Assembly (NCBI GenBank): GCA_032718475.1
Contig: JAUCBJ010004767.1
Span: 1 to 64,000, forward strand
Direction: 5' to 3'
Length of the DNA: 64,000 nt
Source of the DNA: Nemertoderma westbladi
Taxonomy: Eukaryota; Animalia; Xenacoelomorpha
How positions within the stretch are numbered: the first letter of the stretch is position 1; the number at the start of each line of letters is the position of its first letter. Of the stretch, positions 1-64,000 are shown piece after piece. Under the pieces are notes generated by a model. The model was not told the DNA's origin. It ran no database searches and worked only from the letters and a program-made list of their open reading frames with translations. The position numbers and the translations under genes were made by a program.

Positions 1-1343
1 AATTAACATACTGTATAAATATATACTATATAAATATTATAAGCAATGTTTGAATTGAAGTTGAGTTAGAACATTTAAATGCAATGAGTTAATGAGGACC
101 CGGACTATGGTAATATTGGTTTAACATCAGCCGACTGCATCGCGCAAGTAGCTTCTCCGTAGTTATTTCGTCGTCTATGTATTCTTCCCAATGTTGTTGT
201 AGCTTTCCCTCCGCTTTCTTTACATTAGCCCGTTGGTGTCGTATGACTGCCGACTGGCTTACAAGAGTCACCTGTAATGGGACCATCGCCGCCTCTCGGT
301 GGAGAAGCTCCAACAGTGTGTAGAACGGGAGGTGGTCTCGTTCAGCTCGTGTATTCAATCTCCGATGCCACCCTTCAACATCGTTATTAGTCCGAATACT
401 ACGACGGAATACCGACCACGAGTCGACGGTCCAAACTGCGTCTTGCAGCCACGTCTTTCTGATGTATGTGACCAGATTCATAATGGGCACTACACCTACC
501 GCCCTAGCTTCCAAGGTATCTAAGGTGGTCGGAATGTGTTCGTGTGGCAGATAAGGGAGCGCCAACAGCTTTCGTAAGAAGCGGTAAGTGTCGCCGTGCT
601 CCAGGTATACTGGCCGCAACCCCACGTCTGTCAACTTCTTAAACACTGCCTTGGTCCAGTGGAAATTACACCCACGTACAACCACATCTTTAAACACAAT
701 ACGTGCCGCCTTCCACGCCGCTTTCTCAAAGTCTGCCACCAATTCAACCAAGGCATACTCTTGCAGGATTGCGTGGAGTTCACTGAACACCTGAAATTCA
801 AAATACTGTATATTAAACGATGTACAGTTATAATGTACACGTTGTGGGGTCTTCGAGCAGCACGTGTTCAAATGTTCAATGACTGAGCAGCGACTAATTA
901 ACAAATTTATGAGAGATTCATTGACCAGCTACCGACAGACCAATATTGTGACATATATTTTAGTTTAATGTTTGATTCAATTAGAGGCACAAATTAAAAA
1001 GGCTACAAATATATAGGGGTGAATAATTAAATTAGTCACCCATTTAGGCTTAAAAGGTAGCCAAATATAAGTTGCAATCTATATAAATTTTTGAATTCAG
1101 TAGTGTGGGTGTGTTGTGTATTGATTCCGTAGATTTCATGTTGAAATAGCGTTCATTAATTTAATTTCTATTTAATGATTCATGCATACTAATACACACA
1201 TTAAATTAGTTCGCGTGTGTTAAGTGTGTAAGATTTGATTGTTTCGTCACGAAACCATTAGGGCACAGAAACTGACGGATTCTTCGCGAATTTCGCAAAC
1301 GTCGCAAACTTCGGGAATTTGTTCTACAATTTTGACTCCTTAA

Positions 1344-1711
1344 GCAAAAGGGTCCCGAATGAGTTTTTTAACCTTTATTTTTTGTGATTTTGAGTGCTTT
1401 TTTTATACTAGTGAATATTCTAGAACCTTAGTAGATTTTTAATGGTATATAGCTAGTATTTTTTACTAGCTAGTAATTTTTGGAAATTATTTTCAACAGT
1501 TATTCAACAGTTTAACCTGAAATATCACGGACTTTCACATTTTTTATAATTTCAAAAAATACTAGCGAGCAAAAAAACACTAGCTATCATAAAAAACATA
1601 TCTACTAATGTTGTAGAACTTTCACCAATACCAAAAAAATTAAAAAACTCTAAAAAAGGATTGGTGAAAAATGGCTGGGGTGTCGACAGGGCGAAGTAGG
1701 GACCGTGTTGC
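1344..1711. mobile_element. TTAA-flanked foldback MITE inside the transposase intron
   Basis: TTAA at 1340-1343 and 1712-1715. Imperfect terminal inverted repeats GCAAAAGGGTCCC / GGGACCGTGTTGC, plus further internal inverted segments. Confidence 0.55.
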
Positions 1712-1715
1712 TTAA

Positions 1716-1783
1716 CCCCTTAGAGCCTATGACGTCCACTGCACGTCACAATGGACAGCACGCAGACGTGCAGTGGACGTCAT
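1716..1783. mobile_element. piggyBac-like terminus with internal perfect hairpin
   Basis: TTAA|CCCCTT start, then a 19-bp perfect inverted repeat ATGACGTCCACTGCACGTC (1729-1747) / GACGTGCAGTGGACGTCAT (1765-1783). No partner end found. Confidence 0.4.
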
Positions 1784-1864
1784 GCTGGAATACATGTTTT
1801 ATTGGAAGGCTCTTGGAGTAGGTATACTGGTGGATAGTATTAATGACAACCACAGTACAGTAGT

Positions 1865-2405
1865 ACAGACTGGCAGTAAGACCGACAGACAGACAGACTA
1901 GATTTATGTAAACGTGTAAACTGACATCAAAAATGAAATCAGCAACCCTTAAAACCACCATAGCGAGAATGTTGGTTAGTTAGTATACTTTCTTAAGTTT
2001 TCACAGACTGACTGACAGAAAGACCGACAGCCAGACAGACTAGATTTTTTTAAACGTGAAAACTGACATCTGAAATAAAATTAGCACCCATTAAAACCCC
2101 CATAACGAGAATGTTAGTTAGTTTGTATTATTTTTTAAGTTTTGACAGACTGACTGACTGACAGAAATACCGACATACAGACAGACTATATTTATGTAAA
2201 CCTGAAAACTGACATCAGAAATGAAATCAGCACCCCTTAAAACCCCAATAGCGAGAATGTTAGTTAATTTGAATTCTCTTTTATGTTTTGACAGACTGAC
2301 TGACAGAAAGACCGACAGACAGACAGACTAGATTTATGTAAACGTGAAAACTGACATCAGAAATGTAATCAGCACTCCTTAAAACCCCCATAGTGAGAAT
2401 GTTAG
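1865..2405. repeat. Tandem repeat, about 145-bp unit, about 4 copies, containing (GACA)n
   Basis: Recurrent agacagactagatttatgtaaacgtgaaaactgacatcagaaatgaaatcagcacccttaaaacccc-atagcgagaatgttag. Confidence 0.85.
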
Positions 2406-3129
2406 CGACAAGTTTTAATTATTAACCATATTTCGTAAGATATATTTTAAAACATTTATTTATTAATAATGCAATAACTGAATAACCAGATAACGGAACG
2501 ACAAACCGAATTGAAACTTTTAATTACTAATAATAATTGTGGTGAGAGGTGATGGAAATCAAGGATATATGTTGTTATGTTATGGAGCACGCGTTGGTAG
2601 GCACAGGCAATGAATTGATGTCTGTTGAGATGTATTGAAGGAGCACTATTCCTTCATTAGTAATAATATTAATGTCATTGAATAACTGATACCTAAACAC
2701 ACACACACACCCCCGTCAGCCAGTTCTATGGAGAGTGAGTGAATGTTTAGGGAATTAATGCTATCCTACCATCCCCAACCAGCAGCAGTCTGCCTCTAAC
2801 AGGCCAGGACATTCTCAGCGTTGCTAAGACACGGGAAGGAATTACTCCGTATTGACTGTCATTAGATGGTTAGAGCCTGCGTGTGAATTAATTGATAAAA
2901 ATGCAATTTTAATTGTAAATCAATAAATAACTATAAAACTTGACATTAATCTCGAGTATAAAGTAAAGACTTTGATAGAATGGGACACGGCGAATCTACC
3001 CATGTTAATTTTATACCAGATGGGATAAATGTTACCCCCCTAAATAATTAATTACCGATAGAAGAATCGAAATAATTCAATTCAACCATACAATTTAACT
3101 GAAGATATTAACTTCGATTATGGCTACCG

Positions 3130-3142
3130 ACACACACACACA

Positions 3143-3197
<55 letters not shown>

Positions 3198-3203
3198 CAC
3201 ACA
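3130..3203. repeat. (CA)n microsatellite
   Basis: Seen directly. Confidence 0.95.
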
Positions 3204-3974
3204 GACTTTTGAGAAACGGCCATAGTATAATTATATCAGTTCGCTGATGGCTCGCCATACGTGTCTCGCCCCACATCTACATACAATGATACACCCACAT
3301 ACTTTTAGGAGACTATTGTATACCCCTAAATACTAAATAGTTTTGTCCTTTACATTCACAAAAATTAAAATAAACAAAGTAACTGCAGGTCGTGGTATAG
3401 TTTGAGCTATAGAGTTACAGTAGGACACGGCGGCCCCTTTACTGTATAACGAATACTCTCACTATACATACAAAATCTACTGTACAATTTTATAAATTGT
3501 GTTCAAAATATTCATACTATAACTAACCTTGACATAATAGGGGTTTGACGTCTGGACATAACGCAGAATGTCAGTGCCACTTGTTTCATGATGCTATCCT
3601 TGCGGACAAACGCATGGATAGACATCAGTTGGGCAAATGGTTCCTTCACCACCCTGAATGTACCATCGATATAACACGTTCATCACTTATAAGGTATATG
3701 TACAAACATCACTTCGTTATATTAAAATTTTGGAATAAAACTACATACATACTTGTTGCAAAGTACTTTACAGTGTTCTGATCCTCGTGGCTTTATTTTC
3801 AATCACTCACTAACATTCGTTCGTGTAACAAAGCCACTCGGATCATCACATTGTAAAGTGCTACTTTACACACAAGTATGTAAATAGTTAAATTTATTTT
3901 GTACCACTATATCGCTGTACGTTTTATTAAAGAATTAAGCAACAAAAAAGCACCAATTTAAGAATTAAATTACG

Positions 3975-4107
3975 TATTACATGGGTAAAAAACGTGGAAC
4001 ATTTTTTTTCAATATTCTCTCGGCCCTTTATTAACCTCGCTGACGCTCGGTAAATAAAATGCCTCGAGAATAGTGAAAAAAAGTTCTACTTTTTTTCCCA
4101 TGTAATA
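3975..4107. mobile_element. Short palindromic MITE-like element
   Basis: tattacatgggtaaaaaa...ttttttcccatgtaata, with imperfect arms over most of the length. Confidence 0.6.
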
Positions 4108-4520
4108 AATAATTATGTTTTTAAAATGAACACTACTTTACCTGAATTCCCACACTTCCGATGCTGCCATCGACTACACTCATCGCATTGCAGGGCTTCC
4201 TGCCTCCTTCCAACAATCCGTAGACAAACGACACAGTTATCTTCCATTGTACAGAAAATCAAAATCAAGAAAAATACAGCAACAACAAGACGAGTAATCA
4301 AAATAAACGAAAGGCAGTAATGGATAAGAGCAAAATGAATTGCAATATAAAAGCAAGGCATGTGGTAATATAATATACAGCTGTATAAGCAATATGTCTT
4401 TGAGCTACAGAGCTAGTCTGTTTCCACCAATAGGATGACTTGGATGAGGGCGCCCTTTGGGCCTCCCTTGGAGGCCGTGTCTTTCGACTGGTTGTGGCCT
4501 GGCTATACTACGTTAAGGGC

Positions 4521-4655
4521 GACCCGACCCGACCCGACCCGACCCGACCCGACCCGACCCGACCCGACCCGACCCGACCCGACCCGACCCGACCCGACCC
4601 GACCCGACCCGACCCGACCCGACCCGACCCGACCCGACCCGACCCGACCAGACCC
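4521..4655. repeat. (GACCC)n pentamer array, about 27 units; possibly a subterminal repeat of the MULE
   Basis: Seen directly; lies about 270 bp upstream of the transposase ATG. Confidence 0.95.
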
Positions 4656-6760
4656 TCTGCAAACGTAACATTTATTCCCGAACCCTTCCCTCCCCATAGT
4701 AATATGTGTTGAACAGACCCTTAGAGTTGCAATTAAGGACTGTAATCAGTTAACATAAACATACAGTATTAACCTTATTACATTACTTCAGTTCAGTTTC
4801 CGTTCTTAGTTAGAACGATACGTTCTACGCATTGTACATGTACGTAAATAGTTATTAGATAGATTTTTGACAAACATACGATTATGACTGTTTTACTATA
4901 ATCTAATACGTAACTCAAATTCTCTCACTGTATATCTATAATAATACAGTAATTATAATAGAACAACACACCTTACCGTATTATTTTATTTCTTCTTATA
5001 ATAATGTCCAATGCCATAACAAGGCTTAGTAGGCTTCCCTGTAAATATATAAATAAATGATTAATATTGACTTGCGGCCAGTAGGCCTACCGTTCTGCCT
5101 TTATCTGTTTATTTAGATATTCTTTGAAGTTTGAAATAGAATGATCAATAGCAGAAAAGTCTGATAGCAGGATAGTTGAACATTTAAATAGTTCGCATCT
5201 ACTACTGTACTGTAACTGTACTACAGTACTACCAGACTACCGACAGACCGGTATCAGTACTATCTTACTTACCGGTTCTGACTACCGGTACAGGCTGACA
5301 GGACTAATTATTGCTAATAACAAGTTTTATTGTTGGATGTTGTACTGTAGTTAACATTTCTGTAAGTTTTATTTTTCTTAAGAGGAGGAAACAGTCGCCA
5401 CAACAGATGCTATAGTTGCCACCACGGGGGACATCATTACATTATCTCGGAGGTCGAGACCACGCAGACCCGCCCCATCGCCAAAGCCAAGAGATCGCCA
5501 TGGACGACGACCACCCCTTAGGCAGAGCGAGCTGGATCTGAGGAGGGCGAATTAGATCCTCCTACGGACTCCTCCAAGTACCCCAGCAAAGCCGCACTCC
5601 CGCATTACGTTGGTCGCGCTCTATATGTACATGCACATATATATGCACACATATACAGGTATCAGAATCATATATGTATGTATGTTTTTGAGCATAAACC
5701 AAGCAATCTGCAAATGTTTTTACTTCATATGTGGTTAGCAGGGTACAGTACATTACAGCATTACATACTGTAGTTATAATAAAGACATTTTTTCATTTTT
5801 TTCCATTTATAGTGAATGATTGTTATTTAATAAATATGTGGTGTTCAGATTTTATACAGTAATTATTTTAAATATCCTAAGGCGGGGGCCGGGGGGGGGG
5901 GGGGGGGGGGGGGGGCTGGAAGCAAATCCCGTCTTGGCGATTTGATATCTTGTTTAAATGTTAACGCATCATTACTTACAAAATATTTACGTCACCATAG
6001 TATTAATTGTACAGAAAACACATACCAATTATGGTAGTAATATTTTACACAAAACCTCCAATGAAATGACAGAATTCAGTGTCTCTCTTTTGGCCAATGA
6101 GAAGCAAGCTTGATTATCATTAGAACTAACTGTCAGCACTGCTTTATACAAGGAACGACTTATTTCAGTGTATTTACATGCATTCATTTCTTCATCAATC
6201 ATTCTGCACCGTGCCATAGTTGTACTGTTGTTGTCTGCACCTCCTACACCACTCTTAGTTCTGCAATGCTGTCCTGTAATGTTGTATCACTTTCTGTTTT
6301 ATGGAAGGTCTTTACTGTTACAGTGCTAACCTTTCCACCAGTAGGCCTACAGATTTTAACGAACGCTCCAATAATTACCCTAAGGAAAGATCGAACTCCC
6401 TATTCTGTGTACCAGTATTGATATCATACCTGCTAAAGCATAGACAGAGACGAAGATTAACCCAATCAGCCAATCAGTTATTCACAATCATCATCCGAAT
6501 AGGCAGGCTAACGCTTATCAGATTTACTCAGGGAAGTGATGCAGATGTTTCATTTCCTAATAGGGGTGTAGAGTCCTAAAAAGAGGCAATTGCCAAACTT
6601 TGGATATCGTACGTTTTTAATCGCACATACTGACTGACATACTGTACAGTAGGATACACTATATATACCGGTACCAGTACTGTCAGGCTGTACACATATT
6701 AATAAACTCTTTATATCGGAAATCGGAGTTGATCGGTGCTTCATAAAACTATTGACACTC

Positions 6761-7865
6761 ATGGAAGCATCAAGACGACCATCTAGGAGTATTACAAACA
6801 CTCCACCACGTTCGACTTCCACCCGTCATCACCCTGTGGCTAACAACAAAAAAAACAAACGAAAGAGCATCGAGTGGAAACATACAAGCATCGAATGTAG
6901 CCTATGTACTTCTACCTGGACGGAGATACATGTTCCCTTGGACAAGGACACTAGTGGTAGAGAGTTCATATGCGGCTTCTGTTCTGCTGACTTTATGGCA
7001 AAATGTTAACTGGGTTCAATAAAGGTAGATGACCTGGATGCCGCAATTTCCCAACGGGTGACAGCTAATGTCACAACTATGATGGAAGATGATGCTGGTC
7101 CAAAGAGACTGGTGGCAATGGATGAACTTTCAACTTTACGGGCCGAAGTCGATGTTCGGTTTGGATGATTATGAATCAACACAGGCAGAAGTCCAGTCCA
7201 AACTGGAGGAGCTTGAGACTGCATCTAAGATAACAACTGCGGCTGCACGGTCTGGGGGGGAGACGTTAGGATTTACGGAGAACAATGAAGCTGGAGAAAA
7301 TCAAAGTTCCTGGACTGATGTGGTGAAGAAAAACAGAGTGCAGCTGCAACACCTGCAGGATACAGTTGCTAAATACCAATCGAATGCCGCAGCTTCCGCT
7401 ACTATTGAGAAAGTAATCCACCTAAATGACAAGAGGAAACTTAACGTCATTATCCATCGTGTTCCGGGTGACAACCAGGCAAACACAGTAAGCCAACAGC
7501 GAAAACTTGACGAAGTTTACTTAGAAAATAATCTGCACGAAAAGTTGCCTTTTCGGGGAATTCTAAGACTGGGAAAACACCGAGACAATGGCTCTCCACA
7601 TCCACTTTTACTCGCATTTAACTCTATTGAGGAAGCCAATACAGTTCTCTCCAGGAGATCTTTCGTAGTTGGGGACCTCCGCTTATATTTCGATCGTGAC
7701 CTGTCAAAGTTTGAGCGGGAAGCTGAGTTTAAATTGAGAGAAAGGCGGCGGGAACTCCAACGGCCCCGTCGTTTAGCTGCTAATCCGATTTCTGAATCTG
7801 ACAATGTCATGACGCCTACTGTATATGCGATCAGGTTGACTGACTATACTCTGGAAATAATGTGA
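6761..7865 (+). pseudogene. CR1-type LINE ORF1 (PHD-like Cys motif, coiled coil, RRM-like), frameshifted
   Basis: CSLC...FICGFC motif, then RKLNVIIHRVP..ILRLGK..PHPLLLAF..YFDRDLSKFER, typical of CR1/L2 ORF1. Split across frames near 7007-7170. Confidence 0.75.
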
Positions 7866-9865
7866 CTGGGAGTGGTATCATTGCTAAGGAGTCAAATAAA
7901 TACAAAACCAAAATAATTTACACTAATGCGGACAATCTTTTAAATAAGATGACTGAACTCAAAGCTTTAGCTGCAACAATTTCGCCAGACTTAATTGCTG
8001 TTACAGAAACACTACCAAAAAACTATTATAAGTCAGCCATTGATGACAGTTGTTACTCCATACAAGGGTATAATGTGTTTTCCAATTTACTGCAACCCTC
8101 ATGTGAACGTGGAGTGTTGGTCTACTACAATGAGAACATGAGCTGCAGTGAGTACGAGACCAAGGAGCTTTCCACTAAATCCGATGATGGTGTTGAATCA
8201 GTCTGGATCTCCATATCATCTGGGAGTTCTAGAGACACGATTCTTGGATGTATTTATCGCAGCGGTAACCCAAAGTACTTCAACAATTGTCTACAGGTGG
8301 CAGACCTAATTGGTCATATCTGTACATCCAATAGACACAGCGATATAATCATGGTTGGCGACTTTAACATGCCTAATACGGACTGGGAAACTCTATCATC
8401 GTGTGATACTGGAGAAAATATTTTGTTGTCAAGCATCCAGGACAACTATCTCTTACAACATGTGGATCGACCCACACGGTTCCGACATGGTCAAACTCCG
8501 AATCTACTGGACTTAGTACTATCAAACAATGAATATTCCCTCGAACCGCTTGTTTATCACCCTCCCCTAGGTGCGAGTGACCACAGTGTAATTGAGTTCG
8601 ATGTGACAATTGCAAGTTCTGGAATAGTTCATACCAACACTAGACAATGTTATAACTTCGCGAAAGCAGACTTCACCCGCATCCGGTTGGACTTAACATT
8701 GACAAATTGGTCTAGACATCTCACAGATATGGATGTCCAATCATTGTGGTCCATGATCCACAGCAGGATATCAACATCATGTGAGAAACACATTCCAAAA
8801 GTTAAGCTTCGGAAAAGTGGGAATAATCCGCCTCAGTGGATGACAAGAGAAATTGGATCACTAATAAGAAATAAAAGGAATCTGTGGGGCTCTCACAGAC
8901 ATTATCAGAGTGATACATCTTACTCAAGATACAAAACAGCTAGGAACGAATGCACAATTCGAATCAGGGACGCACAACATAACTATGAAAAGGAGATTGC
9001 GAGGAAAGCATCCGTAAACTCTAAAGAATTCTGGAAGTTCATACAATCTAAACGTAAAACAAAGGCTGGTGTCTACGACCTAAAGGACACTAATGGAAAA
9101 CTGGTGACTACTAGTGAAGATAAAGCTACTGTTCTCAACATACATTACAGCTCAATTGCAACAGTTGAGGATACCAGTATAATACCATCTGTTTTGCATC
9201 CATATATTTATAAACACCAGTTAACGACTGTTGAATTCACACCATCTATAGTGTCTGAAGCGATCATGAAATCGAAACAATCTGGTGCGCCAGGCCCTGA
9301 TGGAATATACCCAATAATGCTCAAAGAGCTTTCCGCTGAACTTGCTGGGCCGCTTTCAAATCTGTTCCACAAATCCATGACCACCGAAACTATTCCTAAT
9401 GAATGGAAATTAGCCAATATCACCCCAATTTTTAAGAATGGCTTTAAGTATGACCCAGTCAACTACAGACAGGTGAGTCTGACGTCTGTAGTCGCAAAAC
9501 TCATGGAGCGCATTGTAGCAGATGTAATGTGGGGACATTACAAGGATAATTTCCTTTTAACAAACTCACAATATGGATTTCGCAAGGGTCGATCTTGTTG
9601 CCTCCAACTACTGGATGCTATTTACACCTGGTCACTGGCATTAGACAAACGCGAGTGTGTTGATATTGCCTACTTAGACTTTTCTAAGGCATTTGATTTA
9701 GTTCCGCACAGACGGCTTCTGAGTAAATTGGAGTCCCTTGGAATATCAGGTAACTTACTGGGATGGATTCGCAACTTCCTAAATGGAAGATATCAGAGAG
9801 TAGTCGTTTTAACGGCAAACAGTCTGATTGGCTTCCGGTCACCAGTGGGGTTCCACAGGGGGGGA
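7862..9865 (+). pseudogene. CR1-type LINE ORF2 (AP endonuclease + reverse transcriptase), 3'-truncated
   Basis: YTNA, VTET, GCIYRS, VGDFN, LDLVL and SDH (APE); PGPDGI, NYRQVSLTS, QYGFR and YLDFSKAFD (RT). Frameshift near 9805, then TSGVPQG and an abrupt end before the YADD motif. Confidence 0.93.
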
Positions 9866-11147
9866 TAAACTCTATAATATATTTAGTATTTATTTAATAT
9901 ACTAAATATTTATTTAGTATATATTTAATATATTTATTAGGGTTTAGTGTACAGTGCTTTCCGAAAGTAATTATTGTAGGCATTATATTTGTGTTGTAAA
10001 GTGGTTGATAGGCACGTTCGATTAGCTCTATTAGCTTCTAGGTAGGAACACTCCGTGATACATAACGTAGAACCTATAGTGATACGGCTATAGGTCGTCA
10101 GGCGGTGGTATTTTCCTATCTGGACAACGCAGTGTATTTACTACTACTTATTATTTTCAAATACCGTAGTACCCTGTCCGTTGTAATAACCAGATTTCTA
10201 ACCCTTTGTTAGGCTGGTTTGTAGACTTCTTGTAAAATTACCCTAAAAATTCGTATTTTGTGTTTTTTGTAAATTTTTGTGTTTATTTAGAGATTGTAAT
10301 CTCACCCGAATTGTACGTAATCTGTAGTATTAAGTAACTTAGGTAAATTAGCATTATTTGTTTTAGTGTCCTATAAGTAACACTTCACTGAAAGCGCACC
10401 GCTTTGTGTAGTGATTACTCCCCAGAAATAATAACATTTATTTCAACATTGACAAAACCCATTAAACGGGTATATATATATTATAAATCAACTCAAACGA
10501 TTTATAAATAGTAGGCCTGCCATACAACAATTAGGTCTCAATATCAGTTGGACTACTGCTTAAATAACGGCAATAAAGTAAGTTAAGGTAACCAAGTAAC
10601 CCTTAAAATTCAGAAATTCAGTTATTTAAAATAATTGATATACCGGTATTTACAATAGGCTTATTATATTTATTTCTATAAATTTTAGGTTGAAATCATA
10701 CCGGTATTCTGTAATTAATTCTAGTTTGTAATTATACTTATATATATACACTATAAGTGTAAACTGCATACCGGTATTTACGATAGGCCTATTATCTTTA
10801 TTTCTATAAATTTAGGCTGAAATTATACCGGTACTTTATAATTAATTCTAGTCCAGAATTATACTTATATATGCTACAAACTGTAAGCTGTATACCGGTA
10901 TTCCCGATAGGCCTATTATATATTTATATATATTTGTGCTAAAATTACACCGGTATTCTGTGATAAAACTAGTCTGTAATAATACTTATATATACTATAA
11001 GCATACCGGTATTCTAATATATTATATATATCACGCTACGCTGAGTAGCAGTATCGGTAATTAATTACTAGGCTAGCAGTTAATACTGAATTACTAGACT
11101 TGCTTAGACTGTAATATAGCAGTAGGCATCCAACTGTACAAACGGAC

Positions 11148-12356
11148 ATGTCTGACACAAGGCAAACTCTGTCAGATAGTCTCCTAGAAACAACAGTCTG
11201 TTTATCAGATAGGAGTATAGAGAATCCCAGACCGAGGTCTGAAACCCCTCCTACTGTAAGAAAGACAACCCCTACAGTAGCTGTGTCAGAACCTAGGTTA
11301 GTAGAAGCAATTTCGCAATTCGCGAAGTTAGTGAAGCGCCGTAGGTCTATCATCGGTACTCGGGCCCAAGTTAAGCGGGATCAAGAAGCAGCTGCCAAAC
11401 AGCAGCAACCTCCTAGCCAAGAACCTAGTTCTCAGCGGCCCGAGAGCTCCAGTAGTTCGGGTGCTGTTGAGCGGACGCCCGAACGCGGAGCGAAGATGGC
11501 GGATACGGTTTATGATGAACGGCCAACCTATGAAGAATCAACCGACGCCACTTCTTCTCAAGAAGAAAGCGAAGGGACAGCGGAGGGGCCGCGAAAGAGA
11601 GATGCCATTGACATCTATCTGTCAGACTATCAACGTTTTTTAGGTGATGACGAGTTGAGGAGAAGGCTGGAGGGGCTTAGCCCTAATAGTGAAGGAACCA
11701 AGCTTGTGCTGGACGCAATCGATGCGGAAATGTTAGCGGCGAATCAAGCTAAATTCGATGAACAACTCCGCATCGCTAGAGAAAAGGAAGAACAAGTAAG
11801 GAAAAAACGTATAGAAGACAGAAAGATAGCAGCCGTGGCAGAGGCAGAAAGAAAAGCGACCTTGGCAGAAGCAGTGGCAGAGGCAAAAGCGGCAGCAGCA
11901 GAAGCCGAGGCAAAGGCAAAAGCGGCAGCAGCAGAAGCCGAGGCAAAGGCAAAAGCGGCAGCGGCAGAGGCAAAAGCGGCAGCGGTGGCGGAAGCAGAAC
12001 GGAGAGCGGCTGAAGAGATCACCCAACTGGAGTTGGAAAATCTTCAAGAGAATCAAGACTGCATAAATAAACAGTTAACAGCTAGTAATATGCAGATGAT
12101 GAATCGATCTACTCCCAAAAGACAAGGTTATACATCATCTGAGGAAGGCGATACCACCGATACTGAAGGCAAAGGAAATAGATCTCGTCTAAGCAGACGT
12201 AAAAGAACATTCCACCGTCAGAAATTGCCTGATTTGCCTCCAGCTGTTAGAAGGCAACTAAATAACACCAACTTAGGCAGTACAGAACCCACAGACCAAA
12301 TAATTAAAATAGAAAGACTCCCTACTATAGTAGATGAGCCTGAAATAATTAATTGA
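11148..12356 (+). pseudogene. Element A Gag N-terminal coiled-coil region
   Basis: Homologous to C 40812 onward, with an expanded AEAEAKAKAAA repeat. Ends at an about 0.55-kb deletion relative to C near 12350. Confidence 0.8.
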
Positions 12357-12405
12357 TAATAATCCGAGAAACTTATATACCGATAATTCTCTATTCAATA
12401 ATACG

Positions 12406-14943
12406 ATGGCTCAAGAAAGTTTTACACGCCAAATGGCTAGAACCGAAGCCCGACAAGCGGTAAAGGTTGGAGAGATCGTCAAGTTCAATGGAGATGAGAT
12501 GAAATGGTTACCTTTTAATGAATATTACAAAGATAACATACAGAACTCTGTACTATCTAATGGAGAGAAACTTAGATTCCTCATCGAGTGCTTGGAAGGA
12601 TCTCCCAAGTTAATGGCGTTAAAGTTTATTGGACATCCAGACGGATTAAGACAAGTTTGGGATACACTAAACATCAGGTATGGTAATAGGAATAACATAG
12701 CTGGGTATTTGTATGCAAAGTTGGTAGCGCCCCGAAAGTTTATTAGCAACGGGATTATAGAGTTTTCCGATGAAATTCAGGAGATCTGCAGACAATTAGA
12801 TTGGCTAGGTAAGTCTCATGAGTATCAGAGTGATATGGTTATTAGAGCAGTGGCTTCTACTTTACCGAAGGGTGGAGTAGGTACACGCTGGGATAAGAAA
12901 GTGTTATATATGATGGAACAACAACGACGAGACCCTACCATGGCTGATCTCATGTCATTCTTAGATGGAGAAGTGAAATTACAGCTCCTAAGGCAGTCCA
13001 GAGAGAAAGACACTGAAAGATCTTATGTCAATAAAACGCCTAAAGACCAGGTAAGTAAATTCAAGTCTCTAACCAATGACAGGAGAGAACAGGTAAGAAA
13101 AACTCCTCCTACGTCTCCCAAGAGAATTCAGGTGAGAAAGCCCGAGGAAAGAACGAACGTGCACCACACAGCACATGTTAAAGTAAGTAACATCAAGCCC
13201 AAATGTGTGCTGTGCGACGGGCCCCACCGTTTAAATGCATGTGATAAATTCTTAAAGAAATCATTAAAAGAGAGACGGGAAGTCATGTGGGATAAGCGGT
13301 TGTGTTATAATTGCCTCAGACGAGGACACCAACGGCGAACCTGTTACTCCGACGCAAGGTGTGCAAAGTGCGGTGCAAAACATCATATCTTGTTGCACAC
13401 TGAATTCGAACGAAGCAGCCCGAGTCAGGTGAGTGATTCCGAACTACATGTCCAATTCAGTGATGTGAACGACACTGATCAATCTGAGATGGAAGGATTC
13501 TATACGGACGAGTTCTCCGACCAAAACGAATCCTGTTACTTAATAAACACCACCGCAGTGTATCGAGCACTCATGTATGAGAAAGACACAGACAGCGACC
13601 TCACCCTAACTACTTCAGATCAACAACAATCTTGGAAAGCGCCAACTTCAAATGTAGGAATCCGAGAATTTCCTGTAGTCCAGTTACGGGTCCACAGACC
13701 TCAGAAGAGCTATATAGTGAACGCCCTCCTGGACTCCGGCAGCACAGGAACATTCATCGATAAAGAACTAGCCAAAGACATCTTTGCTGGACAACCCAAG
13801 TTCCGAACCAAGCTAAACATGTCAGGGATCATGCAGGTTTGGAAATCTGCTGTGGCTGCCGACTATTATATAGGTGAGTTGTCCACTCCACAGGATAAAC
13901 TAGGAGAACACAGTATAAGGTCAGTCAAAATGGTGGCAATAAAGAACTTCGCTACCACCCAAGTGGAACCTTATAATTGGGACGAAGATGATCATGCCCA
14001 ACAACTTAACATCCCTAGATTCGACACCGATTATCCTGGAGTACAAATATTAATCGGTCAAAACGCGCATGAGGCGCTGGAGACATTGGAGAAACGACCT
14101 GCTCAACCGCAACCACTTCAGACCTATGCGGTAAGAACTAGAGTAGGTTGGTTCCTTACTGGACCTTCCCGAAGAACGCTCAGAGAAAGACTGCTTCAAG
14201 ATCGCGTCTGCCAGGTGAGTGAATGGGAAGATGATACTAGTGAGGGAGACGACCCAACTGAGGGAATACCATACTCCTCAGATAATGACGATATTAGCTC
14301 CAATGTAGATCAATGGAGATATTGCCCCAAGAAGTTTAATCCAACTGACATCGCTTCCAGAGGAGCAACTCCTCAAGAACTGACAGATACTACAGACCGG
14401 TTAGGTGAACCCGACTTCCTGAGTAAGGAGGATGAATGGCCTCCCCATCTTACTCCGACTGAGATTAGACCAGCCAAGGGAGCGGAGAAAGTCAAACCTA
14501 AAACCCGGACGGGTGGATCGGAGTTATTTGAACCCGGGATAGATCTGTCGGTATTACATATTGCCAGGGACGACGCCGTGGATCTGGACCTCCCCACCGC
14601 GAGTGGATCCTTCATGAAGATCAGAGAGAGCGATTGGAGCTCTGGAACATCAGACGTCTCGCAGGGACTCTCACCTCTCCTGCAGGGAGCGACAGACCAC
14701 TATAGCTCCTGGAATCGGCTTTGTAAGGCCGTCGTGTACTTAGAGCGATGTTTCTATCGTCACTATTCCAGGACGAAGAGGAAACCTGGAATTGTATTCG
14801 GGATGCAGCGACTCAATCACCCAGCTGGTCGTTTGTGTTTACCGGAAGGGAATGGAGGACTCTCCGGAAACTGTGGAAGGCAAGATTCTCTTCCCACGAC
14901 CACCTCCCTAATCCTTCAAACATCTAGGGACTCCATAACGTAA
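12406..14943 (+). CDS. Element A Gag (capsid, triple Cys/His knuckles) + aspartic protease + pol remnants
   Basis: KFNGD..W..F capsid start; CVLCDGPHRLNAC, CYNCLRRGHQRRTC and CAKCGAKHHILLH; protease LLDSGS; remnants WRYCP..NPTDIASRG and YSSWNRL. No RT or integrase core. Confidence 0.88.
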   Translation: MAQESFTRQMARTEARQAVKVGEIVKFNGDEMKWLPFNEYYKDNIQNSVLSNGEKLRFLIECLEGSPKLMALKFIGHPDGLRQVWDTLNIRYGNRNNIAGYLYAKLVAPRKFISNGIIEFSDEIQEICRQLDWLGKSHEYQSDMVIRAVASTLPKGGVGTRWDKKVLYMMEQQRRDPTMADLMSFLDGEVKLQLLRQSREKDTERSYVNKTPKDQVSKFKSLTNDRREQVRKTPPTSPKRIQVRKPEERTNVHHTAHVKVSNIKPKCVLCDGPHRLNACDKFLKKSLKERREVMWDKRLCYNCLRRGHQRRTCYSDARCAKCGAKHHILLHTEFERSSPSQVSDSELHVQFSDVNDTDQSEMEGFYTDEFSDQNESCYLINTTAVYRALMYEKDTDSDLTLTTSDQQQSWKAPTSNVGIREFPVVQLRVHRPQKSYIVNALLDSGSTGTFIDKELAKDIFAGQPKFRTKLNMSGIMQVWKSAVAADYYIGELSTPQDKLGEHSIRSVKMVAIKNFATTQVEPYNWDEDDHAQQLNIPRFDTDYPGVQILIGQNAHEALETLEKRPAQPQPLQTYAVRTRVGWFLTGPSRRTLRERLLQDRVCQVSEWEDDTSEGDDPTEGIPYSSDNDDISSNVDQWRYCPKKFNPTDIASRGATPQELTDTTDRLGEPDFLSKEDEWPPHLTPTEIRPAKGAEKVKPKTRTGGSELFEPGIDLSVLHIARDDAVDLDLPTASGSFMKIRESDWSSGTSDVSQGLSPLLQGATDHYSSWNRLCKAVVYLERCFYRHYSRTKRKPGIVFGMQRLNHPAGRLCLPEGNGGLSGNCGRQDSLPTTTSLILQTSRDSIT

Positions 14944-15263
14944 CAACATATGGAGTGGGTGTGTGACTCTATTATTTTATATTATTTTAGTATTTTTATA
15001 TTTATGTATGTATTACTATGTAATTTTATTATAATCGTTTTATTTAATTTAGTAGAATCTTATTTAGCGATTATTTAGTAGAATAGTGCAATATATTCGT
15101 GTTTATTGCGTACGTAATTACTTATATTATATTTAGTGCGACGGCGAGAAATAATTCTTTTCCTCCTTCCTTACTGTCCGTATTACATTACAAATACGTA
15201 ACTACAGTAAGATGAAATGTCCGTACTTATTAAAGTACAATAAAGCCACTACTATATTCAAGT

Positions 15264-17162
15264 TATTGGAAGAGACGGTAACAATACCTGCAATATCCTA
15301 CTGTAAAGTTTGTGAATCAAATCATAAATCCGACCTTCTCACCAAAACAGTAAACTCTAAGTAAGCGAATATATTGCAGTATCGATCTCTTATAACCGGT
15401 GAGGCAGAAAACAGTCTACGAGCAGACAAACTTCGATAAAACAAAAATCCCGCGCAGCGAATCCTAAAATCAGGCTGACTCACTGACGGACTAAGGGGCT
15501 CGTATACTTTGCCGCGGTGTGATTTATATGGTTGGGCAAAGAGACGCTAGCTAGGTACAGAGGCAGAGATTTGGAGATGTCTAACTAGCGGGCAAAAGCA
15601 CAGTACGGACAAAAGTTAATTTTATATATTTTGAGGTGTAAATAATTTCTAACGCGCGTGTGTTAATTCTGAACGGTCAAAAGCAGTTTTGCTCCTTCAC
15701 ATATATAATTACTGGGTACGGTGTGCATTTTACGAATATTCTAATTTTGTAACTTGTAGGTCCAATACTCACGAATGATAAGGTTCCTTCCCCTCTTGCG
15801 TATTTCCAGGACTCAAATTCAGGCATAAGGTTAATGCTACGCCCAGAATTCGGCAATTTTAGGTACCAGGTCCCTGATACTAAGAAGAGATGTGTTAGTT
15901 TACTACAGTAGGCGTACAGTTACTAATAGCTATCCTGGCTCTTATCTGGAATTTTAGTCACCTAGGTAGGCTGGGTAACTTCCTATCAGGACGTTGGCGG
16001 GGACACGGTAGATGTTAGTATATCCCTAATAGCCTCAATTTATTTGCGCCTAGTTGTAAACTGCCCTACCGCCTGAACGGTACAATCCCAATTCAGGTGA
16101 AAACACAGCAACCCTCCTAGCCTACAAGTTCTAATGCAATGGACACCATTGTACTGCAAATAGTCGCAAACGCACCTGTACTTAGCAAGAGTTAGGCGTA
16201 CAGTTTGCTGCACCCTACCAATTTGTATGCTGCGTACCGGTGTGCCTACGTCCTATCTGCGTACTAGTATCTGCCTGCTCCCCCCCCCCCCCCCCCGTAG
16301 GAATGTGAAGGTCTACTGTGGTTTTTCCTGAATCAAGACAGTACAGTCCCTAAGATGTAATTTTAGGCTCACAGCGTGTCACTACTTCTACCTTTTGATC
16401 TTTGGTCTTACGCTTAGGTAGCAAGGCGTCGAACGCTGTCTAACCTTTCAGGCGATGGGCGAATAACTCAAGATGGTATTGCGGGTTGTCTCTTGTCTAC
16501 ATTCCCGTGATGTTCCCGTTCATTGCTGCGGCCCGATCTCTAGCCGGCCATCCTGTCCTTAGCTGGGTTCACCGTAGTGAATCATGGTGAAAGAAAAGCA
16601 GATAGCGGTATTTCTGAATTTATTGCAGATAATAATACAAAATGTAATCTGAATACTAATAACAGAATAAACAAATATCAGATAACTCAGAATAATTGAA
16701 TATAGAGATAGATTAAGATTGATAACTAATGAACAAATCGCACCTTTATATAGCAAATTTGTGCTGCAATCAATCGAGAAAATTCTCGATTGTTCTATAG
16801 GTTCTAACAGGTTTTTAAAGATAGCTATTGGTCCAGCTAATATATAACTTGCACGACATTGGTTACAATCAAATAACTACAGTCTCATTGGTACAGACAA
16901 ATGCAATTAATTTGTAGCGGTCAATTTAAATGAGTTGAAATTCTGCACAAAAAATAATTCGCACTTACTAGGATTCGAACTCAATACCTACTACACATAT
17001 AATTTCCAACGCTCTACCGACTGAGCTACTGAACCACTTGACCAATAGGCGTACAAATGATAGAACAAATACGAATGAGAACTCAAAGCAATCTTTTACA
17101 AAGTTAATTCGAATAAAATAAAATTTTGAAAATCCACGGCATTTAGAGAATATAATTCTATA
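15264..17162 (-). repeat. Element B 3' LTR (1899 bp)
   Basis: Direct repeat of 29827-31722. Preceded on the minus strand by PPT-like gttttcatggagcgg (17163-17177). Confidence 0.95.
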
Positions 17163-17369
17163 CCGCTCCATGAAAACAGGATATTATCGTGCATAAAATA
17201 TACGGTTTTCACCAATAATCAATCAAACTATAGAATACTTAGGGCGTACTTACATATATTTACAATTAAATTTCAAACAATACTTCCTTTCTACGTAATG
17301 ATTCGATACAAAATAATTACAAATTCAAACTTTACGTATTTAAGGCTTTATTAAGTAAGTACAATATAA

Positions 17370-17820
17370 ATCTAAATTAAATTCACCAATATAAATCTAT
17401 TGCATCTCAATATTGCATAAATTCAAACAATTACAAATACAAATAAATGAAAACAACAAGAAAGGCTCGCGAGTCTTCCATCTACTATTGCTTTCTATTT
17501 CACTGTAAATACAAATACTGCTTATAAGATATAAATTGCATAATATTCGGAACAATATAAATTGCATAAGTTCGGAATAATCACAAATATAAAATATAAA
17601 TTCTTACTAAATATAAATCTTTACTAAATATAAATATAAACTGCATAAGTTTAGAATAATATAAACTCCTTTGCATCTCAAATATGAAACATAAATCTTT
17701 CAAATATAAGTTCCTTCTAAATATAAACTTTCTAAATTTCATAAATTCAGAACAATACAAATTGCTTAAGTTCGGAATAAACACAAATATAAATATAAAT
17801 TCAAATAAATCACAAATCAC
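17370..17820. repeat. Degenerate AT-rich tandem repeats in the element B 3' UTR
   Basis: Recurrent aatataaattgcataagttcggaa-like units. Confidence 0.7.
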
Positions 17821-17877
17821 AAGAAAGGCTCACGAGTCTTCCGTCCACCCTTGCCCTCCCTTTTATCGCTTAGTGGA

Positions 17878-19601
17878 TCAAGCCCTGCCGCGTCCTCGAA
17901 AACTGCGCACAGGTGACTTTGCTCGCGATATGGGACTTGTGGGGCGAGTCACTGGTTTCGTTTGGACGTTGAGAGACGGTGCGACTATTTCCTCGCAAAT
18001 TCGTCTATTTAGCATCCCAAAACCTCGACCGATTCCTCGTGACCGATCAGTTGTCACTACAGTTGGTAGAACGTCTGGGAACGCGCGAGAAGCGGACGAC
18101 GCAGACCCAAGAGTAGCTTGCGCCCCCTTTTGATCAGCTGGTGTGTGTCCCGATCCTCCTGTTGGTTCTCTAGGAAGCGATACCGTATCCCGAGTTATTC
18201 GAATGGTCGGCTCGACTCCCTTGCGTTCTTCTATATTAATAGACTTCTTAAACTGTCGGCCCACTTTCTGGACCCGTATGATCCTACCCTGTCCGTCCTC
18301 CCGAGGGTGACGTGCAGACGGCGCAACCGGGGTGGCTGGTATATTCGTCGCCTCTAGGACCTCCTCTTCCTCGAATACGCTCGCTCGTATACGTTTGTGG
18401 TAAAACGCGGCTCGGTACGCCCATGCGACGGTTAACCAAGCTCCTTTATTCCGCTTTTCAGTTCGGAAACGATCGAATTCACCATACGTGATGCGATTAA
18501 CGACTTTCTGAAAATTCCACGTGTTTTTGTTATCCGGGTGAATCTGTAGTAGATACTCGCGCACTACTCGGAATCCACTGTCGTGGGGCAAAATATCGAC
18601 TACCTCGATAAGTTCGTCATATTGGGGCATAGCGGAGATGTATCCTTCCGACATCATCGTTTGAGGATTTACCGCCCAAAATCCAAGATGCGCCCTCATC
18701 GGAAATCGTCTTCTTTGTGCCGATACATGTTCGTCGGCTAAATCTTCCCACTCATCAAATAATTTTCTCACGAGTTTTACAGATTCGTGTTCATAGGGTA
18801 TGTCTCTTAGTTGGCATTCAGATGCTCGATGCCCTTTTATATTGCAATAAGTACATTGAGCCATAAATCTCCAGCAAGTATAAAAGGTATGAGACCCTTG
18901 ATCCCCACACCATCCACAGATTAGCTGAGTCGTAGTAATGTGCTTTCCACTGCACTTTGTCATATGATGTCCAGCGACGCCACATTTACTACACATCGTA
19001 TTAGCAGGGTACCACACTCGTTCGTATATAAGATCCCCAATCGGTCGAGCGCTTCCTCCCACACTATAATCGTAATCATCTGGGTCTATGGGTTGGTAGG
19101 TTTCTGAAGGTTGTATACAAACTATAGCATCTGTTGCTTCAAGTTGTCGAATCTCCGTCTGAGATTTCTTCGGGAGGTTCCTTTTTATCTCAAGAAGTTC
19201 CTCTAAAGGATCGTCGGCGATCGTAGTAGTTACTTCGAAATCATCACCAAGGTGACCGATAGGCGCGCGCGTCTGCCGTGATTCATCCGTAATCTCCACG
19301 ATACGTTCTCCTTCATAGGGTAACAATGTAAACATAGATGGTCTTTCGATAAGAGATCCCGCACAGCGAATATACACGTCTCGAAATATACTAAATCCTG
19401 CTCGAGTAAAGGCATTACACTGAGCGTCGGAGTTGTAGAAGGGTTGTCATATTTAGTCTTTGCGAGTTTCGCTGTACTTTCCGATAATTCCTTTATACCG
19501 AATATAGTGTAGTCCTTGGCTCCAAATCTTTCGAATGGCGCTGCTGCCTCCTCTTGGATATCATATCCCCATCTCGGCTCTCCTTGTATCCCTTTCTCCA
19601 T
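17878..19601 (-). CDS. Element B accessory ORF downstream of pol with three CCHC-type zinc knuckles (499-aa ORF plus an overlapping 123-aa ORF, probably one frameshifted gene)
   Basis: CSKCGVAGHHMTKC, CGWCGDQGSHTFYTC and CTYCNIKGHRASEC; Arg-rich C-terminus; no hydrophobic transmembrane segment. Confidence 0.75.
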
Positions 19602-20264
19602 AATTAGAGGTGTAGTTACATAATCATTGCTACTAGAGGGAATACAACAGAGTTTGTAGTTAGTTGTGAGGAGACGTGAGAGTTTCGTCTGCCCTTTTGG
19701 CTCAACAACGCTCTAACCTCCTACCCATAGCCTAAGATCTAGGGTTTCTTTAATGACACGCTGCTTCTTATCTAAAATTTTTTGCCGAAATAAAAAACGA
19801 ATTTGGGCTAAACTGGCTGTGAGTCTAAAATACTCACTTTTTGATCCCAAACTATTATCAGAAAATAAGCAGTCAAGAATTAGTAATAAATATAGGGGAG
19901 TCTATTTATTGACGTAACTTATTGAAACAAGACCGTGTAAGATTTAATTAAAATTTTAAGAAAGGCTCGCAAGTCTTCCTCTCTTGTTTCTCTAATTTTA
20001 AGTTCCACTCGACTGTACCCTGAAATCTATTCACTGGAGAAAATTTTTAAAAATTTTTCAAATCCAAATGGATTGTCTAAAATTTCGAAAATGTCTCAAT
20101 ATTGTGAGTTCCAAGTAGAATTCCATTTCTTATACCTACAAATCCTGCTCCTATGTGACACATAAGGGTACTACCCTCAATGTTCACATACAAAGACAAT
20201 GGAATTCTACCGCTGTCCTTACTACGGTGTACAGGTACGTGGAAATCTATTTGTAAACTCCTAA

Positions 20265-21772
20265 TTATTTACTAATATTAGGTGGAGATTTGTAGTCTCC
20301 AGACTCGTTACGAGTCTCTTCAAGAAGTACGAGACGTTGAGTCGGTCTGTCAACTGTACGACCGTCAATTGTCCGTACTGTCACAGTTCTTGTCACTCCA
20401 TCCATAGATGGATGTGTGGCTAAAATTACACCTGTTATCCAGAAGCGTCTTTTTAGATTCACTTCCGCTAACAGCACGTGATCTCCCGGCTTTAATGCGC
20501 GGGTGTTATTGTACCAAGTTGTTCTGGCAGAAATAGAGGGCAAATAATGGTTTTGCCATATTTCCCAGAATTTGTTAGCTAGTAGTTGCGTGATTTTCCA
20601 CGCTTTTCTACCGTAGCTATCGCTTTCTATTGGAATAGAAATAGGCGTCAAAGTGGTCGGTGCCTGCATTAGCAGGTGTGCCGGTGTCAAAGCGAACTGA
20701 GATTGTTTGTCATCGGGTACTAATACATTGGTCTAGTATTTAGTATTGCCTCGATTTCAACAAACAGTGTTGTCAGTTGGTCGTCTGTCAATATGTGGTT
20801 TACTGGAATGACCTTTGCCATTGCCGTCTTTATAGATCTAATCAATCTCTCCCAGACTCCGCCTCTCCATGGACTATCTGGAGGATTAAACTTCCAAACA
20901 ATCTTGTGAGGTTGTAGTTCGTTCGAGATTTGATCATGATCTAGTTTCTTAAAGGCTCTAGCAATCTCATTTCGAGCACCAACAAAGTTTGTCCCTTGGT
21001 CTGAGTACAAGCATTTCACTAGTCCGCGTCTAGCGATAAATCGCCGCAATGCTAGTATAAACGCGTTGGTGGAAAGATCCATCACACGTTCAATATGGAC
21101 TGCCCTACTGGACATACATGTGAAAATCAGTCCCCAGCGTTTTACTAGTATACGTCCACGTTTCGTATGTATGGGACCAAAGCAATCAATTCCAGTCTCT
21201 GTAAAAGGTGGTCTGAATGCTTGAAGTCGTGCTTGTGGAAGTTCACTCATTTCTTGGGTACCTATTCTAGAATGTACCTTTTTACAAATAATACACGTAC
21301 GTGTCACTGAACTTAACGCTTTACTGGGTCTAATTAATACAAATCTTGTACGTAAGTAGGAAAGACAGTGGTGTCTTCCAGCGTGTTTCAGATGTAAATG
21401 TGCGTCCAGTATCATTGCACGTTGTAGTTCGTGGTGTTGCGGTATTATTATTGGGTATCTAAAGTTTGTGTTAAAGTCAATGTTTTGAAGCCGAGATTTA
21501 TGACAAATTAAGCCATTATAAATTATCGGACTCCAACTCAGTATTGGTGACGACTTGATTGGTTGACCTTGATTTATAGATGTGAATTCGCGCGCGAAAT
21601 ATCGCAGTTGGTAATGGCGAATTAATTTAATCTCACACCTGTCAATCTCAGCCAATGTAAGTCGACGTGTAAAGTCACGTTTGCCTTTAACGTATTGTAC
21701 AAAACGTACAATCCACGCTAATTTTCGGCAAGCGTTTGACCAAGAGTCTGTTAGGTTTACAATACGGTCGAC
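20265..21772 (-). pseudogene. Element B integrase, frameshifted near 20725
   Basis: HLHLKHAG..CIIC zinc finger; GIDCFGP, YSDQGTNF and GGVWERL (DDE core); C-terminal LTPAHLL..FWEIW..YLP..RPTQRL in another frame. Confidence 0.93.
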
Positions 21773-24640
21773 TTAAGTATTTGTGACGTCATCAGGTAAG
21801 TCAATGGAGATTTTGGAAGGTTTTGATTTACTAGAAGGGCCCACGGGTCCGCCGGTAAGTATTCCCTTGTTGACTGTTGATCCGTCCGGGTCTACAAGTA
21901 ATTTGTCCTTCTTCGTCTTCTTACCTTGATTGTCAGTACTTTGTAAGTCGATCGTTAATGGTGGTTTGAACTCTATGGGGTCAGTGGGTTTCGGTAAACT
22001 TATTTTTCTGCCGACATTAATCCCGGGTCTCACCATAGGTTGCAAGTTTGGTATGTCTCTTGAGCGCAAAGTAACGCCTGTATTTACATTAGCGTAGGTA
22101 CTACCCACATCTGTAATACATGAGGTTTCACTGTGCTTATGGTCGCTCAAGTGTGTCAAAATTGGTAGTTTGTCAATACAAGGCCGCTCCAATAGGGAAA
22201 CTGCGGCTTTACTATTTGTCAATATGTCACTAGTGTCTGGTAGAACATTTTGTGACATGTCTGGTAAAATGTTTCGCGGAACATCCGGCGAAATATCTAG
22301 TGACGTGTCTGGCAAAACGTCTGGTTGACCGTCTAGTAACGTGTCTGGCGATACGTCTGGTAACGTATCTGGTTGTTTGTCAATAGAAGGCCGCTCCAAT
22401 AGGGAAACTGCGGCTTTACTGTTTGTCAATATGTCACTAGTGTCTGGTAGAACATTTTGTGATATGTCTGGCAAAATGTCTGGTTGGCTGTCTAGTAACG
22501 TGTCTGTTGGACCGTCTGGCGATATGTCTGGTGTAGAAAGGCTCGCAAGTCTTCCTCTCTTTACCTTTGAAGTTATATCTTTCCATTTCGCCTTCGGTTT
22601 TTTCTTGAGTTTTGCCGCCGTCGTCTTTTTCTTTGCCTTCCCCTTTTTTGGTTTCTTGATTTCGGCGTCCTTAGGGATGGTGTTAGACTTGTTGTCGTAT
22701 AACGGGGGCCAATCTTGTGTCGATTTCTGCAAGAATTGGGGTCCGTGTTGCCAAAATTCTTTGTTTTCCGGTTTACAGAATTCCTCAGGCATCATTCCTC
22801 ACGACGCAATATCGGCTGGGTTTTGTGGTCCGGGACAATGTCGCCAATCCTCTTTTATTGAACGGTCTAGAATTTCTGCGCGACGGTTAGCTACGAATGT
22901 CTTGAATTCAAGTGTGTCGTTATTTATGTAAAATAAAACCAACGTCGCGTCAGTCCAATAAAATATCTGTAAACTTGACTGTAGTTCTGTCTGTATAAGG
23001 TTTACGATGGTGGTTGACAGTGTTGCGGCTTGTAGCTCAGCTCGTGGTGTCGTCATATACTTAGTAGGCATTGTTTTTGCCTTGGAAGTAATGAGCGAAA
23101 CATCGAATTCTTCTGAGTCTACTTGTCTGCGCAAGTACGCTGCTACACCAAAACCGTTGTCACTGGCGTCAGAAAAACAATGTAGTTCCAAGTTGTCAGG
23201 AAATGTAGTTTGTAATGGAAAGTAGACTCTGGGTATGGAATAATCCTCTAGCGAAGATAATTCCGCCTCCCAGGTCTTCCATAAGTCCACTTGGTCTGAT
23301 GAGATCGGCTCGTCCCATGTCAGTCCATCCTTCCAAATACTGCGCATATAAATGCGGGCTTGCAGTATTACTGGACTGATGAATCCTAATGGATCGAAGA
23401 ATCGGCTCAATTTTGACAAGCATGATCTCTTTGTCAGTGTGTTCTCTTGACTGTCCAGTCTCACCTTCACTCGAAAGTTGTCCGTGTTTGGGTCCCAAAA
23501 GAGCCCCAACACCTTGGTCGTCGGTAGTGGTTCGAACTCTAGGTCTATGTCACCACCTCCACGCTCAGTCGTTCCGAATGAGTCTACTAATTCGGCACTG
23601 TTTGAGGCGAATTTGGTGAGGTTGAAACCTCCGCCCGCTAAGCAGTCCCGTAATTGATGTGCTACTGTTGTAGCACGTTCTACTGTGTCGCAACTCTGTA
23701 AGCCGTCGTCGACGTAAAAGTCACGCTCCACAATCCTAATTATCTCTGGGTCATACAGGTGTTTCTGATCCCTAGCGGCTTGTTTTAGGGCGTACATCGT
23801 GCAGTTTGGGCTGTCCCTGGCACCGAAAACGCGAACTTGCATTTGGTAAGTCGCCGGTGGTAGACTTAAGTCTCCTTCCGGGTACCAGAGGAACCGCAAA
23901 CTGTCTCTGTCTCGCTCTAACGCTCTCACTTGGTGAAACATCGCTTCAACGTCGCAAGTAAAAGCTACTTGACGCTGACGGAAGCGCATAATCACCCCCA
24001 TAAGATAATTATTCATGTTTGGTCCATCCATCAACTCGCTATTGAGGGACATTCCCTCAAACAGAGCCGCACAGTCATTGACTACACGTACTTTGTCTGG
24101 TTTGTCGGGGTGTCTCACGTAGTGATGTGGCAAGTAGTACGTCTGGTCAGTCACTATCTCTGGGTTAGTCATCCGGATAGCGTATCCCTTGGTCAAATAC
24201 GTCTCCATCTGAGTGTTGTACTGTAGATGGGCTTTCTCGTCCTTTAATAGACGTTGTCGGATTGAGTGTAGACGTCTTAAAGCTAGTGGGTAGTTATTTA
24301 TAAGTTTAGGACTTTGGCTACGCCATAACATCCCCACCTCATAATGTCCGTCTTTCGTCTGGCGGATAGTATCTTCCATGATCCTCAAAGATTGTTTCTC
24401 CTGTTCCGACATACATGGTTCGTAGCTACCAGGTTCAGCTGTATCTTGTTCTAACCACCTGATAGTCTTCTCCGTTAATTCTTTGTCCAATACAGCTTGT
24501 TCCAATTGATGATTTCTCAACGCGTCATCATCGATATCGACGGGCGTTGTTGAGGTTGTTGGGGTAGGTAGACTCGCAAGCCTTCCGGCGTTATCATCTG
24601 TCGTCGTTGGAATCTCTAGCTGACTCGTCTTCTCCCCAAG
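21773..24640 (-). pseudogene. Element B reverse transcriptase + RNase H + expanded linker, with in-frame stops
   Basis: YYLPHH, KVRVVND, DVEAMFHQV, FGARDSP, DFYVDD; FSDAS, PRAELQAA, WTDA, NPADIAS*G. Stops at 22799 and 21773. Linker carries a duplicated PDxSQNVLPDTSDILTNSKAAVSLLERP. Confidence 0.93.
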
Positions 24641-27610
24641 TTATAAACTCCGCTGGTGAATTAGCTGCTCCTTGTGACTTATCATACCAGTTACACGTCT
24701 GTCATGTTTTGTCGACTGTAGTGTAGTATGGTCCACGTCGTGTGAGAAGGAATGAATTGAATTTGTAGTTAATAAACTACATGTACTTTGTACATCGTCT
24801 TCCTCGTCACTTATGTACAGTGTGCGCACAGGCGCTCGAGTATACCACCCTATCGGCGTTCTACAGGCGTATGCGTTTCCCGCTACGACTGCCGATGGTC
24901 TGGTTTCCCACACTTGATGTAGGTTGAATTGGTCCGTCCCGATCAGCATGGCTACCGATCTATAATTGACAGGACATTCGGGTACACCAAGGTGTCTGAA
25001 ATACTTACGGTCCTCCAAGGATTGTTCTGGGACCGGACCTAGTAGGTTACTAAAGTCTTTGGTGGCCGCAAAAGTCAAATCCTTGAAGGGTAACAAAGAC
25101 CTCTCCCTCTCGCTGTGTTGCGATTTTGGAAGAAGAGAGTCTAAGTCCAACTTAACTCGTGTCACTGGTATTGCACGTTGCCCGTGCATACTACTTACGG
25201 TGTAACTGACGCGCTTACCTCGTTTGAGATCCGTCACTACGTCAGCTATCTTTTCATCCACGTAGCTGTGAGATGAGGCTGAATCCAGGATAGCGTAGAT
25301 TCTCTTGCTCCCCTTTGTGCCAGTAATCTTAATCGGAATTACACTGAATCCCTTTAGTTGGTCAGTAGTCAGAAGCGCGATCGATGGCTGTTCGTCTCCA
25401 TCAGAATATACGTCGTCATCTTCTGACTCTTCGTCCGACGATCCGGATTGTTCTGAGAAGCAATCCTCAATATGGGTCACGAAGGTTGGAGTCGTTTTCG
25501 ATTCTCGAATTTTGTAGGCCGCATTACATCTCGCTGCTGCTTCCGGGTGTTCCCTGGCGAAGCGTTTTGTCGGCGTGTGGCTGTCTGTGTGGAGCAGACC
25601 GTCGTGGTTGCGTCCACAGGATGGACAAGTGTCGGTATTTGGGCAATCTTTACGGACGTGTCCGTGTCGCGTACACCGCCAACAAGAGTCCAATGGCCGT
25701 ATCTGCAGCCGTCGTTCTTCCGAGTTTAACTCGCGAAACTGTCGACAACCTCTCAACTTGTGACCGATATACCGCTTGCCTAGATGCTCGCAGTATTGGC
25801 AGCCGCTGAAGTCGGTACTGAGTTGCTGTCTCGTCTGTTTTGTCCCAATGGGCGCAGATACTCTACTACCGTCCGAGAATTGTCGGGTTTCCGTCGATGT
25901 GGCGTATGTGGCCGTCTTGGTGGATGTTGTCTGGGGTTTTTGCCGGTTGGAGGATGGCAATGTGATTCCTTCTGCCACGATGTGCTGGTCAGTGTAGTTA
26001 GATCGAGTTTCTACTACTGCCTCCCTGGATATCAAAAGGTACACATCCTCCAGTTTTAAGAATCCACCCCGCTCTTCTCGCTGGTATTCGATCTTTCTCC
26101 ACTCCCGACGAAGTCGATGGTGGAGTCGTCCTATGATCTTTAATAGGACTGTAGGGGTATTCCCGTAGTCAAGTTGTCCAATGGATCTTAAAGTCGTGAT
26201 AGCGTTCTTTATCTCGTCGGCCAGTTTCAATAAGTCGACGGGTTTAGTAATAGCCCCTCCCTTACAGAGTTCCTCTATCACTGACCTGGCCATGCTGACT
26301 GTACCTCCGTATATCGAAGTTAAACGATCGTACGCTAGTTCGAAGGCGTCCGGTACACCAACGAAGGTCTCCGCCAAACGTTTAGGTTCTCCTGACAACG
26401 TTTGAAGCAGGTAATTAAACTTCTCCCGTGATGTAAAGGCGCACACGGCGATCTGAGATTCGATATAGTCTACGAAAGTGTGCCAGTGTTTTGAGCTACC
26501 GGAAAACTTCGGTGGTTGTTGCACCGGCAATCCTTGTCTGGCTGCGAATTTCGCTATTTCCTCGGCAACGTTCAGAGTTTCGCGTCCTTGGTTGGTAATC
26601 TGGTTGATATCCCTTCTTGGCGCTTTTCCCTGATATGCTGTGTGTTTTGAAGGTACCGGTCTTTGTGGTTCCTTCGGGTGTCTATTGTGTTCGAATTCAG
26701 TGTTCCTCGAACTATCGGTTTGAACTTCCTCCAGACGCTCCTCGATCTGAGCCAACTTGTTAACAACTGGTCGCATGATGTCGGCGAACTGTTGTGTACT
26801 GATTGCGTCCGTTGGTTGTAACGCCTTCTGTGTTGGTGTATTCTGTGGAGGATTGTCTACAAAGGAGTTGTCTGAACGCTCGCGTTTATATTCATCGGCC
26901 GCCCCTGTTCTAAATACCTCGCGTTTCGGGTAATCCGATTCGCTCGAAGTACTACTATCATCTGGATATGGTGGTCGACGTGCTCGCGTCCGTTGCGTCG
27001 TACGAATTCTAACGTTTCGTTTTGGAACATCATCCACTGGTCTCCGTTGTTCGGTAGGCTCACAAGTCTTCCTCGAAGTCGTAGATTGCGATGTGAACTG
27101 GTTGAACGGTCGCGTATCCACTGGTCTCCGTTGTTCGGTAGGCTCACAAGTCTTCCTCGAAGTCGTAGATTGCGATGTAAACTGGTTGAACGGTCGCGTA
27201 TCCACTGGTCTCCGTTGTTCGGTAGGCTCACAAGTCTTCCTCGAAGTCGTAGATTGCGATGTAAACTGAACCGGTGGTCGAATAACCGCTTTTGAATCAA
27301 CTGGCCTTGTAGGTCGAAACGTCATTGGGTAAGCGTAGTGTGTAACGGGTTTAGGTGTCGACGGTGGACTCACCTGTTTAGTCGTCAGTAGTGCAGGTCC
27401 AGTCAACAAACTACTACGATCTGTAATCGGTGGGTTACTTACCTTAACTTTCGGAATAGGCGACGACGTTGCTCTTGGCGGTGTAAACTTGTCCGGAATA
27501 ACAAACCTGTGTTCCGTCGCACCATGGATAGGAGAAATATTACTACTACCAGCAATCGAAACAGGTTCCTTAGTCGTAACATAGGAGTTACCTGAGGGAA
27601 TCTTTGACAT
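24641..27610 (-). CDS. Element B Gag + protease
   Basis: PKFSGSSKHW..F; CQYC..HKLRGC, CWRCTRHGHVRKDC and CPSCGRNHDGLLH; ILDSAS. In frame with RT across a single TAA. Confidence 0.9.
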   Translation of the reverse strand: MSKIPSGNSYVTTKEPVSIAGSSNISPIHGATEHRFVIPDKFTPPRATSSPIPKVKVSNPPITDRSSLLTGPALLTTKQVSPPSTPKPVTHYAYPMTFRPTRPVDSKAVIRPPVQFTSQSTTSRKTCEPTEQRRPVDTRPFNQFTSQSTTSRKTCEPTEQRRPVDTRPFNQFTSQSTTSRKTCEPTEQRRPVDDVPKRNVRIRTTQRTRARRPPYPDDSSTSSESDYPKREVFRTGAADEYKRERSDNSFVDNPPQNTPTQKALQPTDAISTQQFADIMRPVVNKLAQIEERLEEVQTDSSRNTEFEHNRHPKEPQRPVPSKHTAYQGKAPRRDINQITNQGRETLNVAEEIAKFAARQGLPVQQPPKFSGSSKHWHTFVDYIESQIAVCAFTSREKFNYLLQTLSGEPKRLAETFVGVPDAFELAYDRLTSIYGGTVSMARSVIEELCKGGAITKPVDLLKLADEIKNAITTLRSIGQLDYGNTPTVLLKIIGRLHHRLRREWRKIEYQREERGGFLKLEDVYLLISREAVVETRSNYTDQHIVAEGITLPSSNRQKPQTTSTKTATYATSTETRQFSDGSRVSAPIGTKQTRQQLSTDFSGCQYCEHLGKRYIGHKLRGCRQFRELNSEERRLQIRPLDSCWRCTRHGHVRKDCPNTDTCPSCGRNHDGLLHTDSHTPTKRFAREHPEAAARCNAAYKIRESKTTPTFVTHIEDCFSEQSGSSDEESEDDDVYSDGDEQPSIALLTTDQLKGFSVIPIKITGTKGSKRIYAILDSASSHSYVDEKIADVVTDLKRGKRVSYTVSSMHGQRAIPVTRVKLDLDSLLPKSQHSERERSLLPFKDLTFAATKDFSNLLGPVPEQSLEDRKYFRHLGVPECPVNYRSVAMLIGTDQFNLHQVWETRPSAVVAGNAYACRTPIGWYTRAPVRTLYISDEEDDVQSTCSLLTTNSIHSFSHDVDHTTLQSTKHDRRVTGMISHKEQLIHQRSL
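27030..27270. repeat. 84-bp in-frame tandem repeat, about 3 copies, in element B gag
   Basis: QFTSQSTTSRKTCEPTEQRRPVD three times. Confidence 0.95.
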
Positions 27611-29016
27611 AAGTCTTTAACTAATTGTCTTTCTCGCCCAGGTGCCCCTACACTTCCTTCCTTCATTCGTTCCTGAATTTGGCGATGTCTTACCTCTAGC
27701 TGGTCCAAATCATGTCCGTCACGAGATCTCATCGATCGATCGCGGGCTTGTAGATCCAGATCTTCCTTCGCGTTGGCTAATTCTCTCGCCTTCTTCCCGA
27801 GTTCGAAATGAAGTTTAACTTCCTTCTCGCGTTGTTCCGTCTGTTGTTGTTGCGCCTCGAACTCCGCTTGTCGTATAGCTGATTGAGCCTTTATTTGCCG
27901 TTTTTTCATCTCGGCTCTCGCTTCTGAAACTAATCTTTGTCGTTCTAGCTCGGCCGCTGCCGCTGCCGCCGCCGCTTGTCGCTCTAACTCAGCCGCTGTC
28001 GCTGCCGCCGTTTGTTGTGCAATGTCCAACTCTAACCTTTCCATCTCGGCTGCTTCCAACTCGGCTTGTTCTTGCAGATGAGAGATTCTTGCAACATTCG
28101 CAACCCGTAGTTTCTCTTCTTGTACTGCTGCTTGTGCCATTAGCAGTTGAGTTTGTTCCTCCATCTCCTGTTGTTGTCTGTAGAGTTGCTGTTGTCGAGC
28201 AGTTTCTGACGTAGCCATACTCACCTCGCCAATTTCGCTGCGAATACTCACCAGTGATTGATTTAGTGTTCCCGGTGCCAGTTCGATTTGTGCGAGTGAA
28301 GTTTCCCTCGTAGCCTCCGGCACGGTTTCCCAATCTCCGACGTCCTCGCCGCACATGCGTAAGTGATCCGTCAGGTGTTTCAATTGTCCATCTAGCCTGT
28401 ACAGTTCCTGTTCTTCCTCGGGTTGCAATAATTCGTCCGAAACTGACTCACCTAACAACTGGTCCGCTTGTTCCTGTTGTATCTGCCTAATCGTCGACTT
28501 AAACTGAATCAGTTTCTCTCTAGTGATCATTAGTTTCTCGAGGATTCTAAGCTGAGTGTCCATATCCTGTCTCTGTCTAGCTAGATCTTGTAGACCAATT
28601 AGGTTATCTACGGACTTATATACTTTACTCTGTACTCTCACCTGTAGAGTGTAGAACTCGAACCGAGACATCAGAGCGGTTAACTCATCTAATATGCGTT
28701 GGCCTTCTCCAATACTCCTGGTAATATGCGCCATGTAACCGCCGACGCTTCTAACTACGCTCTCCTGGCTTCCTACTGAACTTACCATCTCCGTTTCCCT
28801 GTATCTAGGTTGCGGGACCGTTAGGAAATCCTCAGTCCTGCCGTCGCCTCGTACTACGGCATCCGGTACTTCCGTTGGATGTACTGGTGACGCGCACGGT
28901 GTAGGTTCGGTAGGCTCACGAGTCTTCCCCTGTGGTTCTTCCGCTTCTGACTTATCTCCGTCACATGAGTCATAGTCGGTTTGTGTATTTTTCGTATAGT
29001 CTTGTTTGTCACTCAT
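27439..29016 (-). CDS. Element B N-terminal coiled-coil ORF (Gag N-terminus or separate ORF0)
   Basis: 525-aa Glu/Gln/Ala-rich helical ORF overlapping the gag ORF in another frame; same position as the coiled-coil N-terminus of A and C. Confidence 0.75.
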   Translation of the reverse strand: MSDKQDYTKNTQTDYDSCDGDKSEAEEPQGKTREPTEPTPCASPVHPTEVPDAVVRGDGRTEDFLTVPQPRYRETEMVSSVGSQESVVRSVGGYMAHITRSIGEGQRILDELTALMSRFEFYTLQVRVQSKVYKSVDNLIGLQDLARQRQDMDTQLRILEKLMITREKLIQFKSTIRQIQQEQADQLLGESVSDELLQPEEEQELYRLDGQLKHLTDHLRMCGEDVGDWETVPEATRETSLAQIELAPGTLNQSLVSIRSEIGEVSMATSETARQQQLYRQQQEMEEQTQLLMAQAAVQEEKLRVANVARISHLQEQAELEAAEMERLELDIAQQTAAATAAELERQAAAAAAAAELERQRLVSEARAEMKKRQIKAQSAIRQAEFEAQQQQTEQREKEVKLHFELGKKARELANAKEDLDLQARDRSMRSRDGHDLDQLEVRHRQIQERMKEGSVGAPGRERQLVKDLCQRFPQVTPMLRLRNLFRLLVVVIFLLSMVRRNTGLLFRTSLHRQEQRRRLFRKLR

Positions 29017-29100
29017 TTCGGTAGTTGTAAGTCAAGTAAAATGTGAGTGTCAAAGTATCAAACTTACCGTATTTATCTAAACGGTACTAATTACAGTCAT

Positions 29101-29224
29101 ATAAAATTAGCCTACCGGCCGATTTTATAGCAGATGGATAAAATTAGCCTAAACGGCCAATTTTACAGCAAATAAATGTCACGGAATAAGTATATAATAA
29201 AATTAGCCTAGCGGCCAATTTTAT
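29101..29224 (-). promoter_or_regulatory. Three tandem hairpins in the element B 5' leader
   Basis: Sense RUAAAAUYGGCC-loop-GGCUAAUUUUAU three times; loops GCUA, GUUUA and GGUA. Confidence 0.7.
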
Positions 29225-29815
29225 AACAAATAAATCGGATAACGATATGCGTTATCAAAAGGTAAATTAAATACAATAATACGGACTAATTCAGCAATGA
29301 ACAAAGAAATCATACGGAATGCATAAATACTTGAGACAGTGGAACCCACAATAATTTTAACTAATACGGTAATGCCTAACTTATTTATGCAACTTTTCGA
29401 ACTCACCCACTCCAATAATTCTCCAGAAAAACAGATTCCCAGATACAAACCGGACGTGAACCTTTCCGTTTTTAATGTTGCGGACGAAACGCGATTTTCC
29501 CAACCAAAGTTGTTGAGTTATCTATCTCCCAAACTTGCTAAACACGGTCTTGCTCCCGTTACAGTCTAGAAATGAGCTCTGAATCCTGAAAAACAAAAGA
29601 GTTAGGTTTTACTTTTTACGAAAATTTTGTACCGGTACAATATGGTATTTAAACCCTTTTAAACACCGGTATTCAATTCCAAAAATATTTTACACGCGGT
29701 TCAAATCAAATTTTATTTCAAAAAATTAGCACTTAGCTAATCAAATATAAATTTTTACCTCAAAATACAAAATTTTCAAATAACTTTTGTCCTACCGAAC
29801 CGTAGTTCAGTAAAA

Positions 29816-29826
29816 CACATTCCTAC
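29816..29826 (-). promoter_or_regulatory. Element B primer-binding position, complementary to its own LTR rather than to a tRNA 3' end
   Basis: Sense GTAGGAATGTG abuts the 5' LTR. Sense CACATTCCTAC occurs in the LTR at 30857-30867 and 16297-16307. Confidence 0.8.
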
Positions 29827-31722
29827 TATTGGAAGAGACGGTAACAATACCTGCAATATCCTACTGTAAAGTTTGTGAATCAAATCATAAATCCGACCTT
29901 CTCACCAAAACAGTAAACTCTAAGTAAGCGAATATATTGCAGTATCGATCTCTTATAACCGGTGAGGCAGAAAACAGTCTACGAGCAGACAAACTTCGAT
30001 AAAACAAAAATCCCGCGCAGCGAATCCTAAAATCAGGCTGACTCACTGACGGACTAAGGGGCTCGTATACTTTGCCGCGGTGTGATTTATATGGTTGGGC
30101 AAAGAGACGCTAGCTAGGTACAGAGGCAGAGATTTGGAGATGTCTAACTAGCGGGCAAAAGCACAGTACGGACAAAAGTTAATTTTATATATTTTGAGGT
30201 GTAAATAATTTCTAACGCGCGTGTGTTAATTCTGAACGGTCAAAAGCAGTTTTGCTCCTTCACATATATAATTACTGGGTACGGTGTGCATTTTACGAAT
30301 ATTCTAATTTTGTAACTTGTAGGTCCAATACTCACGAATGATAAGGTTCCTTCCCCTCTTGCGTATTTCCAGGACTCAAATTCAGGCATAAGGTTAATGC
30401 TACGCCCAGAATTCGGCAATTTTAGGTACCAGGTCCCTGATACTAAGAAGAGATGTGTTAGTTTACTACAGTAGGCGTACAGTTACTAATAGCTATCCTG
30501 GCTCTTATCTGGAATTTTAGTCACCTAGGTAGGCTGGGTAACTTCCTATCAGGACGTTGGCGGGGACACGGTAGATGTTAGTATATCCCTAATAGCCTCA
30601 ATTTATTTGCGCCTAGTTGTAAACTGCCCTACCGCCTGAACGGTACAATCCCAATTCAGGTGAAAACACAGCAACCCTCCTAGCCTACAAGTTCTAATGC
30701 AATGGACACCGTTGTACTGCAAATAGTCGCAAACGCACCTGTACTTAGCAAGAGTTAGGCGTACAGTTTGCTGCACCCTACCAATTTGTATGCTGCGTAC
30801 CGGTGTGCCTACGTCCTATCTGCGTACTAGTATCTGCCTGCTCTCCCCCCCCCCCCGTAGGAATGTGAAGGTCTACTGTGGTTTTTCCTGAATCAAGACA
30901 GTACAGTCCCTAAGATGTAATTTTAGGCTCACAGCGTGTCACTACTTCTACCTTTTGATCTTTGGTCTTACGCTTAGGTAGCAAGGCGTCGAACGCTGTC
31001 TAACCTTTCAGGCGATGGGCGAATAACTCAAGATGGTATTGCGGGTTGTCTCTTGTCTACATTCCCGTGATGTTCCCGTTCATTGCTGCGGCCCGATCTC
31101 TAGCCGGCCATCCTGTCCTTAGCTGGGTTCACCGTAGTGAATCATGGTGAAAGAAAAGCAGATAGCGGTATTTCTGAATTTATTGCAGATAATAATACAA
31201 AATGTAATCTGAATACTAATAACAGAATAAACAAATATCAGATAACTCAGAATAATTGAATATAGAGATAGATTAAGATTGATAACTAATGAACAAATCG
31301 CACCTTTATATAGCAAATTTGTGCTGCAATCAATCGAGAAAATTCTCGATTGTTCTATAGGTTCTAACAGGTTTTTAAAGATAGCTATTGGTCCAGCTAA
31401 TATATAACTTGCACGACATTGGTTACAATCAAATAACTACAGTCTCATTGGTACAGACAAATGCAATTAATTTGTAGCGGTCAATTTAAATGAGTTGAAA
31501 TTCTGCACAAAAAATAATTCGCACTTACTAGGATTCGAACTCAATACCTACTACACATATAATTTCCAACGCTCTACCGACTGAGCTACTGAACCACTTG
31601 ACCAATAGGCGTACAAATGATAGAACAAATACGAATGAGAACTCAAAGCAATCTTTTACAAAGTTAATTCGAATAAAATAAAATTTTGAAAATCCACGGC
31701 ATTTAGAGAATATAATTCTATA
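29827..31722 (-). repeat. Element B 5' LTR (1896 bp), ends TATAG...CAATA
   Basis: By eye it differs from the 3' LTR by one substitution and the poly-C tract. Confidence 0.95.
31280..31451 (-). promoter_or_regulatory. Putative Pol II promoter in the element B LTR
   Basis: Three CCAAT boxes about 30 bp apart (31447, 31418, 31387), TATATAAA (31305-31312), then Inr-like TCATTAGTT. Confidence 0.6.
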
Positions 31723-33057
31723 CAAGTATTATTGGTAGGCAGAGTATTAGGAATGCAAAGTTCAGATCCTCGTGTCTCGGCTAAACCAAGCTCTGGGTAG
31801 ACCTTGGAAACGACTTGCCTCTTCACACTGACATTGCTTCGTGCGATATTGCTCTCATACCGTATATTAAATAATACATATAGTAGCGTGATGTCCCTTT
31901 AACAGTAGCGTATAACGCAAAATAAATCTGTTAAACCCTTTGACCATCTGCAATTCTAGTCGATTAAGATATCGCGGCACCCACCAATATACTTGAAAGA
32001 CAAATTTTAGAATCAGTGGTTAACGTCCCCAGACAAGTTCTGGAATAAATTGATGCCCATCTCAAATATTAATTATTTAATATTTGCAAATCTAATAAAT
32101 CAAAATCTGTAAAATTCAGATCCTTCAACAATTCTAGTCAATTAAGATATCGTAGCATTTACTGATATTCTTAAAAAGACAATTGTCATAGAATTAAGGA
32201 TCTTCTGTCCCCAGACATATTCTAGAATCAAAATATGTCCATTTAATTATTAAATAATAAAATTTCAGGGAATAATTTAAATTCATGCCTTTTAATGAAT
32301 TTAATAAATTGCCATTTTTACGCAATTTATAACATTCCCAAAATTCCATTAATTAATAGATCACGGGAGCGGAGATTTATCTTATCATGCGTATGAGTGT
32401 GCGAAAGTCTCCCAAACATAGTCAATAGCCGATAAAATTCATAAAGTCATGTATAAAACAGGACATTGACCATTAAAGAATTACTATTAAATAACATCCC
32501 AGATCTGTATGCATTGGAATTACCCTAATTCTACCGCTAGCTTTGCATAATGTCACCATAGCAACAACCACGCTAGAATTAGAATTGAGTTAAAAGAACA
32601 ATAGAAAGCTTGTCCCATTGAATAGCATAGGGAATAAATAGCGCACTGCTAGTATCCAAGGATACATAATAATACAGTGACATTCTGGAAGGCATTGACT
32701 AACGGACAAATGGCCCGAGTGTGTGTAATTTGTGACAAGTTGTGTGTGGTATTTGTGAGTTTATAGGCGAATGTTACTACTAAGGTGTGTTTACAGTAGC
32801 GAGTCGCAATTGTGAAAGTAACCCTAACTCTCCAGTAAGAACCTGAGGTGTATTTAAGCCTTTGGGACGGACAGTCGAGTGACTTGTGCCGGTTGTCGTT
32901 GTCGTTGTGCGGCTACGTCGTTGGCGAAAGTACAGCGGCGACGACACATCGGCGCTGAGGATCTCGCACTGTCCGGGGGCTGATTGGGGTAGGCAGCGAC
33001 GCTCGCTAGCCTAAATATAAACTCCTTATAATATGGATAAACTCATATATAGCAGAT

Positions 33058-34225
33058 ATGACGGAGTTGATAGAAGATGGTCTTGGTATCGGGGAGTGAT
33101 ATACTCTACTTTTACAAGCGTTTGTTGATAGCTTAATACGCGGCGACGTTAGTCCAACTGCTGCGGAGGACGATGGTCGTTATATCGAACCGCCAATGTC
33201 CCAAGAGCAGCTCACGCGTGAGTTGGACTATAGAAAATTCGCTGCTCGATATACGCAGCGTAATGGTACGTATATGGGCTTCTTAACTACTGGTCATCCT
33301 ATCGATTTACACAATACGGACTATGTCGACTATATATCCTGCCCAGCGGAGTCGGAACCATAAACTGAAATTCGAATGCGAAAATTCTATTCGAAATCGA
33401 CTCGAAAGAAAAGACACTAAAGAAACAAATGGACGCGGTAACTCCAACGTATATTTGGAATTCTTGATAGAAGCATTGTAACAACAAATAAATATCACCC
33501 GCGTTTCCCCTACCAGACGTGCGTCTTTGGTATTATTACGATAAATGCCCTAGACCCAGCCAATAAACGGAAAGACATAAACATCCACGGAAACGTTGTT
33601 TTAAACACAGTCGTACTCGTTATATTTACTGGAGTTTCGAGCGAAACTTGTTTGACGTATCACCTATGCTCACTCGGCTCGAACGATCCTGGAGTAAACC
33701 TACGATCAGAGTCCCGGAATACTCGGTCAAACCTCCTCATTCCTTAGTTGGACCTCAGACCTGCGATCCTGGTGGTGTCGCGGATCCTCGCGGACTGTAT
33801 TCACTGTTCAAAGATCTAGTGCTACCCTAACAATTAATCGGTAACACTCCGACAGTGATTTCTAGCTAGCCGCCCATCTTACCTAGCCGGATTGTGACGC
33901 GGACACCTAATATCACTATCCCACCGTATGGTCGTCCCCGTTTAACGCGATACAACCCTTCATCAAGGTGAAGGAGAGCGTTGTACGAAACGAGTTAAAC
34001 GCTATTCTATAAAGATCAAAAAAGAAACCTGCGTTTGTTCAGATAAACGTAAGTTATAACAGTAAGTCCAATCGATAAACGAATTGGCCTTATCTCAGTT
34101 CGATTGGGAAATCTCGAATCTCTAAGAAGATATCAAGCTTAGAAAACCCTATTCTCTGCGAGAGTTTTGGACGAACGTATCCCATGACAAGCGGAGGAAA
34201 ATCAGCTCGAGGAGAAACATATTGA
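33058..34225 (+). pseudogene. Decayed accessory ORF in the 3' region of element A (counterpart in C about 46518-47640)
   Basis: MTELIEDGLGIGE*YTLLLQAFVDSLIRGD... Some stops in A are sense codons in C (TGA/CGA, TAA/CAA). No recognisable family. Confidence 0.45.
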
Positions 34226-34467
34226 AACGGCGGATACCCCGACTATAATCCCACGCCTTCTGATGCAATCATATTGCACCCTTCACCCAGGAGTTATAGC
34301 CCTCCTTGTAAAGTGGCTCGCCCCAAAGAGAAAAGACTCTTGCTAGCTTTAAAAAACTGCGTAAACGCCGTCTGCGCAAGAAAGACTAACTGTTTAGAGT
34401 ATTCTCGTATTTTAGAAACTGTGATTTTGTATATTTTATAGACTTAAATCCCATTTTCTGGGAGCGG

Positions 34468-35659
34468 TGTAAAAGCTTTTGTGGGATAACTGATTCGTTT
34501 GCTTTGCTAACCAGTTCCCCCCAAGGCGCTGGAATACTCTAAAAGGGATCTCTAGCTCGAATAGTGCAAGCTACCGGCTGATTGGCTGATTTGCTGTACG
34601 AAGGGATCTGGGCTATGTTCGATCGTCCAACCAGCTTGGGAAGGTTGCCCCACAGCCCTGCTTTCTGTACCTGCCAATAGGATTTGAGTTGGTTTGGATT
34701 TCGACCTATCACAGATCTACTGAACTGAATTTTCCTATCTGTATGCTCATTCTCTGTGGTGGGTGGAAGCCTTTGTAAATAAGGTTATTCTTATCAGTTT
34801 TTAGTGTGTTATCATTCAGTCCTGAGCCAAGGAAGAACGGCTTTGGAGTATTTTTGTGCTTTTCTGCTTTAGCCTTACACTAGTAGGCTTAATTATAAGG
34901 ACATATATCCGTTATCAAACCAACTGGGTAACTCAATGTTATCTGCACTGGTTAACACTAGTTAACTGGCCCATACTGTGCAACTTAACTTAACATTACT
35001 GCTTTGCTGTCGGTTATTCATTATATTTGTTGATGAATTATTATATTTGGAATAACGAGAAATAATCCCGAAACCCAATATTCTTGATATACCGAAGGTA
35101 AGAGAGAAGGGTTACATATAACAATTGTGACTTATGTTAAAGTGGTTTGAAGTGAATCTAATGTTATTTGATAGACCCTACATGAGTCGGTCTGTGTTCC
35201 TTTTATATGTGACTAAAATCAGTGAAGATCGGCAGATTAGTGTGCAGTATTGTGCAGCATTGTGTATGAGTGAGACTGATAACGAAGCATTTCCTAAAGA
35301 ATGCGCCATATATGTGAATTGTAACTAAGCCATATCGTTGTGAGTAGTTTAAGTCATAACTCTGTTTATATAGATAGAGCGCCACGTCCTAAAGGAACTG
35401 TTAATATTTCCCGAAGGTGAATAATATTGTCAGAGATTATATAATACTGTCAGTCGAATAATACATTAGGCTTACATAGCAATACGATTAAGCTGTCGAA
35501 ATCAATCTCCCGGGTATATCCAACGGGTGAATGATCGCGCACAGATTAGTTTCAACTAGTGTAGTGAATCAAATACTTGTTAGAGGCTAAAGCGATTTAT
35601 TATCTAGAAGACATCCTAATTTGGCGGGTTAAACTGCCAAAGGTCTGAAAGCGCGAACA
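34468..35659 (+). repeat. Element A 3' LTR (1192 bp, TG...CA)
   Basis: Follows the PPT-like tract; starts TGTAAAAGC and ends GCGCGAACA like the C LTR; the 3' about 700 bp align with the C LTR. Confidence 0.88.
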
Positions 35660-35989
35660 TATGGCGAAACACTTTAACATGCCCCATACAGCCATATCTG
35701 CCTGCATATTGCTCTATTGCCCTGATTGCCAGCTGGATACAGCGAAGTTTATTACTTTATTATACCCAGACGATGAAGGAAGATGGGAAGGTGGGTGGGA
35801 AGGTGGGAGGGAATCAATAAACGATGTTGTTACATTCCAATTGAAGGAAAAGAGTAGGTTACAGCGACGGCAATTTCTAACCAAAACAATAAACGATGTT
35901 GTTGACAATTTTCACCCACCGCCGAAAAATACAAGTTTCAGAATTCTTATGCAATTTTTACATATTCCATTGAATTCAGAACCCTCATA

Positions 35990-36192
35990 AATGCTGACAT
36001 GGGCAGAAACTCCAGTACTCATTTAGCTACCATTTAAGGATACAAGAGATGCCTCGCGCCGAACCCTTCACTTCAAAGCATTCGTGACGAGACGAAAACT
36101 ACCATGGCCCCCATGCTGCCATGCCGGGGTTGAACCCACACCACAACCTCCGTGAGATGTGAATTCAATATAACCACTACACCAAGGTGGGC
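35990..36192 (-). mobile_element. tRNA-derived SINE-like element
   Basis: Minus strand has A box TGGTGTAGTGG and B box GGTTCAACCCC followed by a non-tRNA body. 3' boundary approximate. Confidence 0.6.
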
Positions 36193-36213
36193 TCTGAACC
36201 AAGGTGGAACAAG

Positions 36214-37268
36214 ACGAGGCGTTAAAGTCTATACAAATCAATCCAGGTTTCAGCCAATCACAAAGGAGATGACGTAGGCCTATTACAACCGAATGTGGAT
36301 TGATTTGTATGGGCTTTAATGACCACCCACGTTCTGTTAGAATCTATGCATTTCAATTTTTTTACTCATAATTTAAATTATAAGTTCAAGTCAACTGTAT
36401 AGGCTATATGAAAGGATATGAAAAATCTTTGTTAGACACTCTCATACTTGTTCTACATTATTATAATTATAGATACATATGTTATGATTATAGTAAATTA
36501 ACAGGTTAATCATACAGTAGCAAACCATTATCTGAAAGCCGCAGAACATTTAATCATACGTACAGTATAAAATGTACAGTCAGATACAGTCAGTAATGCG
36601 TAATCATGATCGCGGCCCGGTCCAATTACAACCGGCTGCAATCGATTGAGATATGCAGACATACTATTTTGTTCCATGTTAGTCGGTCTTAGGTATTTCT
36701 TCTTTTTTCTAATTTGTTTTTTTCGCGTTGTGTACAATTGCCGTCGGATTGAGGAAATTCGGCGGTTCTGGGTGATAATTCGTTTATTATTAGGCGACTT
36801 TGTGAGTAGTGGTAATCGATGTGTTAAGGATTTTATAATGTTGTCAATGGCATTGTGAGCCATTATAATTTATTGCTGTGCGTAATTTTCGGGTTGTGCA
36901 ATAAAGCATTCAGTTTGTTCAGACGAGGCAGGGGGTACCCTACCTCCTTAGACGTAGACATGGCGGAGGTAGCCTCCCAGAACTGTTTAGGGATTCCAGA
37001 ATCTTCTTAGACCATCTTCCATCTAAGACCAGAAATTTCAGAAATTTAAGACCGTTCTAAGACCATCTTACTTACTTTAGTACTATTATGGGAAATAGTA
37101 GTGGGAAAGCAGTATTTAAATGAAAATAATTGAAATGTATAGATTCTAACAGGGGTGGTCATTAAAGTCTATACAAATCAATCCACATTCATTTGTAATA
37201 GGCCCTACGTCATCTCCTTTGTGATTGGCTGAAACCCGGATTGATTTGTATAGACTTTAACGCCTCTT
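36214..37268. mobile_element. Non-autonomous Mutator-like DNA transposon
   Basis: About 140-bp TIRs (GAGGCGTTAAAGTCTATACAAATCAATCC...) and a 9-bp TSD TGGAACAAG at 36205-36213 and 37269-37277. Confidence 0.85.
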
Positions 37269-37381
37269 TGGAACAAGTGTCAGATACAGTCAGATCAGAT
37301 CAGATAACAGGATACTGGGATAAGGACAGACGTTTTAGCCATCCTAGTTTTGATGGAGTAACTTTTTCAAAATAACACCAG

Positions 37382-38557
37382 TGTAAAGGCTTTTGCGTAA
37401 TTAGCCGGTTATTTTCCCCGTGAAGTACTCTGTAGTTGGTTTACCAGGCATAAAAGGGCCGTGTCCTTACTGTACTGGTGTTTTAGAGGACATAAAAGTA
37501 ATTTCTTCTGTATGTGTACTTTAGCGGACATAATCCGCAATTCCATGACGCAAAAGCCGAAATACTCTTGGAACAGTGTAGTTACTAAGACGACAGCTAA
37601 TAGCTGAGCTGTACACGTGGAGCCTCTGCACGGAGCCTTGGTTCTTTGTTCTGCTCAGCTCAAATGACGACATCTATCAGCTGTGTCCACGTCAGTTCGA
37701 CCAATCAGAGATTTTCCCTTTGTGTAAAAGCTGTACAGCAGAATCCCATGATTCAGTACTGACGTTTCCCCCACGCCTAAGAACACCGGCCGTGGAATGT
37801 TTTCTAACATTAGAGCGTCTTTAATTATAAGATCATCAAACTGTTATCTTGGTCAACTTGGTTAAGTACACTTGCATTATTTACTGCTATTTACTGTGTT
37901 GTTAATTGTATCATTCGTTTGCATATTATTAATTGGAGAATATTGATAAACGATCAGAAACCCCAATCTTCTTGATACACTAAGGTTAGAGAGACCGGTT
38001 ACATATAACAATTTGCGACATACATTATCGTGGTTTGTAATGAGTTCAATGCTACTTAATAGGCCCTACAAATGTCGGTTGTTGTTCTCTTTATATATGA
38101 TTAAAATCAGTGAATATCGGCAATTCAATGTGCAGTTGTGTGCAATAGTCTGTGTGTGTTTGACCGAGTAACAAAGCATTTCCTAAAGAATGCACTTTGG
38201 TGATCTATAAGACATACCGTTGTGTATAGTGTAAGTCATAGCTCTGTTTAAATAGATAGAGCGCCACGTCCTAAAGGAACTGCTAATATTTCCCGAAAGT
38301 GAATAATATTCGTCAGAGATTATATATTAACGATCAATCGAATAGTACGGTAGGCCTGCACCACAATCAAATTAAAGCATCCAAATCCAGTCTCCCGGGT
38401 ATATCCAGCGGGTGAATGGTCACGCACAGACTGGCTTTGGCTAATGTTAGAATTATTATAGGTGTTCAATACTTGTCATAGGCTGGAGTAGATTTATAAC
38501 CTAGAAGACATATCGATTTGGCGGGTTAAACTGCCAAAGGTCTTAAAAGCGCGAACA
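37382..38557 (+). repeat. Element C 5' LTR
   Basis: Direct repeat of 47878-49053. Confidence 0.96.
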
Positions 38558-38568
38558 ATAACAGTTTG
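38558..38568 (+). promoter_or_regulatory. Element C primer-binding position, complementary to its own LTR
   Basis: ATAACAGTTTG abuts the LTR. CAAACTGTTAT occurs at 37837-37847 and 48333-48343. Confidence 0.8.
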
Positions 38569-38919
38569 TAAATTCTTGATTGCAGTGTAGGCAATAAATA
38601 CAGTTTAATATTGTTCTGGTAAGAACAATAACAGTTTGAAGGATCTTGATTGCGGCGTAAGCGATCAAGACTAAAGTACCGGTCGACCGGTAACCAGTAG
38701 GCCTGACTGCCTGATCATCAAGACCGGTACTTACAACAGTACAGGTACAACAGTATTATTCGATTTTGATAATTATATACCGGTAGGTCTTGATATTAAA
38801 TCTGGGACTGCAGCCCTGGTTTTTTATTGGGATTTTTACTTATTTCTGTCAGTTTTATTTACTAGTAGGCTAATATTGAGCAGAAGGCGTGTAACCCTGC
38901 TCAGATTGTTCAGATAATT

Positions 38920-39460
38920 GTAGGCTGGACTGTTGTCTGACTGTTGATTGGGTCTGGAGAGATTGCGGCGTGTGTAGAGTCTGTCCGATAAAGTGCCAGT
39001 TAGTAAGTTGGGGCATCTTGAGCTGTAAGGTCAATCCCCACCTAAAGAATAAGTCGTACTACTGTGTTAGAACGCATACTAACTAACCATTTTGGAATCT
39101 GCATATACTGTAGTTTATTTAGGCTTGATAGTAGTCTGCCAGCGTTTTGGCCTGTGTTTGTTTGTGTGGTCTGTTCAGGTACCGTAATAGTTATTACTCA
39201 GATATTTTGTAGGCTGGATTGTTGTCTAGCTATTATTAGGTCTGAAGAGATTGCTGCGTGTGTAGAGTCTGTCCGATAAAGTGCCAGTTAGTAAGTTGGG
39301 GCATCTTGAGTTGTAAGGTCAACCCCCTCCTAAAGAATAAGTCGTACTACCGTGTTAGAACGCATACTAACTAACCATTTTGGAATCTGCACATACTGTA
39401 GTTTATTTAGGCTTGATGGTAGTCTGCCAGCGTTTGGTTTGTATTTTGTTTGAGTATTCT
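38920..39460. repeat. About 288-bp tandem duplication in the element C leader
   Basis: Two copies of tgtaggctgga...gtgtgtagagtctgtccgataaagtgccagttagtaagttggggcatcttgag...tctgccagcgttt. Confidence 0.9.
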
Positions 39461-40811
39461 GTACGGGTAGCGTAATATTTATTATTCAGAGTTTATGCGA
39501 TTATTCGCAACATTCATATCCCTAAGTTTATTCCTACAGTAATTGTGCTTGTTATATATACCGTTATAGTTAAATTAACCCCGGTACTACACGGGCTGCT
39601 TGGCGTAGGTAAAGACTGGTGATTTTGTGCACCGGTCACTCCAGCAGATGCCGTGGTTCTTTTAGCTGTTCAAGTATTTTTAACTACTGATTATTTGTTG
39701 TACCAGTACTTGTACCTAATTTAGGGTTTAGTGTACAGTGCTTTCCGAGGGTAATTAGTGTGTAGGCAGTATATTTGTGTTGTAAAGTGGTTAATAGGCA
39801 CGTTGGTTCTGGTAGACCGCGGTAATTAACTTCTAGGTAGGGACACTCCGTGATACATAACGTAGTACCTATAGCGATACGGCTATAGGTCGTCAGACGG
39901 TGGTATTTTCCTATCTGGACAACACAGTGTATTTACTACTACTTATTATTTTCAAATACCGTAGTATCCTGTCCGTTGTAATAACCAGAAAATCTAACCC
40001 TCTGTTAGACTGGTTTGTAGTTCCCTGTAAAATTACCCTAAAATTTCGTACGTAATATTTTGTTGTGTTTAATTAGAGATTTAATCTCACCCGTATCGTA
40101 AGTAATTCGTAGATAAGTAACTTAGGAAGTAGGATTATTTGTATTAGTGTCCAATAAGTAGCACTTCACTGAGAGCGTACAGCTTCGGTGTAGTGACTCC
40201 TTCCCAGAAATAATAACATCTATTTCAATATTGTAACAAAAACCCCTCATACGGGTATATATAACATAAATCAATCCAAATCTATTAATAAAATAGTAGG
40301 CCTGTCATACAATCCTTAGGTCTTAATATCAGTTGGACTACTGCTCAAATAACGGTAATAAAGTAAGTAAAGTAACCAAGTAACCCCTAACATTCAGAAA
40401 TTCAATTATTTTAAAATAATTGACATACCAGTATTTACAATAGGCTTATTATATTTATTCTATAAATTTAGGCTGAAATCATACCGGTATTCTGTATTTA
40501 ATTCTAGTCTGTAATAATTATACTTATATATACTATAAGTGTCAGCTGTATACCGGTATTCACGATAGGCCTATTATATATTTATATATATTTGTGCTAA
40601 AATTATATACCGGTACTCTGTGACAAATCTAGTCTGTAATAATACTTATATATATACTATAAGCATACCGGTATTCTAATATATTATATATATATCACGC
40701 TACACTGAGTAGCAGTATTGGTAATTAATTATTAGGCTAACAGTGATACTGAATTGCTAGACTTACTTTAACTGTATTTATAGCCGTAGGCATTCAACTG
40801 TGTAAACAAAC

Positions 40812-43800
40812 ATGTCAGACGCAACCCAATCACTGTCAGATAGTCTCTTAGAAAGTGTTAGAATGAGTATTAGACTTAGACAGCGTATTAAAAGGATCTG
40901 TGACCAAGATCCAAGTATAGAACATCCTAGATCCAAGTCTAAGTCACCTACTATTGTAAAAAAGGCCATCCCTACAGTAGTAGTGTCAGACCCTAGGCTA
41001 GTAGAACAACGTAGGTCTATCATCGGCACTCGGGCCCAAGTCAAGCGGGATCAAGAAGCAGCTATCAAACAGCAGCAACCTCCTAGCCAAGAACCTAGTT
41101 CTCAGTGGCCCGATAGCTCCAGTAGTTCGGATACTGTTGAGCGGATGCCAGAACTCAGAGCGAAGATGGCGGATACGGTTTATGATGAGCGGCCAACCTT
41201 TGAAGAATCAACCGACGCCACTTCTTCTCAAGAAGAAAGCGAAGTGACAGCGGGGGAGCCGCGAAAGAGAGACGCTATTGATATTTATCTGTCAGACTAT
41301 CAGCGATTCCTAGGAGACGAAGAGTTGAGGAGACGACTGTCTGGACTTCGCCCTAATAGTGAAGGAACCAAGCTTGTGTTGGACGCAATCGATGCGGAAA
41401 TGTTAGCTGCAAACCAAGCTAAATTTGATGAAAAACTCCGCCTCGCTAGAGTCCAGGAAGAACAAGTAAAGAAAAGACGGATAGAGGACCGAAAGGCAGC
41501 AGCAGTAGCAGCGGCAATGGCAGAAGCAGAATCAGCAAAAGCAGCAGCAGCAAAGGCAGTGGCAGAAGCAGAACAGAGAGCGTCTGAGGAGACTACCCAA
41601 CTGGAGTTGGAAAATCTGCAAGAGACGCAAGACTGCATAAATAAACAGTTAGCTGCTAGTCAAATGCAGATGATGAGTCGATCTACTCCCAAACGCCAAG
41701 AATACACAACATCGGAAGAAGGCGAGACCACCGATCCTGAAGGCGGAGGAAATAGATCTCGTCTAAGCAGGCGTAGAAAAACATCTCACCGTCACAAATT
41801 GCCTGATTTGCCCCCAGCTGTTAGAAGACAACTAGCTAGCACAGATTTAAGTAGTACAGAACCCACAGACCAAATTATTAAGGTCAAAAGACTCCCTACG
41901 ATAGTCGATGAGCTTGAAATAATTAGGCCTGTCGTTCCCAAAGCCACTCCAGTGCTAGAGACCCCTGTACTTCCAGAGCTTAACTCTAAATCCCCTTTAC
42001 ACAGTACTACACTGCCTGTACCCGGTAGAACAGTCCATGAGAATATCCCTGTCCTGGACGCTGAGAGAGAAATCAAAGATTTGTCTCCCGTCGTCCCGCG
42101 TCTGCCCGCTACAATGTTGGTGACTCCCGCTTCGGCGGTCGAGTGGGTAGAGGAGGGACGGCGGGGGATGAACCTCCTGCTCGGACAGATGCAGGAGACT
42201 GTCCACCAACTCAAGGGAACATTAAGGGAAAGTAGGGTAGAATTGCAAGAAGTGCAGCAAAGCATCGCGCTAGAACGCGACAAATTAGTCAATATACAAA
42301 AGGGTATACCAATACCCCCTGTAACATTGTGTCAACCTGTTAGGTCTGAAGTATTACATGCGCAAGGTGTGGAGCCTACACGCATCTATACTGCTAGTGA
42401 AGTAGAAACTCCTATAGCAAACCCTATTAAGGGTGATTATGAACCTGTTGTTAATGATATTCCCTATAGACCTGATAATAATCCGAGAAATCTATATACC
42501 GATAATTCGATATTAAATAATACGATGGCCCAAGAAAGCTTTACGCGTCAGATGGCTAGAACAGAAGCCCGCCAAGCGGTCAAAGTGGGAGAAATCGTCA
42601 AATTCAATGGAGATGAGATGAAATGGTTACCTTTCAATGAATATTACAAAGATAGCATACAGAACTCTGTACTATCTAACGGAGAGAAACTTAGATTTCT
42701 CATCAAGTGCTTGGAAGGACCTCCCAAGTTAATGGTGTTAAAGTTTATTGGACATCCAGATGGATTAAGACAAGTTTGGGATACATTAAACATCAGGTAT
42801 GGTAACAAGGATAATATAGCTAAGTATTTGTATGCAAAATTAGTAGCCCCCTGAAAGTTCCTTAGTAGCGGGATTATAGAGTTTTCCGATGAGATTCAGG
42901 AGATCTGTAGACAATTGGATTGGTTAGGTAAGTCTCATGAATATCAGAGTTCCATGGTTATTGGAGCCGTAGTCTCTACTTTACCAAAGGGTGGAGTATG
43001 TACACGCTGGGACAAGAAAGTGTTGTATATGAATGAGCAGCAACGACGAGGCCCTACCATGGCTGATCCCATGTCCTTCTTAGATAGTGAAGTAAAATTA
43101 CAACTCATAAAGCAGTCCAGAGAGAAAACATTGGAAAATAAGGTAAGTGAGAAACCCGTTTCTAGGAGAAGGGTAACACCAGTGTGTTATACTGACGACG
43201 GCGAAAGCCAAGCTTCTCAAGAAGAGGACAGCGGGAAAGACACAGCAAAATCTTACTATGACAACAAGACCTATAAAGACGTAAGTAAATATAAGTCTCG
43301 AACCAGTGACAGGAGAGAACAGGTAACAACAACTCCTCCTACGTCTCCTAAGAGAATTCACGGAAGAAAGCCCAAAGAAAGAACGAGAGTGCATAACGTT
43401 ACCCAAGGTAAAGTGAGTAACATCAAACCAAAATGTGCGCTGTGCGACGGGCCCCAACGTTTGAGTGTGTGTGCTGAATTCCTAAAGAAATCCCTGGTAG
43501 ACAGACGTGAAGTCATGTGGGATAAGCGGTTATGCTATAATTGCCTCAGACAAGGACACCAACGGCGAACCTGTTACTCCGACGTAAAGTGTGCAAAGTG
43601 CGGTGCGAAACATCACATCTTGTTACACAGTGAATTCGAACGAAACAACCCGAGTCAGGTAAGTGAGCCCGAACTACATGTCCAATTCAGTGATGTAAAT
43701 GACACTGATCAAGAATCTGAGATGGAAGGATTCTATACGGACGAATTCTCCGACGCCAACGAATCCTGTTACCTAATAAATACCGCAGTGTATCGAGCAC

Positions 43801-44867
43801 TTACGTATGAAAAGGACACCGACAATGAGTTCCCCCCAACTACCTTTGACAGACAACCATCTTGGAAACCTCCAACTTCCAATGTAGGAATCAGAGAATT
43901 TCCTGTGGTGCAGGTAAGAGTTCACGGTCTTAACAAAAGTTACATAGTGAACGCCCTCCTTGACTCCGGCAGCACAGGAACATTCATCGATCAAGAACTA
44001 GCCGAAGATATCTTTGCTGGACAACCCAAATTCCAAACTAAGTTGAATATGTCCGGAATTATGCAGGTTTGGAAATCTACCATAACGGCAGATTACTTTG
44101 TAGGTGTGTTGTCCACCCCCCAGGATAAATTAGGAGAACAAAGTATAAGGTCAGTGAAAATGGTGGCTATAAAGAACTTCGCTACTACCCAAGTAGAACC
44201 TTATAACTGGGACGAGGACGAGAGCATCCAGCAGCTTAAGATACCTCGATTCCACACAGATTATCCTGGAGTGCAAATACTCATCGGCCAAAACGCGCAT
44301 GATGCGCTAGAGACATTGGAGAAACGGCCTGCTCAACCACAGCCACTACAAACCTATGCGGTAAGAACTAGAGTAGGTTGGTACTTCACTGGCCCTTCCC
44401 GTATAACTCTCAAAGAGAGATTACCTCAAGAACAGGTATACCAGGTAAAGGAATGGGAAGTGGAGAGCAGTGAGGTGGACGACCCAACTGAGGGAACACC
44501 ATACTCCTCAGATAATGACGATATTAACTCCAATGTAGATCAATGGAGACATTGCCTTGGGACGATTAATCCAGCCGACATTGCTTCCAGAGGAGCAACT
44601 CCTCAAGAACTGATAGATACTCCAGGCTGGTTAGGTGGATCCAACTTCTTAAGTAAAGAAGAAGAAGAATGGCCTCCTCATCTTACCACGGCGGAGATTA
44701 GACAGGCCAAGGGAGCGGAGAAAGTAACACAACAACTCAATCGCCCAGCTGGTCGTTTATGTTTACTGGAAAGAGACCGAAAACTGTCCGGAAACTATGG
44801 AAGGCAAGATACTCTTCCTACGACCACTTCCCTAATCCGACAAATATCTAGGGACTCCATAACGTAA
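40812..44867 (+). pseudogene. Element C Gag-protease ORF (about 1350 codons) with one premature TGA at 42852-42854
   Basis: The 680-aa and 650-aa ORFs are in the same frame, and A has CGA at the stop. Same Gag knuckles, LLDSGS protease and the RNase H tail remnant WRHCLGTINPADIASRG. Confidence 0.9.
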
Positions 44868-47800
44868 TAACATATGGAGTGGGCGTGTGACTATATCATT
44901 TTATATTTGTTTTTTATTTTATATTTATGTATGTATTATTATGTAATTTTATTATAATCGTTTTCTTTAATTTTATTTAGTAGAATGTTATTTTAGTGAT
45001 TATTTAGTAGATTAGTGCAATATATTAGTGTTTATTACGTACGTAATTACTTATAATATATATTTAGTGCGACGGCGAGAAATAATTATTTTTCTCTTTC
45101 CTTACTGTCCGTATCATATTATAAATACGTGACTACAGTAAGATGAAATGTCCGTACTTATTAAAGTACAATAAAGCCACTACTATATTCAAGTATTATT
45201 GGTAGGCAGAGTATTAGGAATGCAAAGTTCAGATCCTCGTGTCTCGGCTAAACCAAGCTCTGGGTAGACCTTGGAAACGACTTGCCTCTTCACACTGACA
45301 TTGCTTCGTGCGATATTGCTCTCATACCATATATAATAATACATATAGTAGCGTGATGTCCCTCTAACAGTAGCGTGAAACGCAAATAAATCTGTTAAAC
45401 CTTTTGACCATCTGTAATTCTAGTCGATTAAGATATCGCGGCACCCACCGATATACTTGAAAGACAAATTCTAGAATCAGTGGTTAACGCCCCCAGACAA
45501 GTTCTGGAATAAATTGGTGCCCATCTCAAATATTAATTATTTAATATTTATAAATCTATAAATCAAAATCTGTAAAATTCAGATCCTTTAACAATTCTAG
45601 TCGATTAAGATATCGTAGCACTTACCGATACTCTTAAAAGACAATTTTCATAGAATTAAGGATCCTATGTCCCCAGACCTGTTCTGGAATCAAATTGTGT
45701 CAATTGCACTATCAAATAATAAAATTTCAGGGAATAAATTTGAATTCATATTTTAATGAATTTAATAAATTGTCATTCTGTGCAATTTATAACATTCCCA
45801 AAATCCCATTAATTAATAGATCACGGGAGCAGAGATTCATCCTATTAAGTGTGTTAGAGTGTGAGAATCTCCCATGTATGAGTCAATAGCTGATAAAATT
45901 TAAAAAATCATATATAAACGAGATATTGGACCATTAAAGAATTACTATTAAATAGCATCCCAGATCTGTATGCATTGGAATTACCCTAATTCTACCGCTA
46001 GCTTTCCATAATGTCACCATAGTAACACCCACGCTAGAATTAGAAGCAAGTTAAAAAGAACAATAGAAAGCTTGCCCCATTGCATAGTAAGAAATAAATA
46101 GCGCACTGCTAGTATCCAAGGATACATAATAATAACGTGGCATTCTGGAAGGCACTGACTAACGGACAAATGGCCCGAGTGTGTGTAATTTGTGACAGTT
46201 GTATGTGTGGAATTTGTGAGTTTATAGGCGAATGTTACTACTAAGGTGTGTTTACAGTAGCGAGTCGCAATTGTGAAAGTAACCCTAACTCTCCAGTAAG
46301 AACCTGAAGTGTATCTAAGCCTTTGGGACGGACAGTGGAGTGACTCGTGCTAGTGTCGTTGTCGTTGTGTAGCTACACGTTGGCGGAAAACACAGCGGCG
46401 ACGATACATTTGCGCTGAGGCTCTTACACTGTCCGGGGGCTGATTGGGGTAGGCAGCGACGCTCGCTAGCCTAATTATAAGCTCATTATAATATTAATAA
46501 ACTCATATATAGCAGATATAACGGAGTTGATAGAAGATGGTCTTGGTATCGGGGAGCGATATACTCTACCTTTACAAGTGTTTGTTGATAGCTTGATACG
46601 CGGCGATGCTAGTCCAACTACTACGAAGGACGATGGTCGTTATATCGAACCGAAGATTTCCTAGAAGCAACTTATGCGTGAATTGGACTATGGAAAATTC
46701 ACCGCTACATGCATCATAATAGTACGTATATGGACTTCTTAACCATTGGCCATTCTATCGATTCACACGATACGGACTATGTCGAACATATATCCTACCC
46801 AGCGGAGTCGGAACGATAAACTGAAATTCGAATGCGAAAATTCTATTCGAAATCGACTCGAAAGAAAAGACATTAGAGAGATAAATGGACGCGGTAACTC
46901 TAACGTATATTTGGAATTCTTGATAGAAGCATTGTAACAACAAATAAATATCATCTGCGTTCCCCCTACCAGACGTGCGTCTTTGGTATTATTACGATAA
47001 ATGCCCTAGACCCAACTAATAAACGGAAAGACATAAACATCCACGGAAACCAAAACTTGTTCAACATATCACCTACGCTCGCTCGACTCAGACGATCCTT
47101 GAGTAAACCTACGATCATAGTTCCGGAATACTCGGTCAGACCACCTCGTTCCTTGATTAGACCTCAGACTTTCGATTCTGATGGTATCCCGGATCCTCAC
47201 GAACTGTATTCACTGTTCAAAGATCTAGTGCTACCCTAACAATTAATCGGTAACACTCCGGCAGCGAGCTCTAGCTAGCCGCCCATCTTACCTAGCCGTA
47301 TTGGGACGCGGACACCTAATATCACCATTCAACCGTATGGTCGTCCCAGTTTAACGCGATACAACCCTTCATCAAGGTGAAGGAGAGCGTTGTACGAAAC
47401 GAGTTAAACGCTATTTTACAAAGATCAGAAAGGAAACCTGCGTTTGTTCAGATAAACGTAAGTTATAACAGCGAGTCCAAGCGGTAAACGAATTGGCTTT
47501 ATCTCAGTTCGATTGGGAAATCTTGAATCTCTAAGAAGATATCGAGCTTAGACAACCCTATTCACTGCGAGAGTTTTGGACGAGCGTGTCCAACGACAAG
47601 CGGAGGAAAATCAGCTCGAGGAGAAGCAGATCGAAATGGACGAGAAACTGACCGTAACCCTAAACCTTCTGATGCAATGGTATTGCACCCTTCACCCAGG
47701 AGTTACAGCCCTCCTAGTAAAGTGGCTCGCCCCAAAGAGAAAAGGACTCTTGCTAGCCTCAAAAAGCTGCGTAAACGCCGTCCGCGTAAGAAAGACTAAC

Positions 47801-47877
47801 TGTTTAGAGTATTTTTATATTTTAGAAACTGTGATTTGTTATATTTTATAGACTTAAATCCCATTTTCTGGGAGCGG

Positions 47878-49053
47878 TGTAAAGGCTTTTGCGTAATTAG
47901 CCGGTTATTTTCCCCGTGAAGTACTCTGTAGTTGGTTTACCAGGCATAAAAGGGCCGTGTCCTTACTGTACTGGTGTTTTAGAGGACATAAAAGTAATTT
48001 CTTCTGTATGTGTACTTTAGCGGACATAATCCGCAATTCCATGACGCAAAAGCCGAAATACTCTTGGAACAGTGTAGTTACTAAGACGACAGCTAATAGC
48101 TGAGCTGTACACGTGGAGCCTCTGCATGGAGCCTTGGTTCTTTGTTCTGCTCAGCTCAAATGACGACATCTATCAGCTGTGTCCACGTCAGTTCGACCAA
48201 TCAGAGATTTTCCCTTTGTGTAAAAGCTGTACAGCAGAATCCCATGATTCAGTACTGACGTTTCCCCCACGCCTAAGAACACCGGCCGTGGAATGTTTTC
48301 TAACATTAGAGCGTCTTTAATTATAAGATCATCAAACTGTTATCTTGGTCAACTTGGTTAAGTACACTTGCATTATTTACTGCTATTTACTGTGTTGTTA
48401 ATTGTATCATTCGTTTGCATATTATTAATTGGAGAATATTGATAAACAATCAGAAACCCCAATCTTCTTGATACACTAAGGTTAGAGAGACCGGTTACAT
48501 ATAACAATTTGCGACATACATTATCGTGGTTTGTAATGAGTTCAATGCTACTTAATAGGCCCTACAAATGTCGGTTGTTGTTCTCTTTATATATGATTAA
48601 AATCAGTGAATATCGGCAATTCAATGTGCAGTTGTGTGCAATAGTCTGTGTGTGTTTGACCGAGTAACAAAGCATTTCCTAAAGAATGCACTTTGGTGAT
48701 CTATAAGACATACCGTTGTGTATAGTGTAAGTCATAGCTCTGTTTAAATAGATAGAGCGCCACGTCCTAAAGGAACTGCTAATATTTCCCGAAAGTGAAT
48801 AATATTCGTCAGAGATTATATATTAACGATCAATCGAATAGTACGGTAGGCCTGCACCGCAATCAAATTAAAGCATCCAAATCCAGTCTCCCGGGTATAT
48901 CCAGCGGGTGAATGGTCGCGCACAGACTGGCTTTGGCTAATGTTAGAATTATTATAGGTGTTCAATACTTGTCATAGGCTGGAGTAGATTTATAACCTAG
49001 AAGACATATAGATTTGGCGGGTTAAACTGCCAAAGGTCTTAAAAGCGCGAACA
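47878..49053 (+). repeat. Element C 3' LTR
   Basis: Direct repeat of 37382-38557. Confidence 0.96.
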
Positions 49054-49342
49054 ACCAGAAAGGATAAAATTAAAAAAAATCTATTTCGAAAAAATTGACA
49101 TACCGGTACTGGCTAACTGGCAGACTAGGTTTTGTTTTGGAGCTGCTGTGTCTGCGTGTATCTAACCTAGGTCTAACCAAAATACTAAATCGCACTACTG
49201 ATACCGAAACACATAGGGTACTGACTACTGACATAGGAACCTAGCCCTATACAGCTATAACAGTACTGCAGTATACAGGTAGGCCTATAACTTTCTGACT
49301 TTATCAGTTTGTTTTGTTTATATGGTACCTTTTTATAGGATA

Positions 49343-50736
49343 CCGTAATTCGGGGTGGGGTGACTTGATACATTGAGGTGACTTCAGACTTGATACAGCA
49401 AGTTCATGAAGTTATACTTTTTTTCTTTAACGGATTGAGGGTGATTGCGTGATGTTATGATAAAAATTGAAATATTAGAAGATGTCTGAATAAATTGTCA
49501 ATCAAATAGTAAAATAAATTTTGTCATTGCTTCGCATTTGTGATCACTAGAGCCAAAAATGCATTTTTCAAAAATTCACTTTTTTTCAATGTCAAAATAC
49601 AGGTAGAATTTTTGACACTTTGGGTTAATGTTGTTCAAAAATTATATTTACAGATGCTAATAGATGCAAGATGAGTTTGAATATTATGATCTTAAAATTT
49701 TTTTTACAAATTTTCATATGAATTGGGGGTGGACTGGTAGAGTGCCCGTTTTTTTAAAGTGTGACTCAAAATGGGGCGAATTGATACATATATATGGCAG
49801 TATGGTATAATCGTAGGCGAAAATGTTCTGATACTGGATACTGATACCTGTGAGCTGTGACTACCTGTCAGCCTGTGACTTAAACGTTGATTTTGCAAAA
49901 TTTGTGCTTAAATTCATTGATTATTTAGTTTGCAGTTTTTTCTAAAATGTTTTGTGTTATTTACTGGTGTCAGGATGTCACAATGCAATGAAAGTCTTTT
50001 TCGTTTTTAAACTTCAATTTAACTTGTTAAATATTGTCCGATTGTTAGGCTACATGTTAAATTTTCTAAAATATTTTATCTTTACTTAAACCTTAAATTT
50101 TCAAAATTTGTGCTTAAATTCATTGTTTTAGTTTCCAGTTTTTTCTAAAATGTATTGTCTTACTTACTGGTGTCAGGATGTCACTATGCAATGAAGGTCT
50201 TTTTCGTTTTTAAAGTGCAATTTAACTTGTTAAATATGAAATATTTTGCCATAAAAAATGGAGTTATTTTTAATTTTAGCCATAATTTTATATCCCCGTT
50301 AGGTGGATATTTTCCTCTTTTTAAAAGAGCTTTAAAAGGGCTTTTTTTTAAATTTCCAAGATGTAGGCCTATCAACTGATCAAGTCACCCCCACAGCCTA
50401 CAACATGATCCAAACTCATTCACAGAGCACAGACTGACAGAGTGGTATTATTGCGGAAAATTTGCTTGTGTATCAAGTCATCCCGTTATGTGGGGTGACT
50501 TGATACAGATGGTTTTTAAGAAAAAAAAACACCACTAGACTACAGGACTATCTGACTATGGACTAAGCACCTGAAATAGTGCTTTAGTCTAGTGGTGTAG
50601 TACTCATCCCGACTATAAAATTTTCTTTTTATTCCATCTGTGTAGGATAAAAACTTCAGAAGATATTCGCAGTTCTGCAGTTAAAGGCAAAAACTGTATC
50701 AAATCACCCCCCCCCCCCCCCCCCCCCGAATTACGG
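49343..50736. mobile_element. Non-autonomous pogo/Tigger-like (Tc1/mariner) element
   Basis: TA|CCGTAATTCGGGG..GGGGTGACTTGATACA at the left and TGTATCAAATCACCCC..CGAATTACGG|TA at the right; internal copies of GGGGTGACTTGATAC. Confidence 0.8.
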
Positions 50737-51234
50737 TATAAATTATTTTGGGTAAGTGTTTTTGGTAATACTGTAATATTGTGTTTTTTTGTGTTTTATT
50801 GTGATTTTTTGGTAAATTTTTGTTTTTTTTTGTATTTTTTTGTGTATTTTTGGGTAATTACTAATTTTGTGTTTTATGGGTAATTCGTAGGACCAATCTG
50901 CCAAAGGACCGCATTGAGCAGTCGGGGAGAAATTCAAAGTTCAACTGAGCTGAAATTTAAAACTCTATTTTTTGAAATTCAACTTTTATGTTGTAAGTTC
51001 AACTCTAAAAATGGCAGGAGGCAGGGAGATCCAGAATGCCCCCAAGACAGCAAGGCGTGACAGACTGGCAACAGAAGGGATGTTTTATTTTTTTAATGGA
51101 CAGATGGATGTAACTGGGTGCGGGTCGATTCGCCCCTCGACGTTTTTGCCCCAAGTCCATTCGCTCCACATTTTAGGGGCATATAGACCTGGGGCGAATC
51201 GACTTGGACAGTTGACTGACCCCCCCCCCCCCCT

Positions 51235-51810
51235 CTAATGTAACATAGTTATTTCGTATCGAACGTAACTGCAATTATGTTACATTGGATCCTATAAGCT
51301 ATAACTATGTTACATTCGATCTACAAATTACTAAGCTCGAATGTAACATTGCCATTTACAGATTTAAAGGAGCAGGTTACAGAGGCGTGTTGGGGGAACC
51401 AAAACAATAAACAAAAGTTAACAGATGTTACAAGATTATGAAGGTTACTTTTATTTAAATGCTGAAAGGAGCAGGTTACAGAGGCGTGATGGGGGAACCA
51501 AAACAATAAACGAAAGTTAACACATGTTACAAGATTGTAGGTTTACTTAATTGGGTCGTAGGTCTTTGTTTTGTACTCACCAACACCAAACTGTTTCTTC
51601 CTGTAAATAAACGAAGCATTTCATCGGTTAACTCTTTAAATCAAAACACAACTGAAATATTATGTATGTTACATTCGAGCTTAGTAATTTGTAGATCGAA
51701 TGGAACATAGTTATAGGATCCAATGCTGCAATGTAACATAATTGAGGTTACGTTCGATTCGTGAAAACTATGTTACATTCGATCCTGATTACGTTCGGTC
51801 TGTCACCCCC
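51235..51810. mobile_element. Foldback-like element with atgttacattcgatc subterminal repeats
   Basis: Inverted arms (ctacaaattactaagctcgaatgtaacat / atgttacattcgagcttagtaatttgtag) and an internal direct duplication of about 100 bp. Confidence 0.55.
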
Positions 51811-52119
51811 TCAACTCACTATCGACATGGCTTTCGTGAGATTATCCACATCTTAAAGGCCAGTGTCCTTTAAGAGGCTGAGAGGCGTCGTAGCGTGAAC
51901 CCGACGTAGCATTCTTGTGAATGTGCCATTCCGCCAGAGATTTGGTGTCCTCAACAGTTAGAGCCCAGTATGGACTCTCATACTGCCACTGCCATAGAAT
52001 GTCGCTGCGAGCAAATGTCATGATTATTCATGTTGGCACTACCAGACTACCGGTGGTACTGCACTAGAACTCCTTATAATTACTCCCTTATGGCTGTATG
52101 AGAGCCATTCAGTATTCAG

Positions 52120-52440
52120 CCATTCTGAAATACAAAGACAGTTGTAAGGACCTTGGTGTGATCATGAATTGAATATAGACCTACGATTCAGCAAATACTG
52201 TAGCTGGTGAATGATAGTCAACAAGAAGCTAGGGCATATAAAGTGTCTAGATTTTATTTCGATGTTTTTATACATCTAATGTACCGGTACGTACGAGCTT
52301 TAGCCTACTTACTGCATTTAAAGTGTATGTTCGTCCTTTATTCGAGTATTGTACTGTTGTCTGGTTTCCGCACCAGCCACCGGATATTTAATATAAATTT
52401 GATCGAGTGTGTACAAGAACAACGTTACTTTAGTATACGT
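52120..52440 (+). pseudogene. Old CR1/L2-type LINE ORF2 C-terminal fragment
   Basis: Hand translation gives DSCKDLGVIM, RPLFEYCTVVWFPH and IECVQ. Confidence 0.6.
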
Positions 52441-53102
52441 TTAAGGTTTAACTATGCGTCAAACTTAGATATTTGATATTTTCAATCCAAATATCAAAAA
52501 TATTGATTTAAGTGCAGAAGTAAATTTGTGCCACTTTATTTAGACTTTGTTTCAATTTGCAACAACCCCCCCCCCCCCCCCCCCCAAATCCTGCCTCGCA
52601 GTTGGTGTACACACATTTTTTATATATATATTTTTGTTTGCAATATGTAATTTTTCTTTGATGTATCAGTGATATAATGTTTTAATCATTTTGTTATTCT
52701 TTTTACAGCAAATATTGCTTTTAAGTACCGGTATAGGCCTATATGCACTCCTCACCTCATGCAGTTTGTAGATAATTCTAGAGGTATTCTCTATTAATGT
52801 GCAATTTATTGCCTTGTTTATCTTCTCGCTCCTCCATAACCTGTCTAAAGTGCAAGTTGTTTTACTTAATTACCAGTACCGGTACTGTTTATATAAATTT
52901 TAATATTGTGCATGTGCACTGTGCAGTTATATGGTGAGTTTGTACAATTATAATTACAATATAGACAGATATAGGAGGATAGTAGGAGTACTGGTACTAC
53001 TACTGCTGCTCTAAATAATCGGACCTTAAGTTTCTGTCTCTGTCAGTCTCCAAGTCTCCAAGTCCTGGAAAGCCCATTCAATGCGGCCCATGCCTGCAAT
53101 GC

Positions 53103-53349
53103 GGGAACAAGTGAAAACTTAACCTGGTTAAAACACACCCGACCGAAAAGTACCTCACCTCTATATTGGGTACCGGTACGTTTACACTGTAAGGAATAAA
53201 CGAGATTCAATAGCACAGGTTACAGTTTATTTTTGCTATTTATTTTTGTACTACGACGTACCCAATGTATCATTGTTAAAACGTACCCAGTATTCGGGTA
53301 CGTTTTTGTTCGGGTACGTTTTAACCAGGGTACGTTTTCACTTGTTCCC
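53103..53349. mobile_element. MITE
   Basis: TIR GGGAACAAGTGAAAAC / GTTTTCACTTGTTCCC with subterminal (c)gggtacgtttt repeats. Confidence 0.75.
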
Positions 53350-53551
53350 TTTGTTATAATCTGATAATACCTTAAATGAAATTAGGCCATATGCTGTGCT
53401 GTGCTATGCAATGCAAAATCAATAAATAAATAGGCCTACTGAAGTATCAAATTCAACCTGATCTTATTATATATAGCATTATCTTAGTTGTTTTTTATAA
53501 TTATTGAACACATTTTTAGTCTATAAATCTACAGATCTTATATGCCGAGTT

Positions 53552-55165
53552 ATGGATTACCCAGAAGACAATAACCCGGTGCGTGGGGCCGCGTCAATAG
53601 ACCCCGCTAAAGATATCCAGATGATATTCGAAACGGACATCCCAGATGGTCGTCATGCCCTCATGCAGAGCCATGAGAACCTCCAGCGGGTGGCCATGTA
53701 CTGCGAGGACAACTATATCCAGGCCTACGACAAAACTGCCGCACTCGCCGATACCAAAAGGTACACGACGCAATCCCTCGCGAGCGTCGCCTACCAGATA
53801 AACACATTGGCGACCAACCTCCTGTCCATCCTGAGTCTACAGAACGAGCAACTCAGTACGATGGGGGACCAGATAAACCACATCGCGATGCACGTGAGCA
53901 CCCACAAGGAGAAAGTAGCCCGACGAGAGATAGGCCAGATAACAATGAGTAAAATGGTAATGCGAACCAATAAAGTCGTCAGTAACGGGTTGCCGCAGGA
54001 GAAGCCGGTTAAACACTTTAAGTTGCCGCGGTTGGATTATTCTGTGCTGGACGGGTTGGGTCACGGGTTACATGTCGAGGCCGGGGTGCAGCGGCAGCAC
54101 AGCGGCTCGTTGGCCGGCAGCGGCAGTTCCGGGTCCTCTCTCAACCGGGTCTCGCAGTCCTCCTCGACCGGGTCCACTCTCCGTCGCGCCTCGCAACCCA
54201 TGGTCGCACCGCCCACCGTCCCCGCCGAGTACATGCCGGGCTCCATAGCGCTGCGGAGTAAACGGGACAGACAGTCGGCTCCCAGTGGTCCCGCCCCGCT
54301 GGCCCCCAGTGGTCCCGCGCCGCTCGCCCCAAGCGGTGGCGCCCACGGCCGCTATTCCTACAGGACAACCAGTCCCGGGGTCCGAGACTCCGACTCGTTG
54401 TGCTCTTCCGAGATGTCAAACACCTCGTCCGTGGACGCCGGTTCGCATAACATTATTGTGGGGGGTCAGCGGTTCTATAGGAACCCGAGTAGTGTGGAGG
54501 CGGACCCACAGATACAGGTTGGTAACCGACACAACCAGATTGGTAACCAACACAACCATATTGGTGGCCGTGACAGCAACCATATTGTAAACCTTCGTAA
54601 CCAGATTGGTAGCGGAGACAACCAGGTTGGTACCCAACGCCCCCATGTTGGTAACCAGTTGCCCCCTGGGGACGCAGCCCAGGATCGCAACCACCGGTAC
54701 TCGCAACCCCAGAGCCACGCGGTTAGCAACCACCTCCCCGCCCCCCACCGGCCCCCCGACTCGCTCCCCGTCCCCTCGACAACCGGGCCGGTCCTCTACT
54801 ACCCCGGGGCGGCGTCAGCTCGCGACTCGTTCATCTCGCCCCCGGATCTGCCCCCTTTCCCCCTTCCGTTCGAGCTGCCCCCCGCGGCGGCGGACCCCCT
54901 TCCACCTCCGCCGGTTTCCCCGCATTCCCCCGGGGTCGCCAACTCCCTCCCCGCCGCTCGCTTTATCGAGAACGTGGTGACTCTGTACGAGTACCAACCG
55001 CAGCGCGACGACGAGCTATCCTTCGCACCCGGGCAGCGGATCCACGTTATCCGTAAGAACGACGACGGTTGGTGGGAGGGAGTGCTAGACGGGGTCACCG
55101 GTCTCTTTCCTAACAACTACGTCCAATCGGAGTCCGACTATCGGTTAGCCAATAGTACTGCTTAG
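53552..55165 (+). CDS. ABI: Abl interactor (WAVE regulatory complex subunit), single-exon ORF
   Basis: IPDGRHALMQSHENLQRVAMYCEDNY..TKRYTTQSLASVAYQI and HKEKVARREIG; Pro-rich middle; C-terminal SH3 (TLYEY..DELSF..DGWWEG..GLFPNNYV). First ATG at 53552. Confidence 0.95.
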   Translation: MDYPEDNNPVRGAASIDPAKDIQMIFETDIPDGRHALMQSHENLQRVAMYCEDNYIQAYDKTAALADTKRYTTQSLASVAYQINTLATNLLSILSLQNEQLSTMGDQINHIAMHVSTHKEKVARREIGQITMSKMVMRTNKVVSNGLPQEKPVKHFKLPRLDYSVLDGLGHGLHVEAGVQRQHSGSLAGSGSSGSSLNRVSQSSSTGSTLRRASQPMVAPPTVPAEYMPGSIALRSKRDRQSAPSGPAPLAPSGPAPLAPSGGAHGRYSYRTTSPGVRDSDSLCSSEMSNTSSVDAGSHNIIVGGQRFYRNPSSVEADPQIQVGNRHNQIGNQHNHIGGRDSNHIVNLRNQIGSGDNQVGTQRPHVGNQLPPGDAAQDRNHRYSQPQSHAVSNHLPAPHRPPDSLPVPSTTGPVLYYPGAASARDSFISPPDLPPFPLPFELPPAAADPLPPPPVSPHSPGVANSLPAARFIENVVTLYEYQPQRDDELSFAPGQRIHVIRKNDDGWWEGVLDGVTGLFPNNYVQSESDYRLANSTA

Positions 55166-55902
55166 CTAGCTAGTTACATCGCCAGTTAGTATTTATAGCA
55201 TAGCTTCGTTCCGTAGCCCCCAGCCTCCAGCATATGGTATACGGACTCTCAGGTCTTTCGTAATCTTATAAACAGTAACTATTTCTCCACCTTTTTCCCA
55301 TTTCCTTTCCTCTCCCGCCTTGTAATTAATTGCTATAGATCGGATCTCGTGAAAAAATAATTTATACTGGTACTTTTTTTTTATGTGATGTGTGTTTTTT
55401 GGGATTGGGTTTAAAGTACATAAATATATTTTCTACAACAAACAAACCGAAAAATAAATTATTTTTGTTTCAACAGCTCCTACACAAGTGGGTAACAAAA
55501 ACAGAAAATGATTTAAATAAGATTTTTATTTGTTTTCCTTTGTGTTTAATATTCCTACCTTCTTACCGGTATCGCTAATTATTCGACTTAGTGTTTTTGC
55601 TTAATTAAATAGAGTCAATCCCACCCCCCACGCACAAAGTGTTCTCTAACTTTATCTCATGTTATTGAATATTTTTATTATTTATCACAACTAAATTGAT
55701 TGTGAGTCGCTTGTGTGTGATTGTATCGGCCTCTCGTGTAATGTAATTAATATTGGGGTTCATAGCTACTAACATTGTGGTTGGGGGGTTTAAATTCTAG
55801 CGTCAGAAATTTATCATTTAATTTCTGAATCATCTGTCTCTATCATCCAGTTATTTTTTATAAGACTCGGGAATTAGTGCGTGAAAGGTCTAATTCGCCA
55901 TG

Positions 55903-56621
55903 TAGTTTCAGGGTTTTTTGACTCTAAATATGGCGCCAGCACCATAGTCAGCGGAGTGATTGCTGGAAGCTTGATGACGTCATCAGCGTTTTCGCCATCA
56001 TTCGGCATATATTCTCTGCGACTCCTACCAGTACAGTAAGGCCAGTCAAAAATTGATTGTAATTTAATTGCTTGGTCTCAATCCATTTTGGAAATTATAA
56101 TAACTTTATAGACATAATTTCACTATTAGGCCTATCATTTACTGATATCGGTAAGTAAACTAACGGGCTAGGGACACGATAATTATTCTCAAAATTATAA
56201 GCGTAGGATGTTGAAGTGGTTTTTCTTTAAAATTGCAAATATCCAATTAATTGGCATAATTGCTTCCAGTTTAGTTAATTATCCAATTAATTATGCTTAT
56301 TTAGTTTAGTTTATGCTAGTTTAGTTAGACCTCTCCAGTACTTTAAGTCAGTACTGCTGTATGCAGGTAACAAACACAGAAACAGTATTATATCCAGTAC
56401 ATAGTCCCAACCCGACGTAACATACGAAATTAGTTTATTTATTTATTTATTTTTATTTATTATGAACAGTTTTTCGATTTCACAAGTTTCTATTCTATGG
56501 TAGTTTCAACTAATGGCGCCAGGCGCCATAGAAATCTTGGTCTATGGCGCTGACAGCGCCAAAAAATATTCCAAATAACCCCGCTTTCAGGCTATTAGAT
56601 ACAAGGGACCCCTGAATTCTA
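55903..56621. mobile_element. Possible non-autonomous DNA transposon with TAG...CTA ends (Academ-like)
   Basis: TAGTTTCAGGG / CCCTGAATTCTA ends and tatggcgcc subterminal repeats. TSD unclear. Confidence 0.35.
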
Positions 56622-59375
56622 TATGGTTCTTTGAAAGTTTTTTTGAAATTAACATTGCTAATTATTAATAATTAATATTGAACCGCCTTACACAAACAAG
56701 GTGTATCAAATTATGACTTAGGGTCACTCCCTCCCAATGTACGGGTAATTGGATATCAATATATTCTAATAGTAATATTAGAAGTGGTTATATTTTACAT
56801 CTTCGATCTACATCTCGTTGAGGGGGTTAGGTACACGTGGTAAAAATATCAGATACTCGCTTATACATTTTAGTAAATCTACGTAACGAAATTAATTTAT
56901 TATAGCCGAAAGGGAATATAATTAACAATTTTTGTTAAAAATTCCGGCTATGACATAGTGGAAGGAGCCCTTACACTTTACAGTTAAATGATACAATTTT
57001 ACCTTTATTATTATTATTCTTGCGTTATTGGTACGGTGTTAATTGTTGTTTGTCTATTACTAACAGTTGTGCTACGATATGATTTATATTTGTTACAGTT
57101 AGTGTACCGGTATATCATTTGTTTATAAATCATGGGGCCTGGCCTGTCTAAATAGTTTTCAAAGGATTTACAAAACGTACTTAGTGCGCATATATAAACT
57201 AAATCTAGTCATCCCAGAGTATTTATTTACATTCTATTCAATGGAAATCTTTCCATTCTAGTTATTCATTTATTATATTATTGCATTTTTTTTTATGAGT
57301 TCATCGTTTTTCTAGTACATTTAATGTACTCTGCAGTCACTGCACTTAGTGTGCTGTGATATGGCTTGGCTAGCAACGTTTGCCGTTCGTGTTAGGTTTC
57401 TGTTATAAAGTGCATAATAAGTTATCCATATTATAATATCTCATAATCACTAAATTAGTCTGTGTCTGTGTGATTAATCGAATTTTCATACGCCTACTGG
57501 ATTATGGGAAATTATTATGTTAGGAAAAGTCATCATCACGCACGCTCGGTCTTTATTCTTGTAATTTAATCTCATCTGTATCAAGGATAAGGGTTGCAGT
57601 CTCATTAAGTAATTAAAGGTGTAGGAATAACCGTATTAAATTCGTTGCTTTACGAAAACTAGACCTACGCATATCCTATGCTTAGTTCAATTTATAATAG
57701 CTTAATGTCACAAAGTTATTTATTAATATTTTGAAGTTGTTTATTTATTATTACAAGAGGAACGTCCTCTTTAAATCATTAATCGTGCGATATATATAGC
57801 TTTATGGGCGGGGTGCGGTGCTCTCAAGAGTTTTACACTCTATTATAATTATTATTATTATTCCTAATGCTCTATTCGACCATGTTATTTGGATTGTGTT
57901 AGTTTGTTTTGTAGGAGCAGTTACGGAAGCAGTTAAGGGTATAAGTAGAACTGCAGCTGATTGATTCAGTTTTACTTTTATAATATTAACCGCAAACCAA
58001 ACAGATGTTGTGGACAGTGTTTTGGTTTATTTAAATATATTACCGTAGGACTTTATGCAATAAAAACATAAAGTTCTACAAGTCTGATATTGAAATAACA
58101 TTTTTGAGTTTTTTTCCTCAGTGGCGGAGTCTTATAGCTAACGAGTGCTATTGGCTGATGCTGATGGATTCTGATTTGCGATGGTATAGGTCTATTTGTA
58201 TGCACTTAGCACTTGATCACCTGACTGAACAGGCTAATTCGACTCCAAGAAAGAACCGTCTAAATGTACTCAAAGACCAATTTTGCATTGCCATTTTTGG
58301 ACTTCTCTTGAAGTGTTTGAAAAATTATGTCATTCGCGTGCTTACAGGCGTCATTATTAATGCAGTACTAATTCGCAAATCAGAGTAACTCCAGCTAATA
58401 GTTGTTGTGCATACGTGACGTGCTGCTCGAAGGCTCCGTTACATTTCGTGTATGCTTTCCTCGCTTTTCAACGGGGTTGTAATTATTATGTGTAGTGTAG
58501 AAGACCTGTTGTGTAGTAAATACCTCGTGTATATTATCTATGATTACCTAATAATAATCCATGCTTCCAGTATGAACCTATTATTTCTTTTTTTTTTAAA
58601 CCACGGTAATTAAAACACTGAAGATCTTTGTGGGTGAGGGGGGGGGGGGGGGGGGGGGAGGGGAGGGGGTGTTTGTGTTATGATTCAATTTTTGTATTCT
58701 TAAATTCTAGAACAGTTTCTTGTTATTTAAGTTCTGCTATGGTACCCCTTTTTATATTACCTTACCTATAATTCCGAATGGCATTACATAATACCAAGGA
58801 GTTCTAGAACATCTTGATAATACTACACTATGTATCATAAAACATTGTGGATCCAATAATTTATATAATGGTAATTAATAGTTTTTACTACGTTTGTAAA
58901 TTAATAGACTCTCGCAGAGTAAAAAACTACAGATTTGAAATCATTGCAAGGTCAATCTATGACTTGTGCATGACATTTTAGATTTGTTATTCCTAAACCA
59001 TAATATAATATGGGCATTTTTAAACAAATTATGTGTCTGGCATTAAAATTAAATATTCCGAATAATATATCTTTGCTGCATTGCTGTCCGTTTAATATGC
59101 GAGGTTAATTAATTTATTAATTGATATGAAATAAAGTTCGAATGAAGAATCAAGTTATATATAATAACAAATATGTACACGCTACACAACGTCGTCACCA
59201 CGCACAGCCAACAACCGTTTTATATGAAACAAAAATTAAACTGTAACCTATTCTATTGATATTCGTTTTATTGTTTTGGTTAAAATATCTTGTCATCGGA
59301 AGCTGCTCCTTCCTTTAACCTTATAACCTTATTTAAATTAACTGTAATAACAAGTTGTTATTGTTTTATGGAGCA

Positions 59376-62300
59376 CTAATTGGCTCCGACCTGGCTACTT
59401 AGTTTACGTGTGAGCGTTGTACCGGTACCTGTGGCGCTACTAGATGAGCTGTTTAATCGGGTTTGTGATACCCGACCGATCCTTCGTGACGTCATTAAAC
59501 TCCTCGAACTGCTGCCCTTATATGTACTTCCTTTCTTCTCCATAGCAGAGCTCAACTCTCTCAGCTCTTCCTTATGTTTTTCTCTCATTTTGGCTTCACG
59601 TTCCAATATATACCTCGGGAATAGATTACGTTCATCGAAAGGAACTATCGGTCCGGTTTTTGGTTCACCGTATTTCCAATCATCTTCCGGTTTCCTAAAG
59701 TACTGATAAGGATTGGTGACGAACCCTGGTTTCTCTGGCGCCACTGGCTCTTCCAATGGATGAACATCCACCGACGCATAAGGTCCACCTGGTGGTTGTC
59801 CGGTTTCTTCCCAATGTAGATACGGCATGTCCTTTATATAACCCGGCTGTTGCCTTTCCCTCTTATCAACACGTATTACGGCATACTCCATTCCCAATTT
59901 AGTCTTCTCCCATGTGTTGTGTTTGTACCCGGGTATATAGACTTGATTATCAGGTATAACGTACTCGTTATCATAACCTTCCTTTACACCCTCAACATCG
60001 TCATCTTCGCTTTCCTCTTCTATGGCATCTGGAGGGGTCGGTGGAGGAACATATGGCTCTATCCTCCACAAATCCTCTTGACCGAATGTGCCGATATGTG
60101 AGCCTTCGATACCCCATACTTGGCAGGTTTGATCCATGCCACAAGTTATAACCAAATGCCGGTGGTTGCGAACAAAAGTTAATATGCTAGTGATAGTGTC
60201 GGAATGAGCCCACCAACCAATCACTAAAGGTGGAGCTTCTTTCGCTAACTCCTGATTGTCTGTGATGCAGTATTCGCTTATGTTCCACACTTTGATGTAA
60301 CCATCCACGTCAGCTGTTATTAAGTTGTGGTTAAGGTCATCAACTGCCATTATGATACTAGTTACATCTGGGTGGGCTATCCATTCACCATCTAGGGATT
60401 TGGCATTAGTATTCCAGAATCGTACCCAACCATTTCCACCACAGGTAACTAAGTTGGCCATTGATTTATCGTACTTCCTGGTTTCCAAGAACAGCATATT
60501 TGTGATCGCGTAGGCAAAGTCATTGGTATCATCCGGGCTGCTATTCCTTCTACCGTCCAAACTAACTATGCTCATTCGTGACTGACCCCTGCTTTTACCA
60601 TTGCTATCCTTAGCCTTGGGTTTCATTCGTTTTGTCAAATGTTTGGTGGCGTGTTCGGAGTTTACGTTCCACACGACAATCTCACCGTCATAACCACCCG
60701 TTGCCAATGTGATTGGACCGCTAAATGCAGCACACAAGATGTCTTCATTGTGTTCTTCACCTCCTTTCCATGGATAAGGGAGTAACTCCGTTTTAGTCTC
60801 TGCGACAGTTTCAAATGCACAAATTGTTTTCCTCCAGCCAACCGCCAAAACGCTTCGTTTCAATGTTAGTACTTGAAGCAATTCAGCTGGATTTCCCTCT
60901 TCTGCCTTCATTACCATGAAACATCCCCCATTTAGGTTCCAAGCTTTGACCGTGCCATCGGTTGATGCAGTGTACAAAGTAGTCTCAGATTGACCAAGTG
61001 CAAGATTTGTTATATCGGCTTTGCCATGGCAATTATTAAACTTTTTGGCCTTTTGGCCGGTATCCAACATCCAAAACGAGACCTCTCCACTTTGGTCTGC
61101 AGTAATTATCTGATTAAAGGTGCGATTATAAATGGCGCATTGGATTGGCTTGTCGTGGGAATTCACTCTAAACTCGGAATCAGGAAGCATCTGGGTCAGC
61201 GTTAGTTGGTAATTAAACGTAGCGAACATCCGCCGTTGTTCCTCATGGAAGTAAAGGCACACTTGCATATCGTCTGGTTTCTTTGGAAACATTCCCGCCA
61301 ACCTCTGGAGGCATATCTGTTGTTGAATGTCCCAGACGCGAACGACGTTGTCTTTTGATATTGACAATAAATGACCCTTTGGTTTATTAAACTGAACTTG
61401 CAGAATGCTAGTCATATGACCTCGAAGCACCCCAACAGACTTCGATATGACATATGGGTTCCACAAACACACGTTTTTGTTCACACCCGCGGTCGCTATG
61501 ATGTTCATTTTGTCATCATAATCAAACGCATTTATTCCCTCAAAAATTGAAAACGACGTTGTTTTGAGCTTGCCCTTTTTCCTTCCTTGCCAAGCTAGAA
61601 CCATAGCACCAGCATCCTTTGTACAACTGCTAATGATGCATTCTAGTGTTGGAGAGTACAAAACCTGTCGAACCCAATCCTTATGCTCTGCGTGGCTGCC
61701 AACCGTCACATTTTTATCTTTTCCACGAATAAGATCTTCCAACTTTACCGAGACTGTTTGTTCTTCCGCTTCACTACTTCCCGCTGTTACGGTATTCGGT
61801 TTCTCAAACAATGCGATAGTCGCCAATATAAAGAACATACTGTGTACATTACCTTGAGTGTCGCCGAAGCTAAGTACAGCTTCGTTTGGTCGTGTCTCGT
61901 TGTACCAGTAGTCGAGACAGAGTGGACATGCTGGCAGATTAGTCACTCTGTATTGGCAGTTGAAATCGAGTTTGGAACTAAGGTCGTAAATGGCTATTTC
62001 TTTGCTGTTAAACCCCACGGCCATCTTGTTAACATTTTTAAGTATAGCCATGTCAGTAGCCCACAGATCCTTCGGTTTTACAAAGTCCGACGTGATTTTG
62101 ATGGTTCTCTGTAGCCGACAATGGCGCGTGTCCCACATTCCAATCGTCCCCTCCCTGCTCAACGCAATATAGCGGTTTAAATTCTTAGAGAACAAAACCC
62201 GTTGGATAACGTCGTGGTGCGGAGTCTGAAGAAACCTAGTGGTTTGCCACTTTGGAATCTGTGTGGACCTCTTTCGATCGTCCTTCCCATAAAACTCCAA

Positions 62301-62669
62301 AAGAAGATAGTTCGCTATCATATCCCAATCGACACATCCATCTCTCGTCGAATCTATTTTGTCAAACAAATCGGCGTACTGTGATTGGCTGCCTTTCTTG
62401 AGTACGATGCTTAGCACCATAGCGAATTGTTCGCGATCCACAGACAGCCGGTCATTATAACCGCAGCCCTCCTCCCAAAACGTGTCTTTGATTAATTCCA
62501 GGTCCCCCAAGTCCATTAAATTCTCCACTGTCTTTTCATGGTAACGTCGCGTTGCAGTTGCTGTGGTAATCGAAGATGTATGATGAGCTGACATTGAGCC
62601 CAACCCTGCAGCAGCACTTGTAGTCTTGGACTTGACAGATGATTGGTTGCGACTTCCATCCGTTGCCAT
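59376..62669 (-). CDS. EF-hand + WD40 repeat protein, WDR49-like (ciliary), single-exon ORF
   Basis: LFDKIDSTRDGCVDWD EF-hand, then many WD repeats (LWNPY..VGVLRGH, VRVWDI, GTVKAWN, GEIVVWN, GTFGQ). 1097 aa with no interruption. Confidence 0.85.
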   Translation of the reverse strand: MATDGSRNQSSVKSKTTSAAAGLGSMSAHHTSSITTATATRRYHEKTVENLMDLGDLELIKDTFWEEGCGYNDRLSVDREQFAMVLSIVLKKGSQSQYADLFDKIDSTRDGCVDWDMIANYLLLEFYGKDDRKRSTQIPKWQTTRFLQTPHHDVIQRVLFSKNLNRYIALSREGTIGMWDTRHCRLQRTIKITSDFVKPKDLWATDMAILKNVNKMAVGFNSKEIAIYDLSSKLDFNCQYRVTNLPACPLCLDYWYNETRPNEAVLSFGDTQGNVHSMFFILATIALFEKPNTVTAGSSEAEEQTVSVKLEDLIRGKDKNVTVGSHAEHKDWVRQVLYSPTLECIISSCTKDAGAMVLAWQGRKKGKLKTTSFSIFEGINAFDYDDKMNIIATAGVNKNVCLWNPYVISKSVGVLRGHMTSILQVQFNKPKGHLLSISKDNVVRVWDIQQQICLQRLAGMFPKKPDDMQVCLYFHEEQRRMFATFNYQLTLTQMLPDSEFRVNSHDKPIQCAIYNRTFNQIITADQSGEVSFWMLDTGQKAKKFNNCHGKADITNLALGQSETTLYTASTDGTVKAWNLNGGCFMVMKAEEGNPAELLQVLTLKRSVLAVGWRKTICAFETVAETKTELLPYPWKGGEEHNEDILCAAFSGPITLATGGYDGEIVVWNVNSEHATKHLTKRMKPKAKDSNGKSRGQSRMSIVSLDGRRNSSPDDTNDFAYAITNMLFLETRKYDKSMANLVTCGGNGWVRFWNTNAKSLDGEWIAHPDVTSIIMAVDDLNHNLITADVDGYIKVWNISEYCITDNQELAKEAPPLVIGWWAHSDTITSILTFVRNHRHLVITCGMDQTCQVWGIEGSHIGTFGQEDLWRIEPYVPPPTPPDAIEEESEDDDVEGVKEGYDNEYVIPDNQVYIPGYKHNTWEKTKLGMEYAVIRVDKRERQQPGYIKDMPYLHWEETGQPPGGPYASVDVHPLEEPVAPEKPGFVTNPYQYFRKPEDDWKYGEPKTGPIVPFDERNLFPRYILEREAKMREKHKEELRELSSAMEKKGSTYKGSSSRSLMTSRRIGRVSQTRLNSSSSSATGTGTTLTRKLSSQVGAN

Positions 62670-63286
62670 GGTTTTGATAATTATATTATTATATTAGTCA
62701 ATAGACCAGTGTATCTATGTAATTATAACACCTAACACTTCAGTTTAACTACACACAACACGTAATTGATGGCACGCAGACAGCACAAGATTCTATCTCA
62801 GGGACAGAGATACTAAAAAGTAAAGTATTGATGAACGTGAAAAAGATACAAGGGAGGCAACCCGAACGCTCTCTTGGCTGTTACCTTTGAGGCACAAAGA
62901 GCAACACGCTAACACCCAAGGAGCCAAGGTTAAATATTCGTAACCATCTAACCATTTCCTTTACTCTCACAGCATAAGCCATGTTCCCATATACTGTACC
63001 ACTGGGTGGGCGCATCTAATTACAACACAGGTATAAAAGTGAAACATGATACGTTTTGAGGTGTTACAAGTGACCAGGATACGATATTATCTAATACCAG
63101 TCTACTTCAGTTGTAACTCGACTCAATACAATTTTAACACAGTTTTAAGACTAACTCGGCTAATTAAATATGAATGTTCCGAAATGATCACAACTATAGG
63201 GTGTAAATGTATTAAATCAAACCAATTTGACACTTTAAACTTACAACACAATACAGGGTAATATCGCACAGGTATTGAGTGAATTG

Positions 63287-63299
63287 GTTGCTAAGTAAC
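63287..63299. promoter_or_regulatory. RFX X-box candidate in the divergent promoter
   Basis: GTTGCTAAGTAAC fits GTNRCY-N(0-3)-RGYAAC and sits inside the palindrome ATTGGTTGCTAAGTAACCAAT. Confidence 0.55.
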
Positions 63300-63572
63300 C
63301 AATAAACAATCATTCACGTAATACATCAATCATCGGATACGAAGTTGTGGCACGCTGGCACAAGATGAATGATATTAATAATTAATTTCCTTCCATATTG
63401 TAATATCAGAATCAGTAATTATTATAAATTTTGTTCTTGAAGCTAAAACAGAAATAGTAGGTTTTTGTATTTGTTGTTTGTATTTGGCATACGTTTGACT
63501 ATTTAACGAAATTAAAATTTTGTGCAGCGTAATCCTGTCCTGCTTAATACTTTGCACCAAGGTAAATTTATC

Positions 63573-64000
63573 ATGGATACAGGAAACGAATCATCACCCC
63601 AACACATAGTTATAGAACTTAAGGCACCACCTCCGTCGGATATATCGGGACCTACGGTGCTTCCTAGCGGACGTAATGCGACCCATACGCGGGCGGTGCG
63701 AGCCATAGAGGAATGGTGGGGCGCCCAGAGAGACAGGGCGTTATTTTTACTGATGAAACGAGCGTTACGGGCTGCCGAACAATCCCTTGCTAAGGACATC
63801 CTACGTCGGGTGTGTCCAAACGAAGCCGCCATCGCTACAGATCCTGCGATTAATGCCAGAATCAGATTCCGTTTCGGTGGCCCTGAATTTCCTCCTTTGA
63901 TTCTTTACAAGATTGTGTCCGGCCGTCCGTCCGTTTATATGACAGGTCGGGAATCCATTCAATCGTCTACAAAGGCGGCCCGGCAGTCGTTAGGGCAGAT
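63573..64000 (+). CDS. CXorf58-like protein, 5' part, running off the window (not in the ORF track)
   Basis: Hand translation MDTGNESS...RAVRAIEEWW..RDRALFLLMKRALRAAEQSLAKDILRRVCPNEAAIATDPAINARIRFRFGGPEFPPLILYKI. The RFRFGGxxFPPxIxYKI motif matches my recollection of the CXorf58 family. Confidence 0.7.
   Translation, partial: MDTGNESSPQHIVIELKAPPPSDISGPTVLPSGRNATHTRAVRAIEEWWGAQRDRALFLLMKRALRAAEQSLAKDILRRVCPNEAAIATDPAINARIRFRFGGPEFPPLILYKIVSGRPSVYMTGRESIQSSTKAARQSLGQ

Follow-up and report, generated by a model that had tools for sequence, protein, structure and literature searches.

Elements of the Bel/Pao superfamily are described as starting reverse transcription on a host tRNA. According to the ICTV profile of the Belpaoviridae, the priming site is 18 nt long and complementary to the 3' end of tRNA-Arg or tRNA-Gly, the LTRs measure 0.2-1.2 kb and the genomes 4.2-10 kb; the profile presents their tRNA-primed replication as poorly understood (PMC8742986). 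The stretch of Nemertoderma westbladi DNA analysed here, called the window (contig JAUCBJ010004767.1, positions 1 to 64,000; 64,000 nt), contains two such elements, B and C, and neither carries the 18-nt tRNA-Arg or tRNA-Gly site. Which RNA, then, primes them? B and C are Bel/Pao elements devoid of a tRNA-type site, in which the 11 nt following the 5' LTR are exactly complementary to a segment of the element's own LTR, and we consider it likely that their own RNA starts reverse transcription.

Elements B, C and A and the pairing next to the LTR

Element B is a full-length Bel/Pao copy carrying stops (Table 1). Its LTRs are 99.7% identical and end TAT...ATA, not TG...CA, and the target duplication ACTTG flanks the element at both ends. 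B has gag followed by PR-RT-RH-IN with Bel/Pao-type domains, including DUF1759, Peptidase_A17 (E 3e-43) and an integrase 3' of RNase H. Its gag-pol is broken by in-frame stops at 24641, 22799, 21773 and 20720 and shows a frame change near 27440-27616; among its named homologues are sequences of cnidarians, echinoderms, a nemertean and fish, besides others.

In element C, the two LTR copies differ by 5 substitutions and the target duplication is ACCAG. C is not coding-intact: its pol is reduced to the end of RNase H, and neither RT nor integrase was detected in it. Judging from this coding content C is non-autonomous, and its signals would serve with enzymes supplied in trans. RT and integrase were not detected in element A either; A and C both have a DUF1759 gag, and their placement in Bel/Pao therefore relies on gag and on what is left of RNase H. 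Direct LTRs, a 5-bp target duplication and a purine tract abutting the 3' LTR were found in both B and C. The window elements have LTRs, a purine tract, the gag-PR-RT-RH-IN order, Peptidase_A17 and DUF1759 in common with the Belpaoviridae. B (LTR 1.9 kb, element 16.5 kb) exceeds the LTR and genome sizes given for that family, a range that is descriptive and no phylogenetic criterion; the LTR of C is 1.18 kb and the whole element 11.7 kb.

Table 1. Positions in the window of the features of elements B, A and C.
Feature	Position	Strand	Remarks
B 3' LTR	15264..17162	-	purine tract GGAGCGG (17169-17163) directly before
B gag-pol	20265..29031	-	DUF1759 gag, protease region, RT-RNase H (Peptidase_A17), integrase
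B putative primer-binding position	29816..29826	-	11 nt, no TGG, zero spacer after LTR
B 5' LTR	29827..31722	-	1,896 bp, ends TAT...ATA
B predicted self-primer end	30857..30867	-	exact complement of 29826-29816
B best TATA-like box	31303..31312	-	candidate from motif scan
B tRNA-like unit in U3	31509..31596	-	tRNA-type A box (31588-31571), B box (31540-31531), T6 run; stems degenerate
A 3' LTR	34468..35659	+	sister family of C; 5' end of A outside window
C 5' LTR	37382..38557	+	1,176 bp, TGT...ACA
C candidate promoter	37701..37757	+	CCAAT, TATA-like, TCAGT Inr-like; motif scan
C predicted self-primer end	37837..37847	+	exact complement of 38558-38568
C putative primer-binding position	38558..38568	+	11 nt, no TGG, zero spacer
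C second, diverged copy of LTR end and same 11-nt site	38623..38671	+	site 38628-38638
C gag and protease region	40806..44867	+	end of RNase H alone remains
C 3' LTR	47878..49053	+	purine tract GGGAGCGG directly before

Immediately 3' of the 5' LTR stand GTAGGAATGTG in B and ATAACAGTTTG in C. As the earlier note had reported, each has an exact complement on the sense strand of its LTR (11 Watson-Crick pairs at offset 0 in both elements), and a site for a tRNA 3' end is missing, TGG being absent from the first 8 nt past both LTRs. The complement of B is repeated in its 3' LTR (16307-16297), and the G run after its 11-mer is predicted to pair with the LTR end. A match at offset 0 was reached by 3/10,000 dinucleotide shuffles of the LTR for B and by 10/10,000 for C; among the internal positions of the element itself, 15 of 12,612 in B and 7 of 9,268 in C reached 11 bp. 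When the rule was at its laxest, admitting offsets 0-4 and both spliced and contiguous matches, 5/272 control windows for B and 3/272 for C reached 11; a chance of about 1-2% therefore applies to each element alone, and chance is far from accounting for the two together. Upstream extension of the duplex was rejected as evidence, since random LTR pieces equalled it in 1,472/1,808 cases for B and 873/1,088 for the first site of C; with the second site of C, 55/1,088 pieces matched it.

This second copy of the LTR end and site is apparently missing from some other copies of C, where contig joints skip 35 or 66 nt. The segment of A aligned to the C 11-mer (34905-34915) starts with AT and keeps the last five letters of that 11-mer; these persist in one further contig variant as well, in a region that otherwise aligns poorly. 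The t|CA start earlier thought to be shared is thus lost in family A, and the starts vary among relatives. Contigs from four sequencing runs were compared over 34400-38700; of the differences between them, the best-supported 40 of the 377 in letters and 24 of the 1,143 at loose ends did not include the site, and they say nothing about covariation.

The earlier note's suspicion that the primer comes from inside the transcript, and does not form its first 11 nt, is probably right: promoter-like motifs lie 80-445 nt upstream in B and C, and the junction-TATA distances in relatives (below) point the same way. The 11-mer of C lies about 80 nt past an Inr-like TCAGT that aligns in A at 34794, and that of B 445 nt downstream of the best TATA-like box, with CCAAT motifs at 31451, 31422 and 31391. 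AATAAA occurs in B after the 11-mer (30607) and before it (31184). The latter signal looks good and lies between the best TATA and the 11-mer; were it used, the 3' R would stop short of the cut, and strand transfer could not succeed. The first ATTAAA after the C primer is missing in A. In folding predictions, the core of the B duplex paired with p 0.85-1.0 for 5' ends 0-150 nt upstream and was not predicted (p 0.0) for a TATA-based start. The AT-rich C duplex was not predicted with the first site copy alone; this first site was predicted in a local hairpin (0.98), and the 11-mer was predicted to pair with the second copy (0.64).

A complement across a predicted intron in related elements

Twelve relatives have a fixed LTR end; the count drops 17 of 29 terminal-repeat loci, in which the repeat stops before the LTR end. 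In eight of the 12, a perfect complement of 10-15 bp exists solely across a GT-AG junction in the LTR; one has a contiguous complement, two an imperfect one and one none. The same test found a complement at 31 of 3,808 control positions. In none of 12 relatives (11 and L024) did the first 8 nt that follow the LTR contain TGG. In a blind search of 66 loci, an ACA or ATA end lay 0-4 nt before 17/18 matches at real junctions, vs 2/29 at decoy splice sites. The intron in the LTR of these relatives is a predicted one, and a complement existing only across the junction had been missed at first.

The pairing is kept while the letters differ, as the earlier note had claimed: 14 different sites occur among 17 related elements. 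The elements being kin, none of the counts from relatives is independent. The sisters L034 and L053 (SH-aLRT 99) have 15 perfect pairs each and differ from each other at 5 of the 15 positions. A duplex of exactly 11 bp, in contrast, is no conserved feature, given the 10-15 bp of the relatives. The site starts with GT or AT in 16 of the 17, and likewise in B and C. In 12 elements whose purine tract ends GG, the gap between duplex and LTR end mirrors that between tract and LTR start (0/0 in L044, B and C, non-zero on both sides in nine), a symmetry expected if the duplex marks the cDNA end. It is broken in four elements with a GAGCCA tract, and in several relatives the perfect run ends 2-4 nt before the LTR end. 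The junction lies 36-207 nt downstream of TATA in the five related families with a recognisable TATA, and AATAAA or ATTAAA occurs at most 100 nt past the acceptor in 17/21 loci (a raw, uncontrolled count). The pairing predicted in the relatives is the strongest evidence for self-priming and far outweighs what B and C show by themselves.

No relatives of these elements were found among viral contigs. In RT trees built without named reference elements (BEL, Pao, Tas, Suzu, Sinbad, Dan, Flow), B falls inside a group (SH-aLRT 98) that contains all 20 junction-type elements of the tree. B stands there in an open fork with the junction-type element L004, and intron loss in B is not settled by the tree. 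A splice junction improving the pairing was sought in B and C, and none was found; the top candidate in B used a weak donor within the tRNA-like unit.

Candidate primers

We infer priming, cutting and RNA ends in B and C from the sequence, and propose the following course. By folding back, a capped 5' stretch of the transcript that measures tens to hundreds of nt would bring its final 10-15 nt into pairing with the site. A single cut at the duplex's 3' edge, the probable work of the element's RNase H as in Tf1, would free a 3'-OH. RT would then copy from the LTR end to the cut and jump to the 3' R, which would have to reach beyond the cut. In the relatives the primer would be assembled by splicing; the uninterrupted form of B and C would mean that the intron was lost, or never present.

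Self-priming is known from Tf1, where the primer is the first 11 bases, within a three-duplex 'pretzel', and acts in cis (PMC7175516; bioRxiv 10.1101/2022.12.06.519325; available parts of both). According to these parts, Tf1 and Tf2 of Schizosaccharomyces pombe and the Tf1/sushi group likewise have no tRNA site and a 5' LTR RNA complementary to the LTR-adjacent site, and the 11 bp of B and C equal the length in Tf1. However, the Tf1/sushi elements are Ty3/gypsy chromoviruses, whereas the enzymes of B match Pao-type Pfam families and Bel/Pao homologues (the far end of the integrase lay outside any chromodomain scan). The primer of B and C likely ends a longer 5' fragment instead of being the first 11 bases, and in most of their relatives the complement spans a predicted intron. 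The pretzel was not recovered: B has one candidate inner helix (4/50 controls were as strong), C has none, and both flanking duplexes were found together in none of nine relatives. Of the earlier proposal, the absence of a tRNA site, the conserved pairing and self-priming as the best reading are supported; no support was obtained for Tf1-like parallels in the t|CA start, the first 11 nt or the three duplexes.

Self-priming has been proposed for TAR, Houba and Osr-1 (in Ty1/copia) and Tcn1 (in Ty3/gypsy) of plants from a 5' LTR complement of at least 10 bp placed 0-5 nt past the LTR (PMC6317226, available part), which is the arrangement of B and C. Those elements belong to other superfamilies and hosts, and the available part of that source does not mention a splice-built primer. 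The fungal GalEa Copia elements likewise replaced the tRNA site with a self-complementary element beside the LTR, the Conserved Hairpin Site; in the available part of its description, the two arms both stand past the LTR with 12-41 bp between them and show sequence conservation, whereas in B and C one arm is within the LTR and the letters are family-specific (PMC5445492).

The selected pairing might instead be a structural switch (in packaging, translation or the choice of spliced RNA), the true primer being a host RNA, for instance a tRNA half, that displaces it; we regard this as unlikely. Half-tRNA priming exists in Copia lineages (PMC6317226, available part), and in elements of the Osser, Bryco and Bianca type the site matches a host tRNA's 5' half by complementarity. 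Perfect runs that stop before the LTR end, as in some relatives, would fit a host primer. So would the tRNA-like unit of the B U3, present also in the B 3' LTR, as no other part of the LTR pairs better than its 5' end with the 17 nt past the site; however, 7/60 control 17-mers pair as well. This unit was not called by ARAGORN at default settings, which found no tRNA genes in the window, and it gave no match in an Rfam scan of 29500-39200, like the rest of that region; 226 calls by relaxed ARAGORN were discarded as noise. A Cer element of C. elegans reportedly encodes its own tRNA-like primer. The 3' ends of the window 11-mers loosely fit an anticodon-loop pattern, but without the A usual after such anticodons, and the A segment lacks the conserved U. 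Each of the different sites of the relatives is matched by the element's own LTR, and a host primer would have to change per family.

Improbable to a similar degree is an LTR-derived primer acting in trans, a short or spliced RNA that would come from a solo LTR, from a 3' LTR or from a copy packaged together with the genome, would end or be cut at the duplex and would prime an uncut genome. It would explain why the intron is kept in the DNA of the relatives, and neither poly(A) nor folding would then pose a difficulty in B and C; contigs matching LTRs of the A/C family are very numerous (18,904 records in one run, which is not a copy number). Nevertheless, most relatives already have a workable geometry in cis, a poly(A)-like signal following soon after the acceptor, and Tf1, the known case, acts in cis (PMC7175516, available part). 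That the matches in B and C, relatives aside, are coincidence is very improbable: the LTRs are long, some control windows reach 11 bp under the laxest rule and the C duplex, rich in AT, is missing from the folding prediction made with the first site, but both matches lie at offset 0, neither element has a TGG site, both sites start as those of the relatives do, and the last five letters of the C site persist in A and one variant where the region is otherwise poorly alignable.

Probable self-priming in the Bel/Pao superfamily

So far, self-priming by an element's own RNA is documented in Tf1, and some gypsy and copia lineages are predicted to use it; no report of it in Bel/Pao was found in the literature searched. 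Self-primed elements would be overlooked or wrongly trimmed by annotation tools for which a tRNA site is mandatory. The predicted junction, cut site and strong-stop end are within reach of ordinary RNA sequencing.

A wider reading is tentative, and we doubt it slightly more than we trust it. A large group of Bel/Pao elements of aquatic animals would have dropped tRNA priming, and the spliceosome would join two LTR exons into the primer, so that splicing gates reverse transcription, and the intron would persist in the DNA by way of the unspliced 3' R. B and C would be descendants that lost the intron and have the primer ready-made; the two long cellular genes of the host in the window are also uninterrupted. 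If self-priming in Bel/Pao is true, it arose in all three superfamilies, and these elements would be independent of host tRNA ends and without the target site of 3'-tRNA fragments. With a primer assembled by splicing, the onset of reverse transcription would be tied in a new way to RNA processing by the host.

Bel/Pao elements of the window and their LTR complements

Self-comparison revealed three related Bel/Pao pieces, A, B and C (table). The coding sequence of element B, interrupted by four in-frame stops and one frame change, comprises a gag with DUF1759, a protease region, an RT-RNase H that matches Peptidase_A17 strongly, and an integrase; the B LTRs differ by two substitutions and by 3 nt in the length of a G run. 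In C, pol is reduced to a protease region and the RNase H end. A and C together (9937-35659, 37382-49053) carry neither RT nor integrase and lack most of RNase H; the C LTRs are near-identical, and the A/C family, which was matched by very many contigs in the sequencing runs, is a successful non-autonomous Bel/Pao family. A purine tract adjoins the 3' LTR directly in both B and C.

Features of the window
Feature	Position	Strand	Remarks
Element B	31722-15264	minus	LTRs 1,896/1,899 bp; 5-bp target duplication; ends TAT...ATA
B site; complement	29826-29816; 30867-30857	minus	
B tRNA-like unit, 5' LTR	31596-31509	minus	in U3; tRNA-type A box, B box 48 nt further on, T6 run; stems degenerate
B tRNA-like unit, 3' LTR	17036-16949		second copy
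B low-complexity insert	21773-22798		long; in pol, between RNase H and integrase
B extra frame	17878-19446	minus	522 aa, after integrase; Cys/His knuckle-like repeats; no Pfam match
Element A	3' LTR 34468-35659		sister of C; B inserted within A; 5' end absent from the window
Element C	37382-49053	plus	LTRs 1,176 bp, five substitutions between them; own target duplication
C site; complement	38558-38568; 37837-37847	plus	
C tandem duplication	38553-38671		LTR end and site; contigs of two runs omit 35 or 66 nt here
Near-copy of C site	38005-38015		10/11, inside the LTR, ~160 nt after the 11-mer; mostly retained in A
Transposase-like frame	89-928	minus	at window start; recognised by eye; no Pfam match
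Pentamer tandem array	4520-4650		
LINE-type endonuclease-RT element	7083-9868	plus	adjoins truncated 5' end of A
Inverted repeats	36216-37266		~150 bp, 91% alike, cores 925 nt apart, between A and C; probably a small DNA transposon
Abl-interactor gene	53501-55165	plus	Abi_HHR to SH3; homologue-like length; single uninterrupted frame
WD40 gene	59376-62693	minus	1,105 aa; single uninterrupted frame

The earlier note had described, directly behind the 5' LTRs of B and C, 11 nt complementary to the LTR itself. Both sites read as it gave them, and each LTR holds one exact sense-strand complement (the 11-mer). Dinucleotide shuffles reproduced a complement at offset 0, that is, starting at the first base after the LTR, in 3/10,000 cases for B and 10/10,000 for C. 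Internal positions of the same elements reached 11 bp in 15/12,612 (B) and 7/9,268 (C) cases, and under a laxer rule the chance rate was 1-2% per element (B 5/272, C 3/272). It is very improbable that the matches in B and C are a coincidence; the complement feature is real and part of a wider pattern. The A and C LTRs align poorly in U3, yet an island around the 11-mer is conserved with its last five letters, which are also retained in one contig variant of run X3, a sequencing run compared with the window. The 't|CA' start shared by B and C was not upheld as a family feature, as the A segment starts with AT. The near-copy of the C site is possibly a competing partner, or possibly due to chance.

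The A+B box pairs in the B U3 are the sole such pairs in the window; the unit may be a captured tRNA/SINE head, a Pol III promoter or an insulator. The 17 nt after the B site have their best LTR partner in the 5' end of this unit, with a strength within chance (7/60). The Abl-interactor and WD40 genes each occupy one frame, so the host may be intron-poor.

Predicted splice-joined complements in related elements

An alignment of the B RT-RNase H with 24 homologues, which found no relative among viral contigs, identified 79 loci in metagenome contigs (best 80 of 545 matches confirmed; 13 of 64 collection parts covered). A terminal repeat was present in 29 loci and fixed the LTR end in 12; in L021, L032 and L051 the LTR end was set by the contig end at ACA/ATA, and the two LTRs of L003 share only 74% identity. 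The B LTR runs from TAT (31722) to ATA (29827); the LTRs of several relatives (L003, L024, L031, L032, L051, L074) start with TGT but end with ATA, not ACA.

Contiguous complements were mostly short in the relatives, but they started directly after pyrimidine-rich AG sites. Joining a GT donor to an AG acceptor inside the LTR created a perfect 10-15-bp complement in 8/12 relatives, and one of the 12 (L003) has a contiguous complement, of 11 bp. L032 and L074 have imperfect contiguous duplexes, equalled in 1/68 and 3/68 controls, and L051 has no complement, joined or contiguous. Control positions gave at least 10 bp in 31/3,808 cases. The donor is GTAAG in six relatives, and the predicted introns measure 67-329 nt. 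The 17 tabulated elements have 14 different sites, each paired by its own LTR, and the sisters L034 and L053 both keep 15 perfect pairs despite differences at 5 positions. A GT or AT start is common to 16/17 relative sites and to B and C. No splice junction bettering the B or C pairing was found in their LTRs; B and C are therefore the uninterrupted form.

Junction-spanning complements 40-400 nt past an acceptor were also searched for without use of LTR ends, in the 66 loci with sufficient upstream DNA. ACA or ATA lay within 0-4 nt before the match in 17/18 real-junction matches (16 loci), versus 2/29 with six decoy splice-site sets, both in loci owning a real junction; the Fisher p of 1e-9 is overstated, because the elements are kin and near-copies are included (L024/L025, L049/L050, L061/L071, L018/L044). 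In an RT tree built from 50 of 96 rows, B sits in a basal open fork of an SH-aLRT 98 group, beside L004, which is junction-type (complement only across a predicted GT-AG joint); every junction-type element in the tree, 20 in total, belongs to this group. Intron loss in the B lineage would be a plausible history.

Probable self-priming and its alternatives

The complements and their location are observed, as is their reliance on GT-AG joints among the relatives, and self-priming in cis is their probable explanation. Transcription would begin upstream of the primer segment; in relatives the LTR RNA would be spliced, and it would then fold onto the site. A single RNase H cut at the duplex edge would be followed by extension and by transfer to a 3' R reaching beyond the cut, which in relatives would retain the intron.

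Among 12 elements with GG-ending purine tracts, the tract-to-LTR gap is zero exactly where the LTR-to-duplex gap is zero (L044, B, C), and both gaps are non-zero in the remaining nine (4/4 in L031, 3/3 in L034, 2/2 in L004); four GAGCCA-tract elements break this symmetry when the tract is ended at the last G. AATAAA or ATTAAA occurs at most 100 nt after the acceptor in 17/21 loci, a count with no control set, and such a signal would leave an overlap for strand transfer. Gap symmetry and the position of the poly(A)-like signal are signs that the duplex may mark the cDNA end. In five families the donor is 36-207 nt away from the TATA box, which suggests a primer that usually forms the end of a longer 5' fragment. 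In L004 (6627-6745) the donor lies just 36 nt past the TATA box; exon 1 would then measure <10 nt, and splicing would place the primer at the extreme 5' end of the RNA, as in Tf1.

Three observations are difficulties for self-priming: the B AATAAA (31184) lies between the best TATA and the 11-mer; RNA folding predicts the B duplex with 5' ends at most 150 nt upstream and not with a start based on the best TATA; and the first C site copy is predicted inside a local hairpin, the 11-mer pairing with the second copy. An LTR-derived primer acting in trans is unlikely, and a structural role of the pairing, with a host primer, is similarly doubtful. Bel/Pao elements have an 18-nt site for tRNA-Arg or tRNA-Gly according to the ICTV profile (PMC8742986); TGG followed the LTR in 0/12 relatives with a fixed LTR end.

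Tf1 primes with its first 11 bases, which RNase H cleavage sets free (PMC7175516); they form part of a structure of three duplexes (10.1101/2022.12.06.519325). Self-priming has also been predicted in Tcn1 and TAR/Houba/Osr-1 (PMC6317226), and a hairpin replaces the site in fungal GalEa (PMC5445492). The Tf1 pretzel structure was not found in B or C, and upstream extension of their duplexes was no better than random. By term counts, the Sinbad paper (PMC554778) and the BEL/Pao survey (PMC3118150) do not mention PBS or tRNA, and PMC3601003, PMC8220671, PMC6934838 and PMC9873768, searched likewise by term, add nothing on Bel/Pao priming. No report of self-priming or splice-built primers in Bel/Pao was found in the literature covered, most subscription journals and Repbase reports lying outside it. 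B and C most likely resemble Tf1 in their working, yet they are outside the Tf1/sushi group. The most surprising part is the predicted splice-built primer.
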